Shown: positions 1 through 64,000 of the stretch, in pieces
Position numbering within the stretch: the stretch's first letter is position 1
How the letters are laid out: each line of letters starts with the position of its first letter
IMG/VR virus record: IMGVR_UViG_3300027967_000093
Length of the DNA stretch: 64,000 nucleotides
Reading direction: 5' to 3' (one strand)
Origin: a virus
Made by a program: the position numbers and the translations under genes
The notes under the pieces: generated by a model
What the model was told of the DNA's origin: nothing
The model's database searches: none
Seen by the model: only the letters and a program-made list of their open reading frames with translations

Positions 1-28
1 TCGCATCGAATAGTTGTACTTCTGCCAT
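1..28 (-). CDS. 5' end of a gene running off the left edge (MAEVQLFDA...); by position a candidate tape measure/hub protein
   Basis: ATG at 28-26, 6 nt after the stop of the gp51-like ORF. Identity is inferred from position only. Confidence 0.4.
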
Positions 29-34
29 TTTAGT

Positions 35-235
35 TTATCCGTGATTCATTTGTTCTTGTTTTATACGGTCGTTTTCTTCCTTCACATAATCAATTAACAT
101 ACTAACGTAAATCTCCCTTTCCCACGGCATCATCATGTCTAGTTCTGTCAGACTGTAATGATGATGTTGCATTAACGAAAAATTGGTCTTATAATGATTG
201 ACCAAATTATCGTGAGAAAGGTTTATGATAAAAAA
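35..235 (-). CDS. gp51-like baseplate hub assembly ORF, probably expressed as a -1 frameshift extension of the gp26-like gene (internal ATG at 172 gives a 45-aa version)
   Basis: Open frame 235->35, not in the ORF track: FFIINLSHDNLVNHYKTNFSLMQHHHYSLTELDMMMPWEREIYVSMLIDYVKEENDRIKQEQMNHG*. The MQHH..SL.EL..MMPWERE.Y motif is typical of T4-like gp51 annotations. Confidence 0.8.
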   Translation of the reverse strand, partial: FFIINLSHDNLVNHYKTNFSLMQHHHYSLTELDMMMPWEREIYVSMLIDYVKEENDRIKQEQMNHG

Positions 236-939
236 TCGCTAATCCCTTTCAAGGTTGTTGAGTTCGGGTGATTACACTTCTCGCAGTCAAACTCCACATC
301 TTTATTCAGTGAAGGCATGTCCTGCAAGAACTCTGACACCTTTTTAAACTGGTCGGTCGTCATCTGTTCGATGAAGTCCATAAGTTCTTCTTTCTTAACA
401 TCCCGTGTGTCGATACGTTCATCTTCAGTAAGGATGGCTGCAATTGATTGACCTAACATTTCAAAACCAAGTTCGGTTTCATTACCTTCTAAGTCCATAC
501 CAATAACTGTTGCGTATGTCGGGTACTTCATCTCCACACTAATACTCGGAGTCAATTCAATGATGTTAGAGACCTCCGGAATATCAACGTGAATCTCTGA
601 TAGTACGATGTCATTCTCGTTCTTGTGTCCGCACCCACTGCATGGGATAAGAATAGTTGCGACTTCACCTACTGACTTCGAACGTACCTGAGTGAATAGG
701 AACTCGATATCAAAGGTACTAAATTCTTTAATGTTGATATCTTCGGTGATACATGCCTGTAGGGTATCTACAATCGCACCCAGTGCTGCCTTTTGGTCAC
801 CTGTTTCAAACGCAATCATCAACACCTTTTCTTCTTTCACCAAGTACGGACGGTAGGTGACTGTTTCACCTGTCGAAGGTACTTTGGTACTATAACTCGG
901 TGCTGAATTTAACTTAGGTAATGCCATGATATTCTCCAA
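223..939 (-). CDS. gp26-like baseplate hub assembly protein / tail assembly chaperone
   Basis: MALPKL..P.Y...VPSTGETVTYRPYLVKEEKVL N-terminus, RSKSVGE motif, two CxxC motifs, C-terminal L.G..DF. Confidence 0.85.
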   Translation of the reverse strand: MENIMALPKLNSAPSYSTKVPSTGETVTYRPYLVKEEKVLMIAFETGDQKAALGAIVDTLQACITEDINIKEFSTFDIEFLFTQVRSKSVGEVATILIPCSGCGHKNENDIVLSEIHVDIPEVSNIIELTPSISVEMKYPTYATVIGMDLEGNETELGFEMLGQSIAAILTEDERIDTRDVKKEELMDFIEQMTTDQFKKVSEFLQDMPSLNKDVEFDCEKCNHPNSTTLKGISDFLS

Positions 940-942
940 TAA

Positions 943-1680
943 TTAACTTAATAAATTTCCAAGTAATCCTGCACCCGTTCCAAGAATAGAACGAGCGGTG
1001 GATTCATTTTGGTTTGTAAACTTCCCAACTTCACTTTCCCAATCGGTGAATGATAATTGTACTGTCAACTCCATCAAACCTTCTTGTGCATTACCCAACG
1101 CTTGGTCATTCAATGTGGTCGGATAACACTCTTGTAATCTACAAGTAAAGGTTTTCTGTTTGTCGATTTGTCCACCGAAGTCTATCTCACCTTGAGATAA
1201 ATCCACCGGCCCCAAATCTGGGAGTCTGTTCTTAATAAAACTCGGAACTTTGTCCAAGAATTTTAGTTGTTTCTTATATACCCCAAATCTAATTCCACGT
1301 TCTACTGTGGAGATTGTTACAGGATATGTATACTCATCGAAATAACCGACTTCTTTGGTGACAGGGTTATGCGCCTCTGCTTGCCATGCTTCGAAGTACT
1401 GACGAACTATGTGGTTATTTGCGACTAAGAAAGTGAGAGATATGTCAGTAGTCGCAAAACCACTCGCAATCTTACGCATGGTCGTTCCTATCTGATAGTC
1501 CTGAGACATTATCTGTCGGCCAGGAAGTGCAGCAGTAGTACACATTAGGTTCAACTCATTTGCATCTACCTGATATGTTCTTAACTGGGGCAACTGAATC
1601 ATAAACTGATTCGCCATTGCCATACCACCTGACTGCGATAACTGAGACTTTAAGTCTTCTATTCCGAACCCTGCACTCAT
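943..1680 (-). CDS. Tail tube-like protein (gp19/gp54 family, tube initiator)
   Basis: GG.A..N.F, LMC..A.LPGR, YFEAWQ and L.ECYP...LTV.LSF..W motifs of the tube-protein fold. Confidence 0.75.
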   Translation of the reverse strand: MSAGFGIEDLKSQLSQSGGMAMANQFMIQLPQLRTYQVDANELNLMCTTAALPGRQIMSQDYQIGTTMRKIASGFATTDISLTFLVANNHIVRQYFEAWQAEAHNPVTKEVGYFDEYTYPVTISTVERGIRFGVYKKQLKFLDKVPSFIKNRLPDLGPVDLSQGEIDFGGQIDKQKTFTCRLQECYPTTLNDQALGNAQEGLMELTVQLSFTDWESEVGKFTNQNESTARSILGTGAGLLGNLLS

Positions 1681-2261
1681 CGTATCATGTTCCTACTGTC
1701 GTAATAAACTTTATAATTGTTTGCCTTGCGGAACTGTGCGGTTGGTAGGAATACTGCAATCTCCCACTCGGGTGCTGGCACTTCTGCAAAACTACTTTGT
1801 ACCTGACTAGAGAGGTAGTGTTTGATACATGGTTTAAAGTATCGTAACTTTGAACTCTTCTGCAACATACGATACGTCAGAGCAAACTTCGCATCTTCGG
1901 TCATCTTACTACCCTGTATATCCATCAAGTTTGAGAAGAATTGTAATCTCAATCTAGGAGGTAGGTAGTGTAGATTCAATCCTAAGAATCCACCCTTCGC
2001 AGGGCCAATCACAATAACCAAAGGAAACGCATCGTAGTACGGTAGTTTGTCTTTATGTTTCGGGTCGTAAGAGAACATGTACATACCACCAATAACCTGT
2101 GTCTTCCGATTCTTGATGGGGTCTTCTTTCATTAGTTTATCGCGGTCAATCGAACGCATGTTCTTTGCTTTCGCTTGGAACCATTTACGTGACTCTTCGG
2201 TGCGTGGTGTAATACCCGCACGGAATGCCTGTCGTTCTAACCTGTTAAAGATGTCTGACAT
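1677..2261 (-). CDS. gp2: DNA end protector protein (T4 gp2-like)
   Basis: MYMFSYDPKHKDKLPYYDAFPLV, GFLGLNLHYLPP and KPCIKHYL motifs. Confidence 0.9.
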   Translation of the reverse strand: MSDIFNRLERQAFRAGITPRTEESRKWFQAKAKNMRSIDRDKLMKEDPIKNRKTQVIGGMYMFSYDPKHKDKLPYYDAFPLVIVIGPAKGGFLGLNLHYLPPRLRLQFFSNLMDIQGSKMTEDAKFALTYRMLQKSSKLRYFKPCIKHYLSSQVQSSFAEVPAPEWEIAVFLPTAQFRKANNYKVYYDSRNMIR

Positions 2262-2286
2262 CTACCTTCCTCTAATTCTCTTCCTT

Positions 2287-2294
2287 TATTTATA
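2287..2294 (-). promoter_or_regulatory. T4-type late promoter TATAAATA upstream of gp2
   Basis: Exact TATAAATA on the minus strand about 25 nt upstream of the gp2 ATG. gp55 is present in the window. Confidence 0.8.
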
Positions 2295-2871
2295 ATGTTT
2301 TTCCAACGTGTCCCCAATGTTTTTCGTTGAGGAAAAAGTCGGGTTTAAGGAAGTTGATGAAGGTTTCAATCGAATCCTTTTCAATATCATACTGTAGGAA
2401 TTTATCGTTGTTTTTAAAATAACTTAATACATTACTATGGTGTTCGTCTCGGTCTTTCTCGAACCAATCTATCATTTCATCATCGTTCAGACCCCAGTAT
2501 TGTTTGCACCGTTCAATATATGCGCCTTTCTTATGTCTTTTCTTACTCAATAACCAGTCATACATGTTTCTTGTTTGTAAAATAAAATATGCATCTGGAT
2601 ACTCTTGGTGAAGTTCACGGTAGAACTTGACACCATCAATCCACATATTCTCTCGGTGCCAGAACATATCACTGTATGCATGTGCATCGTCCATCTTGTG
2701 GAGTATGGGGTAGAAGTTATTGACATTCTCTAACATTTGGTCTGCAAGTATTACTGCCCGTCCATCCCATGCACAACTGTAGTGATGAGAGACATAACCA
2801 GACTTCTTGAACAACTGGTGAAATGATTTGGTGGCACACCTGTTCATACCGATAAAAAAGACTTTCTTCAC
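2290..2871 (-). CDS. Sulfotransferase-family (P-loop) protein
   Basis: N-terminal KVFFIGMNRCATKSFHQLF resembles the PAPS 5'-PSB loop. YPDAYFILQTR..DWLLS matches the 3'-PB region. Confidence 0.7.
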   Translation of the reverse strand: MKKVFFIGMNRCATKSFHQLFKKSGYVSHHYSCAWDGRAVILADQMLENVNNFYPILHKMDDAHAYSDMFWHRENMWIDGVKFYRELHQEYPDAYFILQTRNMYDWLLSKKRHKKGAYIERCKQYWGLNDDEMIDWFEKDRDEHHSNVLSYFKNNDKFLQYDIEKDSIETFINFLKPDFFLNEKHWGHVGKTL

Positions 2872-3377
2872 TTCTTAGGTTTCCTGTAGGGTTTCATTTT
2901 CTTCAAGGGTTTAAATTGTTTTTTACCGAGTGGCTTCGGAAGTATTCCTAGACTTCTTAATTCTTTTTCTGTCCATATCTCGAAGTGCCATCCTCGGTCT
3001 GCAACATACTTCTCGGTTGCATTCCATTTACTCATGTTCTTTATATAGGTCATTGTTTCGGTAAGTACTTGTCGTCTCGGTCTACCAACACCGGACTTAG
3101 GTTTTACCGTTTCTTTGTGTGGTTTGACCTCAATCAATACAGTACGGCCGTCTTTGTACTTGACCATAAAATCCATAAAGTATCTGTGTGGTCTTTTGTC
3201 TGTCTCGCATATATAAGGTATAACAATCTCTTCACTAACCCAACCAACAACATTAGGGTTGTCGTCTAAGTATATACAGACCGACCTTTCCCACCCCGAA
3301 CGATATACAACATTCTTGGGGTCACCAAGATACTTGGATTCATTCCTAACTTTGTATTTTCCTTTGTAAGTTTTCAT
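2868..3377 (-). CDS. gp4: Head completion nuclease (T4 gp4-like, TnsA-type fold)
   Basis: MKTYKGKY..N..KY.GDP..VVYRSGWE, HRYFMDF and LIEVKP motifs. The true start is the ATG at 3377; the track's extension to 3599 overlaps gp48 antisense. Confidence 0.9.
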   Translation of the reverse strand: MKTYKGKYKVRNESKYLGDPKNVVYRSGWERSVCIYLDDNPNVVGWVSEEIVIPYICETDKRPHRYFMDFMVKYKDGRTVLIEVKPHKETVKPKSGVGRPRRQVLTETMTYIKNMSKWNATEKYVADRGWHFEIWTEKELRSLGILPKPLGKKQFKPLKKMKPYRKPKK

Positions 3378-3384
3378 ATAAATA
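3377..3384 (+). promoter_or_regulatory. Late promoter TATAAATA driving the gp48 baseplate operon
   Basis: Exact consensus 38 nt upstream of ATG 3423. Confidence 0.8.
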
Positions 3385-3403
3385 GTTCTAAAGAATTTAC
3401 ACC

Positions 3404-3411
3404 TATTTATG
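3404..3411 (-). promoter_or_regulatory. Late promoter variant CATAAATA driving gp4 leftward
   Basis: CATAAATA on the minus strand 26 nt upstream of the gp4 ATG. Confidence 0.65.
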
Positions 3412-3422
3412 GACTTAGTTAA

Positions 3423-4445
3423 ATGGCAGAACAAAAGAAAGAACCCGTACAGTTTCGATACCCTATAGACAACAGCGAATATAGAGCATGTGTCGTTTTC
3501 TCTCTGTTTACCCAAGAACCAACGGACGATGCTACCCAAGAAAATTATGGTGCACGTGTCGCAAGTGGTGAGAAGGATGTCGAAGCACTGAGGAAACAAT
3601 ACAATCAGTTGTTAGCTGACATTAGGGCATCGGGTAAGTCCGAGTCTGAATTCAAAGAAAAGAGAGATGCGCTTATTGCACAGATTCGGGAACTTGAGAA
3701 CAGTATTACTGTATGGAAGGGTCTTGACGCATCTAGTGCAAAGGGTAAGTCCATTAACATCTCTGGAAATAGTGTAAGATTGTATATGCCTCTTGGTCTC
3801 GCATTCCGTGATAACGTAACCTACGAGAACTTTGACCTTGGTGCAACTGGTGCTGCGATGGAAGCAGGTTCCAGTTTTGCACAGTCCATGGTGAAAGGGG
3901 TAGGTTCTTTTGTTCAGGGTATTACTGGTTCGTCTGGTGCAGATGTTGCAAAACTTGCAGGTATTCAAGTTGCGTCTAAGTTTGGTAGTTTCGCAGATGA
4001 AGCAGTTGCTGCACAAAAGATTGTTGGGGGTGTGACACTTAATCCTAACTCACGTACTCTTTTCAAACAACCTAATATACGTGACTTCTCTTTCTCGTTC
4101 AAGATGATTGCAAAGTCCCCCGAAGAGGCCGCGATGATAAATGATATCGTTAAGTTTCTTCGTACCGAACTGTATCCAGATGAAATTAGTGTGGAAGTGG
4201 GTGGTACATCACTATCACTAGGTTACAGGTTCCCCAACAAATTTAATATCGAATTTGATTATAAGGGTGACCCAATTAAGGGGTTGGCAAAAATACAACC
4301 GTGTTATTTGCGTGAAGTATCCACCACCTATAATGCCACTAATATGGCAATGCACTCTGACGGTAACTTCATGGAGGTAGACATGAACCTGTCATTCCAA
4401 GAAACCAGAGCGCTTACCCGCAAGAAAATTGAGGAAGGTTTTTAA
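3423..4445 (+). CDS. gp48: Baseplate tail tube cap (gp48-like)
   Basis: VRLYMP, NPN...LFK.P..R.FSFSFKM.AKS..EA, and C-terminal PCYL..V...Y and L.FQE motifs. Confidence 0.85.
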   Translation: MAEQKKEPVQFRYPIDNSEYRACVVFSLFTQEPTDDATQENYGARVASGEKDVEALRKQYNQLLADIRASGKSESEFKEKRDALIAQIRELENSITVWKGLDASSAKGKSINISGNSVRLYMPLGLAFRDNVTYENFDLGATGAAMEAGSSFAQSMVKGVGSFVQGITGSSGADVAKLAGIQVASKFGSFADEAVAAQKIVGGVTLNPNSRTLFKQPNIRDFSFSFKMIAKSPEEAAMINDIVKFLRTELYPDEISVEVGGTSLSLGYRFPNKFNIEFDYKGDPIKGLAKIQPCYLREVSTTYNATNMAMHSDGNFMEVDMNLSFQETRALTRKKIEEGF

Positions 4446-5509
4446 TGTCGTACTTTAAGAATTTCAATCCTGCACTGTATAAGTTTGGTAACGAGACATC
4501 ATACTCGTTAACTACCAACCTGACACAGTACGTAGACCTGATTGACGAAATCAAATCGCAGTCCTTGTTTCTGGATGACTACACGATACCTGTCAACGAA
4601 CGACCAGACCAGACATCATTTCGTTTATACGGTACGACCGATTACTACTGGACATTCTTCTTAGTCAATGACCATATCCGAGAGAACGGATGGCCACTGA
4701 CACTTAACGAAGTAGATACTGCGGCACGTAAAAGATATCCTCATCGTATGGTCACCGTCCAACTACAACAGGCAGATGTAATTGATTATTATGATGATGA
4801 CAATCTTCCTATCTTTCGTACTAAGATTGTAGGTACTGCACCTGACCAGTTTGCTGTAGGTACTACCGTGACAGGTAACGTCTCTGGTACACGTGGTATC
4901 ATAATCAAACGTGACCTATCACTAGGCACTTTTGTTATCGACACTGAAAATGTAGTAACTAGGTCTGAGGTCACCGACCAAGTTGTGGTACCTAACTCTA
5001 ATGGCATACTTGAACTTACACGTACAGATATACTAGAGGCAGAGACATTTACCAGTCCTTTGTTGTGGACATTAATTAAAGATGGACAATCAATCAATGG
5101 GTACACTGTAGAGGTCGACTCATTCGGTAGAACCGCAACAATATCTAACATACCATTTGACCCCAATTCGACTTATGCATTGACATACTTTATTAACACT
5201 AAGAACTTGACTGACGGTACATTCACCGCAGGAGAAGAGTTATCATATACCAATCCTGCCGGTACATCTACCTCTATGGTTGTGTACGGAGAGATGCCTC
5301 AGTACTTGGGTACCCATCACTACGAGGATTCTGATGGTAACTGGATTGACATTAATCCTTTATCTCAGGTCAAACCTTCTGGTGCTGTTGAAGTTACCAT
5401 GAAAGATTACCTCAATACGAAGAATGAGTTACTAAGACAAATCAAGTTAATTAAACCTAGTGCAATTAAAGGTATAGTCAACGATTTCGCTGAATTAATG
5501 AGAGAGTAA
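4445..5509 (+). CDS. gp53: Baseplate wedge subunit (gp53-like) with an internal insertion
   Basis: MSYFKNF, ERPDQ.S..LYG...YYW.FFL.N (LysM-like), HHYED and C-terminal N...RQIKLIKP. Confidence 0.85.
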   Translation: MSYFKNFNPALYKFGNETSYSLTTNLTQYVDLIDEIKSQSLFLDDYTIPVNERPDQTSFRLYGTTDYYWTFFLVNDHIRENGWPLTLNEVDTAARKRYPHRMVTVQLQQADVIDYYDDDNLPIFRTKIVGTAPDQFAVGTTVTGNVSGTRGIIIKRDLSLGTFVIDTENVVTRSEVTDQVVVPNSNGILELTRTDILEAETFTSPLLWTLIKDGQSINGYTVEVDSFGRTATISNIPFDPNSTYALTYFINTKNLTDGTFTAGEELSYTNPAGTSTSMVVYGEMPQYLGTHHYEDSDGNWIDINPLSQVKPSGAVEVTMKDYLNTKNELLRQIKLIKPSAIKGIVNDFAELMRE

Positions 5510-6864
5510 TGCAAAGACAACAACAGTTTAAATACCAAGTTGCGAACATCACATCGGACAGGTCTGACCTTATTACAGACATCCGGTCGTTGATTATCGA
5601 ACTTGTATTCTTTGAGTCACTGGACAAACCGTATGTGACGGGTCAGATTGCTATCTCTGATGACCAAGCCGTATTTGACTCTATGGGATTCTCGGGTACC
5701 GAACGACTCCATATCAAAATGTTAACTGAGTTGGGTTCTTCCGAAGCAGAGCAGGTCGTGATGGATAGGTCGTTTTTGTTAACAGGTATCGAGACAATTA
5801 TTAAATCCTCTAACTCCGGTGGTTCGTCTATCTATGTATTCTCGTTCATGGATGAACATGCACTTGTTTCTAAAACGAAGTCTATCTCACGTGCGATACG
5901 TGACAATATTAGTACTGAGATTTTAAAACTATGTCAGAACGAAGTAGGTAAGTCAGTAGACCTATCCTATGCAAATGATTCTATCCAGAATAACTTCAAG
6001 GGTGTCATACCTTATATGCGTCCTCTCGAGGCTGCATCGTGGTTAACCCAAAAGGCAACTACCGAATTAGGTATGCCATTTTTCTTGTATGCATCTATCC
6101 ATGACCAGAACCTAAGACTAGGTAGTTTAGATAAGATGTTACAACAACCTGCATGGAACAGAGAGATTCCTTTCTTATTCTCTCCTGCAAATACACAGAA
6201 ACAAGAAGAAGACGGTGACCCGACTGCACAGTACTTCCAAGTACAGTCAATGAAGTCAACCAAACTACAGAACACTATGCAACAATTGATGTCGGGTGGT
6301 ATTGGTTCTTTATATACGGTCACTGATATTGCAAGTGGTCGAACAACTGCACAACACTTCAGTCTTGATAACCTGTTAGAAAAGGCAGACGATAACGGTG
6401 CGATTAATAAGTCTAAACAAAACATATATGATGATGCATACCGAACACCTGATTACGAAGAAGTGAATATTAGTGGGAACCATCTTCATGATACAAATGC
6501 AGAGGTATTCCACACCATAGTATCGCGTGGGGTATATGGTGACCGTAAGAGTATTAGCGAAGAAACCACTCCATCGATGTATCTCAAGAAGATTGAGAAT
6601 CTTGCACTTAGAAATGCGGTGTTCAAAAACATGATTGATGTGACAGTGCCTGGGCCAGGATTCATTAAGTCCGGTGGTACCGTAGGTGATAAGATTCGTA
6701 TCAATGTTCTGTCTGACGACAATGACCCTGATACTGACAACAATCTTGACAAACTTAGAAGTGGTGACTTCCTTGTTTATAATACAAGACATACATTTAA
6801 AGACACTCGTCATGATGTTGCAATGACTGTATTCAAATTAGAGAGAGGGCCGAACGTTGATTAA
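5509..6864 (+). CDS. Baseplate hub protein (gp27-like)
   Basis: Lies between gp53 and gp5. Has FESLDKPYVTG.I.I.D and a C-terminal SGDFLV...RHTF typical of hub proteins. Confidence 0.6.
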   Translation: MQRQQQFKYQVANITSDRSDLITDIRSLIIELVFFESLDKPYVTGQIAISDDQAVFDSMGFSGTERLHIKMLTELGSSEAEQVVMDRSFLLTGIETIIKSSNSGGSSIYVFSFMDEHALVSKTKSISRAIRDNISTEILKLCQNEVGKSVDLSYANDSIQNNFKGVIPYMRPLEAASWLTQKATTELGMPFFLYASIHDQNLRLGSLDKMLQQPAWNREIPFLFSPANTQKQEEDGDPTAQYFQVQSMKSTKLQNTMQQLMSGGIGSLYTVTDIASGRTTAQHFSLDNLLEKADDNGAINKSKQNIYDDAYRTPDYEEVNISGNHLHDTNAEVFHTIVSRGVYGDRKSISEETTPSMYLKKIENLALRNAVFKNMIDVTVPGPGFIKSGGTVGDKIRINVLSDDNDPDTDNNLDKLRSGDFLVYNTRHTFKDTRHDVAMTVFKLERGPNVD

Positions 6865-7726
6865 GTATTACGGTGATAATGTTCGTTGGTTTGTCGCAGA
6901 TGTTATTGATGCGTCCCCTCCGTTCGGACTAGAAGGTCGGGTACGTGTGCGCGTACACGGGGTACACAATCCCTCTACCAGACAGATAAGACAGAATGAC
7001 CTACCATGGGCACAGGTAGTATTACCATCGACCGAAGGTGGTGTATCTGGTATAGGTTCTACACCAAATTTAGAAGCGGGTGCACTGGTATTTGGTTTCT
7101 TCATGGACGGAAAAGAATCTCAGGTTCCTTTGGTGTTGGGTTCATTACCTCGTACCGAGTATCCGACTCCGGTTCAACAGTCCCTTGCATACAACGACTT
7201 GATAGAACGAGTAAATCCTGACGTAGAGTTCTACAACCAGTCGATAGGTTCTATCGATGAAAAAGATATTGCACTACAAAACGAATTGCGTGATACCGTT
7301 CCGTCTGGTGCGACTACCTTATATCGAAAAGATATTGCAGTTAAGTTCTTTCTATCCAACGGATATACAATTAAACAGGCATGTGCGATTGTTGGGTGTA
7401 TAACACGAACTAACCATACACTAGAGACTTCTCGTGAGAATAATGGTGGTACTGGTCTGGTTGGTTGGAGTGGTATTAGATTCACTCGACTTAAACAGTT
7501 CAATAGTAACTGGTGGCACTTCTCGGTACAACTTGCGTTTATTATGTTTGAACTAAATACTACTCATGTTGATGCGAACATACGTATCCTTAACTCTGAT
7601 GTTGTCGACCCTGCAAAGGGTAAGGCACTAGGTGATATCCTCGGACGATATTATGCACCTGTCCAAGACGATTACAACGGTGAGGTAAAGAGAATTTACG
7701 AACTGTACGCAAATAAAAAGGTTTAG
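6857..7726 (+). CDS. gp5 N-terminal OB-fold domain fused to a degenerate phage tail lysozyme-2-like domain
   Basis: GRVRVRVHGVH..DLPWAQV..P..GALVFGFFMDG..Q.P.VLGS is the gp5 OB domain. The C-terminal GYT..QA.AIVG...G.GL.GW...R..RL..F....QL.FI..EL resembles lysozyme-2. Confidence 0.8.
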   Translation: MIKYYGDNVRWFVADVIDASPPFGLEGRVRVRVHGVHNPSTRQIRQNDLPWAQVVLPSTEGGVSGIGSTPNLEAGALVFGFFMDGKESQVPLVLGSLPRTEYPTPVQQSLAYNDLIERVNPDVEFYNQSIGSIDEKDIALQNELRDTVPSGATTLYRKDIAVKFFLSNGYTIKQACAIVGCITRTNHTLETSRENNGGTGLVGWSGIRFTRLKQFNSNWWHFSVQLAFIMFELNTTHVDANIRILNSDVVDPAKGKALGDILGRYYAPVQDDYNGEVKRIYELYANKKV

Positions 7727-7728
7727 AG

Positions 7729-9699
7729 ATGTCACAAGATATTAACACATTAAATTCTTACTTGAAAGCAAAGACATCTGATGGTGATGCAAAGTCTGTT
7801 GTATCGGTAACTGCGAAACAAGCAAATGACGGATTCATTGCTGACGTATCTACCCTTATGGGCGCGAATACCATTGGTGGTTACATAAACGGATATCAAA
7901 GTCTTGCAAACAATGACATAATGACTGCGAGTGGAGGAGTAAACGCTGCGGGTGTTCCGGTATTATTGTCTAATGCTGCATTCGATATGCCAAGTTCTAA
8001 TCCAAATCTATTCTTTGTTGATGTGTCTGCGGGAACCTTTACGGTCATTGACTCTGCCGGTGCAATCCAAATACTAGTGAATGATAGTGCGGGAGCACCA
8101 ATAGAAGACAGTGCGGGTAATCCTATCACTGTACCATCATTCGAAGTTCCTTCACTCAATGTTACTTCGATTGGTACTGATGCAGTTGCAACACTCAACG
8201 AAACAATTGGTTCACTTACAGGTATCACTCCTCCGACCGAAGCAATCACTATTGTGTCGTTGGGTGGTGGTGCAGTGAGTCAATTGACAGGTGCAATCAA
8301 AGAGGCAACCGAACGAAAGTCATCTCTCCTATCATCAATCAAAGAGACTGCGGCCGCCACTTCTGTTGAGGGTTTGGGTGAATCTGTTACGTCTGGAATA
8401 GATGACGTGAAAGGTCAGATGGACGAGGTTGTAAACTCATCAACACTTACCCAAGACGTGATGAATTCGGTATCTGCGGTAGAAGGTTTGGCAGGTGATG
8501 TTGCTGCCGAGATTGCAACTGCAACAGACTCTCTGGTCGGTGCATTAGAATCAACTATCGGTGAAGTAACTTCTGCGATTGAAGATGGATTCAATGATGT
8601 TATTGGGAATGTTACGGGTGCGGTAGGTGACCTTGTGGGTGGTATTATTCCTGACATCCAAACGGATTTCGGTTTCGCACAAAATCTATTCGAAGACTTG
8701 ACAGGTGCGGTAGGTTCTACTCTACAGGGTATATTCGGTTCGACCACCACACTTGACAAAAGATTTCTTTCTGGTATACTGAATGATGTGTTGCAAGGAG
8801 GTGATATAAATCTCACCAAGGCAGCGAAGGCATTATCACTAAGAGACACTACTCTCAGTCCTGCGATGCGTGAAGTGATTCAAACCACTGACGCAGAATC
8901 TATTCAGGATTTTGATAAGACTGTTGCGTCTCGTGCGGCTGCGCGGGGAGTACCTCAGGCAGAGATTGATAAATTTAAGTCAAAGACCGCTGAGATTGAG
9001 ACTGCGTTAAGTAAGGTAGATACAACTATCTCTGGTACCATCGTATCCGAGGTTGGTGAATTCTATGTGGAAGACAAAGACCTTGCTGAACTGGTTAAGA
9101 GATACCTTGGCGCAGAAACCGAAGACTTCGAGTTTGTTGATTCCAAGGAAGAACTTGGACTAGAGTTCCGTAAAATAACTCGTTCCGTCAGTGAAGTTAT
9201 TGTACATGCGACCGAGACTTACACTAATGCAAACATTGGTTCCGAAGAGATTCACCTCAGACATAACGAGGCAGGTCATGACGGTATCCAATATCATTAT
9301 GTCATTAGACGTGACGGTAGACTACAACGTGGTATGCCAATCGATAATATCAGTGATGCGTCTCAGATATTGGGTCACAATATAAATTGTATTGATGTTG
9401 CACTAGTGGGTGGGGTGAACGTACCGAGTGATGCAGATAACCCTCTGTTGAACCTCTCGTCAAGTTCATTCACTCAGACACAGATGAAGACTCTAGAAGC
9501 ACTATTGGAAGTGTTCTATCGCAGCCAACCAGGCGGTCAAGTACTTGGACATAATGCAATTGACATTAACTCTCAAGACCCATACTTCGATGTTATCACT
9601 TTTGTTGAGAACAAGTTTGGTAAGAAGAGTGTGTACAAAGACCCATTGACCGAACAATCCATATCCGCGAAAGACTTGATTAGTAAGAGACCAGTATGA
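7729..9699 (+). CDS. Virion-associated N-acetylmuramoyl-L-alanine amidase (Amidase_2/T7 lysozyme-like C-terminus) on a long low-complexity helical stalk
   Basis: VIVHATET, GIQYHYVIRRDG.LQRG, GHN.N.I.VALVGG and VLGHN...DPYFDV motifs. Confidence 0.8.
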   Translation: MSQDINTLNSYLKAKTSDGDAKSVVSVTAKQANDGFIADVSTLMGANTIGGYINGYQSLANNDIMTASGGVNAAGVPVLLSNAAFDMPSSNPNLFFVDVSAGTFTVIDSAGAIQILVNDSAGAPIEDSAGNPITVPSFEVPSLNVTSIGTDAVATLNETIGSLTGITPPTEAITIVSLGGGAVSQLTGAIKEATERKSSLLSSIKETAAATSVEGLGESVTSGIDDVKGQMDEVVNSSTLTQDVMNSVSAVEGLAGDVAAEIATATDSLVGALESTIGEVTSAIEDGFNDVIGNVTGAVGDLVGGIIPDIQTDFGFAQNLFEDLTGAVGSTLQGIFGSTTTLDKRFLSGILNDVLQGGDINLTKAAKALSLRDTTLSPAMREVIQTTDAESIQDFDKTVASRAAARGVPQAEIDKFKSKTAEIETALSKVDTTISGTIVSEVGEFYVEDKDLAELVKRYLGAETEDFEFVDSKEELGLEFRKITRSVSEVIVHATETYTNANIGSEEIHLRHNEAGHDGIQYHYVIRRDGRLQRGMPIDNISDASQILGHNINCIDVALVGGVNVPSDADNPLLNLSSSSFTQTQMKTLEALLEVFYRSQPGGQVLGHNAIDINSQDPYFDVITFVENKFGKKSVYKDPLTEQSISAKDLISKRPV

Positions 9700-11132
9700 C
9701 AACAACGACTAAAAAGACCGAATTAGGAAGTAATCCGGCAGTAGAGAATACCGAAGGTGTACCTATTGATGGATTCCAAGACCCGACTGGCGAGTATCCT
9801 AAACGGGAGTATCATTACGGTTCTTCTATAAACAAGTCTGCACGTGGATTGAAGGTAGAGAATCTTTATCTTGGGGGCGGTACACTCGATGTATCACTTG
9901 ACCTCGAAGACCAAGAACCTTCTAGATTCCCGTTCAACCAAGTAAAAGAAACTGCATCTGGACATATCATCTCATACGATGACACGCCTGGTGGTGAACG
10001 TATTCTTATCAAACATCGAAAGGGTGCGGGCGTAGAAGTACGTGCGGACGGGTCAGTTATCATATCTGCATTGAATAATAAGGTAGAAGTAACTGGAGGT
10101 GACCAAACACTTATCGTTGAAGGTAACGGTAAAATGGTGTATAATGGTAATCTCAATCTACAAGTATCTGGTGACTTCAATGTTGATGTTGGAGGAGACT
10201 ATAACGTCAATGTCAATGGTGACACCAACACCGAGATACGTAAAAACAATAACACTACTGTTGGTTTAAATACAAACTATACGACCAAGGGTACCGCTGC
10301 ATACAAGACAGTCGAACACGAGGCACGAGTCATACTCGGTAACGAAGACCATATCGTCAAAGGTTACTGGAAGAATAATGTGGGTTCACAGATTGAGATG
10401 TTCACTGCAAACCGTTTCCAAGTATCTGCGGAAGAAGAGTTTGCACTATCTGCACTACAAGGTAACATCTCTGCGACCGAAATCTCTGTACTTGGTATGA
10501 AAGGTGTAATTGGTGGTGAACAAGTCGAGATGACTTCTCCGGTTTACATGGGGCCAAAAGGTGCAGTTCCGTTTACCTCTGGTGCTGCGTTCTATGGTTC
10601 ATTCCACGGACAAGCACTTGAAGCAATCAAATCCAAGTATGCATATAAAGCAGAAAATGCGAAGACTTCCCAACTCGCATCTAAGGAGAAGGGAGGACAA
10701 CCATCCGGAGGTGCACCTGATGTACCTAAGAACATGGAAAGTCCCACCCCCAAAAAACCTGTACCTAAGACTGATGCAGTTGCAGGTATTCTGTCTGACG
10801 GACACTTGTCAATTAAAGCAATTGTCATCGATGGTCAAGACGAACTGCGCAACTCAATACTATTGCGTGATGACTATGCAGGTCTATATGAGAAAGAACC
10901 TACTATCAACGAGATACGTTCTTCTCTAAGAGATCCCGCGAATCGTTCTATTGCTAATGATGAGGGGACTAAGTTTGTCGATATCCTTATTCAACGAGAG
11001 ATGTTGAATCCCGAGTGGAATAATCCCGCACCTCCGAAGGTTGGACGTATTGCGAAGAAATCTGTATCACCTCGTTTTGGTTATACCGCACTTGGTAACT
11101 CAGTGAATAATAGAGGTAAGAGATTCAAATGA
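9696..11132 (+). CDS. gp5 C-terminal part (baseplate spike, beta-helix repeats)
   Basis: FPFNQVKETASGH...YDDTPGGERI.I.H..G, followed by VxG[ND] 8-residue repeats. Confidence 0.85.
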   Translation: MTTTTKKTELGSNPAVENTEGVPIDGFQDPTGEYPKREYHYGSSINKSARGLKVENLYLGGGTLDVSLDLEDQEPSRFPFNQVKETASGHIISYDDTPGGERILIKHRKGAGVEVRADGSVIISALNNKVEVTGGDQTLIVEGNGKMVYNGNLNLQVSGDFNVDVGGDYNVNVNGDTNTEIRKNNNTTVGLNTNYTTKGTAAYKTVEHEARVILGNEDHIVKGYWKNNVGSQIEMFTANRFQVSAEEEFALSALQGNISATEISVLGMKGVIGGEQVEMTSPVYMGPKGAVPFTSGAAFYGSFHGQALEAIKSKYAYKAENAKTSQLASKEKGGQPSGGAPDVPKNMESPTPKKPVPKTDAVAGILSDGHLSIKAIVIDGQDELRNSILLRDDYAGLYEKEPTINEIRSSLRDPANRSIANDEGTKFVDILIQREMLNPEWNNPAPPKVGRIAKKSVSPRFGYTALGNSVNNRGKRFK

Positions 11133-11734
11133 TTATAATTCCAGACCAGAAATATAACCCTAACTTTGCAGACACTATCACGACTGCGACTAAACTGTCG
11201 CCTGGCGTATCACTTGCAAAGTTCTTTGGTACTAAGGGTAACCCATGTAGTATGACCACAGTCGAGAAGTATCGAACTGACCAAACTGCAAGGAAACAAC
11301 TTGCACGTAATCTATATCTCCATGCAGAATTGTTTCGTAGTATCAACGGAAACATTGACTTCTTCAAGGATGTTAGATTGGTTGTGGTTGAAGGTATCTA
11401 CCGTGGTGGCCCACTCGAGACTGTATCAGGTGATAACCAGAAGAAACAAGATGGTCAACTGGTGGTCTATAGAGTAGTAGACGAAGAAGGTAAGGTTGAC
11501 TACGAAAGAACATTTGATCTCGCAGAGTACTGGAAAGACTATGCAAACTACAACAAATTGACTTTGGAGTATGATGTATGGAACCCTACCGGAGAACTCA
11601 ATGCACAGATTGCGGTAGAGATGCCTGTTGTTCCCGAGAACTTTGATATCTCGTTTGATATGAACATCGAGACTTTGTATAATGGACAACTTTTCAGTAA
11701 GAATGAACTGATAGAAGTTCTCGTAGACGTATAA
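11129..11734 (+). CDS. Baseplate-associated protein with a degenerate Peptidase M15A-like fold
   Basis: LSPGVSLAKF..NL...., VVVEGIYR, DLAEYWKD..NYNKLTLEY match the M15A layout, but the Zn ligands are missing. Confidence 0.5.
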   Translation: MIIIPDQKYNPNFADTITTATKLSPGVSLAKFFGTKGNPCSMTTVEKYRTDQTARKQLARNLYLHAELFRSINGNIDFFKDVRLVVVEGIYRGGPLETVSGDNQKKQDGQLVVYRVVDEEGKVDYERTFDLAEYWKDYANYNKLTLEYDVWNPTGELNAQIAVEMPVVPENFDISFDMNIETLYNGQLFSKNELIEVLVDV

Positions 11735-11737
11735 ATA
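11730..11737 (+). promoter_or_regulatory. Late promoter TATAAATA upstream of gp25
   Basis: Exact consensus 27 nt upstream of ATG 11765. Confidence 0.8.
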
Positions 11738-11764
11738 GAATTATAATAATTTTAGGAAACACTA

Positions 11765-12214
11765 ATGTCACGCGCATTTTCCATAGAGGACGGTGGACTT
11801 GCCCAGACTTCTACAGTCAAGGCAACTCGAAACCGAGAATATATCGATATAGACCTTTCGTTTGCAGCGAAGGGTTCCGGTGACGTTTACAAGAAAAATG
11901 CAGTTGCATCTGTAAAACAAGCCCTCAAGAGTTTGTTGATGACTAACCGTACTGAGAAACCATTCGCACCTTACTTTGGTGCAAATCTGCAAGAAATACT
12001 TTTTGAACTTGCTGACCAAAACAGTTCGAGAGAAATACAGTTTGCAATCATAGAAAACATCAAGGCATTTGAACCAAGGATTAATCCTTCGAGTGTAAGA
12101 GTTTTCCCTGATGTCGACCCAGACAATAACACACTTAACATCACAATAATTTTTAACGTGGTGAACTCAAGCGAAACTATTGAATTCACAACAAGACTGA
12201 ACAGGTTACGATAA
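11765..12214 (+). CDS. gp25: Baseplate wedge subunit gp25
   Basis: Y.DIDLSF, SVKQALKSLLMTN..EKPF.P.FG..L...LFE and FEPRI motifs. Confidence 0.9.
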   Translation: MSRAFSIEDGGLAQTSTVKATRNREYIDIDLSFAAKGSGDVYKKNAVASVKQALKSLLMTNRTEKPFAPYFGANLQEILFELADQNSSREIQFAIIENIKAFEPRINPSSVRVFPDVDPDNNTLNITIIFNVVNSSETIEFTTRLNRLR

Positions 12215-14064
12215 TGGCAACGACTATCAATTCTTCATCATTAGATTTTCAGGCGATTAAAAACAACCTGAAGACCTATCTAAAACAACAGTCAGAGTTT
12301 AAGGACTATGACTTCGAAGCGTCTGGTCTTTCTAACCTGTTAGACGTTCTTGCATATAACACGCACATGAATGGTCTAACCGCAAACTTTGCACTGAACG
12401 AGAGTTTCCTTAATACCGCACAATTGCGTTCATCGGTAGTTTCTCATGCAGAGACTTTAGGTTATATTCCATCTTCCAAGACTGCCGCACAAGCAACAAT
12501 CAATATGTCATTTAATATTGGTATTGGCCAAGCAGACGTACCCGAGAAACTACAGATTGCATCTGGATATAAATTCACGGGTGATGTTGATGATGCAGCA
12601 TACACATTCCAAACTCAGGAGTTGGTTGAAGCGGTCAATGATGGTAACAACTTCTTCCAGTTCCAGACACTAGAGGGAAGTACCAACATCCCTATTTACG
12701 AAGGTATTGCAAAGACCAAGACCTTCTATGCAGGTGAGGACGGTGAGTCGGTATTGTACATCATACCTGACCCTAACCTTGACCGTGCAACTGCGGTAGT
12801 TCGTATCTATGAAAGTGCGACCTCTTCGGATTTCACGACTTATGTGAATCTAGAGACCGCGACCAACATTACAACTACCACCCCCGCATATGTCCTGAAG
12901 GAAGCTCCGAACGGATTCTACGAACTGACCTTTGGTAATGGTTCAACACTCGGTGCAGTTCCTCAAGCAGGTTCTAAGATTACTGTCGAGTATCTTGCGG
13001 TAGATGGTGCGAATGCAAACGGTGCACGTACTTTCGAACCACTGAATACTGTGGAGATTACTGAACCTACAAGTGGTATCGGTCTACAGAGACTTCCTGT
13101 TGTTTCTACAACAAGTAGGTCTGCCGGTGGTGCTGACAAAGAAACACTAGATTCAATCCGAAGAAATGCACCGTTCCGATATGCATCTCAGAATCGAATG
13201 GTTACCCACGTAGATTACTCTAACCTAATCTTACGTAACTATGGTACCCTGATTCGTGATATCATTGCATGGGGTGGAGAGGACAATATCTCACCTGAGT
13301 TCGGTGTAACGTTCCTTTCGATTGAATTTAATGGAGATGTGACTGCTGCACTTCAGAGTCAGACCAAAGACAATATCCGACTTCTGGTCGACCAGTTATC
13401 AATCGCATCGTTTGATTTGAAGTTTACTGACCCAGTCAAAACGTTTGTTGAGACTAATGTATTCTTCCAGTATAACCCAGATTACACCAACTTGTCAATC
13501 AATGCATTGCAAGAACAAGTACGTAATGTGATGACCAACTACTTCTCCTCTAATACAGGTAAGTTCGGTCAGGCATTCCGTAGGTCTAACCTGTTGGCAC
13601 TGGTGGATGACGTGAGTCCTGCAATCCTTTCGTCAAGAATGGATAATAAGATGCAACAAAGATTCACTCCTTCGGCTGGTGTTGAACAAAACTTCACGTT
13701 TAGTTATCCTGTTCCAATCTCTGTTCCGGATGATGTTGAAACTATCGTAGAATCATCTACATTTAAACTGACCGTGTCCGGTGTTCAATATCTGTCATGT
13801 AAAGTAATAAACTTACTCACTAGTACCAAACTTCAAATCATTGATGTGGGTAGTGGTGATGTTGTAGTTGACAATGTTGGTTCTTATGACCCGTCTGCGG
13901 GTACGATAAGTCTGGTTGGATTTAAGACTGACGAAGCAAAACTACTTAAATTAAGTTGTACACCCGCAAATGCAAGTGCAATCGTACCAGAGAGAGAATA
14001 CATCCTTGACTACGATAACACTAGATTAAGTGCGAAAGGTATCCGTACTACGGCGAGTAACTAA
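12214..14064 (+). CDS. gp6: Baseplate wedge subunit gp6
   Basis: LDF..IK.NL..YL..Q.EF.DYDFE.SGLS.LLDVLAYNTH, and GG...E...SIR.NAP..Y..QNRMVT..DY. Confidence 0.93.
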   Translation: MATTINSSSLDFQAIKNNLKTYLKQQSEFKDYDFEASGLSNLLDVLAYNTHMNGLTANFALNESFLNTAQLRSSVVSHAETLGYIPSSKTAAQATINMSFNIGIGQADVPEKLQIASGYKFTGDVDDAAYTFQTQELVEAVNDGNNFFQFQTLEGSTNIPIYEGIAKTKTFYAGEDGESVLYIIPDPNLDRATAVVRIYESATSSDFTTYVNLETATNITTTTPAYVLKEAPNGFYELTFGNGSTLGAVPQAGSKITVEYLAVDGANANGARTFEPLNTVEITEPTSGIGLQRLPVVSTTSRSAGGADKETLDSIRRNAPFRYASQNRMVTHVDYSNLILRNYGTLIRDIIAWGGEDNISPEFGVTFLSIEFNGDVTAALQSQTKDNIRLLVDQLSIASFDLKFTDPVKTFVETNVFFQYNPDYTNLSINALQEQVRNVMTNYFSSNTGKFGQAFRRSNLLALVDDVSPAILSSRMDNKMQQRFTPSAGVEQNFTFSYPVPISVPDDVETIVESSTFKLTVSGVQYLSCKVINLLTSTKLQIIDVGSGDVVVDNVGSYDPSAGTISLVGFKTDEAKLLKLSCTPANASAIVPEREYILDYDNTRLSAKGIRTTASN

Positions 14065-15149
14065 TGTCAATATTCGATAAAACATTAAAAGATACAAATA
14101 GACGGGATATTAACCTGAGAGAGCCTCAGGTTGATTCTCTGTTACCTTCGTATATTCAAACTGAATATCCTAAGTTTGTATCGTTCCTCAAGGACTACTT
14201 TGACTTTGAAGAACAAAATACTTCGACTACCAGATTCCTAAATAACATTTTCGAAACAAGAGATGTCACCCAAACAGATATTGATTTGTTGACATTCTTC
14301 GAAGATGAGTATCTGTTGGGTCAAAACTATTTCCAAGGGTTCACAGATAAAAGAACCGCAGTAAAATACTCAAGTTATCTGTATCGTGCAAAAGGTACTC
14401 GTTATAGTATACAACAGTTCTTCAAGACATTCTTTGATATTGAACCAGATGTTGTTTACACGAAACAATACATATTCACACTAAATGATTCAAAGATTGG
14501 TGCGGAATCTGCGCGATATCTAACAGATAACAAATTATATCAGACCTATGCACTACAGATTAGGTCAGAACTTTCGGTTGCACAGTGGCGTGATGCATAC
14601 AAACTATTGGTACATCCTGCGGGAATGTATCTTGGTGGTCTTACTCAGATTGTTGGTACTGCGTCATTAGACCAACTACAGTATGACCCAGGCGAAGCCA
14701 TCAAACCACCAATTGTATTGGAAGGTATTGGAGGACTTACTCCACTTGGTTTCGCACAAAATACTGCACTGTTCGACTTTGGTATCAGAGATGCGGATGA
14801 TGATATAGTGAAATACAGAACAAACATGGGTAGTTCAGGTGACTACCCAAGTCCAGGCGGTAACGATATCAATGACGTAGGTGACTTGACAATCGATAAC
14901 CTCGATAGACTATACTCAAGTATGGCAGAGTATCTAACTCCAGACTCACCGACACTTGATGAAGACAGTGATGGAACAACTCAGTATGCAGGTTTCGATA
15001 TCTCAAGTACAGAGACAATCGACCAAGAGATATTCACGTGGAACCCAACGGTTTCTCGTGTAGACTCTGATAACCTTGCGTTCCAGACTCCGGTTGGTGA
15101 TTCAGATGGAGAAATTTCTCTCCGTGAAGTAATAGATGGTAATTATTAG
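14064..15149 (+). CDS. Baseplate wedge initiator (short gp7-like)
   Basis: LP.YI..EYPKFV.FL..YF, LYRAKGT..SI..FF..FF and YKLLVHPAGM motifs. Follows gp6. Confidence 0.75.
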   Translation: MSIFDKTLKDTNRRDINLREPQVDSLLPSYIQTEYPKFVSFLKDYFDFEEQNTSTTRFLNNIFETRDVTQTDIDLLTFFEDEYLLGQNYFQGFTDKRTAVKYSSYLYRAKGTRYSIQQFFKTFFDIEPDVVYTKQYIFTLNDSKIGAESARYLTDNKLYQTYALQIRSELSVAQWRDAYKLLVHPAGMYLGGLTQIVGTASLDQLQYDPGEAIKPPIVLEGIGGLTPLGFAQNTALFDFGIRDADDDIVKYRTNMGSSGDYPSPGGNDINDVGDLTIDNLDRLYSSMAEYLTPDSPTLDEDSDGTTQYAGFDISSTETIDQEIFTWNPTVSRVDSDNLAFQTPVGDSDGEISLREVIDGNY

Positions 15150-15157
15150 TATAAATA
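15150..15157 (+). promoter_or_regulatory. Late promoter TATAAATA
   Basis: Exact consensus 28 nt upstream of ATG 15186. Confidence 0.8.
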
Positions 15158-15185
15158 GATGTAATAATCTTTAGGTAAAAAGAGA

Positions 15186-16181
15186 ATGACTAGACAAGTA
15201 TTAAACAGAGGCACAATCGCGAACGATGGTACGGGTGATACACTTCGTACTGCATCGTTGAAGATTGAACAGAACTTCCAAGAGTTGTATGATAAACTTG
15301 GGGATGGTTCTGCACTAATGCCATTAATCGATTTCGATTCCGCTGCTGTTGTATTCGGTACTACCGCAAACAACTTCAAGAGTCGAGTTCGAGTAGACAC
15401 ATTGTCTGCTAATCGTAGTGTGCGTATTCCTAACTATGGCGGAAGTCTGGTTATGGATTCTGCAACTCAGACCTTGTCTAATAAGACTTTGTTGAGTCCA
15501 GTCATTACTACACCTCAGATTAATGACACAAGTTCTGACCACCAATATATTGTTGCGGTTAATGAACTGAGTGCAGATAGAACAATCACCCTTCCGTTAT
15601 TGGGTGCGTCTGATACATTCGTATTCAATAGTCACACTGCAACATTATCTAATAAGACTCTTCTGAGTCCTACTATCAACAATCCGATTATTGGTTCTCA
15701 GATTTTGGATAGTGCGGGTAACGAATTAATTCAGTTCCAAGATTCTGGTTCTGCGGTTAACTTCATTCGAGTTGCGAATGCGACTACCGGACTACCTGCC
15801 GTGGTTCAGGCTGCGGGTGAAGCAAACTCTTCCTTATCTTTGAAAGGTACAGGAAATGGTGGTATTAAATTAGACTCTAAAATGATTCTGAAAACTCAGG
15901 GTCTTAATAGTGCAGGAACAATAAACTCAAACAATCCGATAACATTATTTAATAATGCATCTACTGCAAGTCATACATTGGCTAGTGGTACCACAGGTCA
16001 GAATGGTGAGATAAAACATCTCGTCAATAAAGGTGCGGGAACACAGACAGTAAATGAAACGTCAAACAACGTTGCGGCATATGCAAGTTTCACTATGCCT
16101 CAAAACTCTGCAATTACGTTGGCGTGGTTTTCCTCTCAGTGGTTCGTTATAAATAATCTCGGTGCAACATTAAACGCGTAG
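15186..16181 (+). CDS. Baseplate/tail fibre connector (gp9/gp10-like N-terminus)
   Basis: G..ANDGTGD.LR....KI..NF.ELY N-terminal motif. Internal repeat TLSNKTLLSP occurs twice. Confidence 0.75.
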   Translation: MTRQVLNRGTIANDGTGDTLRTASLKIEQNFQELYDKLGDGSALMPLIDFDSAAVVFGTTANNFKSRVRVDTLSANRSVRIPNYGGSLVMDSATQTLSNKTLLSPVITTPQINDTSSDHQYIVAVNELSADRTITLPLLGASDTFVFNSHTATLSNKTLLSPTINNPIIGSQILDSAGNELIQFQDSGSAVNFIRVANATTGLPAVVQAAGEANSSLSLKGTGNGGIKLDSKMILKTQGLNSAGTINSNNPITLFNNASTASHTLASGTTGQNGEIKHLVNKGAGTQTVNETSNNVAAYASFTMPQNSAITLAWFSSQWFVINNLGATLNA

Positions 16182-16190
16182 GACATATAA

Positions 16191-17573
16191 ATGCCAGTAA
16201 TTACCGATCAATTTAAAAAGCAGGTTCTAGACGACCTACTCACTGACTTCAGAGATTCTGATAACAGTGTACGATATTATGCAGCAATTGGTAGATCCGA
16301 AGATTGGAATGATTCTGATGTTCCTACTGTTCCTACCAATGACCTTGCGTCAGCCAGAGAATCTCGAGGTTCGTTACAGTCAATTAAATTGATTGAAGAC
16401 GCATCTTATGTTATTCCTCGTAGGGTTTGGGTTGCAAACTTAATCTACTCTCCGTATGACGACAATGATGTTGGGTTTCCCGAGAATCCTTTCTATGTTA
16501 TCAACTCGAATAACGAAGTCTACATCTGCCTAGAACAAGGTAAGAGACAGGACGGTACTTCTCAGTTGTCGACTGTGCAACCTACTGGTAACACCACCGG
16601 CACGGCATTCCGTACTTCGGATGGTTACACTTGGAAGTTCTTGTATACTATCGGTGCACTTCGTGCAGATAAGTTCTTGTCTTCTGGTTATATGCCAGTT
16701 CAATTCGTTGCAACGACTGACTCGGATAGTCCGGCAGAAGATTTGCAACAAGAGATGGTACAGAACAATGCAGTCAAGGGACAGATTTTAGGTTATCGTA
16801 TTATCAACGGTGGTTCTGGTTATACATCTAACCCAACTGTTAGTGTTATTGGTAATGGTACTGGCGCAAGTGCGTATGCAGTACGTGCTGGCGAGACTAT
16901 CGTTGACATCAAAGTTAAAGAAGATTCCTCGGGTAATGCCGGTTCATCTTACTTTGGTACCGGATACAACTATGCGAATATAGTTGTGACTGGAGGTGGT
17001 GGTGACTCTTGTACTGTTCGTCCTATTATAGGTCAACCTAATGGCATGGGTTCTAATCCTGTCATCGACCTTAAAGCGAACGGTATGATGTTCAACTCTA
17101 AACCTGATGGTGTAGAGAATGATGACTTCATTACTGGTGATGAGATTTTCCGTCAAGTAATGTTGTTGCGTAACCCTAGAGTAGATAGTTCAGAAGGTAC
17201 TTTACTTACATCTACTTCCGCCCTTGCACTAGATAAGATTATACACGATGGAAGTGGATTTGTCAAGTCTACTGTGCAAAAATCTCAAATACAAGGTGTG
17301 ACCTCTGGTGCAGTAGCCATCATTGATGACACCAACGATTCAGATACAATTTGGTATCACCAAAATGCAGAGACCGGATTTATTCCGTTCCAAAGTTCAC
17401 CACCAGAAGAAATACAAGTGGTTGGTAATACTGGTATCAACGGAACTATTACAAGTTTGGTAGAAGGTGAGTTTAATCCATACACTGGAGACTTACTATA
17501 TATTGATAACCGTTCTGCTGTTACTCGTTCAAACGACCAAACCGAAGACTTGAAAATCGTAATTACTCTCTAG
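16191..17573 (+). CDS. gp8: Baseplate wedge subunit gp8
   Basis: Y.AIGR...W, FYVINS...VY.CL, T.DGY.WKFLYTI and C-terminal GDLLYIDNR....R...QTED.KIVI. Confidence 0.88.
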   Translation: MPVITDQFKKQVLDDLLTDFRDSDNSVRYYAAIGRSEDWNDSDVPTVPTNDLASARESRGSLQSIKLIEDASYVIPRRVWVANLIYSPYDDNDVGFPENPFYVINSNNEVYICLEQGKRQDGTSQLSTVQPTGNTTGTAFRTSDGYTWKFLYTIGALRADKFLSSGYMPVQFVATTDSDSPAEDLQQEMVQNNAVKGQILGYRIINGGSGYTSNPTVSVIGNGTGASAYAVRAGETIVDIKVKEDSSGNAGSSYFGTGYNYANIVVTGGGGDSCTVRPIIGQPNGMGSNPVIDLKANGMMFNSKPDGVENDDFITGDEIFRQVMLLRNPRVDSSEGTLLTSTSALALDKIIHDGSGFVKSTVQKSQIQGVTSGAVAIIDDTNDSDTIWYHQNAETGFIPFQSSPPEEIQVVGNTGINGTITSLVEGEFNPYTGDLLYIDNRSAVTRSNDQTEDLKIVITL

Positions 17574-17582
17574 GATTAAGAA

Positions 17583-20500
17583 ATGCCAAACACGTTTACA
17601 GAACAAACATTCAGATCAACCTATAAGGATGATTATAAGGATAGTGACAACTATTCTCGTATTCTGTTCAATGCAGGTCGAGCACTACAGGCGCGTGAAC
17701 TTACGCAACTACAGACTATCATTCAATCAGAGATTAAACGGTTTGCAGATAACATCTTCCAGAAAGACGGTGTTCCTGTTTCTGCCGGTGGTGTTTCAAT
17801 CAACAATTCATATGCTTTCATCAAGATTTCAAACGACCAGAATAACTCGTTTGATGATGTATCTGCACTGAAAGGTGTTGTACTTACGGGTGCAGACTCT
17901 TCAATTAAAGTAAAAGTTTATGAAGCAGTTGCTTCAGAAAACGGTGACCCTGATACCCTGTATGTACAATACACCGAGAACCCTAATACAATTAGTCCTA
18001 GTACGACATATAACTCAGCCACACGTGTAACTCCAGGCGAGATTCTGTCGAACGGTTCTAACATCAATCTTACTGTACAGACCACTAACACTGCTGCAAA
18101 CCCTGCAATTGGTTTCGGTAGTAATCTGTCTATTGGTGAATCACAATTTTATGTTAAGGGTCATTTCGTATTCGTTCCTAAACAAAGTATTTTCCTTGCG
18201 AAGTACGAGAGATCTAAGACCGCTGACCTCGGATTTAAACTTGTTCAAGATATTGTAACTGTATCTGATACTGATACTTTATATGACAACCAGAATGCGA
18301 CACCTAACCGTTCTTCGCCTGGCGCAGACCGTTATCGCATTAGACTTGTTCTTGCAAGACGAGACGAGGTTACATCGGGTGATACCTTTGTATACTTCTG
18401 TCGTGTAGAAGGCGGTGTAATTACTCATCAATTAACTTCTTCTGAAAACTACAATCAAATAAAAGAATTTGTTGCAACTCGCATCAAAGAGATTAACGGT
18501 GACTTCATTAAGAAGTACTGGAAACTTCGTGTAGAGCCCAATGGTTCAAATGCGAACTCCACTCTTATGTTGCGTATCGACCCAGGCACTGCATACATCG
18601 AAGGTAAACGTGTTGCGACTACTGTAACTCGAAGTCTTCCTATTCCAAAGGCAACAGACACTATTACTCGTGACGAAGAACAGATTGGTCTGGACTACGG
18701 TAATTACTACTATTGGGATAGTGGTGTTGGTATGTTAGATATTGATACTGCCGAACAGGTAGTATTGTATGCAGGATTTGATGGCGCAGACTCTGCGATT
18801 GGTACTGCAAACATTCGTGCAATTACCGAAGGGACTAATGCACTTCGTACTGGTGGATATACGTATACTCGTTCTCCATTATATAAAGCACACCTATTCA
18901 ACATACATAGAACCAACTTTAACCACACTTTACGTGACGTTAAGTCGGTCAAATCGAACACCAATACCCACTTAATTAACCTTGTTCAGGTTGCGGATAG
19001 TAGTGCCTATATAGGTTCTGTTCTTCACGAACCAAAACAGAATGCACTTATCTTTGATACTCCGTTAAGTAGACCAAAAGGTTTCACTGACGTATCAATG
19101 ACGTTTATGAAGAAGTATAACTTCACTGCTGATGGGGAAAACCATACTATTACCCTGACAGACTCAGGTGAAAGTTTCAACCGTGAAGCGGACATCTTAG
19201 TTGCATCTGCTACCGAGTTTGCACCTGCGGGTGTATCTGGTTCAATCCAGTCCGGTAATAAAGACATCGTATTCTCTGGTCTGACCAATGGTGTCGCATA
19301 CGAAGCAATCGTCTTTGTACGCAAGACTAATGCATCGGTCAAAACTAAGACTCTGACCGAAACTACTATCACTACGTCTCTAGATTCTAATGGTGCTGGT
19401 ATTAAAGGTATCAACCTAAGTCAGTCTGACATTTACTCTATCGAACGTGTAAGAAAGAATGACTCTGACGGTGAAGATATCTTCCCACACTTCATGTTCG
19501 ATGCAGGACACCATGTAACTCACTATGACGATGGTCGTCTGGTTTGGTCTGGTGGTGGTATCGATAGTGCTAACCAACCTATATTCGTTCGGTTTAAATA
19601 CTTCGAACACTCGGTAAGTGGTCAGTTCTTTGCGGTTAACTCTTATGATGGTCAATTAGACTATCTTGATATCCCCGCACAGAAACTAGACAATGGTAAC
19701 AAGGTTTCATTGCGTGACGTAATCGATTTCCGTCCTGCAACCGATGGTAGTGGTTCATACTCAGGTGGAACAGTTTGTCCTCTACCTGTCCCAGCTGACA
19801 CTATCGAAGTGGATGCGGAATACTACTTGCCTCGTGCAGACAGATTGGTTATTTCTAAAGATGGTGAAATCCGTTATATTACTGGTTCATCTTCACTGAA
19901 TCCAAAATATCCTGATGTACCTGTTGATTGTATCGACCTTTATAAAGTAAGGTTGAACCCTAACACGTTACATTCCCAAGATTTAAAAACTACCCTTATT
20001 CCACGTAAGGGTTATACCATGGCAGACATTAATAAGTTGGAAGAGAAGGTCGACCGTCTCGAAGAGATGACCACACTTTCACTTCTTGAACTTAATACCA
20101 AGTTCCTTTCGGTACTTGACTCTGCGGGTAATGACAGAACTAAGGCTGGTTTCTTTGTAGACAACTTCAAGAACCACCAACATTCACAAACTACTTCTCC
20201 GGAATATCGTGCTGCAATTGACAAACGTTCATTGTTGTTACGTCCTACTTTCGTAGAAGACTGTGCTGACTTGTTCTATGACAGTGGAAATGCAGGTCAA
20301 CTTAGAACTATTAAGAAAGATGATTTCTTGATGTTGGACTATAGTAATGTTGCATATGAGTCACAAGAACTTGCATCTAGTACTGAAAACCTTGCACCAT
20401 TCTTCGTACCGCAAACAGTTGGTAACTTACTTCTTTCTCCTGAGACTGACTCTTGGAAAGAAACCGATAAGATTGGTGAGACTGTTGTTGGTCGTTCTAC

Positions 20501-23474
20501 TGAATTTGACCTTAAACACGCACTCAACTGGAACAACTCGGAAAACGAGTGGTTCGGTGTCGACCCATCTGACCTCGAGGCCGGTGATGCTGCTACGTCA
20601 TTCGTAAGTGGTACATCTACTGTTGTCACTCACAACTCTCTTGACACTGTCCTAATTGGTACAGAAACTACCGAGAAACTTGGTGAGTGGGTTAAGGTTG
20701 GTAACGTCACTGATGTTGAAACTCTGTATACCGAGACTGTAGAAATTTCACGTGAACGCGAAGAAGAGATTTCTCGTACTGCGATAGATTCATGGTGGGA
20801 CGAGTATGGTTACTATAGTAACAATTGGAATTTTTATGGTGATAATCAATATTATAATAGCAGTTACTTCTCCGGTCTAAATTGGAGTTGGTGGTGGTGG
20901 GCTGGTGAAGAAGTCACAACTGACATGTGGGATGTTGTTACGTCCGAGACACGTGACCGTGTAAAAACCACCAACACTTCTACATATGAAACTACTAAGA
21001 CTATTCAGACTGAAAATACGTATGAAGGTACTGCTGAGGTTGTTACTTCAACTTCAACATCAAATACCGTCAACCGTATTGCGAGCGAATCAACTATACG
21101 TGACGTAGTCGGTAAGAAAGTTATTGATGTATCGGTCATTCCTTTCATGCGTTCAATCGAAATTCGATTCAAGGCTGAAGGTCTTCGTCCTAATACACAG
21201 TACTTCCCATTCTTTGATGGGTCTAACGTATCTTCATTCTGTAGAGAAGTTGCTACTCACCAATCGTTCTCTGATAATAAATACACCACTGCACAAGGTA
21301 CTGGTGATGGTGAAGGTACTCAACGTACTACCCAAGAACATAGTGATGGTAAAGGTAACCTAGTATCTGATGCTGAAGGTACTATCATCGGTTCTTTCGA
21401 AGTACCGAATAACGTTGCAATGCGTTTCCATACTGGACAACGTGAGTTTGTACTATTAGACGTAAATGCGCACGACTTCGGTGGTGCAATGTCTTATGCA
21501 CGTGCAATGTTCTACTCACAAGGTGTACTTGAAGAGTATGAAGATGAAGTTAAACTAACTCGTGTACTTAAAGTTGTTGGTAGTCAAGATACTGAGATTG
21601 ACCGTAGTGTGGATGTCCAATCTACTGTGTGGACAGAAACTCTTATTGATACTGAGATTGCAACTGACGTTAAGTCAAGTAACACTGTTACTACTCTTGT
21701 TACCGATACAACAACTACAAGAGAACATGTTGGAACAGACGTTGCTTATGACTATAATTATTGGGATTGGATCACTCCTGTCGACCATACAACTGATACA
21801 ACAACTCCGGCTGGTGCAACTGTTCAAGGTACACCAAACTCTGCGAGTTCTGTGCAGTATGACCCAGGCAACCGTGGTTCTGGTCACGCGCAAATAAACT
21901 TCTATGCAGATCCACTTGCACAGACCTTCTTGATAACACAAAATAGTGGTGTGTTTGTTACTTCGATGGAGTTCTACTTCTCGAGTAAGGCAGACACTGC
22001 ACCTGTATTCTGTGAGATTCGTCCTACAGTAAATGGTGTTCCGTCTTCTAGTAAGATTATTGCATACACCAAATTGTCACCTAGTCAAGTTAACTTGGTA
22101 CCTGCGGGTGCGAATAACAAGACTATGTTGCAGAATGGTACTACCTTTACCTTTGACTCTCCTGTGTATCTTGCACAAGGTGAGTATGCGATGGTATTGC
22201 GTCCAGGCAACAATGACCCTAGTTACAACGTTTATGTTGGTACTGTGGGTGAACGTCAACTTGGTTCTTCGGAAGCATTTATTTCACAACAACCTACTCT
22301 GGGTGGATTCTTTAAGTCTCAGAATGGTAAGTTGTGGGAACCTTCTTCTGGTCAAGATTTGTCATATAGAATCAATGTTGCACAGTTTGTATCTTCTGGT
22401 AACGCAATCCTCGAGAATGCTAACATTCCTCCGGTTGCATTGTCAAGAGACCCACTAGTAGTTGATTCTGGTTCTAACTCTGTACGAGTAATGTTGAAAG
22501 GTCATGGTCTCCGTGATGGTGACAAGACTTGGATTCGTGGTATTGACTCTGCGACTGACTTTGGTAACGGACTGACAGGTGCGGATGTAAATGGTGTACG
22601 TACTGTTATCGACTATGATAACTCTGGTTACACTTATCAAGCAACTTCTTCTGCAACTTCACGTAAGTGGTTCGGTGGTTCTTCTGTCACTTCACAGAGA
22701 AACATCAACTTTGAAGAACTTCGTCCTGAGATTGATATCACCCAACCAAGTAATACCAATGTGACACTTTCTGCGAAGACAACTTCACAACAGTCATTGG
22801 CTGGTAGTGAGACTCGATTCGTGAAAGAAAGTCAGTATCAAATCATCGAGAACAAGAAGAACAATGTCTTCTCAAGTGCTCGTGCGATTTATAATAGAAG
22901 AACCGAGAATCTTACTGGTGCAGGTAAACTTGCAGGTGAACGTTCTGCGACTGTACAGGTAACAATGAAATCAACTAACCCGTTTGTTTCACCTGTAATT
23001 GATTTACAACGTGCGAAACTGAACTGTGTTCACAACTTGATATCTAAACAAGATTCTTCTGCGACTGATGGTTTCAATGTTCCATTGACTTATATCGGAG
23101 AGAACAATCCTTCTTATGGTACTGAGTCTGCGAAACATATTACTAAGGTAACTACTCTTACCGAAGAGTCAGTTGGTCTGAAGATATTGTTGGCTGCAAA
23201 CAAACCACCACAGTCTGACTTCCTTGTATACTATAGAGTTGCGACTGCGGCAGATAACATTCAGAGTTCACAATGGTTCTTGGTATCACCTGAGAATAAC
23301 TTACAACCAGACACTAACAAAAATGTCTTCCGTGAGTATCGTTATCTGGTAGGTGGTGACGGTGGAACTATGAGACCATTCACTAAATTCCAAGTTAAGA
23401 TTGTGATGAGGTCTACTAGTTCTGCTAAAGTCCCATCGTTCCGTGACTTGAGGATTATATCACTGGCAGTATAA
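17583..23474 (+). CDS. Large virion structural protein (VrlC-like / DUF4815-type)
   Basis: Y.DDY....NY.RILF..GRALQARELTQLQ, PGADRY.I, GYTM.DI..LE..V..LE..T.LSLLE, GFFVDNF and DPLAQTF motifs. Confidence 0.8.
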   Translation: MPNTFTEQTFRSTYKDDYKDSDNYSRILFNAGRALQARELTQLQTIIQSEIKRFADNIFQKDGVPVSAGGVSINNSYAFIKISNDQNNSFDDVSALKGVVLTGADSSIKVKVYEAVASENGDPDTLYVQYTENPNTISPSTTYNSATRVTPGEILSNGSNINLTVQTTNTAANPAIGFGSNLSIGESQFYVKGHFVFVPKQSIFLAKYERSKTADLGFKLVQDIVTVSDTDTLYDNQNATPNRSSPGADRYRIRLVLARRDEVTSGDTFVYFCRVEGGVITHQLTSSENYNQIKEFVATRIKEINGDFIKKYWKLRVEPNGSNANSTLMLRIDPGTAYIEGKRVATTVTRSLPIPKATDTITRDEEQIGLDYGNYYYWDSGVGMLDIDTAEQVVLYAGFDGADSAIGTANIRAITEGTNALRTGGYTYTRSPLYKAHLFNIHRTNFNHTLRDVKSVKSNTNTHLINLVQVADSSAYIGSVLHEPKQNALIFDTPLSRPKGFTDVSMTFMKKYNFTADGENHTITLTDSGESFNREADILVASATEFAPAGVSGSIQSGNKDIVFSGLTNGVAYEAIVFVRKTNASVKTKTLTETTITTSLDSNGAGIKGINLSQSDIYSIERVRKNDSDGEDIFPHFMFDAGHHVTHYDDGRLVWSGGGIDSANQPIFVRFKYFEHSVSGQFFAVNSYDGQLDYLDIPAQKLDNGNKVSLRDVIDFRPATDGSGSYSGGTVCPLPVPADTIEVDAEYYLPRADRLVISKDGEIRYITGSSSLNPKYPDVPVDCIDLYKVRLNPNTLHSQDLKTTLIPRKGYTMADINKLEEKVDRLEEMTTLSLLELNTKFLSVLDSAGNDRTKAGFFVDNFKNHQHSQTTSPEYRAAIDKRSLLLRPTFVEDCADLFYDSGNAGQLRTIKKDDFLMLDYSNVAYESQELASSTENLAPFFVPQTVGNLLLSPETDSWKETDKIGETVVGRSTEFDLKHALNWNNSENEWFGVDPSDLEAGDAATSFVSGTSTVVTHNSLDTVLIGTETTEKLGEWVKVGNVTDVETLYTETVEISREREEEISRTAIDSWWDEYGYYSNNWNFYGDNQYYNSSYFSGLNWSWWWWAGEEVTTDMWDVVTSETRDRVKTTNTSTYETTKTIQTENTYEGTAEVVTSTSTSNTVNRIASESTIRDVVGKKVIDVSVIPFMRSIEIRFKAEGLRPNTQYFPFFDGSNVSSFCREVATHQSFSDNKYTTAQGTGDGEGTQRTTQEHSDGKGNLVSDAEGTIIGSFEVPNNVAMRFHTGQREFVLLDVNAHDFGGAMSYARAMFYSQGVLEEYEDEVKLTRVLKVVGSQDTEIDRSVDVQSTVWTETLIDTEIATDVKSSNTVTTLVTDTTTTREHVGTDVAYDYNYWDWITPVDHTTDTTTPAGATVQGTPNSASSVQYDPGNRGSGHAQINFYADPLAQTFLITQNSGVFVTSMEFYFSSKADTAPVFCEIRPTVNGVPSSSKIIAYTKLSPSQVNLVPAGANNKTMLQNGTTFTFDSPVYLAQGEYAMVLRPGNNDPSYNVYVGTVGERQLGSSEAFISQQPTLGGFFKSQNGKLWEPSSGQDLSYRINVAQFVSSGNAILENANIPPVALSRDPLVVDSGSNSVRVMLKGHGLRDGDKTWIRGIDSATDFGNGLTGADVNGVRTVIDYDNSGYTYQATSSATSRKWFGGSSVTSQRNINFEELRPEIDITQPSNTNVTLSAKTTSQQSLAGSETRFVKESQYQIIENKKNNVFSSARAIYNRRTENLTGAGKLAGERSATVQVTMKSTNPFVSPVIDLQRAKLNCVHNLISKQDSSATDGFNVPLTYIGENNPSYGTESAKHITKVTTLTEESVGLKILLAANKPPQSDFLVYYRVATAADNIQSSQWFLVSPENNLQPDTNKNVFREYRYLVGGDGGTMRPFTKFQVKIVMRSTSSAKVPSFRDLRIISLAV

Positions 23475-23475
23475 T

Positions 23476-23709
23476 ATGAAACAGAGACAATTGACAGCAG
23501 TAAAAGATGAACCCGACTTTGCGAGAGATCCTGAGTCGGGTGCCATAATTAATATAAATAGAACTGAGATACAGAATGCACGTGAAGCGAAAAAACACAG
23601 AAAGCGCAAAGCACAAGAAGAAAGAAATCTGAAAGACAAGGTGAATAATCTCGAGAATGATATGAGAGATATAAAATCCTTACTTTCCCAACTAGTAGAG
23701 AAACTATAG
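23476..23709 (+). CDS. Small conserved protein after the VrlC-like gene (coiled-coil C-terminus)
   Basis: RDP.SGAIIN motif and LEND..DIK.LL..L coiled coil. Tightly packed between its neighbours. Confidence 0.7.
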   Translation: MKQRQLTAVKDEPDFARDPESGAIININRTEIQNAREAKKHRKRKAQEERNLKDKVNNLENDMRDIKSLLSQLVEKL

Positions 23710-26613
23710 ATGGCACGTCCTTTTACAAAACTAAGTGACTCGTTCAAGATTTTACGGGATAATGTTAATACTATCTCGTATAATGTTGGTGACCCTGACG
23801 ACCTAAACACCTATGGTGATAGTGATGTCGTTCAGGCAATCAATGAAATCGAACGTGTCTTCGATGCCTCTGCGGGTGAAATCCTATATCCTACTGGTGC
23901 AGCAGGTGAAACTCAAACTCGACTCCTTATTAGTACCGCACAATCAAGTGGTACAGATATCCAGTTTAATGTTGGTGCAAACTTCAACATTGATGCAGTA
24001 GGTGACATCAACTTAGATGCCGGTGGCGCGAACATCAACTTCCTTGATGATTCTTCTAACCGTATTGCATTTACTTTGGGTGCGACTAACACTGTTGGTG
24101 TGACTGGTGTACTTGACCTTGATGTCTCTTCTAATCTCGACATCGATGTGTCTGGTAATACGACTCTTACCTCCACCGGCACAACTACTATCGAAACAAC
24201 TACATTCACTGTAGACGCGTCCGGAGATGTAATCCTTGACGCAGACGGTGGAAATGTAACATTCAAAGATGGTGGAACTACAGACTATAACTTTGCAACT
24301 GATGGTACAGTTTCTCGTACCGGAGACTTGACATTTGACATCTCGGGTGATATAATCCTTGATGCAGATGGCGGGAACATTACATACAAAGATGGTGGAA
24401 CTGATCGTATAGCATATATGATGGGTACAACCAACACTGCGGCTGTAACTGGTAACCTTACCTATGACGTTTCGGGTGATATTGTACTCGATGCGGGAAC
24501 CAATAACGTAGACCTAAAAGGTGCAGGAACTACTCGTTTCGCATACGGACTTGGTACGTCTAATACCCTAGACGTTACAGGTAATCTTACACAAACTGTC
24601 TCAGGTAACTTCTCAGACAGTGCTGATGGTACTTATCATATAGGTGCGACTGGTCTTGTAGATGTTATTACTTCTGGTAACTTCGACACTACCTCGAACC
24701 AACAAACACATTCTACCACTGGTAACTTCACTATCGATGCCGGTGGTGATATTATACTAGATGCGGATGGTGCGGATATAAGTTTCAAGGATGACGGAAC
24801 TACTCGTTTCCAATATAACCTTGGTACAACTAACACTATCACCACAACTGGTGCTATCGACCACAATGTATCAGGTGGATATGACATCGATGTTAACGGT
24901 GCGTTTGAAGTTGATGCGAATGGTTCCATCACTATGGATGCGACTGGTGACTTTGATATCAAAGGTTCTGGTACAACTCGTTTTGCATATGGTCTTGGTA
25001 CATCAAACACATTAGACGTTACAGGTAATCTCACTCAAACAGTATCAGGTAACTATTCTGATTCTGCTAATGGCACATACCACATTGGTGCGACTGGTGC
25101 TACCGACATTCAAACGTCTGGTACATTCCAAACTAATACTGGTGCACAGACTCATACTGTTACTGGTGCATACACCGTTGACGCATCTACTGATATTGTC
25201 CTTGATGCAGATGGTGCAAATGTCACTCTGAAAGATGGGGGTGCGACTCGATTCGACTTCCAAATGGGTGCGAACCAAGAACTAGACATTCCTACTGGCA
25301 ACTTCACTTTAGATGTTGCGGGTAATATTGTACTAGACGCAGACGGTGCGAACATCGACTTTCAAGACGGTGGTGTTGCACGATTCGAATATGGTCTAGG
25401 TACAACTAACACTTTAGATATCTCAGGTAACTTAACTCAGTCTGTATCGGGTGACCACACTGACAGTGCAGATGGTATTCGTACTATCAATGCAACTGAC
25501 GGTCTTACTTTCGAAGCAACACACGGCCCACTAACGGTTACTGCAAGTGGTAATGGTACTGTGTCGGTAGGTGGTAACTACCTAGTAGATGCAGAAGGTG
25601 ATATTACACTTGATGCAAACGGTGCAGATATTGTATTTAAAGATGCGGGTGTTACAGAACTAACATTCAACTTAGACTCTGACCAAACTATTGAAGCACG
25701 AAATAGTCTGATTCTTGATGCCGACCAAGATATTACTCTTGAAGCGAACGGTAAAGATATCAACTTCAACGATGGTACTCAGAACAACTTTGTATTCAAC
25801 CTTGGTACTAACCAAGAAGTTGATGTTGTAGGTAATCTAACTGTAGATGTTGCGGGTGATATTACACTTGATGCAGGTGGTACTCAGGTAAACCTTGCAG
25901 ACGGAACCGCAAACCGTATTGTTCACAACCTTGGTACAAACCAAGAGATTGACTATACTGGTGACCTTACCCAAGACATTGGTGGTGATTTAATCATTGA
26001 TGTTGATGGTGGAGATGTTTACCTCAAAGATGCAGGTACTCAGTTCGGTCGTCTGAAGAATACTAGTAACCAACTAGACATTTACTCTGGCTCTACTCTT
26101 GCACTTGAGATGACTGCGAATACTATCGAAGTTCATAACCGTGCATTGTTCTTAGACTCTGCACTAGATACTGTTGCATCAAATGTTGCAGGTTCTATTA
26201 ATGAAATTCATACAGAACTCGATTCTGCATCTGGTGAGATAGAGTCTGTCAAAGATACTATCGAACAGATGTTGAAAACATTTGATTCGGGTGGAACTAG
26301 TGCAAACATTTCTGCGACTGGTATCTCTACTCTCAATACTCTCGATAAGACTTTTGTTGGTGGTATCAACGAGATTGATACTCGACTAGATTCTGCGGTT
26401 GATGAAATTCAAGTCGTAAAAAGTAGAGTCACAAGTAATGCCACAGACATTCTAAACTTGAGTAATCGAGTTGGTCAGTTGAATACACTTGACAGTTCTG
26501 CGCCAGGCAACTTCTTCGAAGGTATAAATAACGATAGTATAGTAAACGCGATAAACGAATTAGCAAGAAGAACTGTCCTAATCTATGATGAGAACGGTAC
26601 TCTTCTGAACTAA
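23710..26613 (+). CDS. Fibre-like virion protein with about 12 DI.LDA[DGN]G..[IV].FKD repeats
   Basis: Repeated beta motifs and four [AGS]INE[IL] motifs. Ends IYDENGTLLN. Confidence 0.75.
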   Translation: MARPFTKLSDSFKILRDNVNTISYNVGDPDDLNTYGDSDVVQAINEIERVFDASAGEILYPTGAAGETQTRLLISTAQSSGTDIQFNVGANFNIDAVGDINLDAGGANINFLDDSSNRIAFTLGATNTVGVTGVLDLDVSSNLDIDVSGNTTLTSTGTTTIETTTFTVDASGDVILDADGGNVTFKDGGTTDYNFATDGTVSRTGDLTFDISGDIILDADGGNITYKDGGTDRIAYMMGTTNTAAVTGNLTYDVSGDIVLDAGTNNVDLKGAGTTRFAYGLGTSNTLDVTGNLTQTVSGNFSDSADGTYHIGATGLVDVITSGNFDTTSNQQTHSTTGNFTIDAGGDIILDADGADISFKDDGTTRFQYNLGTTNTITTTGAIDHNVSGGYDIDVNGAFEVDANGSITMDATGDFDIKGSGTTRFAYGLGTSNTLDVTGNLTQTVSGNYSDSANGTYHIGATGATDIQTSGTFQTNTGAQTHTVTGAYTVDASTDIVLDADGANVTLKDGGATRFDFQMGANQELDIPTGNFTLDVAGNIVLDADGANIDFQDGGVARFEYGLGTTNTLDISGNLTQSVSGDHTDSADGIRTINATDGLTFEATHGPLTVTASGNGTVSVGGNYLVDAEGDITLDANGADIVFKDAGVTELTFNLDSDQTIEARNSLILDADQDITLEANGKDINFNDGTQNNFVFNLGTNQEVDVVGNLTVDVAGDITLDAGGTQVNLADGTANRIVHNLGTNQEIDYTGDLTQDIGGDLIIDVDGGDVYLKDAGTQFGRLKNTSNQLDIYSGSTLALEMTANTIEVHNRALFLDSALDTVASNVAGSINEIHTELDSASGEIESVKDTIEQMLKTFDSGGTSANISATGISTLNTLDKTFVGGINEIDTRLDSAVDEIQVVKSRVTSNATDILNLSNRVGQLNTLDSSAPGNFFEGINNDSIVNAINELARRTVLIYDENGTLLN

Positions 26614-26627
26614 CAGTAGGAAGTAGA

Positions 26628-29495
26628 ATGTCAGATAATAAGGCATTACCGTTAAAGTTAAAAGACAGTGATGGTAATCTCCAACAGATAACTGCATCGG
26701 AAAAGAACTATGTTGCTTACCTTGCGGGTCTCCAAACCGCACAAGCAGATAGTTCTGATGTAGGACTTCTTACACTCTCATCGGGTGGGAATCGTCTCAT
26801 CGGTTCTCTAACCGATACCTATTACCCTGAACCTGTTGGGACTCACCCATACAACCAAACATCTGTTGTTACCACAACAACAAACATGTATCAGATAAAC
26901 GGTACTGTACTTGAAAATGACAGTGACTGGAGAAAACCAGTAGGTCATTATGATGGTAATGTTTATGAGATGTCAGAGACTGACTTAAATACTTTCGTTG
27001 ATGACCTCAATGGACGTATTGCATTATCAGACTATCCTGGCTCACTGAAATTATCTTCTACACGTCCAAGTGCAGACTATGATATTCTTATCCCGAGTGT
27101 ACTGACCGACCAACGTGCAGATTCTTCTGGTTCTCCTTTTACTGTAAATGATTATAGTATCTGGCGCAGAACTAGTATGACCGCCCCCACATCTATTCGG
27201 GATGACCTGAATGGTGTGAGTAGTATTGTTGGTATCAAAAGAAGTTTCGGTGACAGTGGTGACTACCAAGGTCTGACTAAACTTACTGATCGTCAAGTTC
27301 AAGTAACTATTGGTCAACGTGCAAAGACAAGACGTGCGATTGATAACAATGTCGGTTCATACGAATTAAGAACATCTTCTCAGGGTGCACCTGTTGTTGG
27401 TACTTGGAAGAATGTTGGTGCAGCAGTAAATACTATTCGTCTTGTTGACGAACAGAACTATACGCGCACCCGCGTAAGTGCGTACACGCGTGACCGCAAC
27501 TCTGCATATACTCGTGTCAGTTCAAGAACAATCAATAGTTCCTTTGCGGGTAACTATATTGGTAATTATACAAGAGACTTTGCCGGTAACTATACAAGGG
27601 GATTCCTTGGTAATTATGTTGGTGATTTCACTGGTAACTATACTCGTGACTTTGCAGGTAATTATACAAGAGATGTACAAACTAACTTTGCGGGGGATTA
27701 CGTAGGTAATTACTCTCGTGGATTTATCGGAAACTATTCAAGAGATTTTGCAGGTGAATATAGTCGCAACTTCGTAGGTAACTTCCTTGGGGAATATACG
27801 AGAACCTCTACAAGAGGAAGACCATCTGCATTTAGTAGAGTAAGAAGTTCTAACTATTCACGAAACTTTGCGGGTAATTACACTCGTGGATTTATTGGAG
27901 ACTATGCGGGTAACTTCGTAGGGGAATATTTAAGAACCTCTACTCGCACTCGTACTTCTAATTATGCGCGTACCTCAACACGAATCCGAGAATCCGCGTA
28001 TGTTAGAATACGCACATCGATATATGCGGCCGACTATACTCGTACTCGTAATTCTAATTATACTAGAACCAGTACTCGTACTCGTAATTCTAACTATACT
28101 AGAACATCTACTAGAACAAATGCGGCAGATTTCATCGGAAATTATATTCGATTAAGAACCTCTTCGTATACAAGAAATAGTACTAGAACACGTACATCTT
28201 CATATCTAAGAGGATTTACTGGAACTACTGATTATATTGGGAACTACTCTCGTACCGACTTTACCCGAATTAGAATAACTAATATCGAAGGACAAAACTT
28301 CTATTATACTGGTAACTATATCGGCCCAAGTCAGTCTTTCACTGGGAACTTCATAGGTACATCACAATCTGTTCGTTACTCTATGGCCGCAGTTGAGGTT
28401 GGTGTGTATGATGATGAACGTTGGGTAAAAACCAATTACACTTCTTCCGGATATACAACATTCAGTGTATATTGGGGTAATGTTGAAGTGTATAATTCTG
28501 GAGTTCAACCATTATATACTGACAGTACGGTGGCTGTTGCTGGTGGTTATGTTTACAGTAGACAAGGAGACCCCATCACTGGTGGCGGTGGTTCTGGGTT
28601 TAGTTACTCAATATACAATGTAAATCGTAATATTGCTGGTAGTTATACGGGTAATTATATTACCACCCGACAGTCTGCGTTCAGTAGAGGTTTCACCGGA
28701 GACTTTACTGGTAATTATACTCGTAATGTTACCGATGACTATACCAGAACAAGAACTTCTAGTTATGCCGGAGACTTTGTAGGCGACTACACACGTGACT
28801 TCGCAGGTAATTACGTAGGTGATTATACGCGTGACTTCGCAGGTAATTACATTGGCGACTACACTAGAGACTTTAGTGGTGATTATGCACGTGATTTCAT
28901 AGGTAACTACACTGGTGATTATACAAGAGATTTCGCAGGAAATTATGTTGGAGACTATACCCGAGTATCTACTCGAACATCTGCACGTACTAGATTCTCT
29001 GCATATGCTCGTACCCGTGTATCAAACTATTCACGTGACTTCATAGGAAACTACTCAAGAACTTTTGCAGGAGATTATATTGGTGATTATGCCCGTATTT
29101 CTACACGTACTCGAGTAAGTTCATATAGTCGTCTGAGAAATTCTGCATACACTAGAACAAGAACTTCTACATACACTGACAATTACGTTGGAGATTATGT
29201 TGGTAACTTCATCGGTGAATATACGCGTACCAGAAACTCTGCGTTTACTCGTAATGACACCTTAGATTCTACTCGCACTAGAGTATCAACTTATACCAGA
29301 GGTAGAAACTCAGCCTATACCCGAGACTCTACTCGTTCACGTTCATCCAGTTATGTCGGAGAATATACAGGGAACTACTCTAGGGCGTTTGTCGGAAACT
29401 ACTCAAGGTCTTTTGTAGGTGATTATATAGGTCAGACAATTGGTAACACAACTTACGCAGTAGAAACGTATACCTTGTATGTAAGAACTGCATAA
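26628..29495 (+). CDS. Giant tetrapeptide-repeat fibre protein A (955 aa): N-domain, arm 1, tip domain, complementary arm 2
   Basis: About 276-aa N-domain paralogous to that of 29540. Built from xYxR/xFxG/xRxS/xSxR tetrads. Ends ETYTLYVRTA. Confidence 0.85.
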   Translation: MSDNKALPLKLKDSDGNLQQITASEKNYVAYLAGLQTAQADSSDVGLLTLSSGGNRLIGSLTDTYYPEPVGTHPYNQTSVVTTTTNMYQINGTVLENDSDWRKPVGHYDGNVYEMSETDLNTFVDDLNGRIALSDYPGSLKLSSTRPSADYDILIPSVLTDQRADSSGSPFTVNDYSIWRRTSMTAPTSIRDDLNGVSSIVGIKRSFGDSGDYQGLTKLTDRQVQVTIGQRAKTRRAIDNNVGSYELRTSSQGAPVVGTWKNVGAAVNTIRLVDEQNYTRTRVSAYTRDRNSAYTRVSSRTINSSFAGNYIGNYTRDFAGNYTRGFLGNYVGDFTGNYTRDFAGNYTRDVQTNFAGDYVGNYSRGFIGNYSRDFAGEYSRNFVGNFLGEYTRTSTRGRPSAFSRVRSSNYSRNFAGNYTRGFIGDYAGNFVGEYLRTSTRTRTSNYARTSTRIRESAYVRIRTSIYAADYTRTRNSNYTRTSTRTRNSNYTRTSTRTNAADFIGNYIRLRTSSYTRNSTRTRTSSYLRGFTGTTDYIGNYSRTDFTRIRITNIEGQNFYYTGNYIGPSQSFTGNFIGTSQSVRYSMAAVEVGVYDDERWVKTNYTSSGYTTFSVYWGNVEVYNSGVQPLYTDSTVAVAGGYVYSRQGDPITGGGGSGFSYSIYNVNRNIAGSYTGNYITTRQSAFSRGFTGDFTGNYTRNVTDDYTRTRTSSYAGDFVGDYTRDFAGNYVGDYTRDFAGNYIGDYTRDFSGDYARDFIGNYTGDYTRDFAGNYVGDYTRVSTRTSARTRFSAYARTRVSNYSRDFIGNYSRTFAGDYIGDYARISTRTRVSSYSRLRNSAYTRTRTSTYTDNYVGDYVGNFIGEYTRTRNSAFTRNDTLDSTRTRVSTYTRGRNSAYTRDSTRSRSSSYVGEYTGNYSRAFVGNYSRSFVGDYIGQTIGNTTYAVETYTLYVRTA
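27456..28223 (+). repeat. Fibre A arm 1: 64 in-phase tetrapeptide (12-nt) units
   Basis: NYTR TRVS AYTR DRNS ... SYLR GFTG parses without phase breaks. Confidence 0.9.
28665..29432 (+). repeat. Fibre A arm 2: 64 tetrapeptide units complementary (antiparallel) to arm 1
   Basis: TRQS AFSR GFTG ... SFVG DYIG. Confidence 0.9.
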
Positions 29496-29510
29496 ATAGA
29501 CTTATAAATA
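29491..29510 (+). promoter_or_regulatory. Tandem late promoters CATAAATA (29491-29498) and TATAAATA (29503-29510)
   Basis: Both lie directly upstream of the GTG start at 29540. Confidence 0.75.
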
Positions 29511-29539
29511 CAAACATTAAGTCTAAGAGAGTATGATCT

Positions 29540-32500
29540 GTGGCGGCATCTGATATACCATTAAAAAGTTATGGAGTTAACGGAGACCTTCAGGAGGTAA
29601 CCCCTTCTGAAGAGAACTACCTTGCATATCGTGCAGGACTTCATATATCGACAAGTCAGGGAACTGATGAGGGCGACCTGACTCTTACTAATAGTGGCCA
29701 TTCTGTCGGTCAATTCGTTGATACCTATTTTAATCAGGCGGATGGAACACACCCCGCAACTTCTATTACTTCTGGTTCAACAACCACTACATTATATCAA
29801 CGTGACGGAACTGCACCTTACAATGGTCTTGACTATCTAAGACCTATTGGATATAATACAAGTGGTGATGTGGGTTTCCACGAATTCACCGATTCTGATA
29901 TGGATACCTTATGTACTCGTCTGAATGCACGTATTGCAGTATCAGACTATCCTGGCACATACTACCTTGGTACCTCTGCACCTAGTGCGGATTATAGTGT
30001 GGACATTGCGGATGTCTATACCGACACCGTAGGTAACGGAACATCTACAACATATAACATCTATCAAAGAGACACAATGACTGCCCCCACGACTGTTCGT
30101 CCGATAGGGATTAAGTACAGTGGTGGTTCTTATGATGGATTGATTGAGTTAAATGATGCCCAGATAAACTATACACTTGGACAACACTGTAGAACTTTAC
30201 GTGGTAAAGATGGTGCGATTGGTTCGTACCAACTAAGAAGTTCTGCACAGGGTGTTCCGGTATCGCCAGGCACATGGGCTTCGAAGGGTACTGCGACCAA
30301 TACCAAAAGGACTACGTCTGAGGTTGCATACACCAGAACGCGTTCATCTTCTTATACAAGAGACCGTTCTTCTACATATGCAAGAACCCGAAATTCAATA
30401 TACACCAGAAATAGTACCGCAGTTTTTGCAGGTGACTTTGTTGGCAATTACGTTGGTGATTATACAAGAGATTTTGCGGGTAACTATGCAAGAGACTTTG
30501 CAGGTAATTATGCAGGGGAATACGTAGGAAATTATTCACGTACAAGAACATCTGCATTTACTCGTAATAGTACAGACACCTTTACTCGCGATTTTACCGG
30601 AAACTATGCACGTACTCGTGTGTCGACCTATACTCGAGATAGTCTGAATATCTTCACTGGTAACTTTATCGGGAACTACACTCGCACCAGAATAAGTGCA
30701 TATTCTCGTAACAGTACTCGAAATAGAATAAGTGCATATTCACGTACAAGAACATCAACATACACCACAGTGTTTTCCGGCAACTATATCGGAAACTTTA
30801 TTGGTGATTATACACGTACCCGAGTTTCCAACTATGCAGGAACATATACAAGAACACGTAACTCAGCCTATACTCGCACACGCGTGTCTGCATATACACG
30901 CGACCGTGTAACTGATTTCACCGGAGATTATATCGGTGATTATGCAAGAACTCGTGTATCTGCGTACAGCCGAACCAGTACCCGTACCAGAACTTCTGCA
31001 TACAGTAGAACTAGATCCTCCACATATACACGTGACCGTACATCAACCTTCACGGGTGACTTCGTTGGTAATTACTCACGGAACCGAAATTCTGCATATA
31101 CCAGAACTCGTGTATCAAATTATGCGGGGGACTTCACTGGCAATTATTCGCGTACTCGTGTATCCGCATATACTAGAGACAGAGTAACAAACTTTACCGG
31201 AGACTTCATTGGTAACTATACCCGTGGTCGCATCTCTACATATACACGTGACAGATTACAGACTTTTACTGGTGACTTTGTTGGAAACTATTCGCGCACC
31301 TTTATTGGCGATTATTCACGTACCTTTATCGGAAACTATTCTCGTGCGTTCGCTGGTGACTATGTCGGAAACTATGCACGGACTCGCGTAACAGATTCAA
31401 CTAGAACTCGAAACTCAAACTATACACGCGCATCAACAAGAAACCGTTCCTCTGCATATTCGCGTGACCGTGTTACTGATTTTGCAGGTAACTTTGTTGG
31501 GAACTACACTCGTGATTTTGTCGGTAACTTTGTCGGTAATTATTCTCGTGGATTTGCAGGTGAATATACTGGTAACTATGCAAGGTCATTCTTAGGCAAT
31601 TACACCGGAAACTACACAAGAGGATTCCTTGGTAATTATGTCGGTGATTTCGTAGGCAATTATGCTCGTGGGTATGGCGGTAACTTTACTGGAAACTATG
31701 CTCGTGGATTTGTGGGTAACTATGGAAGAACACGAAACTCAGCATATACCCGAGATAGTACTCGTACATCTACCCGTGTTCTGAACTATCAAAGAATTTC
31801 GACTCGAACTTCGACTCGTGTATTTGACTACACTAGAATCAGTACAAGGACTTCGACTCTTACATTGTCATATAGTCGTGTAGTTTCATACAGTGGTGAC
31901 TTTACGGGTAACTATACCCGCACCCGCACGGCAGTAGGTGACTATACGCGAACCCGCACCGCAACTGGTACCTATACTCGTACTCGTACTGCGACCGGAG
32001 ATTATACTCGTGCACGTGCCGAAGGTGTAACATATACCGGAAACTACACCAGAACATTGTACTATGCAGGTGACTTTACTGGTAATTACACTCGTACCTT
32101 GTACTATGTTGGTAACTTTACGCCTACTGCCGACTACACTCGAGTTAGCACTGCAATTGCGTACTATACAGGGAACTACACACGTACCGGATACTATGTC
32201 AGATACAGTATTTCTGGTGGGACGTATGTCGGAAACTATACTCGTGTTTTGTTATTCGCAAGAAGTCCACCGTCTGATCCATATGCGATTGAATATTACA
32301 CAAAAACATCCGCATATACTCGTACTCGTTCTGGAACAACAAGTTACATAGGTAACTATACTCGTACACTTGATTACACGAGAGTTCGAACCCCGACATT
32401 ATACTACTTAGGTAACTATGTTGGTGCATCTGATGGTACCGCAGAATATACTCGTTCACGCGCAGGTGGTACAGTCGAAGGCCAAACGATTTACTATGTC

Positions 32501-34387
32501 GGTAACTATTCACGTGTCTTGCCGGCCTCCACTCGTACTAGTACTGCGACCGGAGATTATACTAGGGTTTCTACTCGTACTAGTACTGCGACCGGAACTT
32601 ATACTCGTGCACGTGCGTCTACGTTATATTACACAGGCAACTATACTCGTACATTATATTACGTAGGCGACTACACTCGCACATTGTATTATGTTGGTAA
32701 CTATACTCGTACACTGTATTACGTAGGTGACTATACGCGCAACTCTACTCGTGTTTCTACGGCAACAGTGTATTATACCCGTACCGGATACTATGCAGGT
32801 GACTTTACTGGTAACTATACTAGATTAGGTTATTATGCAGGAGAATTTGTCGGTGATTATACACGTACCGGATACTATGCAGGAAACTTCATAGGTGATT
32901 ATTCTCGTGCGTTCGCTGGTAATTACTCAAGAACTCGTAACTCGGCATACGCACGTATATCAACACGTACTCGTTATTCTGCATATGCTCGTACTCGTAT
33001 TACTGACTCTACAAGGACTAGAGTATCTGCTTACGCTGCGGACTACACTCGCAGCCGTTCTTCTGCATATACTAGAGTATCAAGTAGAACAAGATTTTCT
33101 GCGTACACTCGTGACAGATTACAGACCTTTACTGGTAACTTTACACGTGACCGAGTGACAAACTATGCGGGTAACTTTATTGGAAACTATGCACGTACCT
33201 TTGTAGGGAACTATACCGGAGATTACACTCGAGATTTCGCAGGAAATTATGTCGGGGATTTCATTGGAGAATACGCACGTACATCAACACGTACTCGTTT
33301 CTCTGCGTACACCCGTGACCGTATTTCTACTTACTCAAGGAATCGTGTGTCTGCATACGCTAGAACTCGTATAACCGATTATATTGCAAACTATGTGGGT
33401 AACTACTCAAGAACATTTACTGGTAACTATACTCGTAATAGTACCGCAGTTTTTGCAGGTAACTTTGTAGGTAATTACTCACGTGACTTTGCAGGTGAAT
33501 ACACTAGAGTATCAACCAGAACTTCTACTCGTGACTTTGTGGGTGACTATACTCGTGACTTCACTGGTAACTATGCAAGAACTCGTATAACCGATTATAT
33601 TGCAAACTATGTTGGTAATTATTCTCGCAACTTTGCAGGAAACTATACCAGAGACTTTGGTGGAAATTATGTGGGTGATTATACCCGAGACTTTGCAGGT
33701 GAATACACTCGCAACAGTACAGTAGATTTCGCAGGTAATTTCGTAGGTAATTACAGTAGAAACTTTGCAGGTAACTACGCCAGAGACTTTGCCGGTAATT
33801 ATGTTGGCGATTACACCCGAGACTTTGCAGGTGAATATTCAAGAGACCGACAAACCGACTTTATTGGAGAGTACACTGGTAACTTCGCAAGAGACTTTGC
33901 GGGTAACTATACCAGAACTTTCGTAGGTGATTTTACTGGCAACTATACTCGTGGATTCCTTGGTGAATATACGCGTGACTCTCTGCAAGACTTTACTGGT
34001 AACTTTGTTGGGAACTACTCACGTGACTTTGCAGGAGAATATACAAGGGTTCGTGTATCCAACTATGTTGGGGACTTCACTGGTAACTACAGCCGAGACT
34101 TCATTGGTGAGTATACACGAACGTCTACTCGTACTTCTACTAGAACTCGTGTATCAACATTTAGTAGAACTAGAACTTCTGCGTATTCTGCGGACTATAC
34201 ACGTAATCGCGTAACTGATTTCACCGGAGACTTCTCAGGAAATTATTCTCGCAACTTTGCAGGTAATTATTCTAGGTCGTTTATCGGCAATTATTCTCGT
34301 GACTTTGTAGGGAACTATGTTGGTACCACACTAGACTCGGGAACTGAGGTTATTGAAACCTATACACTTTATGTAAGAACTGCATAA
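29540..34387 (+). CDS. Giant tetrapeptide-repeat fibre protein B (1615 aa), paralogue of A
   Basis: Shares PLK...G.LQ..T.SE.NY.AY.AGL, RIA.SDYPG and GSY.LR.S.QG.P..GTW with A. Same C-terminal ETYTLYVRTA. GTG start with an AAGAGAG RBS. Confidence 0.85.
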   Translation: MAASDIPLKSYGVNGDLQEVTPSEENYLAYRAGLHISTSQGTDEGDLTLTNSGHSVGQFVDTYFNQADGTHPATSITSGSTTTTLYQRDGTAPYNGLDYLRPIGYNTSGDVGFHEFTDSDMDTLCTRLNARIAVSDYPGTYYLGTSAPSADYSVDIADVYTDTVGNGTSTTYNIYQRDTMTAPTTVRPIGIKYSGGSYDGLIELNDAQINYTLGQHCRTLRGKDGAIGSYQLRSSAQGVPVSPGTWASKGTATNTKRTTSEVAYTRTRSSSYTRDRSSTYARTRNSIYTRNSTAVFAGDFVGNYVGDYTRDFAGNYARDFAGNYAGEYVGNYSRTRTSAFTRNSTDTFTRDFTGNYARTRVSTYTRDSLNIFTGNFIGNYTRTRISAYSRNSTRNRISAYSRTRTSTYTTVFSGNYIGNFIGDYTRTRVSNYAGTYTRTRNSAYTRTRVSAYTRDRVTDFTGDYIGDYARTRVSAYSRTSTRTRTSAYSRTRSSTYTRDRTSTFTGDFVGNYSRNRNSAYTRTRVSNYAGDFTGNYSRTRVSAYTRDRVTNFTGDFIGNYTRGRISTYTRDRLQTFTGDFVGNYSRTFIGDYSRTFIGNYSRAFAGDYVGNYARTRVTDSTRTRNSNYTRASTRNRSSAYSRDRVTDFAGNFVGNYTRDFVGNFVGNYSRGFAGEYTGNYARSFLGNYTGNYTRGFLGNYVGDFVGNYARGYGGNFTGNYARGFVGNYGRTRNSAYTRDSTRTSTRVLNYQRISTRTSTRVFDYTRISTRTSTLTLSYSRVVSYSGDFTGNYTRTRTAVGDYTRTRTATGTYTRTRTATGDYTRARAEGVTYTGNYTRTLYYAGDFTGNYTRTLYYVGNFTPTADYTRVSTAIAYYTGNYTRTGYYVRYSISGGTYVGNYTRVLLFARSPPSDPYAIEYYTKTSAYTRTRSGTTSYIGNYTRTLDYTRVRTPTLYYLGNYVGASDGTAEYTRSRAGGTVEGQTIYYVGNYSRVLPASTRTSTATGDYTRVSTRTSTATGTYTRARASTLYYTGNYTRTLYYVGDYTRTLYYVGNYTRTLYYVGDYTRNSTRVSTATVYYTRTGYYAGDFTGNYTRLGYYAGEFVGDYTRTGYYAGNFIGDYSRAFAGNYSRTRNSAYARISTRTRYSAYARTRITDSTRTRVSAYAADYTRSRSSAYTRVSSRTRFSAYTRDRLQTFTGNFTRDRVTNYAGNFIGNYARTFVGNYTGDYTRDFAGNYVGDFIGEYARTSTRTRFSAYTRDRISTYSRNRVSAYARTRITDYIANYVGNYSRTFTGNYTRNSTAVFAGNFVGNYSRDFAGEYTRVSTRTSTRDFVGDYTRDFTGNYARTRITDYIANYVGNYSRNFAGNYTRDFGGNYVGDYTRDFAGEYTRNSTVDFAGNFVGNYSRNFAGNYARDFAGNYVGDYTRDFAGEYSRDRQTDFIGEYTGNFARDFAGNYTRTFVGDFTGNYTRGFLGEYTRDSLQDFTGNFVGNYSRDFAGEYTRVRVSNYVGDFTGNYSRDFIGEYTRTSTRTSTRTRVSTFSRTRTSAYSADYTRNRVTDFTGDFSGNYSRNFAGNYSRSFIGNYSRDFVGNYVGTTLDSGTEVIETYTLYVRTA
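30326..31777 (+). repeat. Fibre B arm 1: 121 in-phase tetrapeptide units
   Basis: AYTR TRSS SYTR DRSS ... DSTR TSTR. Confidence 0.9.
32873..34324 (+). repeat. Fibre B arm 2: 121 tetrapeptide units complementary (antiparallel) to arm 1
   Basis: YYAG NFIG DYSR AFAG ... DFVG NYVG. Confidence 0.9.
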
Positions 34388-34393
34388 AAACCC

Positions 34394-34422
34394 TTGACAA
34401 CAAGGGTGATATATAGTATTAT
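34394..34422 (+). promoter_or_regulatory. Sigma70-type promoter TTGACA-17-TATTAT; the -35 lies inside the hairpin CCCTTG-ACAA-CAAGGG (34391-34406)
   Basis: Consensus -35, 17-nt spacer, 5/6 match at -10. AGGAG RBS before ATG 34453. Confidence 0.7.
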
Positions 34423-34452
34423 AAAATTTAATATATCATAGGAGAATGATGA

Positions 34453-34917
34453 ATGAGTTTTAAACGATGGATGGATAATGCATTTTGGGAAAATCCTGAG
34501 AAATCCAAAGTCAATTGTATCCTTGAGATGGAAGATGATATTGGTCGTCAAACCAAACAAGTGATGTTATTGAGTCGTCTTAATAAAGACGGTAGTGAAA
34601 ATGAAATGTTCGCTGAAGTTGTGGGTGCACTAGGTGAAGAATCTATTGACCGAAATACCGAAGACCGTAAAGTTCGGAAAGCTGCAGAAATCGAAGAACG
34701 TAAACAACGTGACACCGAACATGCACGTGCACGTAAACTCGAAGAACTTTTTAACTACAAACTAGAAGTCTTTGAGACAGAAGAGATTAAAAATTCCAAG
34801 AACCGGAAGTTAAAGGCAAAACTTAGACGCGCAAAATCTAAAGTTGAAGTTAACCTATATGCAATGATGTTGTTACAAGAAGCACTTGAGGCGAATGAGA
34901 ATGTCGGAGAAGAGTAG
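34453..34917 (+). CDS. Hypothetical protein (charged helical C-terminus)
   Basis: 154-aa ORF with an RBS. No recognised motif. Confidence 0.75.
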   Translation: MSFKRWMDNAFWENPEKSKVNCILEMEDDIGRQTKQVMLLSRLNKDGSENEMFAEVVGALGEESIDRNTEDRKVRKAAEIEERKQRDTEHARARKLEELFNYKLEVFETEEIKNSKNRKLKAKLRRAKSKVEVNLYAMMLLQEALEANENVGEE

Positions 34918-35635
34918 AGGTTATGTACTTGTTGCATCTAACAAGATAAACTTCTATCGATATGCAATTAACCTTGCAGAGTCGATTCTAGATTATTATG
35001 AAGACGCAAAGATTACATTGTTTTGTGAACCATGGATGTTCGAGGAACAACACCGAGAACTATTTGATAATGTCGAATGGTGCAGTAGTCACTATCGTGC
35101 TAAACTCGAAGGTATGGCTCGTTCTCCTTATGACCTGACTATGTACCTCGATGTTGATATGGAATGTGAACACGAAGACATTGCGATATGTTTCGATGAA
35201 CTGGAGAGACGCGAAGAGGATATTCTATTCTCTGAACTCACAGATGACCGCGAGTATGTCTATGCAGAACGTCAGTTTGATACACCTGAAGGTAAGACTA
35301 AATTTACCTTGTGTGGGGGTGTCGCTCTATACGACATGACTAAACCTATCGTAAGAGAGTTTATGTCTGACTGGGAGATGCTCACTAAAGACCAAATGGA
35401 TGGTAATTGGTGGCCTGACGGATACATCGATAGTCTCAAGTCATGGGATCAGTTTAGTCTCTGGTGGTTGACTGAAAGAGAAGATAAATACAAAGACCTC
35501 AAGTACGGTATACTTGAAGACGATTTGCGTTGGAACTATTATAACGCATTCAACTGGGCAATCACCAAACCGACTGGCCCTGTTGTTATTCGACACTACT
35601 CTTGTGGTTTAGATAAAGACGGATATATCATATGA
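34901..35635 (+). CDS. GT-A fold glycosyltransferase / nucleotide-diphospho-sugar transferase
   Basis: SPYDLTMYLDVD (DxD), GGVALY, WDQFSLW, RWNY and VIRHY motifs. The likely start is ATG 34901. Confidence 0.8.
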   Translation: MSEKSRGYVLVASNKINFYRYAINLAESILDYYEDAKITLFCEPWMFEEQHRELFDNVEWCSSHYRAKLEGMARSPYDLTMYLDVDMECEHEDIAICFDELERREEDILFSELTDDREYVYAERQFDTPEGKTKFTLCGGVALYDMTKPIVREFMSDWEMLTKDQMDGNWWPDGYIDSLKSWDQFSLWWLTEREDKYKDLKYGILEDDLRWNYYNAFNWAITKPTGPVVIRHYSCGLDKDGYII

Positions 35636-36327
35636 GTTATATGCAGGACATCCCTGTTAAGAATAGGGACTTATTAAAAATATTGAATCGATATCGAGAC
35701 TTCTTGATGAAGGATGTCGATTCTTTCAAAGAGACATTTCACCTACAATGTCAAGAAGATGCAAGTAATAGACATTACTGGGCAGGTGACACTCACCTAC
35801 AAGAAATTCTTGACCAAGGTACTCGACACGAAGGGTTTCCGGATTCTATCTACGGGTACGAACTTGGAGTGCATAGAAAAGACCACGAGTTTTATGAACG
35901 TGGTGTGCATCCATCTATCCGCAAAGACAGGACTGCGGAACTTGCGTGGATGCAACAAGAGATTCTTGGATGGTTGGGAGTAAGACACAATGCACTTACC
36001 GCATTCTATCCACCTGGCGGTTATATCTCTTGGCACAATAATGCGAACGCCCCCGCATACAATCTAATATTCTCATGGTCAGAGACTGGAGACGGTCAAT
36101 TTAATTATGTTGACCCTACCACCAAAGAAGTCGTGGAGATGAAGGATAAACAAGGTTGGAACTGTAAAGCCGCATACTTTGGACATTATGAAGAACCCGA
36201 ACGACTATTCTACCACTCAGCAAAAACTGACTGTTGGAGAGTGACGGTATCATTCATTTTCGATACCTCGGAATTGTCCTCGGTTATCAGAGATGATTTA
36301 ATCGAAGATATAATGTCTGAAGAGTAA
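35632..36327 (+). CDS. 2OG-Fe(II) oxygenase-like (double-stranded beta-helix) protein, copy 1
   Basis: YPPGGYISWHNN ... FYHSA.TDCWRVTVSF, i.e. H-x-N...H...R. Confidence 0.65.
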   Translation: MSYMQDIPVKNRDLLKILNRYRDFLMKDVDSFKETFHLQCQEDASNRHYWAGDTHLQEILDQGTRHEGFPDSIYGYELGVHRKDHEFYERGVHPSIRKDRTAELAWMQQEILGWLGVRHNALTAFYPPGGYISWHNNANAPAYNLIFSWSETGDGQFNYVDPTTKEVVEMKDKQGWNCKAAYFGHYEEPERLFYHSAKTDCWRVTVSFIFDTSELSSVIRDDLIEDIMSEE

Positions 36328-36355
36328 TTTTCTGTATTTTCCAGTTTCGAAATCA

Positions 36356-36363
36356 TATAAATA
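36356..36363 (+). promoter_or_regulatory. Late promoter TATAAATA
   Basis: Exact consensus 38 nt upstream of ATG 36402. Confidence 0.8.
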
Positions 36364-36401
36364 AAACCATAGACACTACATTGGTTTGATGGAAACTGGA
36401 A

Positions 36402-36761
36402 ATGGCAGATTACGAAGATTTTACAATTGACCAAGGCGCAGATGTTGCAATCGAATTGCACCTTCAGGAAACTGATGGTTCTAAAAAAGATTTGACAGCA
36501 CACTCTGCGTCTGCGAAAATGAAAAGAAGTTACAACTCAGTTGACGATAACGATATCGTAACTTTCACTACTGCAATAACAGATCCTCCCGAAGACGGTA
36601 TTCTTGTACTCGCTCTCACCAATGCTGAAACCGATTTACTGAACCCTAGAAACCGATATGTCTATGACGTAGAACTGTCATTTGATGACAGTGATGGAAA
36701 TACAATCATCGAAAGAATACTGGAAGGTAAGATTAAAGTCACACCTTCGGTAACAAGGTAA
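36402..36761 (+). CDS. Conserved small virion protein (Ig-like fibre anchor)
   Basis: IDQGAD, YVYDVEL and RILEG.I.VTPSVTR motifs. Under a late promoter. Confidence 0.7.
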   Translation: MADYEDFTIDQGADVAIELHLQETDGSKKDLTAHSASAKMKRSYNSVDDNDIVTFTTAITDPPEDGILVLALTNAETDLLNPRNRYVYDVELSFDDSDGNTIIERILEGKIKVTPSVTR

Positions 36762-36765
36762 TCTA

Positions 36766-36990
36766 ATGGCAGTCACGGTATCCCTCAGAGGAAAAACGAA
36801 AGTAAAACGCGTTGTTGTTGGTAAACCAATAAGACGTATCAACACTACACAAGGTAATATCAACAATCTTGCAGGAGTGGATACTTCAGGAGTAACTGAT
36901 GGTGCTATTTTAGTTTATAACGAATCCACAGAAAATTTCGAAGCGACACCCACATTAAACAATCAAGAAGTTAACGGAGGCCAATACTAA
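36766..36990 (+). CDS. Small virion/fibre-associated protein
   Basis: L..VD......GAILVYN.....F motif. Ends NGGQY. Confidence 0.65.
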   Translation: MAVTVSLRGKTKVKRVVVGKPIRRINTTQGNINNLAGVDTSGVTDGAILVYNESTENFEATPTLNNQEVNGGQY

Positions 36991-38993
36991 TGGCATCATT
37001 ATTAAGAATAAAAAGATCGGGAACTGCGGGAGACCCGACCACACTTGGTCAAGGTGAATTAGCATATTCATACTTAACCGATAATGGTTCCAATGGTGGT
37101 GACCGATTATATATTGGTACTGGTACTGAAATCGCAGGTAATGCAGTTAATCACGAAGTCATTGGTGGTAAATTCTTCACCAGTATGTTAGACCATGCGA
37201 AAGGTACACTGACCCCGAACAGTGCACTTATCGTAGACGCTAGTAGTAAAATTGATACTATTAATGTTGGTAGTAGCAACTTCATCACACTTTCAGATGG
37301 CACAATTACCTCTGTTAGTGGATTGACCTTTGACACCAACGGTAACGAAATTGACTTTGGTAATGTGGGACTTCATGGTGTCGCAACTCCTACTCACGAT
37401 TCTGATGCTGCGAACAAGGCATATGTTGATGCACTTGCCGCAGAATTCCTCGCAACCGCAGCTGCGGATAATGGTTCGTTTACCTTTATTCCTTCGATAG
37501 AGTTTATCACTTATGCCGGTGGTAATGCGATTACTACCATTGCAGACAGTGGTACCAATACAATCACCTTTGACTTAGATGTCACAGGTGTGACCGCAGG
37601 AACATACGGTTCACAAACCGCAATCCCATCATTCACGGTTGACTCTGATGGTCGATTGACTGCTGCGTCCGAAGTTAGTGTTGCAACCAACCTGACTATT
37701 AACAGTGACCCAATCAGTCTCCTAGATTCAGATGTAACCTTTACCGCAACAGGTAATGGTTTAACTCTTACTTACACCAGTTCTACTAACACGATTGATT
37801 ATGCAATCGATGATGCGACCACTTCTTCGAAGGGTGTTGCACAATTCCTTAGTGCAGACTTTGGTGTATCTTCGGGTGAAGTATCCCTGAATGATGCGGT
37901 ACTAAAAGGTATCAGCACTGATTCTGGTGATGTAACTCCGGTAACCCATGCATTAACTATCGGTGGTAACTCAGTACAGGGTATCGTCACAGAAGGAACT
38001 GGTTCGACTATAACTGTCGATGCATTGAATGCAACTTACACCCAACGTGGTGTTGCCAAATTCCAGTCTGCGGACTTCACACTTAACTCGGGTGATGTAA
38101 GTCTTGATTCTGCGGTAGTTAAACAAATCACTACCGATGACGGTAATGTTCCTATCACTGGTCACATGATATCTATCCTTGGTGGAGAAGGTATCAATGT
38201 AAACCATGCAGGTACTAACATCTCGGTATCTGGTGAAGATGCAGACGGTAACAACAAAGGTATTGCGTCTTTCGAAGACACTGACTTCACAATCTCGAAT
38301 GGTCATGTAAGTCTGAAGGCTGGGTCTGTTGCAAATGCTGACCTCGTCAATGATGATATAACTATTGGCGATAATGCGGTTGCACTTGGTGCGACTGTTA
38401 CTGACCTTACCGGACTTACTGGTGCGACTGTAGATAACATCCGTATTGACGGTAATAAGATATCTACTAATACTGCAACTAATGTACTTGTACTTGACCC
38501 TAAGAGTGGAGACTCAAACGGTGGACAGGTTCTTGTACTGGGTGACCTTGTTGTACAGGGTACTCAAACAATCATTAACTCGACCACTATGTCGATTAAT
38601 GACCTTAATCTTGTCCTTGCAGATAGTGCCGCAGATGCGACTGCTGCGAATGGTGCAGGTATTACGGTCAATGGTGCGGCTGCGACAATTACATACTCTG
38701 TTGCAGGAGACAAGTGGAACACCAATAAAGACTTAGATGTTGGTGGTGAGATTTACCGTAATGGCGTGGTTCTTAGTGAATATATCGAAGACCACCTTGG
38801 TAACAGTTTCTTTGCCGCAGGTGAAGGACTTGATATCACATACGGTTCTTCACAGGACAGTGATAACACTATTGTATTCGCTGCCGAGATTGCAAGTTAT
38901 TCCAACAAAGGTGTTGCGTCTTTTGATTCAGACCAATTCACCGTGACATCTGGGTTCGCGACTATCTCGACCCTTGATGGCGGAACATACTAA
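36990..38993 (+). CDS. Tail/whisker fibre with an Mtd_N-like N-terminus
   Basis: RIKRS....P..L.QGELAY N-terminus, DAANKAYVD, four A....[KR]G[VI]A.F repeats, ends DGGTY. Confidence 0.8.
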   Translation: MASLLRIKRSGTAGDPTTLGQGELAYSYLTDNGSNGGDRLYIGTGTEIAGNAVNHEVIGGKFFTSMLDHAKGTLTPNSALIVDASSKIDTINVGSSNFITLSDGTITSVSGLTFDTNGNEIDFGNVGLHGVATPTHDSDAANKAYVDALAAEFLATAAADNGSFTFIPSIEFITYAGGNAITTIADSGTNTITFDLDVTGVTAGTYGSQTAIPSFTVDSDGRLTAASEVSVATNLTINSDPISLLDSDVTFTATGNGLTLTYTSSTNTIDYAIDDATTSSKGVAQFLSADFGVSSGEVSLNDAVLKGISTDSGDVTPVTHALTIGGNSVQGIVTEGTGSTITVDALNATYTQRGVAKFQSADFTLNSGDVSLDSAVVKQITTDDGNVPITGHMISILGGEGINVNHAGTNISVSGEDADGNNKGIASFEDTDFTISNGHVSLKAGSVANADLVNDDITIGDNAVALGATVTDLTGLTGATVDNIRIDGNKISTNTATNVLVLDPKSGDSNGGQVLVLGDLVVQGTQTIINSTTMSINDLNLVLADSAADATAANGAGITVNGAAATITYSVAGDKWNTNKDLDVGGEIYRNGVVLSEYIEDHLGNSFFAAGEGLDITYGSSQDSDNTIVFAAEIASYSNKGVASFDSDQFTVTSGFATISTLDGGTY

Positions 38994-39006
38994 ATAATAA
39001 AACATC

Positions 39007-39026
39007 ACCCCCTTCTTTAAGGGGGT
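39007..39026 (+). terminator. Intergenic stem-loop ACCCCCTT-CTTT-AAGGGGGT
   Basis: Perfect 8-bp stem, but only a weak U-tract. Confidence 0.55.
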
Positions 39027-39053
39027 TATCCAATATTGGAACGAGGTTGACAA

Positions 39054-42000
39054 ATGTCTACAACTTTTAGACTGAAGCGAAGTGCTGTCAAGGGTAAAGC
39101 ACCCACGACATCAAATATAGAACTAGGCGAACTGGCCATCAATACAAATGATGGTCGTCTTTTTTTTAAAACAATTGATAGTGCATCTTCCAGTTCAGTA
39201 GTAACACTTCGAGAGGTTTCTGGCGGTACGGGTATAACCGAAACCGCAGGGGAAATCTCTATCACCAATACTGGCGTATCTGCCGGAAGTGTTGGTTCAT
39301 CAACCTCAATTCCTGTATTAACAGTTAATGCACAAGGTCAAATCACTGCGATTGACAGTGCAACTGTTGCGGGTGTTAATGCATTCACCTTTGATTCTGC
39401 AAGTGCGACTCTTAATATATCCACCGCAGATGGTGGTTCTTTTAATGCACGTATTGGATTGTCTTCTTTTTCTACTTCTGATTTATCAGAGGGGACTAAC
39501 TTATATTGGACTACTGCTCGTGGCGAGAGTATGTTCGATACTAGACTTGGAACCAAAACAACAGACGACCTAACTGAAGGTTCGTCTAATCTTTATTACA
39601 AAACAACTTATTTCGATTCGGACTTAGGGGATAAAACCACCGATGACCTGACACAGGGTCAGACTAACCTCTATTATGATTCCGATAGAACTATCACTAC
39701 TGCACGTCATGCAATCAGTGCAACAGGTAGTATCGCATATAATGCAACTACTGGTATAATCTCCTATGAAGAACAACCTTATAGTGGGTTTGATTCTGAC
39801 TTTGGTCAGAAAACAACTACTCAATTAACCGAGGGAGATAACCTCTACTTCACTACCCAACGTGCACGTAATGTATTGTCGGTTCAGAATCCTAGTGGTG
39901 ATGGAAGTCTTGCATATGATAGTGCAACAGGGGTATTGGTTTATACTGGCCCAAGTGCAAGTGAGACTCGTGCACACTTCTCTGGTGGAACTGGAGTAAC
40001 AATCAGCAATGGTGAAGTTGCAATTGCACAGTCTGTCGGAACAACCGATGATGTTGTATTCGGTAAGGTAACTGTTGACTCTGCACAAATCTCTTGTTTA
40101 CACTTGGACAAACTTCCTGACGCACCTAACAGTCTGCGTGGATTATTGTATTATGATTCAGACCCTCAGAAAGGTCTGTCTTTCATTCCGACAACCAATG
40201 AGTTGGTCGAAGATGTAACTATCAACTTAGGTCAAGAAACATTAATATATGTTCATAACTTGACTGGTGCACAGATTAATAACGGTCAAGCAGTTTACAT
40301 ATCCGGTGTTGCGCATGGTGCGCACCCTCAAGTAACTCTTGCAAAGGCAGATGCCGCATCTACTGCAAGTCCTATCGGTCTTGCGACTATGGACATTCCT
40401 GATGGTGCGCATGGTTATGTAACTAAAGTTGGTTTGGTTCGTGATGTAAATACTACAGGTATGACTGCGGGTGCAACTGCATATCTATCAAAAGACTCTG
40501 CGGGTGAGTGGAGTACAACTGAAGTATCTGTTGACAGTGGTTATCCTACTCACTTGGGTACAGTACTAACTGTCGGTGCACAAGGTAGTATCTTAGTTAA
40601 CGTAGAAAAAGAACACTTCGAGTATCTACGTGTTCAAGACAAGATTATTACACACGATCTTGTAGCGCCAGATATCTACGGTTCGCATATTCACTTTGAT
40701 GGTAAATCGCCAGGATACTATGAAGAGGGTCAGGTTTACTACGATTCTGCGAACGGTGCACTTGTAGTTAAGAATGATGTCGAAGACGTTACTCTACAGG
40801 TAGGTCAAGAAGAATGGATTCGAGTTTATAACAACTCTGGTTCAACTATCATAAATGGTACACCTGTTTATCTGTCTGGTGAAGTGGGTTCGGTTCCTTC
40901 TATTGCTACTGCCGATGCAACAGAAGCAACTTCCGCAGTAGGTCTTGCGACACATGATATCACCAATGGTAGTATCGGTTACGTCACTACTCGTGGTCTT
41001 GTTGCTGATATTGATACACAGAACTTGACTGTTGGTGAAAAAGTACACGTTGCGGTAGGTGGCGGGTTAACTACAACTGCACCACAATATCCTTACTATC
41101 CAACCGATATGGGCATCTGTCTGATTCAAGATAGTGCACTGGGTTGTGTATACGTTGATGTTATTGACCACACGATGGAAACTATTCGTGTAACTCAAGA
41201 CGCACGATTCGATGCAAACGTGACCGTTGGTGGTAACTTAAACATTCTTGGTGTCACAACCGAAGTTCTTTCGCAGTCTCTTACAACTAGTGGTAACTTA
41301 CTTCAGTTACTTGATGGTGATACTGTTGGTACTGCATATCAGAGCAGTGGTGGCCTAAACGATGCGACTTTCAAGGGTAAGTATCTGGGTGACAGTGATG
41401 TATTCTACTTTGTCCGTATGGTCTCTGTTGATTCTGCGGGTGTTGGTGACACAATCGAGTGGGGTATTTCCGACTCTGATGCGATGTCTTATGGTTCACT
41501 TGCAGGACTATATGGATATGGTACAGGATTTGATTCTGCGAATGGTCAAACAACTTGGAATCTGAAGACTGACGGTCTAACTGCACCTTTACGTAATGGT
41601 CTATCAATTCAGTTTATTAACTTGTCTGGTCACGATAGTGCAGACCTTTGGTGTGCACACCCAACAGAACTTAATCTTGACTTGGGTCTTATTGGTAACT
41701 ACAACCAACAAAACGAACCCCTAAAGTATGCGGGTGTTGTGCGTGACGCAACAGATGAACGTTGGAAATTCTTTGACGCATATCCTGCCGCAAACGTTGA
41801 CTCCTCTAGTTCTCAGTTCGATATTAACTTTGACTCTGCATCTCTTGCTGATGTTCAGTTTGCTACTGCATATGGTAACCTGTCAGGTAATGCAACTTCT
41901 GCGACCTCTGCGGTTCAACTTGCAAACTCTAGAAACTTCTCGTTGACCGGAAACATAACTTCGGCCGCAATTGGATTCAATGGTACTGGTAATGTTAGTT

Positions 42001-42476
42001 TAACAACAAGTATTGCAAGCAATGTCATCACCAATGCGATGATTAATGCAACTGCGAATATCGCAGACACTAAACTTGCAACTATTTCGACTTCAGGTAA
42101 AGTACAGAACTCTGCAACTACTGCGACTTCTTCTAATACTGGTTCGACAATTGTTGCACGTGATATTTCTGGTAACTTTACTGCGGGTACTATTACTGCA
42201 AACTTAACTGGTGATGTTACTGGTACTGTGTCAAGTCTGTCTAACCACACATCCACAATTCGTGGGGTAATGGTTGCGGGTTCGGGTATTGCATATGACT
42301 CTGCATCTGGTGTTATTAGTACTATAGAGACGTACTCAACTCCAACCGAACTATTGACCGCAATCAAAACCGTGGACGGTGCGGGTTCTGGATTAGATGC
42401 TGACACACTAGATGGACAACAAGGTTCACATTACAGAATTAACGTGTATAACTCTTCGGGTACACTACTTAACTAA
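39054..42476 (+). CDS. Long tail fibre-like protein with an Mtd_N-like N-terminus
   Basis: LKRSAV.GK.P......GELAINT.DG.LF N-terminus, four T..L.[EQ]G..NLY repeats, a duplicated domain (DVT...GQE..I.V.N..G..I.NG..VY.SG), and C-terminal GSGLDADTLDG. Confidence 0.8.
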   Translation: MSTTFRLKRSAVKGKAPTTSNIELGELAINTNDGRLFFKTIDSASSSSVVTLREVSGGTGITETAGEISITNTGVSAGSVGSSTSIPVLTVNAQGQITAIDSATVAGVNAFTFDSASATLNISTADGGSFNARIGLSSFSTSDLSEGTNLYWTTARGESMFDTRLGTKTTDDLTEGSSNLYYKTTYFDSDLGDKTTDDLTQGQTNLYYDSDRTITTARHAISATGSIAYNATTGIISYEEQPYSGFDSDFGQKTTTQLTEGDNLYFTTQRARNVLSVQNPSGDGSLAYDSATGVLVYTGPSASETRAHFSGGTGVTISNGEVAIAQSVGTTDDVVFGKVTVDSAQISCLHLDKLPDAPNSLRGLLYYDSDPQKGLSFIPTTNELVEDVTINLGQETLIYVHNLTGAQINNGQAVYISGVAHGAHPQVTLAKADAASTASPIGLATMDIPDGAHGYVTKVGLVRDVNTTGMTAGATAYLSKDSAGEWSTTEVSVDSGYPTHLGTVLTVGAQGSILVNVEKEHFEYLRVQDKIITHDLVAPDIYGSHIHFDGKSPGYYEEGQVYYDSANGALVVKNDVEDVTLQVGQEEWIRVYNNSGSTIINGTPVYLSGEVGSVPSIATADATEATSAVGLATHDITNGSIGYVTTRGLVADIDTQNLTVGEKVHVAVGGGLTTTAPQYPYYPTDMGICLIQDSALGCVYVDVIDHTMETIRVTQDARFDANVTVGGNLNILGVTTEVLSQSLTTSGNLLQLLDGDTVGTAYQSSGGLNDATFKGKYLGDSDVFYFVRMVSVDSAGVGDTIEWGISDSDAMSYGSLAGLYGYGTGFDSANGQTTWNLKTDGLTAPLRNGLSIQFINLSGHDSADLWCAHPTELNLDLGLIGNYNQQNEPLKYAGVVRDATDERWKFFDAYPAANVDSSSSQFDINFDSASLADVQFATAYGNLSGNATSATSAVQLANSRNFSLTGNITSAAIGFNGTGNVSLTTSIASNVITNAMINATANIADTKLATISTSGKVQNSATTATSSNTGSTIVARDISGNFTAGTITANLTGDVTGTVSSLSNHTSTIRGVMVAGSGIAYDSASGVISTIETYSTPTELLTAIKTVDGAGSGLDADTLDGQQGSHYRINVYNSSGTLLN

Positions 42477-42486
42477 GGTATAGAAA

Positions 42487-43248
42487 ATGGCAACTCCAGA
42501 CACTAGAGACGAACTAATTGATTATTGCTTGAGAGCCTTGGGTTCTCCGGTATTGGAAATTAATGTTGCGGATGAACAAGTAGAAGACCGTGTGGACGAA
42601 GCACTACAATGGTTCCGTGAACATCATCCGGACGGTAAGAGACGGTATTATATCACCAAAGAAATCACTCAGGCAATGATTGATAATAAGTATGTCGATT
42701 TGGATACTGAGGTGATGACAGTTGTTCGAATGTTCAGAGTGGATAACGCATCTGCGTCTACCAACTTCTTTGACATAAAATATCAGATGCGATTGAATGA
42801 TATTGCAGACCTAAATAGATTCAGCGGTGACATGGGATACTATGAACAGATGCAACAACATCTGTCACTGTTGGATATGAAACTAAGTGGTGAACCACAG
42901 ATTACATTTGATAGACAGGCAGATCGTGTATACTTCTATCATGATGCAGGTGACTTCACCGTAGGTAACTATGTAATATTTGAAGTATATGGTACACGTG
43001 ACCCTGATACGGGTGCTAACTCTGATTATAATTCTCTGTGGAACCACAAGTTTCTCAAGGCATATACAACCGCATTGATTCGCCGTCAGTGGGGACAAAA
43101 CATGTCCAAGTTCGAAGGTATGCAGTTGCCAGGCGGTGTTACTATCTCGGGTAGACAAATACTCGAAGATGCGAATACTGAAATTGAACAACTTATGACC
43201 AAGTTTAGAGAAGAAGAAGACATTGGCCCAATGTTCTTCGTGGGGTAA
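42487..43248 (+). CDS. gp13: Neck protein gp13
   Basis: P..R.ELIDYCLR.LG.PVLEINV..EQVEDR.DEAL, and QWGQNMSKFEGMQLPGGVT..G. Confidence 0.92.
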   Translation: MATPDTRDELIDYCLRALGSPVLEINVADEQVEDRVDEALQWFREHHPDGKRRYYITKEITQAMIDNKYVDLDTEVMTVVRMFRVDNASASTNFFDIKYQMRLNDIADLNRFSGDMGYYEQMQQHLSLLDMKLSGEPQITFDRQADRVYFYHDAGDFTVGNYVIFEVYGTRDPDTGANSDYNSLWNHKFLKAYTTALIRRQWGQNMSKFEGMQLPGGVTISGRQILEDANTEIEQLMTKFREEEDIGPMFFVG

Positions 43249-43251
43249 AAG

Positions 43252-44994
43252 ATGGCAACAAATCCTTGGATTTCACAATCAGTACGTGCTGAACAGAATT
43301 TATATGAGGACATAGTAATAGAGTCCTTACAATTCTATGGTCAGGACGTATACTATTTACCTCGAGAAATTGTTAACAAGGATAAAATATTCCTTGATGA
43401 CGTTCCTTCGCATTTTTCTGACGCATATAAAATCGAGATGTATATCGAGAATGCAGAAGCGTTTGGAGGAGAGGGTGACCTCTTCTCTAAGTTTGGTGTG
43501 GAGTTGCGTGACCAAGCAACATTTGTATGCGCACGTAGACGATGGAAGAAACTCATCGGTGACAAACTAGATGCATATAACTTCCGTCCTCGTGAAGGCG
43601 ACTTAATCTATCTTCCTTTATCACAATCAATCTTTGAGATATATAAAGTAGAGACCGAGACTCCGTTCTATCAGTTGAGTCAACTACCTACATTCAGACT
43701 TCAATGTGAATTATTCGAATATAATGACGAAGACTTTGATACCGACATTGAAGGTATCGATGACGTTGAAGAAGAATCTGCATACCAGTACAAACTGGTT
43801 ATGGAATCTCCCGCAGCATCTACTGCAACTGCATTATCACGAATTGATGTTGATGGTGCGGTAGTTGGATTTGATGTTCAGACTACAGGTAGAGGTTATG
43901 TTACTGCACCCACATTAACTATTGGTGCAGCTTTAGGAAGTAATTCTAAGTTCGGTAATGCGTCACTTAACGTGACTCGTGGTCGAGGTTCTGAGGGTAC
44001 GTATGCGCAGACAGGTGCGCATGGTAGTATCGAAGCATGGGTATATATTAACAACCTTCCTTCATCTGGTCAAGATATTATTTTCAAAACAGGTGGTGGA
44101 GACGGTGACCTAACAAATACCTATTACTGGGGTGTTGACCCAACGGGTCAATTAGTGTATAGTAGAGGAGATAACCAAGGTGGGGGTGTAACAAATCTCA
44201 CCGGAAGTTCAATCTTATTCGAAGAAGATACTTGGCACCATATTCTTATTGCGGGTGTAGGAACTAACAACCTAGTAATCTACTTCGACTTCGTAAGAAA
44301 ACTGGACGCGACCCTCGCAGGTGTCACTTTCAACTGGGTGAGTGATGAAGGTTACTCGGTAGGTGCAACTGCTGCACGTACTGTTGATGGTATAGACTGG
44401 ACTGCAATGGACGGATTCATTGATGAGTTCCGTGTACAAGTCGGTAGTAAAGCACAGATACTCGAACCTAGATATGCGACTGTAGGTAATGATACTACTC
44501 TTACCATACAATCAATAGAGTGGGAAGATGACGTAACTTACGATGCGAAACTACTACACTTCAATGCAATAAGTGCAACTGCAACCACAACAATCACAGA
44601 TGGTGGTATACTAGAGTCAATAGCACTTACCGAATCTGGTATATACTATGATGAAGAACCAATAGTAACTATTGATGCACCTTCTGCCGGTGGTAATTAT
44701 CAACGTAATACTATCGTAAGTCAAGACCAAGGGACATTCACCATGAAAGGTGAAGTTGCGAAATGGTCTGACTCGGACAACACGTTGTACCTAGTACACG
44801 TTGGTTCGGACGATGGTGTATATCATACGTTTAATACAAGCAATGCGGTAGTCAGTGAGGATGCGTCCTATGCACCTTCTTTGGTACAGGAATTGCAGAA
44901 CATACAACTGGCTGCATAGAACGATTTCTTCGATGACTTTGAAGGGGACTTCCTTGATTTCAGCGAGAGTAATCCATTCGGAGATATATCATAA
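43252..44994 (+). CDS. gp14: Neck protein gp14 with an inserted LamG-like domain; in-frame TAG at 44917-44919 precedes the conserved C-terminus
   Basis: EQNLYED...ES...YGQDVYYLPRE and RP.EGDLIY.P motifs. After the TAG the frame continues NDFFDDFEGDFLDFSESNPFGDIS* to a TAATG overlap with gp15. Confidence 0.88.
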
Positions 44995-45776
44995 TGTTAG
45001 GAAATTGGTTTTATCATAAGAGGGTAAGAACTGCGGTATCGGTATTCGGTTCCATGTTTAATAACATCTATGTACTTCGTCAAAACTCTTCGGGAGAGAC
45101 TATCTCTCAAGTTAAGGTACCTTTGTCCTACGCCCCCAAGAAGAGTTTCATCGAAAGATTAGGTGAGATGGCTAATGGTGAGGAAGCAGAACGCAGGGTT
45201 GCAATTAAACTACCTCGTATGTCGTTCGAGATTACTTCTATGACATATGACCCAGTGAGACAACTACCCAAGATGAATTCATTCTCATCTACGGTAGGTG
45301 GTGACGCGACTAAAAAGAATCAATTCTATTCTTCTGTACCATACGATATTGGGTTTGAGGTTAATATCTACGCAAAGTCTCAGGATGATGCATTGCAGAT
45401 GGTCGAACAGATTCTACCTTACTTCAATCCTCAGTACACGATATCGGTCAAACCATTCAACACAGACCACCCAGAAATCTCCGAAGATGTACCTATTATA
45501 TTGTCAGGTGTTTCTTTCAGTGATGGTTATGAGGGTTCTATCGGAGACCGAAGAACAATTATATACACTCTGTCATTCAACATGAAGATTAACTTTTATG
45601 GCCCGATGTCCACTCGTGGTGTTATCCGTGAAGTTAATAATAACCTATATATTTTATCGGGTGATAGTGACAGGGAAGATTTCCAACTACGTTTACAAAC
45701 CACACCGACACCTGTTGGGGTTGGTGCTGACAGTGACTATGGATTCAGTACTGTATACTTGGATAGTGAATTTTAA
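44994..45776 (+). CDS. gp15: Tail sheath stabiliser / terminator gp15
   Basis: FYH...R..V..FGSMFNNI, KVPLSYAPK, LPRMSFEI and QILPYFNP motifs. Confidence 0.93.
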   Translation: MLGNWFYHKRVRTAVSVFGSMFNNIYVLRQNSSGETISQVKVPLSYAPKKSFIERLGEMANGEEAERRVAIKLPRMSFEITSMTYDPVRQLPKMNSFSSTVGGDATKKNQFYSSVPYDIGFEVNIYAKSQDDALQMVEQILPYFNPQYTISVKPFNTDHPEISEDVPIILSGVSFSDGYEGSIGDRRTIIYTLSFNMKINFYGPMSTRGVIREVNNNLYILSGDSDREDFQLRLQTTPTPVGVGADSDYGFSTVYLDSEF

Positions 45777-46120
45777 TGACAGATAAAAAGATGGATGACG
45801 ATTACGAGTTTTCTCGTGACGTTTATTATGACCTAATCGAAAAGGGTAGAGATGGTATCGAAGAGATGTTGGAACTGGCAAAACAGTCCGAACATCCTCG
45901 TGCGTTCGAAGTTCTGTCCGGTATGATTAAAAACGTATCGGATGTTTCTGACCGTCTGATGGCATTGAATAAAACAAAGAAACAAATCGAACAACTAGAC
46001 AAACCAAAAGAACTACCTAACGGTACGACCAATAATAATATATTCATTGGGTCTACAACTGAACTACAACGATTCCTACACAATGAAAAACAAGTGATTC
46101 CTCATGACGACTCAGACTAA
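45776..46120 (+). CDS. gp16: Terminase small subunit gp16
   Basis: DYEFSR..Y..LIEKG, A..SEHPRAFEV and NN.FIGST.ELQ motifs. Confidence 0.92.
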   Translation: MTDKKMDDDYEFSRDVYYDLIEKGRDGIEEMLELAKQSEHPRAFEVLSGMIKNVSDVSDRLMALNKTKKQIEQLDKPKELPNGTTNNNIFIGSTTELQRFLHNEKQVIPHDDSD

Positions 46121-47717
46121 GGAATCGTATCTTGGAAACCCCCAAGTTAAACGAGATGGGGTTGCCGAGGAATGGACAGAAGAGAAAATAAAAGAGTACC
46201 AGAAGTGTATGGGTGATGCCGCATACTTTTGTCGTACATATGTAAAGGTGGTGCATCTTGACCGTGGTCTGGTTAACTTCGATCTATATCCATATCAAGA
46301 AAAAATGTTCGACCATTTCGATGAGAATAGGTTTTCTATTGTACTCGCTTGTAGACAATCTGGCAAGTCTATTTCTTCGGTTGGTTACCTCCTTTGGTTT
46401 GCTTGTTTCCATTCTGAGAAAACTATTGCAGTCCTTGCAAACAAAGGTGCAACAGCACGAGAGATGCTCGCACGTGTTACACTCATGCTCGAGAATCTAC
46501 CATTTTTTCTCCAGCCAGGTTGTAAAGCCCTTAACAAGGGTTCTATTGAATTCTCTAATAATAGTCGTATCATCGCTGCTGCTACTTCTGGGTCTTCTAT
46601 TCGTGGTATGTCTGTCAATCTTCTATTTCTTGATGAGTTTGCGTTCGTAGATAATGCGACAGAATTCTATACTTCTACATACCCTGTAGTATCTTCTGGT
46701 AAAGACACCAAGGTAATCATCACATCTACCGCAAACGGTATCGGTAATCAGTTCGAGAAGATCTGGACAGGTGCAGTACAAGGTACCAATGAATACAAAC
46801 CATTCCGAGTGGATTGGTGGGACGTGCCTGGCCGTGACGAGAAATGGAAGAATGAAACCATTTCGAATACATCTCAGTTACAGTTCGATCAGGAATTCGG
46901 CAATACTTTTTTCGGTACGGGTGATACCTTAATCAGTGCAGAAACACTGATGTCATTACGTGCAGTTCCATACAAAAATCAGTATGAAGGTGGTAGTGTT
47001 CTAATATATAATGAACCCATCAAAGACCATGAATATATCATGACAGTTGATGTGTCGAAGGGAAGAGGACAGGATTATTCTACGTTTAACGTAATCGATA
47101 TTACCGAGAGACCATTTAAACAGGTCGCCGTGTATCGCAACAATACTATTTCTCCATTGCTCTTTCCTAATATTATATATAAGTATGCAACTCTCTACAA
47201 TGAATCATGGGTTGTTGTTGAATCGAATGACCAAGGGACTGTAGTATGTAATGGTTTATATTATGATTTAGAATATGAGAATCTCCACACTTCCAGTGCA
47301 ACCAAAGCAAACGCACTCGGTATAGAAATGACTCGTAAGGTCAAACGTCTAGGTTGTTCTGCTATCAAGGACATTATCGAGACGGGTAAACTTGACATAT
47401 ACGATGAACAGACCATACTAGAGATATCTACATTCATCGGTAAGGGACAATCATACGAAGCCTCAGATGGTAACCATGACGATCTCATGATGAATTTGGT
47501 TATGTTTGGTTACTTTGTGTCTACACAGTTCTTTGCAGATATGACAGATATAAATCTCAAACAAATGATGTTTGAAGAAAAGATGCAAGCAATTCAAGAT
47601 GATATTGTTCCGTTCGGGTATATTGATGATGGTTCGGATTACATCGAAGAACAGAATACTACCCATCACAATCAAGGATGGCACCAGATGGACACTGTAA
47701 TCGACCGCGACTGGTAA
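46104..47717 (+). CDS. gp17: Terminase large subunit gp17
   Basis: YLGNP, RQSGKS Walker A, LFLDEFAF Walker B, STANG, DVSKGRGQDYS and HDDL motifs. Confidence 0.97.
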   Translation: MTTQTKESYLGNPQVKRDGVAEEWTEEKIKEYQKCMGDAAYFCRTYVKVVHLDRGLVNFDLYPYQEKMFDHFDENRFSIVLACRQSGKSISSVGYLLWFACFHSEKTIAVLANKGATAREMLARVTLMLENLPFFLQPGCKALNKGSIEFSNNSRIIAAATSGSSIRGMSVNLLFLDEFAFVDNATEFYTSTYPVVSSGKDTKVIITSTANGIGNQFEKIWTGAVQGTNEYKPFRVDWWDVPGRDEKWKNETISNTSQLQFDQEFGNTFFGTGDTLISAETLMSLRAVPYKNQYEGGSVLIYNEPIKDHEYIMTVDVSKGRGQDYSTFNVIDITERPFKQVAVYRNNTISPLLFPNIIYKYATLYNESWVVVESNDQGTVVCNGLYYDLEYENLHTSSATKANALGIEMTRKVKRLGCSAIKDIIETGKLDIYDEQTILEISTFIGKGQSYEASDGNHDDLMMNLVMFGYFVSTQFFADMTDINLKQMMFEEKMQAIQDDIVPFGYIDDGSDYIEEQNTTHHNQGWHQMDTVIDRDW

Positions 47718-47730
47718 AGAACTGGTTTGT

Positions 47731-47738
47731 TATAAATA
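47731..47738 (+). promoter_or_regulatory. Late promoter TATAAATA upstream of gp18
   Basis: Exact consensus in the intergenic region. Confidence 0.8.
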
Positions 47739-47804
47739 AAGGTATTGAATATAACCGTATTATGATTCTCGTATTATTCGTTAACGAAAACAAAGGAAAA
47801 TGCT

Positions 47805-49613
47805 ATGGCTGTTAAACCCGCATCTCCTCGGATCAATATCAGCGAAATCGACAAAACAGGCATAGTACCTGCGGTCGGTTCATCTGGTGGTGGTTTCGTA
47901 GGTAACTTCCGTTGGGGCCCAGTACACGAAAGAACATTGATTGCAGACGAAACAGGTCTGGTATCAACTTTTGGTGCACCTGACGACACGAACTCAGTGG
48001 ATTTCCATTCCGCTGCGTACTTTCTTAAATACTCACAAACTCTACAGGTTGTTCGCGAGAACAATGGTGGACAGAACGCACACGGTGCAGTAACTAAATT
48101 TGCTGGTGATTCTGACGGTAACTCAATGTTGGTTAATAACCTTGACCATTGGGAAAACTCTGTCAGTTCTGCGGTAGGTGAAGGTGCAGCTGCAACTTCT
48201 TCTGGTACTTGGATTGCAAAATATCCAGGCGAATTGGGTAACGCATTGACAGTTTCTTTCTGTCCTGCCGGAGACTCTGCGAGTGTAGACCACTTTACTG
48301 GTTGGGCATATGCGTCTAACTTCAATGGTGCTCCAGGCACTTCTGCGTATGCAACCAGCAATGGTGCAGCTAACGATGAAGTTCACGTTGCAATCATTGA
48401 CCGTACTGGTGCTATCACTGGTACTGTTGGTTCTGTTCTCGAGAAGTTTGAATACCTCTCTGTTGCACGTGGTGCAGTAACTCCTGATAATTCACCTAAC
48501 TATATCTCTGACGTATTGAACCAAAACTCTCAATACATCTGGAATGGTTACTTCGGTGATGACTCTGCATTCGGTTCCGATTACTTGGATCTGGGTGGAA
48601 ACTGGGGAACTACTCCTGATACCGACACCGCAGTAAACTACGGTCTAGGTACTGGTCTTGTGGACGGTGTTCGCACAGTAAACCTTGGTGGTGGACAAGA
48701 GTCTGCAACTTTGGGTACTGGTGAATTCGCTGAAGGTTACGATCTGTTCGAAGACAAACTCACTACTGAGATTGACTTCCTGATTGCACCTCAACATAGT
48801 TCTGAGGCAAACGGCACTTCTGTAGTAAATGACCTTGTATCAATCGCTGAATCACGTAAAGACTGTGTTGTTATTACTTCAGTAGATAGAGCAGGTGTTG
48901 TGGGTAAGACTGATGCACAGGCACAAACCAATGCAGTTTCGTTCGCGAATACTCTTACAAAATCATCTTACTTAGTAGTAGATAACAACTTCTTCAAAGT
49001 GTTCGATAAGTACAACGATAAGTACATCAACATTCCTGCTGCGTCAAGCACTGCGGGTCTGATGGCTGCTACTGACGTTATCGCAGACCCATGGTATTCA
49101 CCTGCCGGTCAAAGACGTGGTAACTATCGTGGTATTACGGGTATCTTGACGAATCCAAACCAAACCCAACGTGATGCCCTATATAAGGCAGGTGTTAATC
49201 CTATCGCAAACATTCCAGGCACTGGTCTGATTCTGTTTGGTGATAAGACGTTGGAAAGCAGACCTTCTGCATTTGACCGTATCAACGTAAGACGTTTGTT
49301 CATTGCGATTGAGAAGTCAATTGGTGAAGCTGCTAAAAATGTAATGTTCGAATTCAATGACGAGTTTACTCGTGCAGAATTCGTAAACATTGTAGAACCT
49401 TTCCTCCGTAGAGTTAAGGGTCGTAGAGGTATAACTGACTTCCGTGTTGTATGTGATGAAACAAACAACAATCAAGAAGTTGTGGACAATAACCAATTCG
49501 TTGCAAGCATCTTTGTGAAACCTGCACGTTCTATCAACTTCGTTCAATTGAACTTTGTTGCAGTTAGAACTGGTGTAGACTTCGAAGAAGTTGTTGGCAC
49601 GGTAGGAGCATAA
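47805..49613 (+). CDS. gp18: Tail sheath protein gp18
   Basis: SP.I...EID.T, F.WGP, WYSPAG..RG, FDRINVRRLF and FEFNDEFTR motifs. Confidence 0.97.
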   Translation: MAVKPASPRINISEIDKTGIVPAVGSSGGGFVGNFRWGPVHERTLIADETGLVSTFGAPDDTNSVDFHSAAYFLKYSQTLQVVRENNGGQNAHGAVTKFAGDSDGNSMLVNNLDHWENSVSSAVGEGAAATSSGTWIAKYPGELGNALTVSFCPAGDSASVDHFTGWAYASNFNGAPGTSAYATSNGAANDEVHVAIIDRTGAITGTVGSVLEKFEYLSVARGAVTPDNSPNYISDVLNQNSQYIWNGYFGDDSAFGSDYLDLGGNWGTTPDTDTAVNYGLGTGLVDGVRTVNLGGGQESATLGTGEFAEGYDLFEDKLTTEIDFLIAPQHSSEANGTSVVNDLVSIAESRKDCVVITSVDRAGVVGKTDAQAQTNAVSFANTLTKSSYLVVDNNFFKVFDKYNDKYINIPAASSTAGLMAATDVIADPWYSPAGQRRGNYRGITGILTNPNQTQRDALYKAGVNPIANIPGTGLILFGDKTLESRPSAFDRINVRRLFIAIEKSIGEAAKNVMFEFNDEFTRAEFVNIVEPFLRRVKGRRGITDFRVVCDETNNNQEVVDNNQFVASIFVKPARSINFVQLNFVAVRTGVDFEEVVGTVGA

Positions 49614-49617
49614 TCAC

Positions 49618-50145
49618 ATGGCTATTTTAGGTGTAGATGACTTTAAGTCAAAACTCAAAGGTGGTGGTGCCCGTGCGAACCTGTTCAACTGTCGTGTAAA
49701 CTTCCCTGCATACGCATTGGGAGATGCAGAGTTAACCTCGTTCATGGCAAAGGGTGCGGCTTTGCCCGCATCAACAATCGCTGAGATTGTTGTACCTTTC
49801 CGTGGTCGTCAGTTGAAGATTGCGGGTGACCGTACTTTCGAAGTATGGACTATCACTGTAATTAACGATACTGGTTTCGAAGTGCGTAATGCAATGGAAC
49901 GTTGGATGAATGGAATCAATTCTCATAATGAGAACACTGGTTTCAATAATCCAGATGAGTATCAAACTGACTTGTCAGTAGATCAGTTGGACAAAGATGG
50001 ACTTGTACTGAAGACGTACAATTTCCGTGGTTGTTTCCCAACTAATATCTCTGAGATTACTTTGAGCTACGAAACAACAGATGCTGTTGAAGAGTTCACA
50101 GTAACATTCCAAGTTCAGTATTGGGAGTCAGACACAACTAGTTAA
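49618..50145 (+). CDS. gp19: Tail tube protein gp19
   Basis: GGGARANLF, PFRGRQLKIAGDRTF..WT.T..ND and EEFTVTFQ.QYW motifs. Confidence 0.96.
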   Translation: MAILGVDDFKSKLKGGGARANLFNCRVNFPAYALGDAELTSFMAKGAALPASTIAEIVVPFRGRQLKIAGDRTFEVWTITVINDTGFEVRNAMERWMNGINSHNENTGFNNPDEYQTDLSVDQLDKDGLVLKTYNFRGCFPTNISEITLSYETTDAVEEFTVTFQVQYWESDTTS

Positions 50146-50160
50146 GTTGTGACTAAATAT

Positions 50161-50199
50161 ATGCGTGGGGGGATAGTCCCCCCGCGTATTATTTTTACT
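50161..50199 (+). terminator. Rho-independent terminator-like hairpin after gp19
   Basis: ATGCGTGGGGGGA-TAG-TCCCCCCGCGTAT stem, followed by TATTTTTACT. Confidence 0.75.
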
Positions 50200-50210
50200 T
50201 TGAGGCAAAG

Positions 50211-51734
50211 ATGGCAGACGACAATAATAGTATTATGAAACTATTCGGTTTCGAACTTAAACGTTCGAACAAGAAAGATCCGAATAAAGAAAATGATAAA
50301 TTACCCTCTATCGTTCCCAAGACGGATGACGATGGCGCAGGGTACGTCACTGCTAGTGGTTCACACTATGGACAGTATATCGATATCAACGGTGACAATG
50401 CGAAAGATAACGCAGAACTCATCATGAAGTATCGTGGTATCGCACAACACCCCGAAGTTGATGCTGCAATTGAAGATATTGTTAATGAGTCTATTTCAGG
50501 TTCAGAACAAGAATCTCCGGTTCAAATTAATCTTGATGGAGTTGAAACTTCTGATAAGATTAAGAAAATGATTACAGATGAGTTTTATGATATATGTTCG
50601 ATGTTGAACTTCAACGAATTCGGACACGACATGTTCCGTTCATGGTATATTGATGGTCGTCTTGTACACCATCTGGTAGTAAATGAATCGAATATGAAAG
50701 CAGGTATTCAGGAGATTCGTCCTGTCGATTCTGCGAAAGTAAGAAAAGTAAAAGAGGTAAAATATAAAAAGGATACTCAAACCAATGCGAAGATTGTAGA
50801 TAAGACTGAAGAGTTTTATGTCTTCCAAGAGAAGAATCAAACACAATCTGCGGTGAGACTTTCTCCCGATTCCGTTTCATATATTACTTCGGGTCTAACC
50901 GACCCTACTAAAAAACGTGTAGTATCATACCTACACAAAGCAATTAAACCCATCAACCAACTACGGATGATGGAAGACAGTCTGGTAATTTATCGTCTTG
51001 CACGTGCACCAGAACGTAGAATTTTTTACATTGATGTGGGTAACCTGCCAGCCAACAAGGCAGAACAACACATGAAAGATATCATGAATCGTTATCGTAA
51101 CAAGTTAGTGTACGATGCGAGTACGGGTAATCTGAAAGATGACCGTAAACATATGTCAATGTTAGAGGACTTCTGGTTACCCCGTAGAGAGGGTGGTAGA
51201 GGTACTGAGATTTCAACACTGCCAGGCGGTGAGAACTTAGGTCAGATTGATGATATTGTATACTTCCAGAAACGTTTGTATCGTTCTCTGAATGTACCTA
51301 TCGCTCGATTAGAACAAGAGTCACAGTTCTCACTGGGTCGCTCTACAGAAATATCTAGAGACGAAGTCAAGTTTCAGAAGTTTATAGATAGACTGCGTAA
51401 ACGTTTTTCTGGTCTATTCATAAACATTCTGAAGAAACAATTAATCCTAAAAGGTATCATTACTGAACAGGATTGGAATGAATGGAAAAATGATATCCAA
51501 GTTGATTTTATTCGGGATAATCATTTTACAGAATTAAAAGATGCAGAGATATTAACTAATAGACTGCAAACTCTTGACCAAGTAACACAATATGTAGGTG
51601 AATATTTCTCACGCGAGTGGGTAATGAAAAATGTGATGATGATGTCTGATGAAGATATCGATGAAATGAAAAAACAAGTTGAAGCCGAGAATGCAAAGGG
51701 TGGAGACGATGACGAAGAAGACCTTGGAGTATAA
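50211..51734 (+). CDS. gp20: Portal vertex protein gp20
   Basis: YLHKAIKP.NQLRMMEDSLVIYRL.RAPERRIFYIDVGNLP, and EDFWLPRREGGRGTEISTLPGG. Confidence 0.97.
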   Translation: MADDNNSIMKLFGFELKRSNKKDPNKENDKLPSIVPKTDDDGAGYVTASGSHYGQYIDINGDNAKDNAELIMKYRGIAQHPEVDAAIEDIVNESISGSEQESPVQINLDGVETSDKIKKMITDEFYDICSMLNFNEFGHDMFRSWYIDGRLVHHLVVNESNMKAGIQEIRPVDSAKVRKVKEVKYKKDTQTNAKIVDKTEEFYVFQEKNQTQSAVRLSPDSVSYITSGLTDPTKKRVVSYLHKAIKPINQLRMMEDSLVIYRLARAPERRIFYIDVGNLPANKAEQHMKDIMNRYRNKLVYDASTGNLKDDRKHMSMLEDFWLPRREGGRGTEISTLPGGENLGQIDDIVYFQKRLYRSLNVPIARLEQESQFSLGRSTEISRDEVKFQKFIDRLRKRFSGLFINILKKQLILKGIITEQDWNEWKNDIQVDFIRDNHFTELKDAEILTNRLQTLDQVTQYVGEYFSREWVMKNVMMMSDEDIDEMKKQVEAENAKGGDDDEEDLGV

Positions 51735-51736
51735 CT

Positions 51737-51961
51737 ATGGAAAATGATATTAACGATTTTATTGATGCAATTCAAAAACAGAACTTCAACTCAGCGAAAG
51801 ACCACTTTGATGCTTTAGTTGGTGAGAAGATGAATGATGCATTGGAACAAGAAAAGATTGCTGTCGCTGACACTATCTTCAATGATGCAGAAGAAGAACA
51901 ACTCGAATTCGACCTTGATGATGACGATCTTATCGAAGATGAAATCGAAGACGAAGATTAA
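51737..51961 (+). CDS. Small acidic prohead core protein (gp67-like)
   Basis: Lies after the portal gene and has a very acidic C-terminus. Confidence 0.65.
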   Translation: MENDINDFIDAIQKQNFNSAKDHFDALVGEKMNDALEQEKIAVADTIFNDAEEEQLEFDLDDDDLIEDEIEDED

Positions 51962-51990
51962 TAAAAGTTTAATCTTAAAGCTATAATTTG

Positions 51991-51998
51991 TATAAATA
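51991..51998 (+). promoter_or_regulatory. Late promoter TATAAATA for the head operon
   Basis: Exact consensus 21 nt upstream of ATG 52020. Confidence 0.8.
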
Positions 51999-52019
51999 AT
52001 ACTAAACTGGAAACTTTAA

Positions 52020-52223
52020 ATGAAAACATTTAGTCAACTTAGAGAGGCAGCAAAACCGAAAGGTGAGGTAGTCTTTGATAAAAAGATTCAACGCGTCCCT
52101 GTAAAGATTACTAAAGAAGGTAAAGGTTTCACTGTGTACATAGACGGTGACCGTCTAGACACTTTTAAAACACAGAAAGAGGCAGAGAAAACTGCACAGA
52201 CTGTAGTTAAGGAATTAAGTTAA
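52020..52223 (+). CDS. Small basic prohead/internal protein
   Basis: MKTF..LRE N-terminus, typical of T4-like capsid-targeted proteins. Lies before gp21. Confidence 0.65.
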   Translation: MKTFSQLREAAKPKGEVVFDKKIQRVPVKITKEGKGFTVYIDGDRLDTFKTQKEAEKTAQTVVKELS

Positions 52224-52883
52224 ATGAAACTGATTAGCGAATTTACCGAAAACGATATCCACTGTATCGTAGAAGCGAAAGAGAATGGCGAGAAGAATTA
52301 CGTCATCGAAGGTGTATTCGCTCAGGCAGATCAAAAGAATAGAAACGGACGTATTTACCCAAGAGCCATTATGGAGAATGCGGTAAATAAGTACGTTACA
52401 GAACAGGTTAGCAAGAAACGTGCGGTCGGTGAGTTGAATCACCCCGAAGGCCCTACTGTTAACCTTGACAAAGTTTCGCACCTTATTACTGACCTTCGTT
52501 TAGAAGGGAATAATGTGGTCGGAAAGGCACAAATATTGGATACTCCAATGGGTAGGATTGTAAAAGGTCTGCTTGAGGGTGGTGTACAACTAGGTGTGTC
52601 AACTCGTGGTATGGGAAGTTTAGAGAACCGAAATGGTGTCGCGTATGTAAAGGATGATTTCATGCTTGCAACCGTAGACATAGTACAAGACCCCTCCGCA
52701 CCTGATGCTTTTGTTAATGGTATTATGGAAGGTGTAGATTGGGTCTGGAATAACGGCATTTTGGAACAACAGACAATTGAAGATATGGAGACAGAAATCA
52801 AGAATGCACCGAAGGAGTACAGTTCTGCTGTTCAAATTCGTGAGTTTAAAAATTTCCTCTCGTTAATCAAATCTAATATGTAA
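52224..52883 (+). CDS. gp21: Prohead core protease gp21
   Basis: IEGVF.QA..KNRNGRIYP, GELNHP, GVSTRGMGSL and DIVQDPSAPDAFV motifs. Confidence 0.96.
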   Translation: MKLISEFTENDIHCIVEAKENGEKNYVIEGVFAQADQKNRNGRIYPRAIMENAVNKYVTEQVSKKRAVGELNHPEGPTVNLDKVSHLITDLRLEGNNVVGKAQILDTPMGRIVKGLLEGGVQLGVSTRGMGSLENRNGVAYVKDDFMLATVDIVQDPSAPDAFVNGIMEGVDWVWNNGILEQQTIEDMETEIKNAPKEYSSAVQIREFKNFLSLIKSNM

Positions 52884-52893
52884 GGAGTCAATA

Positions 52894-53925
52894 ATGACTA
52901 TTGAAAAAAATGTCGAAGTTGAACTTCACGATGATATTAACGAAATCGTGGAGGAAACTCTCGAAGAAAAGTCGGAGCCTAAGGGTGCAGGCGCAGCAGA
53001 CAAAGGTCAACTAGTTGGTGAACCAGAGTCAATCGCATCTGTAGACAAAGCCGCTGATGCGACAAGTAAAGCCGCACTACCTAAAACTAAAGCAGGTATG
53101 GTCAATGCAATGTACCAGAAGATGAACGCTATGAAAAAAGTGGATCTTCAGGCTGCATACGGCAAGGTCATGGGTGAAGACGTTGAAGGTATGGGTGAAG
53201 TTGTTGCAGAAGAGATTAATACTGCAAGTGAAATCGATGCACTTATCGAATCAGAGGCAACTCTGAGCGAAGAGTTCAAAGAGAAAACTGCGGTAATCTT
53301 TGAAGCAGCTCTGAAGTCTAAACTGTCCGAAGAAGTTTCTCGTTTAGAGGAACAATATCAAGAAGAACTATCTGAAGAAGTCGCGTCTATTAAGAGTGAC
53401 CTTGTTGAGAAAGTAGATTCTTACCTTAACTACGTAGTTGAATCTTGGATGGAAGATAACAAGGTTGCAGTACAGAACGGTCTCCGTACTGAAATCGCTG
53501 AAACTTTCATGGGTAAAATGAAAGACCTATTCGTAGAGTCTTACATTGATGTACCTGAAACCAAGGTAGACCTAGTTGATGAACTGGCTGGTCAAGTTGA
53601 AGAACTTGAAGAGAAGTTAAACTCTCAGACTGGTGAGTCTATTAAACTGTCAGAAGAACTCGAACAATATAAGCGTGATGCAATTATTGCAGAAGCGTGT
53701 CGTGGTCTTGCAGACACCCAAATCGAGAAAATGAAAGGTCTAGTTGAAGGTATCGACTTTGACAGCAAAGAACAATTTGCGTCAAGAGTTGCTACTATCA
53801 AAGAGTCTTATTTCTCAAAACAAATTAGTGAAGAAGTTGAAGTTGTAGACGAAGAACCTGAACATATTGTTGAGACTTCAGATGCAATGAACACTTACTT
53901 AAACGCTATTCGTAAACTCAAGTAA
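52894..53925 (+). CDS. gp22: Prohead core scaffold protein gp22
   Basis: LSEEFKEK...IFEAA, VDSYLNYVVE.W..DN and K.LF.E.YI.VP motifs. Confidence 0.93.
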   Translation: MTIEKNVEVELHDDINEIVEETLEEKSEPKGAGAADKGQLVGEPESIASVDKAADATSKAALPKTKAGMVNAMYQKMNAMKKVDLQAAYGKVMGEDVEGMGEVVAEEINTASEIDALIESEATLSEEFKEKTAVIFEAALKSKLSEEVSRLEEQYQEELSEEVASIKSDLVEKVDSYLNYVVESWMEDNKVAVQNGLRTEIAETFMGKMKDLFVESYIDVPETKVDLVDELAGQVEELEEKLNSQTGESIKLSEELEQYKRDAIIAEACRGLADTQIEKMKGLVEGIDFDSKEQFASRVATIKESYFSKQISEEVEVVDEEPEHIVETSDAMNTYLNAIRKLK

Positions 53926-53943
53926 AGATTAAAGGAAACTATT

Positions 53944-55290
53944 ATGCAATCTTACGATACTCTTATCGAAAAATGGTCACCAGTCCTCAACGAAGGTGTT
54001 GAAATTAAAGACCAACAACGTAAAGCAGTTACCGCTGCTATCCTAGAAAACCAAGAAATCGCAATGCGTCAAGACCGTGCACAACACGAAGGTTTTGGTG
54101 GATTGAACGAAGCTGCGCCTGGTAACAGCACTTCTTCTATCGGTACTTGGGATCCAGTATTGATTTCACTTGTACGCCGTGCAATGCCTAACTTGATGGC
54201 ATATGACGTATGTGGTGTTCAACCAATGTCTGGCCCAACTGGTCTCATCTTCGCGATGAAGGCACGTTATGGTGCAGGTGCAACTGCTTCACGTGAAGCA
54301 TTGTTCAACGAAGCAGAAACTCAGTTCTCTGGTGACCGTACTGGTACTCACGATTCTGATAACGCTTCTGGTTTCAACGGCATCTCTGATGACTCTGAAA
54401 CTGGTGTTCGCACTGTTGACTCAAGTGTTGATGACTCACGTCTGACTTCACTTGCTGCAACTGGTATGACTACCGCTGCTGCTGAAGCATTGGGTGACGG
54501 TGTTGGTGCACCTTTCGCAGAAATGGGTTTCACCATCGAGAAGCAGACTGTTACTGCAAAATCTCGTGCGTTGAAAGCTGAGTACAGTTTAGAACTTGCA
54601 CAAGACTTGAAAGCGATTCATGGTCTTGACGCAGAAACTGAACTTGCTAACATCCTTAGTACTGAAATCCTTGCGGAAATTAACCGTGAAGTTATCCGTA
54701 CTATCAACAGTCAAGCAAAAACTGGTGCATTGCAAGCGAACGTTACTACTAAAGGTATCTTCGACTTGTCAACTGATGCCGATGGTCGTTGGTCTGCTGA
54801 GAAGTTCAAAGGTCTTGTAGTACAATTAGACCGCGAAGCAAACGTAATTGCAAAAGAAACTCGCCGTGGTAAAGGTAACATCGTTATCTGTTCTTCTGAC
54901 GTTGCTACTGCACTTGCTGCATCTGGTATGTTGGATTACAGCCCTGCGTTGAGCACTAGTCTGCAAGTTGATGATACTGGTAATACTTTTGCCGGTGTTC
55001 TTAACGGTCGCATGAAAGTTTACATCGACCCTTATGCAACTGCTGATTATATCACTGTTGGTTACAAAGGTACTAACGCATATGACGCAGGTGTATTCTA
55101 CTGCCCATACGTACCTCTACAAATGGTTAAAGCCGTTGGTGAAGACAACTTCCAACCGAAAATTGGTTTCAAAACCCGTTACGGTATGGCGTCTAACCCA
55201 TTTGTTGGTTCAACTCCTAGTGACGGTCTTGCCGCTGCTAAGAGCAACCAGTACTACCGCATCTTCCGAGTGGACAATATCCTCTCCTAA
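53944..55290 (+). CDS. gp23: Major capsid protein gp23
   Basis: LVRRAMPNL.AYD.CGVQPMSGPTGLIFAM, KSRALKAEYSLELAQDLKAIHGLDAE.EL and FQPKIGFKTRYG motifs. Confidence 0.98.
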   Translation: MQSYDTLIEKWSPVLNEGVEIKDQQRKAVTAAILENQEIAMRQDRAQHEGFGGLNEAAPGNSTSSIGTWDPVLISLVRRAMPNLMAYDVCGVQPMSGPTGLIFAMKARYGAGATASREALFNEAETQFSGDRTGTHDSDNASGFNGISDDSETGVRTVDSSVDDSRLTSLAATGMTTAAAEALGDGVGAPFAEMGFTIEKQTVTAKSRALKAEYSLELAQDLKAIHGLDAETELANILSTEILAEINREVIRTINSQAKTGALQANVTTKGIFDLSTDADGRWSAEKFKGLVVQLDREANVIAKETRRGKGNIVICSSDVATALAASGMLDYSPALSTSLQVDDTGNTFAGVLNGRMKVYIDPYATADYITVGYKGTNAYDAGVFYCPYVPLQMVKAVGEDNFQPKIGFKTRYGMASNPFVGSTPSDGLAAAKSNQYYRIFRVDNILS

Positions 55291-55330
55291 GATACAGATA
55301 AAAAGAACTCTTTTAAGAGTCGTCTTTTCA

Positions 55331-55357
55331 GGGGTGCAGAAATGCACCCCTTTTTTT
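55331..55357 (+). terminator. Rho-independent terminator after gp23
   Basis: GGGGTGCA-GAAA-TGCACCCC followed by T7. Confidence 0.92.
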
Positions 55358-55386
55358 ATGTCCATTATATTGACCATTATAATGGG

Positions 55387-55394
55387 TATAAATA
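55387..55394 (+). promoter_or_regulatory. Late promoter TATAAATA upstream of gp3
   Basis: Exact consensus. Confidence 0.8.
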
Positions 55395-55417
55395 CCAGTA
55401 TATAAATGGAGACCCTA

Positions 55418-55912
55418 ATGGCAACATTAACTACAAACAAAAACTACTTGCAACCTACGGGATTCAAGTTCATCATCAATAGACAGAACTATACCAACTT
55501 AGAGTTCTTTGCACAGTCGGTTACGCATCCTGGCGCAACTGTCGCACCTCTTGAGATGCCACTGAGTCGTATCCAGTCTATGCCACTTGCGGGTGATAAG
55601 ATTAACTATGGTGAGATGCAACTCGATATCCTACTTGACGAGAACATGGAATCTTATATTGAAATGCAGAATTGGTTGGAACGTATTGTCAATGATGGTC
55701 AAGTGAATAGTGAAAGTACTACCAAGGTACCTACCTATGCAGATATCACCCTGATGATTCTTACTAGTCATAACAACAATAATGTGCAGATACGATACAA
55801 TGATTGTCTTCCTACCAACGTAGGGTCTATTCAATTGTCCGCAAATGCAACTGATGTTACATACCCCACTTTCACCACATCATTTAGGTTTAGTTCATTT
55901 GAGATAAAATAA
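55418..55912 (+). CDS. gp3: Tail tube terminator / completion protein gp3
   Basis: NYLQPTGFKF, FF.QSV..PG, GDK..Y and DENM..Y.E...W motifs. Start placed at ATG 55418 (GGAG RBS); 55406 is the alternative. Confidence 0.85.
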   Translation: MATLTTNKNYLQPTGFKFIINRQNYTNLEFFAQSVTHPGATVAPLEMPLSRIQSMPLAGDKINYGEMQLDILLDENMESYIEMQNWLERIVNDGQVNSESTTKVPTYADITLMILTSHNNNNVQIRYNDCLPTNVGSIQLSANATDVTYPTFTTSFRFSSFEIK

Positions 55913-56541
55913 TGCGTGTTATTGATATTATGAATAGAAATGTTTTGGATATACTACAAGACTTTCGACACACCTTTATGATTAGGTATGATGTGACAGA
56001 AACAAACACCTTCCTTACTGATGATAGGGGGAGTGAGTATTGGTGTAGTGATGAAGTTCTAGAAGATATGCAACACGACCATGATGGTAGTCCACCGGCT
56101 GCAAGATCTTATTGTCTTAAACCAGACCATTATAAAGGTTGCGAAAAAACTGATTATGTGATAGACTATATGTGTCTAGACTCGAGATTAAAGACTGAAC
56201 TCGGAGTTCAATTCTCTGCACTCAGTCAGTTGTATCCACCAAGTGGTTTTATTGGATGGCACACCAACGAGAATGCGTCTGCATATAATTTGATATTCAC
56301 CTACAGTGAGACTGGGGATGGATACTTTGAATATATAGACCCCAAGACAAAAGAAAAGATAAGAGTTCAAGACAAGAAGGGTTGGAACTGTAAGGCTGGT
56401 TACTTTGGGTCTTCGTATGAATCTGACCGTATAGTTTACCATTGCGCATCAACTAATTGTTGGAGAATGACGTTAAGTTTTACCCTTGGTCATGATTATG
56501 ACTTTTGGCAGGACTGTATTGAACATATAAGTACACCTTGA
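55912..56541 (+). CDS. 2OG-Fe(II) oxygenase-like protein, copy 2 (paralogue of 35632-36327)
   Basis: YPPSGFIGWHTNENASAYNLIF..SETGDG.F.Y.DP.TKE....DK.GWNCKA.YFG ... YHCA..CWR. Confidence 0.65.
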   Translation: MRVIDIMNRNVLDILQDFRHTFMIRYDVTETNTFLTDDRGSEYWCSDEVLEDMQHDHDGSPPAARSYCLKPDHYKGCEKTDYVIDYMCLDSRLKTELGVQFSALSQLYPPSGFIGWHTNENASAYNLIFTYSETGDGYFEYIDPKTKEKIRVQDKKGWNCKAGYFGSSYESDRIVYHCASTNCWRMTLSFTLGHDYDFWQDCIEHISTP

Positions 56542-56555
56542 ATAATGGAGATATT

Positions 56556-57002
56556 ATGTTAGACCTTGAATCTATATTGAAAGAGTGGGAAGAAGATTGT
56601 AAGATTCCCCAACACCAACTGGACGAGACATCCAGACACACCCCCATGTTACATGCAAAGTATTTGCAGTATCTGTCTCTCACTAAGTTAAATCTTAAAC
56701 GTGCAGAACACACACAAAAAGATATGTTACTCGATAAGTGGCATTATTATAACGGTTCGATGGATGAAGAAACCCTCAAGGAACGTGGTTGGAATCCTGA
56801 CCCTTTCCATGGTCTACGCATACTCAAGGGTGACCTTGACCGTTACTACAATTCAGACAAAGATATCCAAAAATCTGAAGAGAAGATTGCATACCTCAAG
56901 ACTATAATTGAGACACTTACGGATATACTAGATAACTTAAAGTGGAGACATCAAACCATAAAAAATATGATAGAATATCGTAAATTTGAAGCAGGGGCGT
57001 AA
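56556..57002 (+). CDS. uvsY: Recombination mediator UvsY
   Basis: W.EDC.I, P.LHAKYL, YY.G, LK.DL..Y..SD and W...TIKN.IE.RKF.AG motifs. ATG 56556 has a GGAG RBS. Confidence 0.88.
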   Translation: MLDLESILKEWEEDCKIPQHQLDETSRHTPMLHAKYLQYLSLTKLNLKRAEHTQKDMLLDKWHYYNGSMDEETLKERGWNPDPFHGLRILKGDLDRYYNSDKDIQKSEEKIAYLKTIIETLTDILDNLKWRHQTIKNMIEYRKFEAGA

Positions 57003-58510
57003 TGCAAGATAATACTATCCGTGTCAGAATGTTGAGTCATTCTTATATGGCAATCGAATCTAATCCAGCACAAGAACAGGAGTTGAGAGATCACTTCGCG
57101 TTCTTTGTTCCTGGCCATAAATTTATGCCGGCATTTAAATCGCGTAAATGGGATGGGAAGATAAAATTATATTCGACTGTCACTAAACAAATGAACGTAG
57201 GTCTATATCACCACCTACGTAAGTTCTGTGCGGATAGATTTTATCCCCTACAAATTGTAGAACATGAGAAGTATGGTATTCCGAATGCACAGGATGAAGT
57301 GAACCACCCTGACTTAGTTAAGTACCTAGGAAACCTTGGTTGTCCATTCGAACCTAGAGACTATCAGTACAAAGCGATATCCCATGGTATTGAGAGTAGA
57401 CGGTGTTTGTTACTGTCACCCACCGGCAGTGGTAAGTCTTTTATTATATACAACCTTATGCGTTTTGTCAAGGAAAAACGTTCGGTAAAGAAGACTCTTA
57501 TTATTGTTCCTACAACAAGTCTGGTAGAACAGATGTACAAAGACTTCGAGGACTATGGGTATGACGTAGAAGAGAACTGTCATCGTATATACTCAGGTAA
57601 GGAAAAGGTCACCGATAAACCCATTATCATATCCACTTGGCAGTCAATCTATAAGTTCGGGTCAGAATGGTTCGAACAGTTTGGTGCGATATTTGGAGAT
57701 GAGGTTCATCTATTCAAGGCAAAGTCCCTGTCTACTATGATGGATAAATGTGTTAATGCGAAGTACAGGTTCGGTACTACAGGTACACTTGATGGTACCG
57801 AGACTAACAAACTGGTACTAGAAGGTTTATTCGGGCCTGTGTTTACGGTGACTAGCACCGTGAAATTGCAAGAAGATAAACAACTTGCAGACCTAGACAT
57901 CTCTATTCTTCTTCTGAAGTATCATAATGATATATGTCAACGGATGAAAGAAAAGACCTATCAAGAAGAGATTGATTACATAGTTACAAATGAACGCCGA
58001 AACAAGTTCATTACTAAACTTGCAACTGACCAGACAGGTAACACTCTGGTCATGTTTCAGTTCGTAGAGAAACACGGTAAGGTTCTTTACGACATGATTA
58101 ATGATGCAACATCTGACACAGACAGAAAAGTCTTTTATGTGTCCGGTGAAGTCGACACCTCTGACCGAGAGAAGATTCGGGGGATCGTGGAGAAAGAAAA
58201 TGATTCAATTATTGTTGCTAGTCTCGGTACTTTCAGTACTGGTATCAATATACGGAATTTACATAACATCGTATTTGCGACTCCAAGTAAATCCCAAGTC
58301 AAGGTACTCCAAAGTATTGGACGTGGTTTACGTCAGTCTGATGATGGTAGTACTACCAAGTTGTTTGATATTGCTGATGATTTATCCTTAAAAGGTCATC
58401 GTAACTTTACCCTTAACCACTCGGGTGAACGTGTTAAGATGTACACGCGGGAGGGGTTTAAATATAGGATATATAAGATAGACCTAAAAGGAAACGATGA
58501 TGATATATGA
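57002..58510 (+). CDS. uvsW: SF2 RNA-DNA/DNA helicase UvsW
   Basis: PRDYQ, SPTGSGKS, GDEVH, GTTGT and QSIGRGLR motifs. Confidence 0.96.
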   Translation: MQDNTIRVRMLSHSYMAIESNPAQEQELRDHFAFFVPGHKFMPAFKSRKWDGKIKLYSTVTKQMNVGLYHHLRKFCADRFYPLQIVEHEKYGIPNAQDEVNHPDLVKYLGNLGCPFEPRDYQYKAISHGIESRRCLLLSPTGSGKSFIIYNLMRFVKEKRSVKKTLIIVPTTSLVEQMYKDFEDYGYDVEENCHRIYSGKEKVTDKPIIISTWQSIYKFGSEWFEQFGAIFGDEVHLFKAKSLSTMMDKCVNAKYRFGTTGTLDGTETNKLVLEGLFGPVFTVTSTVKLQEDKQLADLDISILLLKYHNDICQRMKEKTYQEEIDYIVTNERRNKFITKLATDQTGNTLVMFQFVEKHGKVLYDMINDATSDTDRKVFYVSGEVDTSDREKIRGIVEKENDSIIVASLGTFSTGINIRNLHNIVFATPSKSQVKVLQSIGRGLRQSDDGSTTKLFDIADDLSLKGHRNFTLNHSGERVKMYTREGFKYRIYKIDLKGNDDDI

Positions 58511-58886
58511 TTCGAAGAAAGTTAAACAACTCAAGCTGGTTACTGGCGAAGAGATTATGTGTGAAATCCTCGAGGAAGACGAACAGGATATCATTATACG
58601 AAATGCACTGACTATTCAATTCAATACGATGGAAGATGGTAGTCGTATGTGGTCGTTCAAATATTTTATGTGTTACCAAGACGACTCTGAACGTTTTACC
58701 CTTGTCAAGATGGATAAGATTGTTGCAGTTGCAAATCCAATCAATGATTTGTATGAACAGTACTATGGTGCTGTACAATCGATGATGGACGCACCAGTTG
58801 AAGATGGTACTTGGGGTGAAGAGGAAGAAGGAATTACAGAAGATGAAGATAAAGGTAAGGTTGTTAAGTTCCCAACGATTCACTAA
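58497..58886 (+). CDS. Conserved hypothetical protein (KL.TGEEI motif, Sm-like)
   Basis: VKQLKLVTGEEI.C N-terminus, usual after uvsW in T4-like phages. Confidence 0.7.
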   Translation: MMIYDSKKVKQLKLVTGEEIMCEILEEDEQDIIIRNALTIQFNTMEDGSRMWSFKYFMCYQDDSERFTLVKMDKIVAVANPINDLYEQYYGAVQSMMDAPVEDGTWGEEEEGITEDEDKGKVVKFPTIH

Positions 58887-58920
58887 TCGTTATATTCACT
58901 GGGGGGCAGACAACAGTCTT

Positions 58921-58949
58921 ATTCTACCACATAAAAAAGATTATGTCAA
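58921..58949 (-). promoter_or_regulatory. Antisense sigma70-type promoter TTGACA-17-TAGAAT with extended -10 (TGn)
   Basis: Minus strand: TTGACA 58949-58944, TGG 58929-58927, TAGAAT 58926-58921. An AT-rich stretch lies upstream. Confidence 0.7.
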
Positions 58950-58980
58950 GTTATATTTTTAATTATTTTAGGATTATTTT

Positions 58981-59472
58981 ATGAAAGTTGGTTTAACCGC
59001 CTCTACATTTGATTTGTTACATGCAGGTCATATATCGATGTTACGTGAAGCGAAGACACAGTGTGACTACCTTATATGCGCACTTCAGATAGACCCTTCT
59101 ACAGACCGTTCAGAAAAAAACTCTCCCGTCCAGACGTTGGTTGAAAGATATACTCAACTTTCTGCGGTTAAGTATGTGGATGAGATAATCCCATACCAGA
59201 CCGAAAAAGACTTGGAGGACATCCTCAAGATGGTCGATATCGATGTGAGAATCATCGGTAGTGAATATAAAGACAAGACCTTCACCGGACGTGCAACTTG
59301 TGCGGCCCGTGGTATAGAGATATACTTTAATAGGAGAGACCATCGTTTCTCCACCAGTGACCTCCGCAAACGAGTATCCATGAAAGACCCCCTGATGGGT
59401 ATGAAAGTCACCCACGAAGAAGAGTTAAAAAAGAAAGCAGAAGATTGGTTAAGACGAGAAATACACAATTAA
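58981..59472 (+). CDS. Cytidylyltransferase (TagD/glycerol-3-phosphate cytidylyltransferase-like)
   Basis: TFDLLHAGHI (HxGH), YVDEIIPY and R...STS.L motifs. Confidence 0.88.
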   Translation: MKVGLTASTFDLLHAGHISMLREAKTQCDYLICALQIDPSTDRSEKNSPVQTLVERYTQLSAVKYVDEIIPYQTEKDLEDILKMVDIDVRIIGSEYKDKTFTGRATCAARGIEIYFNRRDHRFSTSDLRKRVSMKDPLMGMKVTHEEELKKKAEDWLRREIHN

Positions 59473-59475
59473 CCC

Positions 59476-59504
59476 TTGACATTCATACCCTTTCATAGTA
59501 TAAT
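59476..59504 (+). promoter_or_regulatory. Sigma70-type promoter TTGACA-17-TATAAT upstream of gp55
   Basis: Perfect consensus and spacing. Confidence 0.88.
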
Positions 59505-59531
59505 AGGGTAAATATAAAGTGAGAGTACCAA

Positions 59532-60116
59532 ATGAAACCAAAAGATAAACCACATTACGTCAATAATAAAGAGTTCTCGCAATCTGTGGTTGACTACTGT
59601 AAAAGTGTACAAGATGCATCCAAGTCCGGAAACGAACGACCAATCGTTACCGACTATATCGCATCTTGTTTCCTAAAGATTGCAGAGGGACTATCGCATA
59701 AAGCTAACTTTGTTAGGTACACCTACCGCGAAGAGATGGTAATGGATGCGGTTGAGAATTGTCTCAAGGCGATAGAGAACTACGATATTGACGCTGCGAC
59801 TCGTTCTGGGAATCCAAATGCATTTGCGTACTTTACACAGATATCATGGTATGCCTTCCTAAGACGTATTCAGAAAGAGAAGAAACAACAAGACATCAAA
59901 ATGAAGTATATGGCTGAAGCTGATATATCGAACTTCATTGATGATGAATTGGGAGACATTAAACAAAGTCAACCTTTTGTTGAACAATTACGTGTTCGTA
60001 TTGACACTGTCAAGGAAGCGGACACTCAGTTCAAGACCTATGTCAAAGAAGAGAAGAAAGAACGTAAGAGACGTGCGGTTAATGTCGATTCTGACCTGAG
60101 TGATTTTCTCACTTGA
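59532..60116 (+). CDS. gp55: Late-transcription sigma factor gp55
   Basis: HYVNNKEF, IAEGLS...NF..YTYREEMVMD..ENC and NAFAYFTQI...AFLRRI.KEKKQ motifs. Confidence 0.96.
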   Translation: MKPKDKPHYVNNKEFSQSVVDYCKSVQDASKSGNERPIVTDYIASCFLKIAEGLSHKANFVRYTYREEMVMDAVENCLKAIENYDIDAATRSGNPNAFAYFTQISWYAFLRRIQKEKKQQDIKMKYMAEADISNFIDDELGDIKQSQPFVEQLRVRIDTVKEADTQFKTYVKEEKKERKRRAVNVDSDLSDFLT

Positions 60117-60141
60117 CAAACTGATTTTTATCATGTATAAT
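60113..60141 (+). promoter_or_regulatory. Sigma70-type promoter TTGACA-17-TATAAT upstream of gp47
   Basis: Perfect consensus and spacing. Confidence 0.88.
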
Positions 60142-60171
60142 AGTAACATCTATTAATAAAATGAGTATATT

Positions 60172-61236
60172 ATGAAGATCGCAATACTAAACGACACACA
60201 CTGTGGATGTCGTAACTCATCTGACATTTTTATGGACTACCAAGAACGTTTCTATTCGGAAGTGTTCTTTCCTTATCTGTTAGAGAACAATATCACACAA
60301 ATCCTCCACTTGGGGGATTACTACGATAACCGTAAGACCGTCAACTTCAAAGCCTTATCTCATAACCGCAAAATCTTCTTAGAGAAGTTGCGTGAGTATG
60401 GTATTACTATGGACATCATTCCGGGCAACCACGATGTGTACTATAAGAATACCAATGAGTTGAATGCATTGAAGGAACTTCAGGGTCACTACATGAATGA
60501 GGTTAACCTTATCATGGAACCTACCGAAATGAAGTATGACGGTCTTACGGTTGCACTGGTACCTTGGATTAATTCCGAGAATGAAAAAGAGACACTTGAG
60601 TTTCTCTCTAATACAAAAGCAACTGTTGTGGGCGCACACTTAGAACTATCTGGATTCGAGATGGCTCGTGGTCAGGTCTGTAAGGATGGTATGGACAAGT
60701 CTGTATTTGATCGATTCGAGACTGTACTGACCGGACACTTCCACGCCAAATCATCACAGGGTAATATTCACTACCTTGGTGCACAGATGGAATTCTTCTG
60801 GAATGATTGTGGTGACCCTAAACACTTCCATGTCCTTGATACCAAAACAAGAGAAATAGAAGCAGTACGTAATCCTCTCACCATCTTCGAGAAGATTTAC
60901 TATGACCACGAATCTATCGGTGAATTGCAATTTAAAGATATGTCTTACTTAGATAATAAGTTCGTCAAGGTCATTGTGGTCAACAAGGGAAATGCATTAG
61001 AGTTCGAACGATTCATTGACCGAGTCCAACAACAGAAGATACATGAACTGAAGATTGCAGAGGATTTCAAAGACTTCCTCGGAGAAAATGTAGAAGATGA
61101 CAACATAAAGGTTGACGACACCCAAACTTTAGTATATAATTATATTGACAATGTGAGTACCGACTTGGATCGGGACAGAATTAAAACTGAGATAACCGCT
61201 CTTATGACGGAAGCTCAGAGTATGGAGGTCATGTAG
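60172..61236 (+). CDS. gp47: Recombination endonuclease subunit gp47 (Mre11/SbcD-like)
   Basis: DTH, GD..D, GNHD and GHFH phosphoesterase motifs. Confidence 0.95.
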   Translation: MKIAILNDTHCGCRNSSDIFMDYQERFYSEVFFPYLLENNITQILHLGDYYDNRKTVNFKALSHNRKIFLEKLREYGITMDIIPGNHDVYYKNTNELNALKELQGHYMNEVNLIMEPTEMKYDGLTVALVPWINSENEKETLEFLSNTKATVVGAHLELSGFEMARGQVCKDGMDKSVFDRFETVLTGHFHAKSSQGNIHYLGAQMEFFWNDCGDPKHFHVLDTKTREIEAVRNPLTIFEKIYYDHESIGELQFKDMSYLDNKFVKVIVVNKGNALEFERFIDRVQQQKIHELKIAEDFKDFLGENVEDDNIKVDDTQTLVYNYIDNVSTDLDRDRIKTEITALMTEAQSMEVM

Positions 61237-61461
61237 ATGGCAACTAAAAATGATATTACAGGTGATACTCTCAGAACTAAGGGTTCGAATAAAGACTATG
61301 ATGCAGGTTGGGATCGTATCTTCGGTAAGAACAAAGAACGAGTAGACACGGTTGACTCATTTTGGAGTCATACCTGTAAAATTAAAAATGTGAAGTTATC
61401 GACTAAACAGGGTCAGGCCTGTAGTTGGTGCGGATTGAAAGAGGACGGAAGTCTTGATTAA
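61237..61461 (+). CDS. Small hypothetical protein with a putative Zn-binding H.C...C..C motif
   Basis: MATKNDITGD...K.....Y..GWDRIFG, followed by HTC...CSWC. Confidence 0.65.
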   Translation: MATKNDITGDTLRTKGSNKDYDAGWDRIFGKNKERVDTVDSFWSHTCKIKNVKLSTKQGQACSWCGLKEDGSLD

Positions 61462-63175
61462 TTTTCGGAAACTCAGATACAAGAATTTTCTATCATCTGG
61501 TAATGCATTTACTAATATAGATTTTACTGAATCTCCTACTACATTGGTCGTGGGTCATAATGGTGCAGGTAAGTCTACCATGTTGGACGCACTGTCCTTT
61601 GGTCTGTTTGGTAAACCGCACCGTAAGATATCCAAACCACAGTTGGTAAACTCTATCAACGGTAAGGGTACAGTCGTAGAGGTTGAGTTCTCTATTGGTT
61701 CACAGGAATATAAGATTGTCCGTGGCATCAAACCAAACATCTTTGAGGTGTGGGTTGGGGGTAACATGGTCAACCAGAGTGCCCATGCCAAAGACTACCA
61801 ACAAATGTTAGAGAAGAATATTCTCAAATTGACCCACAAGTCTTTCCACCAGATTGTTGTTTTGGGTTCAAGTTCATTTGTACCTTTTATGCAACTATCA
61901 TCAAGTGCGAGACGTGAGGTTATCGAGGACTTACTCGACATCAATATCTTCTCTAAGATGAATGGTCTATTGAAAGAAAAGATGTCTATCCTCCGAGAGA
62001 ATATCAAGGCCAATGGTCACCAGATAGAAATCTGTAAGACCAAAATCAATGCACAGAAGAAATATCTGCGTGATTTGTCTGCGGTAAATGCACAACATCG
62101 TAAGGACAAAGAGTCTGAGATGATCTCTCTACAGAACGAGATTGCGACATTACAAGACTTCAATACTCTCCACATGGGTAGTGTGTCTATTCGTCTAGAG
62201 GATACTCAGAATAAGATTTTGTCTGTTACCGAGAAACGTAATAAGTTATTGGAATACCAGTCAACCTTCAAGACTCAGATTAAGACTGTCGTAAAGGAAG
62301 CTAAGTTCTTTGATGAGAATGAACACTGTCCTACGTGCGACCAAGGTATTGCAGAAGAACTTCGGGAACGTAAGAAGATTAATGCTACCCAGCGTGCAAA
62401 GTCTCTTAATGATGCGATGTCTAAATCTACCGAACAGATGACAGAGTTTGATACTACCTTGTCTGAACTACAGTCCGAGATGGACGAGGTTCGAAACCTA
62501 CACAACGAGGTGAATAATAACAACTCTACTATCTCTCGATTGAATAATAACATCACGCGTATCCGTACAGACATCGATAGTCTATCTGAGAACACAGGTG
62601 ACCTGAAGACAGCCAACGAAGAGTTAGAAAGTGCGTCCAAGGAGTTACACGATACTCAGGATGAGAAGTACCGACTGAACGAACAGTATTCGTATCAACA
62701 GGTGAGTGCGGAACTTCTGCGAGATACTGGTATTAAGACTAAGATTATCAAACAGTACATTCCGGTCATCAATCAGTTGACCAACCAGTACCTACAGATA
62801 CTTGACTTCTTTGTACACTTTGATCTGGACGAGAGTTTCAACGAGACTATCCGTTCACGTTTCCGTGATAACTTCTCGTATGACTCATTCTCTGAGGGTG
62901 AGAAACAACGTATCGATTTGTCCCTACTGTTCACATGGAGACAGATTGCGAAGATGAAGAACTCGGTTGCTACCAACCTATTAATCCTTGATGAAACATT
63001 TGATTCATCTTTGGATGACGATGGGGTTGACAACCTGATGAAAATACTGTATAGTTTAGGTGAAGAGACTAATGTTTTTGTTATCTCTCACAAGGCGGAA
63101 CTCGAGGATGCTCAGTTCCAACGTAGACTTGAATTCGTAAAAGAGAAAAACTTTTCGAAATTAAAGGTAGCATAG
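61454..63175 (+). CDS. gp46: Recombination ATPase subunit gp46 (Rad50/SbcC-like)
   Basis: GHNGAGKST Walker A, CPTC zinc hook, FSEGEK signature, LILDE Walker B and ISH motifs. Confidence 0.96.
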   Translation: MINFRKLRYKNFLSSGNAFTNIDFTESPTTLVVGHNGAGKSTMLDALSFGLFGKPHRKISKPQLVNSINGKGTVVEVEFSIGSQEYKIVRGIKPNIFEVWVGGNMVNQSAHAKDYQQMLEKNILKLTHKSFHQIVVLGSSSFVPFMQLSSSARREVIEDLLDINIFSKMNGLLKEKMSILRENIKANGHQIEICKTKINAQKKYLRDLSAVNAQHRKDKESEMISLQNEIATLQDFNTLHMGSVSIRLEDTQNKILSVTEKRNKLLEYQSTFKTQIKTVVKEAKFFDENEHCPTCDQGIAEELRERKKINATQRAKSLNDAMSKSTEQMTEFDTTLSELQSEMDEVRNLHNEVNNNNSTISRLNNNITRIRTDIDSLSENTGDLKTANEELESASKELHDTQDEKYRLNEQYSYQQVSAELLRDTGIKTKIIKQYIPVINQLTNQYLQILDFFVHFDLDESFNETIRSRFRDNFSYDSFSEGEKQRIDLSLLFTWRQIAKMKNSVATNLLILDETFDSSLDDDGVDNLMKILYSLGEETNVFVISHKAELEDAQFQRRLEFVKEKNFSKLKVA

Positions 63176-63178
63176 GGG

Positions 63179-63207
63179 TTGCCAAACCTGTGTAAATTGT
63201 ATATAAT
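63179..63207 (+). promoter_or_regulatory. Sigma70-type promoter TTGCCA-17-TATAAT upstream of gp45
   Basis: 5/6 match at -35, perfect -10, 17-nt spacer. Confidence 0.8.
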
Positions 63208-63243
63208 GGTCGTATCACTTAATGTTAAAAGAGAGATTTAATT

Positions 63244-63921
63244 ATGGAACTATCTGATCGCACCTTATCCGTGCTAAAAAACTTCGCAAACATCAATTCT
63301 AATATTGTGTTCCGTGAAGGCAACGAACTGAAAACCATCTCAGTTGCAAAGAACATCCTCGCCAAGGCCACCCTTGATGAGACAGTACCCCAAGAGTTTG
63401 GTATCTATGACCTAAACGAATTCCTTAGTGTGATGGGTTTGGTCGAGAATCCTACACTGAACTTCCAAGAGAAGTGTGTTACCATCTCTGACTCTACGGG
63501 TCTACGTGGTAACAAGTACTACTTCTCTGATGTAGATATGTTGTCTACTCCTAGTAAAGATGTTATCATGCCAGAGTGCGAAGTTAAATTCACACTAGAT
63601 ACTGATACATTGAGTAGGTTGAAACGTGCGTCCTCTGTCCTAGGACACGATTCGATTTCTATTACCCCAAGTGGTGGTAATGTGAAACTTACTGTTGTTG
63701 ACGGTGAAGATTCTACATCTAATAGTTTCTTCTCATATGTTGACGGGGAGTTCGAAGAGGGTGCGGACTTTAATTTCATCCTAAATGTTAATAACCTAAA
63801 GATTGTTAATGAGGACTTTGAGGTTGGTATCTCTAAGAAACTTATCTCAAACTTCAAATCAAAACAATCACCAATCGAGTACTTTATCGCACTTGAAAAA
63901 TCATCAACCTACGGAGCATAA
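63244..63921 (+). CDS. gp45: DNA polymerase sliding clamp gp45
   Basis: M.LS..TL.VLKNFA.IN..I, FGIYDLNEFL and C-terminal Y.IALE motifs. Confidence 0.95.
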   Translation: MELSDRTLSVLKNFANINSNIVFREGNELKTISVAKNILAKATLDETVPQEFGIYDLNEFLSVMGLVENPTLNFQEKCVTISDSTGLRGNKYYFSDVDMLSTPSKDVIMPECEVKFTLDTDTLSRLKRASSVLGHDSISITPSGGNVKLTVVDGEDSTSNSFFSYVDGEFEEGADFNFILNVNNLKIVNEDFEVGISKKLISNFKSKQSPIEYFIALEKSSTYGA

Positions 63922-64000
63922 ATGATGAGTAAAGAAGAGAAACAAGCAGTAGACGAACGTGTCGCAGTATTGACAGACTTGACTAACCGTGTATCGCGTT
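63922..64000 (+). CDS. Partial ORF running off the right edge (MMSKEEKQAVDERVAVL...)
   Basis: ATG immediately after the gp45 stop, with a GGAG RBS. Confidence 0.55.
   Translation, partial: MMSKEEKQAVDERVAVLTDLTNRVSR

Follow-up and report, generated by a model that had tools for sequence, protein, structure and literature searches.

The window, a 64,000-nucleotide stretch of DNA (IMG/VR virus record IMGVR_UViG_3300027967_000093) from an uncultured T4-like marine phage, encodes a tail-fibre-like protein of 1615 residues, referred to here as protein B (Table 1). The GTG start of its reading frame is also present in relatives. Searches of Pfam, PHROGs, NCBIfam and the PDB gave no match to protein B, to its N-terminal domain or to the forked region described below, and PDB sequence searches with protein B returned no hit below E = 0.4. 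The three genes downstream have no family matches. The ESM Atlas includes the sequence of protein B, though no model of it, and its neighbours there are all unnamed.

Table 1. Features of the protein B gene and the related unit of fibre A; arms, loops and hairpins are as predicted from the pairing pattern
Feature	Position	Strand	Description
Fibre B ORF	29540..34387	+	1615 aa, GTG start; ~260-aa N-terminal domain, repeat arms, TYTLYVR-type C-terminal end
Main-stem N arm	30326..31777	+	121 tetrads, residues 263-746; 102/121 pairs code-consistent with 32873-34324 reversed
Main-stem C arm	32873..34324	+	121 tetrads, residues 1112-1595
Distal (hexad) stem N arm	31778..32125	+	residues 747-862; tetrads and 10 dipeptide spacers; last residue Pro862
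Distal (hexad) stem C arm	32525..32872	+	residues 996-1111
Hairpin 1 ascending arm	32132..32263	+	residues 865-908; diagonal 1827
Apex loop 1	32264..32293	+	residues 909-918, Pro-rich; 3/6 repeat-region prolines
Hairpin 1 descending arm	32294..32425	+	residues 919-962
Inter-hairpin linker	32426..32443	+	residues 963-968, six-residue, with Gly; unpaired in fold
Hairpin 2	32444..32515	+	residues 969-992; two tetrad pairs around eight-residue EGQ loop
Linker ending in Pro995	32516..32524	+	three residues, at return into stem
Fibre A short unit, EGQ-type turn	28257..28325	+	residues 544-566 of ORF 26628-29495; between A stem and globular tip domain

The two main-stem arms of protein B are complementary in mirror order. 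Tetrads of the form xYxR face xYxR, while aromatic-x-Gly tetrads face R/S-rich tetrads without an aromatic residue at position 2. This rule is obeyed by 102 of the 121 tetrad pairs, against 38 +/- 5 in shuffles, and the fit falls to 17-48 % on any register shift. Every non-aromatic tetrad of the main stem lies opposite a Gly tetrad (65/65), R or S occupies position 2 in 102 of 103 polar tetrads, and the 968 main-stem residues contain no proline. Such a pattern suggests a fold-back fibre, in which the chain would leave the N-terminal base domain, turn, and return antiparallel to itself, placing residue i beside residue 1858-i over 600 residues. The register of the arms would be fixed by side-chain complementarity between the four-residue words. 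Beta-strand contact between the arms, like the three-dimensional shape, oligomeric state and function proposed below, is a prediction from this pairing.

An origin of the mirror pattern in repeat expansion or DNA palindromes, with no bearing on structure, is scarcely credible. Direct DNA repeats do join the arms (31975-32019 and 32572-32616, 93 % identical), so part of the similarity between the arms is due to duplication. Inverted repeats were not found in the DNA, and the mirror pattern thus exists at the protein level only. Furthermore, the facing units are complementary rather than similar, the observed score is never attained when these units are shuffled, and the copy numbers of units on the two arms change jointly between phages.

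Beyond the main stem, nucleotides 31778-32872 encode residues 747-1111. The first-pass annotation had listed a series of motifs here, including the short unit of protein B and its counterpart in fibre A, and all are present at the positions given. It had also described the mirror pattern as continuing past tetrad 121; in agreement with this, the diagonal of the main stem (i+j=1858) also runs through arms 747-862 and 996-1111. Each of the 27 tetrad pairs of the distal stem fits the main-stem rule, its 10 two-residue spacers lie at mirror positions, and the N-side Y.R anchors (750..850) mirror the C-side anchors (1007..1107) in nine cases out of nine. Folding of 747-1111 gives at best a score of 55.4, compared to 32.2 +/- 2.3 in unit shuffles, none of 60 reaching it. 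A second, hexapeptide code had been proposed for this region, but the hexads prove to be the tetrad code with a paired dipeptide added and form no separate code. Of two facing dipeptides, one usually contains Gly and its partner Leu or Phe. From residue 747 onwards, then, the words would be separated by two-residue spacers required at mirror positions. The distal end had further been called Tyr-rich. Tyrosine does rise, from 11.2 to 15.9 to 17.3 %, but phenylalanine falls from 7.5 to 2.6 to 0.8 % and total aromatics stay at about 18-19 %, so that the term holds only in the sense of Tyr in place of Phe.

The distal diagonal was also assessed with residue-pair matrices. One trained on the tetrad stems of fibres A and B recovered the diagonal of A; in the tip of B it did not single out 1858, rival diagonals scoring equally. 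It was replaced by a matrix trained only on the distal hairpins of nine IMG/VR relatives, with which diagonal 1858 scores 100 bits and the next best 46.

Protein B belongs to a wider, unnamed family of tetrad-repeat proteins from T4-like marine phages. Its N-terminal domain of about 260 residues is 34-49 % identical to that of 18 metagenomic proteins (at least 42 % in 15 of them) and 51 % identical to that of WJE88074, a protein of Phage C48C1 annotated as hypothetical; the TYTLYVR-type C-terminal end is common to B and its relatives, being shared by 50 proteins. Relatives of the C48C1 type possess the tetrad code, and their two arms mirror one another as complements under the same three-class rule. 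The distal module is conserved in relatives, including its paired dipeptide spacers and the facing of TLYYxG with T-x-T-A/N-x-G. B has 10 dipeptide spacers, all in mirror-symmetric positions; nine relatives together have 115, again all symmetric, in hairpins that follow a single diagonal and are code-consistent to 93-100 %. Length changes are compensated: the facing hexads are 3+3 and 2+2 in B, and 4+4 and 3+3 in L004. Across 38 relatives motif counts on the two arms correlate positively (r = 0.56, by a crude measure). In L004, L005, L008, L009, L010, L017 and L032 a main stem is accompanied by a long distal hairpin and a globular branch of about 230 residues, while in the C48C1 protein an N/C closing stem encloses an internal 77/90 hairpin. 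Three-way junctions are thus a common predicted feature of the fold-back family. The globular domains of the relatives have no match in Pfam, PHROGs, NCBIfam or the PDB.

The first-pass annotation had proposed that the stem of protein B forks at its tip into a long and a short hairpin. A Nussinov/Zuker-type fold, given the main-stem rules only, yields this fork, both from the fragment and from the whole protein. In the fold a multiloop opens after NFTP859/ASTR996; hairpin 1 pairs 869-908 with 919-958 (8/8 pairs) around loop 909-918, and hairpin 2 pairs 969-976 with 985-992 around loop 977-984. The rule is broken by DYTR/NYVG, the pair that closes hairpin 1. The fork, 863-995, scores 15.05 against 9.29 +/- 1.16 in shuffles, none of 500 reaching it. 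A fold without multiloops was nearly equal (15.25 compared to 15.65), but achieved this only with an open closing stem, and was rejected. The matrix from nine relatives ranks diagonal 1827 of hairpin 1 first at 28.6 bits, the next best having 14, and only one of 500 shuffles reaches this value. The repeat region, of about 1330 residues, contains prolines only at 862, 910, 911, 914, 952 and 995, all but one of the six being located at the predicted junction or in the apex loop. The proposal therefore stands at the level of segment pairing, on the fold, the independent matrix, the prolines and the apices of relatives, but the arms of hairpin 2 taken alone do not exceed chance: scores as high are found in 7.6 % of local 8x8 windows, so that the code alone is not significant, and two-tetrad hairpins appear even in the globular N-terminal domain of B.

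Under a looser definition of polar tetrads the sequence still forks, in other registers (sums 1807 and 1937). The definition was narrowed after this fold had been seen, on grounds taken from the main-stem statistics. With the loose definition the optimum turns hairpin 1 at 903-904 (sum 1807), which puts the Pro-rich segment in a strand, and pairs 945-962 with 975-992, with EGQ in a strand. Ungapped code pairs within the fork number 8 at sum 1827, 6 at 1807 and 5 at 1847, and the other registers score well because the region has a 20-residue periodicity. They nevertheless require SPPS and VEGQ to serve as polar words, when 102 of 103 main-stem polar tetrads carry R or S at position 2, and they would bury three prolines inside a strand and leave hairpin 1 a loop of only two residues. 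The independent matrix puts 1807 outside its top eight diagonals. A fork in these registers is accordingly regarded as very improbable.

The loops of the two hairpins have counterparts elsewhere. A test of whether the EGQ turn is conserved in homologues found that the tripeptide is not kept, while a wider pattern is: Q, then T/N, a hydrophobic residue and YYxG. This pattern falls exactly at the hairpin apex in 53 of 53 cases in L005 and in 57 of 58 in L004; EGQ elsewhere is found only in unrelated globular contexts. A P-Y-acidic loop akin to apex loop 1 caps the single hairpins of two other relatives, L014 and L025, so that both loop types of B occur at obligatory apices of long hairpins in relatives. 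The short units of A and B match at 39 of 72 bases, which rules out a recent DNA copy.

From these observations a branched tip can be proposed. At 862/996, each adjoining a proline, the paired stem would open into a three-way junction. One branch, hairpin 1, would consist of 44-residue arms (865-908 and 919-962) capped by the Pro-rich loop; the other, hairpin 2 (969-992), would be short and capped by a Gly-containing turn. Hairpin 2 resembles the usual apex of the family, and hairpin 1 may be an extra self-complementary insertion alongside it. A hairpin 1 of this kind, about 106 residues long, was not seen in those B-like IMG/VR relatives whose apex was examined. The tip would then present two exposed loops and Tyr/Thr/Arg-rich ribbons in place of a globular domain, and probably contacts the host surface. 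In this B differs from its relatives, which have a hairpin with a globular domain, or an apex domain, whereas the fork of B appears to be two bare hairpins.

The same strand pairings could instead be packed into a compact small beta-sheet domain of 133 residues (863-995) capping the stem, as globular tip domains do in relatives, with the descending strand of hairpin 1, 969-976 and 985-992 lying side by side in a meander. Fibre A and many relatives have a globular domain of about 100 residues at this position. The linker 963-968, which may itself be a turn, holds D-G and so resembles the four-residue D-G turns that close hairpins in homologues, and the polar tetrad 973-976 could sit between the Gly-type tetrads 955-958 and 985-988. 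Yet the 44-residue arms of hairpin 1 far exceed the strands of small domains and follow the stem code throughout, and the fork of B has no sequence similarity to the tip domain of A. As close homologues of the tip are missing (IMG/VR offers at best 50 % identity and the protein database 38 %), AlphaFold2 was run without an alignment; confidence was unusably low for both 723-1135 (pLDDT 26.8) and 851-1007 (pLDDT 33.1), these models showing a hairpin at the Pro-rich loop, with a hint of a turn at 908-916, and none at EGQ. A compact domain is considered unlikely, and the two-hairpin tip is retained here.

It has also to be asked whether the complementary arms pair within one chain. Phage fibres are usually trimers. 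The needles of T4 gp37 are trimeric (PMC6957217). Mirror complementarity alone would be equally compatible with antiparallel pairing between chains, whether these form an antiparallel dimer or a strand-swapped trimer, the fork then being a crossover region. A pure antiparallel dimer needs a centre that is self-complementary on 1858, but the centre of B pairs locally on 1827 and 1961. In relatives, moreover, long local hairpins and globular domains lie asymmetrically inside the loop, and the N-terminal domain and C-terminal end are conserved together, as expected if the ends of the chain meet. Pairing between chains is given little credence on these grounds; the best argument from sequence for a chain that pairs with itself rather than with a second chain is the branched tip.

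Taken as a whole, a fold-back fibre with a word code, a three-way junction and a two-hairpin tip is judged to be the probable, though by no means assured, explanation of protein B. A broader reading is more tentative; it might well hold, but falls a little short of being called probable. On this view a true pairing code, whose elements are four-residue words of three classes and paired dipeptide spacers, would specify an antiparallel beta-ribbon secondary structure made up of stems, hairpins and multi-way junctions. That structure would be legible from sequence and would evolve, like that of RNA, through compensated insertions and deletions. The tip of B, having no globular domain, would in that case serve as a receptor-binding fork with two prongs, arising from a new self-complementary hairpin inserted beside the ancestral apex. 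If the pairing is physical, the register, length and branching of the fibre are written in a readable code. This would explain how register is kept in fibres on the 100-nm scale, and how matched changes on two arms allow phages to make a fibre longer, shorter or branched. It would also locate the regions that contact the host midway along the gene, a point relevant to the annotation of receptor-binding proteins in the abundant uncultured T4-like phages of the sea, and would provide a natural rule set for the design of long or branched beta-ribbons.

No Pfam family, PDB entry or paper among those searched covers the forked fold-back tip of B, and searches of the literature using phage names, concepts and sequence motifs gave no description of a branched fold-back fibre tip. 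In streptococcal antigen I/II, one chain folds back so that N-terminal repeats pair along their full length with C-terminal repeats; its stalk joins an alpha-helix with a polyproline helix, carries the binding part at the far end and is not known to be branched. Both arms of B, in contrast, have beta-strand-like alternation and a class-complementary code. Among phage proteins, the needle of T4 gp37 (domains D10-D11, PDB 2XGF) resembles the model proposed for B in that a tail-fibre chain runs to the distal tip and back, a reversal that mirror complementarity implies for B; the gene of each protein lies in the baseplate/fibre region of a T4-like genome. Needle domain D10 is built from residues flanking D11 (811-881 and 1010-1026), the receptor-contacting residues lying in the middle of the segment (PMC6957217). 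The gp37 needle comprises about 130 residues held together by seven iron ions bound to His motifs, and no word-by-word code has been reported for it, whereas B has 600-residue arms and a predicted branched tip, lacks HxH, and is free of His beyond residue 216, including the repeats. No sequence or profile similarity was found in the PDB or Pfam between B and 2XGF or the collar domains of gp37/gp12. The adenovirus triple beta-spiral, the pentapeptide repeat and the gp5-type beta-helix, for which Pfam searches with B gave no hits, are built of direct repeats with a period of 15, 5 or 8; the repeats of B have a period of 4 (and 6) and are mirrored rather than direct. RNA stem-loops and three-way junctions offer a formal analogy only, in their antiparallel complementary words, compensated insertions, hairpins and multiloops, and the same dynamic-programming fold as is used for RNA recovers the layout of B. 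Unlike in RNA, the letters of B are four-residue words of three classes, and their pairing presumably reflects side-chain packing between strands.

Fibre B, a tail-fibre-like protein, consists of an N-terminal domain of about 260 residues, a repeat region (residues 263–1595) and a short conserved C-terminal end. It has no match in Pfam, NCBIfam or PDB sequence searches, and only two weak, unnamed ones in PHROGs. When residues 263–746 and 1112–1595 are each divided into 121 four-residue words (tetrads) and the second set is reversed, the words face one another by a simple rule: an aromatic-x-Arg word lies opposite another such word, and an aromatic-x-Gly word opposite a word lacking an aromatic at position 2. 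This rule is obeyed by 102 of the 121 pairs of this main stem, against 38 ± 5 when partners are shuffled (maximum 60 in 100,000 shuffles), and the fit of 84% in the observed register falls to 17–48% when the register is shifted. All 65 words without an aromatic at position 2 face a Gly word. Of the 103 polar words, 102 have Arg or Ser in second position, and the 968 residues of the main stem contain no proline. A pair matrix trained on B alone recovers the corresponding diagonal in its neighbour, fibre A.

A finer sub-code was also seen in the long-range stems of B, fibre A and the database homologues P0005–P0073. Whether position 2 of the Gly word is Phe or Tyr correlates strongly with whether the polar word opposite has Arg or Ser at its own position 2 (z of the mutual information about 28), and also with position 4 of that polar word (z about 22); as a rough guide, DFxG lies against TRxS and NYxG against xSTR. 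Part of this may stem from word order inside each arm.

Genes in the fibre region and predicted hairpins at the tip of fibre B
Feature	Position	Strand	Description
Fibre A	26628–29495		First of two paralogous genes
Fibre B	29540–34387	+	ORF, 1615 aa; second of two paralogous genes
Two genes after the 154-aa gene	34886–36327		Products of 249 and 231 aa
Hairpin 1 (long, proline loop)	Residues 869–908 with 919–958 of B, loop 909–918		8/8 pairs obey the rule
Hairpin 2 (short, EGQ loop)	Residues 969–976 with 985–992 of B, loop 977–984		Two tetrad pairs

The first-pass annotation, all of whose motifs and coordinates were found in the sequence, had proposed that the mirror pattern continues past the main stem in six-residue units. 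This is borne out: the arms stay on the main-stem diagonal, on which the residue numbers of facing positions sum to 1858, from residue 747 to residues 862 and 996, giving a distal stem of 116 residues per arm. All nine Y.R anchors of the N-terminal side mirror the nine of the C-terminal side, and their spacing series (14, 14, 14, 10, 10, 10, 14, 14) runs in opposite directions on the two arms. The hexads are real, but they do not form the separate second code once suggested; each is a polar tetrad plus a dipeptide, opposite a dipeptide plus a YYxG tetrad. In the computed fold, 27 of 27 tetrad pairs obey the main-stem rule and ten two-residue spacers fall at mirror positions, nine of the ten spacer pairs having Gly in one partner and Leu or Phe in the other. 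The DNA of the region has no inverted repeats. It does contain direct repeats, and nucleotides 31975–32019 and 32572–32616 (45 nt) are 93% identical between arms, indicating same-orientation copying of units from arm to arm even though their partners differ. This repeat joins the third polar hexad of the N-terminal arm to the second such hexad of the C-terminal arm.

Beyond this stem a three-way junction had been proposed, and the tetrads were folded, as the first-pass annotation suggested, with our own Nussinov/Zuker-type program, which scores only the main-stem rule and permits stacked pairs, symmetric and asymmetric internal loops, hairpins and multiloops. When the polar word is defined loosely, the best fold carries the stem on to 859/996 and then forks, but in registers (sums 1807 and 1937) other than those proposed, with the Pro-rich segment and EGQ placed within strands. 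A tight definition (Arg or Ser at position 2, as in the main stems), adopted after that result was seen, gives exactly the proposed layout, with the same optimum for the tip fragment and the whole protein. The fork (residues 863–995) then scores 15.05, against 9.29 ± 1.16 in unit-preserving shuffles (0 of 500 reach it), and the whole tip 55.35 against 32.2 ± 2.3 (0 of 60). The repeat region has six prolines, of which five fall at predicted strand breaks: Pro862 is the last residue of the N-terminal arm, Pro995 immediately precedes the C-terminal arm, and 910, 911 and 914 lie in the apex loop of hairpin 1; the sixth is at 952. The fork has a 20-residue periodicity, and its polar-dipeptide-Gly decamers are self-complementary, so that alternative pairings exist. 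AlphaFold2 run without an alignment produced strands symmetric about 908–916 but nothing at EGQ; at their confidence (pLDDT 26.8 and 33.1) these models count for little.

Because the definition had been tightened post hoc, a test independent of it was sought in other phages. The tip, used as query against IMG/VR, gave 73 loci, the best of which encode B-like proteins of 1100–2100 residues with the N-terminus and C-terminal end of B. Their proximal stem is made of plain tetrads (330–370 residues per arm, 86–90% code-consistent, no spacers), and their distal hairpin has dipeptide spacers and a single diagonal (210–400 residues per arm, 93–100% consistent; for example 89/91, 72/73 and 53/53 pairs, with 20, 16 and 12 spacers respectively). 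In seven relatives (L004, L005, L008, L009, L010, L017 and L032) the distal hairpin is followed by a globular segment of about 230 residues, with no Pfam match, before the main arm returns; this plan recalls a knee between two half-fibres. These folds indicate that three-way junctions are common in the family of B, with a statistical weight well above that of B itself. All 115 spacers in nine relatives are symmetric, and unit copy number shifts jointly on both arms between phages: in B three polar hexads lie opposite three TLYYVG units and two TLYYxG units opposite two polar hexads, in L004 the numbers are four against four and three against three, and Phage C48C1 has this facing pair once. 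Code, register, compensated indels and branch points are seen in B and its relatives. A residue-pair log-odds matrix trained on 2722 pairs from the nine relatives, with B excluded, gives 100 bits to diagonal 1858 at the B tip (next best 46) and, within the fork, 28.6 bits to diagonal 1827 (865–904 with 923–962; next best 14.1), a score attained by 1 of 500 unit shuffles (16.6 ± 2.7). The rival register 1807 is absent from the eight best diagonals under this matrix.

The case for the putative hairpin 2 is purely comparative. Its arms score 6.0 bits, equalled by 7.6% of local windows of B, and the program finds two-tetrad hairpins even in the globular N-terminal domain. Its loop fits a family pattern (a loop of 6–9 residues, T/N, a hydrophobic residue, YYxG) which is exactly central in the hairpins of L004 (57/58) and L005 (53/53), with related forms at the apex of L009, L010 and L032. 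A likeness to the loop of hairpin 1, with its Pro, Tyr and acidic residues, is seen in the apex loops of L014 and L025, relatives with a single hairpin. By these likenesses B has both apex types, each flanked by self-complementary arms; of the two, hairpin 2 would be the ancestral apex, next to which the 106 residues of hairpin 1 seem to have been inserted. The related short unit noted in fibre A was confirmed as being of the hairpin 2 type, between the A stem and a globular tip domain, and shares 39 of 72 bases with that of B. EGQ is not conserved in homologues, its occurrence in a hairpin context being confined to A and B. Side insertions with a comparable V-x-G-E/Q turn, up to four per protein, occur in A-like homologues: P0043, P0050 and P0070 have two to four 14-residue insertions each (AQGTG...V-x-G-E/Q, then FVGNY). 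In P0070 a single 12-residue paired segment has an N-arm insertion at one end and a C-arm insertion at the other, suggesting that the stem bears small side hairpins.

Tyrosine makes up 11.2% of the main stem, 15.9% of the hexad stem and 17.3% of the fork; Phe falls over the same stretches from 7.5% to 2.6% and 0.8%, so that total aromatics stay at 18–19%. Thr and Leu increase toward the tip and Asn/Asp decrease, making the tip chemically distinct, and YYxG words would place an aromatic on both strand faces. Such chemistry fits a contact surface without proving one. The arms of B are probably beta-strands in antiparallel pairing, a reading which fits the unbroken period of 2/4 and the absence of proline over 1200 residues. 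A beta-strand rises by about 3.3 Å per residue; the main stem would then be at most about 160 nm long and the hexad stem 38 nm, and hairpins 1 and 2 would reach 15 and 3 nm. The presence of local hairpins off diagonal 1858 favours self-pairing of the chain over a simple antiparallel dimer. At the level of pairing there is good support for the hexad stem and hairpin 1, and the fork interpretation as a whole is partly supported; in three dimensions the fork might be splayed or form a small sheet, the fibre might be a monomer or a trimer, and the tip might act in adhesion.

Both fibre genes lie in the baseplate and fibre part of a T4-like structural module; baseplate wedge genes are found upstream of them, neck and portal genes downstream. 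The portal protein shares 72% identity with its counterpart in Phage C48C1 (Kyanoviridae according to its record) and about 52% with the portal proteins of Methylophilales, Pelagibacter and Synechococcus myophages, which places the window in an uncultured marine T4-like phage. Directly after fibre B lies the gene (34453–34917) for a highly charged, probably helical 154-residue protein, 69% identical to the product that follows the C48C1 fibre gene; it has no family match and could be an assembly factor. The 249- and 231-residue products encoded next have no match in Pfam, PHROG or NCBIfam, leaving glycosyltransferase and oxygenase readings of them unsupported. Upstream of fibre A, a 967-residue protein (23710–26613) is built of gp5/VgrG-like beta-helix repeats; it matches PHROG baseplate hub and assembly families and, weakly, DUF2345, and its end segment has weak similarity to fibrinogen coiled coil.

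Among named phage records, the one homologue is WJE88074 of C48C1 (OQ984149, L001:10001–20044; 3347 aa), annotated as hypothetical. Folded by the same rules, it has a closing stem between its termini (258–341 with 3271–3326), an internal hairpin with 77 of 90 pairs (879–1260 with 1405–1786) and several further arms around globular inserts, a predicted layout that is heavily branched. A second family (P0005–P0012, P0014–P0017, P0021–P0032 and others) uses the same tetrad code in long mirror-paired arms around a globular tip, but its N-terminal domain (starting MSYGL..GND) differs, and at the C-terminus it carries a globular domain of about 200 residues. Searches of the literature by concept, phage name and sequence motif found no description of the family of B. 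Among described objects the T4 gp37 needle comes nearest; its collar domain is formed from residues on either side of the needle, with receptor-contacting residues in mid-segment and His residues that hold seven iron ions (PMC6957217). B lacks the His motifs and any sequence similarity to gp37, and shares with the needle only the idea of a chain that runs out and back.

Follow-up and report, generated by a model that had tools for sequence, protein, structure and literature searches.

In one uncultured clade of marine T4-like phages, the outer regions of the virion proteins contain the tripeptides Asp-Ser-Ala and Asp-Ser-Asp (together DS[AD]) at 4-10 times the chance frequency, mostly at the end of a beta-strand, and selection acts on the motif at the level of the protein. 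The motif was followed up in a 64,000-nucleotide stretch of DNA from the virus record IMGVR_UViG_3300027967_000093 (the window), where it is concentrated in peripheral and exposed parts: the fibres, the baseplate periphery, an insert of the gp18 sheath protein and the C-terminal extensions of gp14 and gp15. The best explanation, to which we give a probability of roughly 40%, is that DS[AD] is a clade-specific, intrinsic strand-stop or turn word. Tail fibres and baseplate peripheries set host range and particle survival at sea and are the least understood marine phage proteins; a sharp tripeptide whose copy number is under selection in the exposed regions of many unrelated virion proteins offers a concrete and testable handle. 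Whichever explanation holds, DS[AD] can serve as a cheap sequence marker, both of this uncultured clade and of exposed loops in its proteins.

Motif counts in the 1140-residue fibre and other virion proteins

The 1140-residue tail-fibre protein (Table 1) has 21 DS dipeptides, all of them DSA or DSD except one DSS and one DSG, and the hand counts of a first-pass annotation (21 DS, 13 DSA and 6 DSD) proved exact. Its statement that composition would yield only a few such sites also holds, with 1.37 DS[AD] expected from composition against the 19 seen; the expectation is 1.32 in a shuffle null (0 of 1000 shuffles reach 19), 1.39 in a local-composition null (+/-25 aa) and 5.4 in a first-order Markov null. 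DSA is the top-enriched tripeptide of the protein (P 2e-12), and FDS, YDS and VDS are likewise enriched. Among the comparators proposed alongside the claim, SD occurs 8 times and both DT[AD] and ES[AD] are absent, while NS[AD] occurs once. The contexts had been described as non-repetitive, which is correct for part of the sites, but sites 188 and 247 share the degenerate repeat F-DSD-[LF]G-x-KTT-x-LTEG-x-NLY[YF], and the pairs 368/564 and 481/693 occupy equivalent positions of a tandem-duplicated domain. Among the homologs of the fibre (n=120), the median observed-to-expected ratio (O/E) is 9.

These repeats, together with the non-independence of counts pooled over homologs, are what speaks for an artefact of composition, low complexity, a DNA-level motif or shared repeat ancestry, an explanation that we regard as practically negligible. 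The shuffle, local-composition and Markov nulls all fall short of the counts. Twelve codon triplets encode DS[AD], with TCN and AGY serine codons in background proportion, and these mixed serine codons rule out a motif at the DNA level. The effect of shared ancestry is removed by a ranking over non-redundant contexts and by a test on distinct alignment columns (both given below), and in long homologs an O/E of 10.1 persists in the segments outside the alignment with the query.

Table 1. Coordinates of the features of the window that bear on the DS[AD] motif.
Feature	Position	Strand	Observation
Amidase-domain protein	7729..9699	+	DSAG three times in 22 residues (108, 119, 127)
gp7-like protein	14064..15149	+	3 DSD, all in last 60 residues, vs 0.44 expected
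gp9/10-like protein	15186..16181	+	3 DSA vs 0.22 expected
gp8 baseplate wedge protein	16191..17573	+	4 DSD vs 0.5 expected
VrlC-like 1963-aa protein	17583..23474	+	6 DS[AD] vs 1.65 expected
967-aa protein	23710..26613	+	8 DS[AD] vs 1.4 expected
249-aa protein, possible GT-A transferase, YxDxD motif	34886..35635	+	Candidate enzyme; atlas score 0.97, Nucleotid_trans/GT8 clusters
231-aa protein, 2OG-Fe(II) dioxygenase fold (H135-x-N137...H195, R203)	35632..36327	+	Candidate enzyme; pLDDT 93.6
Fibre-assembly protein	36402..36761	+	DSD at 96 conserved in 20/26 orthologs
667-aa fibre protein	36990..38993	+	7 DS[AD] vs 1.2 expected
1140-aa tail-fibre protein	39054..42476	+	19 DS[AD] sites (13 DSA, 6 DSD)
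D342-S343-A344 of this fibre	40077..40085	+	D and S invariant across 40 aligned homologs
Two tandem capsid-decoration/cement-fold domains of this fibre	40131..41168	+	Residues 360-520 and 555-705; AF2 pLDDT 75-93
D368-S369-D370 of this fibre, preceded by YY	40155..40163	+	Start of first decoration-like domain; D and S invariant
D481-S482-A483-G484 of this fibre	40494..40505	+	Nearly invariant DSAG turn at end of domain 1
D693-S694-A695 of this fibre	41130..41138	+	Domain 2 hairpin LIQ-DSALG-CVYV; D and S nearly invariant
gp14 with C-terminal extension	43252..44919	+	DSD at 507 conserved in 25/26 orthologs
gp15	44994..45776	+	Sites 224 and 246 (ADSDYGF) in C-terminal tail past conserved core 4-219
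gp18 sheath	47805..49613	+	3 sites (102, 157, 253), all in non-conserved insert 88-286

The counts claimed for the other virion proteins (the 667-aa and 967-aa proteins, gp8, gp7, the gp9-like protein, the amidase, VrlC, the sheath, gp15 and gp23, the last with a single site) were confirmed, as was the near-absence of the motif from replication and packaging proteins, the large terminase, UvsW, gp46, gp47 and gp45 having none. Without the 1140-residue fibre, the virion proteins hold 47 DS[AD] against 13.45 expected (P 9e-13), and the non-virion proteins hold 2 against 2.0; without all three fibres the virion count is still 32 against 11 (P 2e-7), and in the 31 virion proteins other than fibres, DSD comes first and DSA third among all 8000 tripeptides. 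Nor do all fibres show the enrichment: the paralogous 955-aa and 1615-aa proteins stand at expectation (2 vs 0.87 and 1 vs 1.15, respectively). In the 967-aa protein, three sites fall within the repeat SGN[FYH][ST]-DSA-[DN]G and three others read L-DSA-xxE-I at predicted helix starts. The gp18 insert that holds all the sheath sites is the counterpart of the outer domains I/II of T4 gp18, and the gp15 tail has three near-invariant DS[AD] sites across the clade.

Sharpness of the motif and its restriction to one lineage

The specificity is narrow at each of the three positions. The O/E of xSA is 9.3 for D, 1.4 for N and 0.1 for E; that of DxA is 9.3 for S, 0.3 for T, 1.0 for G and 0.2 for P; and that of DSx is 9.3 for A, 7.4 for D and at most 2.4 for every other residue (DSL 0.2, DSV 0.5, DSI 0.8, DST 0.7, DSM 1.0, DSG 1.1), the sites being 56% DSA and 44% DSD. 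The near-cognates DT[AD], NSD and ESA are depleted rather than neutral. When 2362 tripeptides are ranked by distinct contexts (538 contexts), DSA is first and DSD fourth, and the only tripeptides ranking beside them are YTR and GNY of neighbouring fold-back fibres. Across the clade, DSA and DSD lie 5-6x above the median, with NSA, DTA, DGA, DAA and DPA at or below it.

The first-pass annotation had linked the motif to the general O-glycosylation sequon of Bacteroidota, D-(S/T)-(A/I/L/V/M/T), which accommodates DSA and would imply a Bacteroidota host. We judge this reading highly improbable, as the Thr acceptor is rejected (DTA 0.3 and DTD 0.1), a hydrophobic third residue is rejected too (DS[ILVT] 0.2-0.8), and DSD, disallowed in that sequon, makes up nearly half of the sites. 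Moreover, the substrates of that system are exported, whereas T4-like virions assemble in the cytoplasm.

The enrichment recurs in G005, a complete relative, with 59 virion DS[AD] against 15.25 expected and 10 non-virion against 13.2 (O/E ~0.76); its VrlC-like ortholog alone has 11 against 1.4. No enrichment is seen in HTVC008M, Melnitz or cyanophage ACG-2014d, whose virion proteins are just as rich in beta-structure, and at ~20 aligned fibre sites DS[AD] is kept at none in CRP-6, CRP-207, Nitrincola 1M3-16, Rollin and ctn9Y15. The homologous fibre domains of these five unrelated phages, including two marine ones, retain the loop-closing glycine without DS[AD], the counterparts being FYD---- or WYDQN at site 368, SP--AG, SADTAG and SPSTAG at site 481, and SAAIGG, SHHQVG and SHATQG at site 693. 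As homologous domains and virions of other lineages lack the enrichment, the fold does not dictate the motif. In gp8, all 47 orthologs of the clade hold 2-7 sites against 0.58 expected, spread over 13 different columns, and the outgroups hold 0-1. The protein is vertically inherited and its sites in different columns arose through point substitutions, so that the number is kept while the positions shift, a sequon-like behaviour that indicates a clade-wide selective agent rather than an inherited structure.

Possible readings: strand-ending turn, modified serine or bound cation

Structural context was taken from an AF2 model of the fibre (m3e817e4deaff), with strands and helices assigned by DSSP. 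In 11 of its 19 sites the Asp is at a strand end or within three residues after one, and five sites form textbook hairpins (LAY-DSATG-VLVY, LYY-DSD..., VYY-DSANG-ALVV, LIQ-DSALG-CVYV and IAY-DSASG-VIST), while D209-S210 directly precedes the helix 211-220. The Foldseek matches of the tandem domains include the phi29 gp8.5 base, the Pam3 cement protein, HFTV1 and P21 SHP, the best at E ~1e-3 and P21 SHP at 0.16. The residue at -1 is hydrophobic at 31 of 66 sites (background 0.31), and glycine is found at +3 or +4 in 29 of 66 against ~16% expected; over 486 non-redundant contexts L/V/I is enriched at -3, -1 and +7 and G 1.6-1.9x at +3/+4, the flanks being weak overall. Several fibre sites vary among homologs as turn equivalents, Y-[ND]-[SNA]-[ASG]-T-G, a drift that the GB1-type 4:6 loop (DDATKT/NPATGK) matches, and the gp15 ADSDYGF reads ADDDFGF in a cyanophage, which marks it as an old structural motif.

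The mechanism we propose starts from a beta-strand whose -3 and -1 residues are hydrophobic and whose last residue would be the Asp, which could cap the next backbone amides (as an Asx-turn or N-cap) and double as a charged gatekeeper. The two helical turn positions would be filled by Ser and a small or acidic residue, a tight hairpin would be closed by a Gly one or two residues on, and the following strand would begin ~5-7 residues later; in coiled-coil segments the same word may initiate helices, as in L-DSA-xxE-I. DS[AD] would thus work intrinsically, punctuating and stabilising the solvent-exposed, beta-rich and fast-evolving parts of the virion (fibres, baseplate periphery, outer sheath domains and neck extensions), and may have spread inside one marine T4-like lineage through module shuffling and point substitutions that converged in loops. 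The strand-end location, the glycine and hydrophobic flanks, the restriction to the clade and the selection for site number are direct observations; that the motif needs no trans-acting factor is what we infer from them. The strand-stop reading is supported by the fact that structural words can be equally sharp, as with YTR and GNY, and by the lack of an enzyme gene that co-varies cleanly with the motif. It is weakened by a core far sharper than turn propensities predict, by the weak flanks, by the loss of the motif but not of the loop-closing glycine in the homologous domains of five unrelated phages, by the expectation-level counts in beta-rich virion proteins of other lineages and by the positional turnover with maintained number in gp8.

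A competing explanation is in our view only slightly less probable: DS[AD] would be the sequon of an undescribed cytoplasmic, clade-specific enzyme of phage or host that modifies its Ser on exposed hairpin turns, decorating the virion surface by O-glycosylation or another O-linked group, or else hydroxylates its Asp, with selection keeping the number of sites while the positions drift. To our knowledge, no sequon of this type has been described in a phage. The sharp three-residue specificity with weak flanks, the scatter across 10 or more mutually unrelated families of virion proteins with non-virion proteins at expectation, the turnover in gp8, the clade specificity that the fold does not dictate and the exposed location all fit it. 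Candidate enzyme genes lie among the fibre genes, in the window a GT-A-like and a 2OG-fold protein (the former without a Pfam match, the latter resembling AlkB, P4H, PHD2 and AspH in Foldseek) and in G005 a GT8 and a radical-SAM/SPASM protein, and GT8-rich fibre clusters are known from pelagimyophages (PMC7029224). Nevertheless, no gene tracks the motif cleanly. Of 31 testable clade loci, 27 have the GT/oxygenase cassette, as does C48C1, and 6 complete non-enriched genomes lack it, but the correlation that the first-pass annotation suggested checking does not extend to the complete and equally enriched G005, which has neither gene; moreover, HTVC008M has four 2OG/PhyH genes adjoining its fibres and no enrichment. 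A 226-aa GT (phrog_1962) is a weak lead: it is found in three of the four enriched genomes (G005, C48C1 and G006) and in none of three complete non-enriched ones, but not in G004 (87% complete; fibre O/E 10), and all such correlations are confounded by phylogeny. A sulfotransferase was rejected as the motif enzyme, being absent from relatives. Depletion of the near-cognates rather than neutrality, several sites that are invariant within globular domains or belong to old structural motifs, and an avoidance in interior and non-virion proteins that is not significant against comparable tripeptides also count against a sequon. Of the earlier proposal that exposed virion proteins are selected to carry modification sites, the protein-level selection, the exposed location, the absence from interior and replication proteins and the maintained site number in gp8 are supported; the link to specific enzymes is not supported, given the enriched G005 without the cassette and the non-enriched HTVC008M with its 2OG/PhyH genes.

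Binding of seawater Ca2+ or Mg2+ by the Asp carboxylate and Ser hydroxyl, repeated in a trimer or aided by the second Asp of DSD, so as to stiffen loops, is in our view unlikely. The turn location fits this alternative, which had been put forward at first pass, DSDG and DSDxG resemble DxDxDG-type loops, and fibres are trimers, whose axis could bring three D/S pairs together. The dominant DSA form does not fit, as it offers a single acidic ligand and DxDxDG-type loops have at least three acidic or oxygen ligands. DDD, DGD and DxD variants are not enriched (DDD O/E 0.1-0.2; DGD 0.7-0.8), DS[AD] is also found in proteins not known to be trimeric (gp8, gp15 and gp18), and the habitat is shared by the roseophages CRP-6 and CRP-207 and by HTVC008M and Melnitz, all of which lack the motif.

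If DS[AD] is intrinsic, it would be a compact and unusually specific strand-stop or hairpin word that could help to annotate and engineer beta-rich fibres, and it would mean that one viral lineage can take up a private structural 'dialect'. Should the sequon reading hold instead, DS[AD] would be the first modification sequon to be defined on phage virions and would reassign the many orphan GT, 2OG and radical-SAM genes of the host recognition clusters of marine myoviruses.

Comparison with known hairpin words and modification systems

The glycosylation of mycobacteriophage virions, in which phage GT genes act and virion surface proteins are modified in the cytoplasm, is the class to which DS[AD] would belong if the sequon reading were right. 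Its glycans sit on C-terminal Ser/Thr-rich stretches with no defined tripeptide. They have been demonstrated experimentally on capsid and tail-tube proteins (Freeman et al. 2023, as relayed in PMC12801897; also PMC11256854), whereas DS[AD] is known here from sequence and models. The Bacteroidota sequon likewise has three residues with Asp directly before a hydroxyl residue (PMC8729774, PMC8550257, PMC12871550), and both motifs are short, arise readily by mutation and are either enriched or avoided depending on the class of protein. Nevertheless, that sequon is host-encoded in one phylum, acts on exported proteins only, and uses Ser and Thr acceptors with A/I/L/V/M/T (extended to S/G/F/C), never Asp, at the third position (PMC8729774), while DS[AD] has only Ser, only A or D, virions assembled in the cytoplasm and a glycan that is putative.

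The gene order of the window matches the host recognition cluster of pelagimyophages and cyanomyophages, which extends from VrlC to gp14 and has GT8 and radical-SAM genes in between its tail-fibre genes (PMC7029224): VrlC is followed by fibres, the GT-like/2OG cassette, further fibres and gp13/gp14, and G005 has its GT8 and radical-SAM/SPASM gene in the slot of the cassette. The GTs of that cluster were interpreted as modifiers of the host O-antigen, with no motif reported (PMC7029224), and HTVC008M, a cultured member of these phages, lacks the enrichment.

The closest likeness to a strand-stop word is found in the Asp-box/BNR and GB1-type 4:6 loop hairpins, Asp-boxes (S-x-D-x-G-x-T-W) being hairpin words that recur across unrelated folds. 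They share with DS[AD] a strand-end Asp, a capped tight turn, closure by Gly and occurrence in many unrelated proteins, and fibre sites such as Y-DSATG-V and S-x-DSAG-x-W resemble them, site 481 reading S-x-D-S-A-G-x-W. These words accept N or D and varied middle residues and are not limited to one viral lineage, whereas DS[AD] is much sharper, specific to one clade and subject to positional turnover with its number maintained.

Motif enrichment in the window

By its gene assignments, which are based on PHROG, Pfam and synteny, the 64-kb window reads as the morphogenesis half of the genome of an uncultured marine T4-like myovirus. The minus-strand genes gp26/gp48/gp2/gp4, among which gp2 encodes the DNA end protector and gp4 a head completion protein, are followed by baseplate genes in the order gp53-like, gp5, gp25, gp6, gp7-like, gp9/10-like and gp8, then by a VrlC-like protein, five large fibre-type proteins and a small enzyme cassette, beyond which lie gp13 to gp23, gp3 and finally UvsY/UvsW/gp55/gp47/gp46/gp45. 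The closest deposited relative is Phage C48C1 (Kyanoviridae), with about 70% nucleotide identity over gp20-gp23, followed by Methylophilales phage Melnitz and then by cyanomyoviruses. The features discussed here are collected in the table, together with those of G005, a complete relative.

Coordinates of features in the window and in the relative G005
Feature	Genome	Coordinates	Strand	Remarks
Sulfotransfer_4-domain ORF	window	2290-2871	-	Pfam E 2e-13; inserted between gp2 and gp4
Fold-back fibres (955 and 1615 aa)	window	26628-34387		source of the words YTR and GNY
249-aa GT-like protein	window	34886-35635	+	cassette
231-aa 2OG-fold protein	window	35632-36327	+	cassette
1140-aa fibre	window	39054-42476	+
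Duplicated cement-fold domains	window	40131-41168		predicted, within the 1140-aa fibre
Paralog of the 231-aa protein	window	55912-56541		40% identical
Cytidylyltransferase-like ORF	window	58981-59472		Pfam CTP_transf_like, E 1e-13; between the UvsW region and gp55; kept in G005 at 67% identity
Genes in the cassette slot	G005	100722-104041 (L093:725-4038)	-
Split large terminase	G005	117437-120227 (L093:17437-20227)		two ORFs (316 and 365 aa), about 740 bp apart
Extra genes between gp20 and gp21	G005	124414-129768 (L094:4414-9765)		three genes

The first-pass annotation had counted by hand 21 DS dipeptides in the 1140-aa fibre, including 13 DSA and 6 DSD, and these counts are exact, set against 1.37 DS[AD] tripeptides (Asp-Ser followed by Ala or Asp) expected. 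DSA is the most enriched of all tripeptides in this fibre (P 2e-12) and is followed by FDS, YDS and VDS, so the motif reaches back to the preceding hydrophobic residue. Composition, D/S/A-rich patches and dipeptide bias are excluded as the cause, given that 19 sites were reached by none of 1000 shuffles and that the expectation is 1.39 under a local-composition null and 5.4 under a first-order Markov null. A cause at the DNA level, such as a GANTC site or a recurrent oligonucleotide, is also excluded: the 19 sites are coded by 12 different codon triplets and both Ser codon families (TCN and AGY) are used in background proportion, which places the signal at the protein level rather than in the nucleotide sequence. 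The contexts had been described as non-repetitive, which is true only in part, as some fibre sites lie within degenerate repeats or in a duplicated domain.

The remaining virion proteins contain 47 DS[AD] against 13.45 expected (32 against 11 when three fibres are removed), compared with 2 against 2.0 in the non-virion genes of the window, and among the 31 non-fibre virion proteins DSD ranks 1st and DSA 3rd of 8000 tripeptides. The enrichment does not extend to all fibres, the paralogous 955-aa and 1615-aa fold-back fibres being free of it; unlike the window's own 955-aa fibre, 955-like proteins of related contigs are enriched 8.7x. The motif observation is confirmed, and it extends to a clade-wide trait under selection.

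Sharpness and structural setting of the core

In a specificity profile pooled over 284 of the clade's fibre-type proteins, 328,000 residues in all, the observed/expected ratio (O/E) is 9.3 for DSA and 7.4 for DSD, with 14.5% of all Asp residues lying inside DS[AD]. Substitutions at the first position (NSA 1.4, ESA 0.1) or at the second (DTA 0.3, DTD 0.1, DGA 1.0, DPA 0.2) are not enriched, and those at the third give 1.1 for DSG, 2.4 for DSS and 0.2-0.8 for DSL, DSV, DSI and DST. Since homologs share sites, contexts were recounted non-redundantly (16 flanking residues less than 50% identical), and DSA then ranks 1st and DSD 4th of 2362 tripeptides, with 538 distinct contexts together; the only tripeptides comparable to them, YTR and GNY, are repeat words from the fold-back fibres nearby. 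Flanking preferences across these distinct contexts are weak.

Pfam and PDB sequence searches with the fibre gave no match. An AlphaFold model built from 40 homologs is poor in the shaft and confident for three predicted beta-domains at residues 360-520, 555-705 and 755-910. The first two would form a tandem duplication of a capsid-decoration or cement fold, with structural matches to the phi29 gp8.5 base, the Pam3 cement protein and P21 SHP, and thus a head-decoration module appears to have been reused in a tail fibre. Single copies of this domain are present in gp61 of roseophage CRP-6 and also in fibre proteins from Nitrincola, Pseudomonas and freshwater phages.

In the model, the Asp of the motif would be the last residue of a strand or lie just beyond it, where a tight loop opens, some predicted examples being LAY-DSATG-VLVY, VYY-DSANG-ALVV, LIQ-DSALG-CVYV and IAY-DSASG-VIST. 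Three sites of the 967-aa protein, of the form L-DSA-xxE-I, are found where predicted coiled-coil helices begin. Across the virion, a hydrophobic residue precedes the motif at 31 of 66 sites, and Gly occupies position +3 or +4 at 29 of 66 (about 16% expected). All three gp18 sites are inside a non-conserved insert, which presumably stands in place of the outer domains I/II of T4 gp18, and all gp15 sites are in the tail past the conserved core. From these locations, the motif appears to mark exposed strand-end turns and helix starts. In five gp15 orthologs (L017, L050, L058, L060 and L071, handles of related loci) the C-terminus is exactly ...DSA, so that the motif forms the last three residues of the protein.

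Distribution and turnover across the clade

Enrichment is seen in every one of the 120 fibre homologs found in databases (36-95% identity), the median O/E being 9. In an alignment of 40 sequences, D342/S343 and D368/S369 are invariant, D481-S482-A483 and D693-S694 are nearly so (at least 90%), and the adjoining G484 is invariant. Over 77 related viral contigs the enrichment is 8.5x in fibres, 14.5x in gp15, 9.4x in the fibre-assembly protein, 5.7x in gp14, 5x in 667-like proteins and 4.3x in gp18; for gp14, gp15, gp18 and the assembly protein this falls in the top 0.2-0.7% of tripeptides with similar expectation. By the same comparison there is nothing remarkable about the lack of sites in gp17, gp20 and gp19, and an avoidance of the motif in interior or non-virion proteins is not significant. 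Moreover, unrelated neighbouring ORFs of at least 300 aa in the related contigs hold 72 sites against 10.6 expected, and those parts of the long homologs that fall outside the alignment with the query hold 144 against 14.3.

The complete genome of G005 (146.6 kb, terminal repeats) has 59 sites against 15.25 in its virion module, compared with 10 against 13.2 elsewhere. Phage C48C1 is intermediate, its enrichment being limited to three fibre proteins, and its giant proteins of 3347, 1663 and 1480 aa have none. Counts are at expectation, fibres, gp14, gp15 and gp18 included, in the cyanomyovirus ACG-2014d (about 9 against 11), in Melnitz (12 against 11.6) and in the pelagiphage HTVC008M (12 against 12.7). 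Five unrelated phages (roseophages CRP-6 and CRP-207, Nitrincola 1M3-16, Pseudomonas Rollin and a freshwater podovirus) have homologous domains in their fibres, at 31-47% identity; there the loop-closing Gly is retained and DS[AD] is found at 0 of about 20 aligned sites, YYDSANG being replaced by FYDKAFG or WYDQNKD and QDSALG by SAAIGG or SHHQVG. DS[AD] is thus peculiar to a single lineage, being neither demanded by the fold nor accounted for by a marine habitat.

Two further features of G005 concern its head gene block and its terminase. The extra genes between gp20 and gp21 encode a collagen-repeat protein (6 DS[AD] against 0.5 expected), an Mtd_N-domain protein and a Laminin_G_3/He_PIG/TIG protein, which places adhesin-like genes within the head block. 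The two terminase ORFs are 74-76% identical to the window's gp17, and their separation may be due to an intron, to a homing-endonuclease insertion or to an intein-free split.

Turnover is seen in gp8, a vertically inherited baseplate protein. The gp8 proteins of the window and of G005 are 39% identical and have four sites each, in mostly different columns, and the sites came from point changes in pre-existing loops (TSG to DSA; DTE or TTK to DSD). Each of 47 unique clade orthologs (45-84% identity) has 2-7 sites, compared with 0.58 expected, and these occupy 13 alignment columns, which means that the sites change position while their number is kept up. Four outgroups have 0-1 sites. When distinct columns are ranked per expectation, DSD is 19th and DSA 51st of 1247 tripeptides.

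Candidate enzymes and readings of the motif

The first-pass annotation had considered a phage-encoded system for Ser-glycosylation or Asp-hydroxylation, and the GT/oxygenase genes that it mentions are the two genes of the cassette. The 249-aa protein, which includes a YxDxD segment, had no match in a Pfam search, and its resemblance in a protein atlas is to nucleotide-diphospho-sugar transferases (0.97); the 231-aa protein has a predicted 2OG-Fe(II) dioxygenase fold (pLDDT 93.6) that would resemble AlkB, prolyl hydroxylases and AspH, with a metal motif H-x-N...H. The latter and its paralog belong to a phage-only family with this putative fold, in which this unusual metal motif is accompanied by a conserved R-x-T and which has three copies in C48C1. 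Both cassette genes are found in C48C1 and are missing from six complete non-enriched genomes. Nevertheless, a role of the cassette as the modifier is not supported: fibres are equally enriched with the cassette nearby (O/E 9.9) and without it (8.5), and the complete genome of G005 has neither gene, yet is fully enriched. The corresponding slot in G005 contains genes for a radical-SAM/SPASM protein, a GT8 glycosyltransferase and two unknowns, on the opposite strand to the window's cassette, and therefore looks like an exchangeable enzyme slot beside the fibre genes.

Other candidates fare differently. The Sulfotransfer_4 gene has no counterpart at its position in C48C1 and no homolog was found in G004, G005, G006, C48C1 or ACG-2014d; it is rejected as the modifier because the fibres of the first four are enriched. 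2OG oxygenases beside fibres are not a predictor either, as HTVC008M has four 2OG/PhyH genes there and no enrichment. A phyletic profile that required presence in both G005 and C48C1, and absence from HTVC008M and from the examined parts of ACG-2014d and Melnitz, retained 20 ORFs. Most of them are sugar-nucleotide enzymes, auxiliary genes or unknowns, and the sole transferase is a 226-aa phrog_1962 GT. This GT is present in G005, C48C1 and G006, missing from three complete non-enriched genomes and not found in G004 (87% complete), and is a candidate enzyme, the only usable lead from the profile. All such correlations between genes and motif are based on very few independent lineages. A distant homology of the 249-aa protein to the 226-aa GT or to the G005 GT8 could not be upheld, since hhalign aligned the DxD segment alone, with a probability below 1%.

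With a probability of about 0.4, DS[AD] is an intrinsic strand-stop or turn-cap word, because of its location and its Gly and hydrophobic flanks, because some sites drift to turn-equivalent sequences, because old sites exist, such as ADSDYGF in gp15, and because no enzyme gene tracks the motif cleanly. There are precedents for hairpin words shared by unrelated folds, such as Asp-boxes and the GB1-type D-x-A-T-G loop. Only slightly less probable is a sequon for the modification of Ser (or Asp), in favour of which are the sharp core with its weak flanks, the spread of sites over exposed proteins that are unrelated to one another, the turnover at a steady site number, the limitation to one clade and the presence of enzyme genes among the fibre genes. 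Virion glycosylation in mycobacteriophages reportedly involves no defined tripeptide. Cation binding, which had been raised as an alternative, is improbable, and the remaining weight goes to other roles, for instance the binding of a chaperone or a partner.

Among known systems, the Bacteroidota sequon D-(S/T)-(A/I/L/V/M/T), extended to S/G/F/C, uses Thr freely and is glycosylated outside the cytoplasm only (PMC8729774, PMC8550257). The earlier comparison with it falls away, since DS[AD] fails every testable feature. Phage-encoded virion glycosylation is documented in mycobacteriophages, according to the citation of Freeman et al. 2023 in PMC12801897. Fibres interleaved with GT8/radical-SAM genes between VrlC and gp14 reproduce the layout of the pelagimyophage 'host recognition cluster', the glycosyltransferases of which have been interpreted as O-antigen modifiers (PMC7029224).
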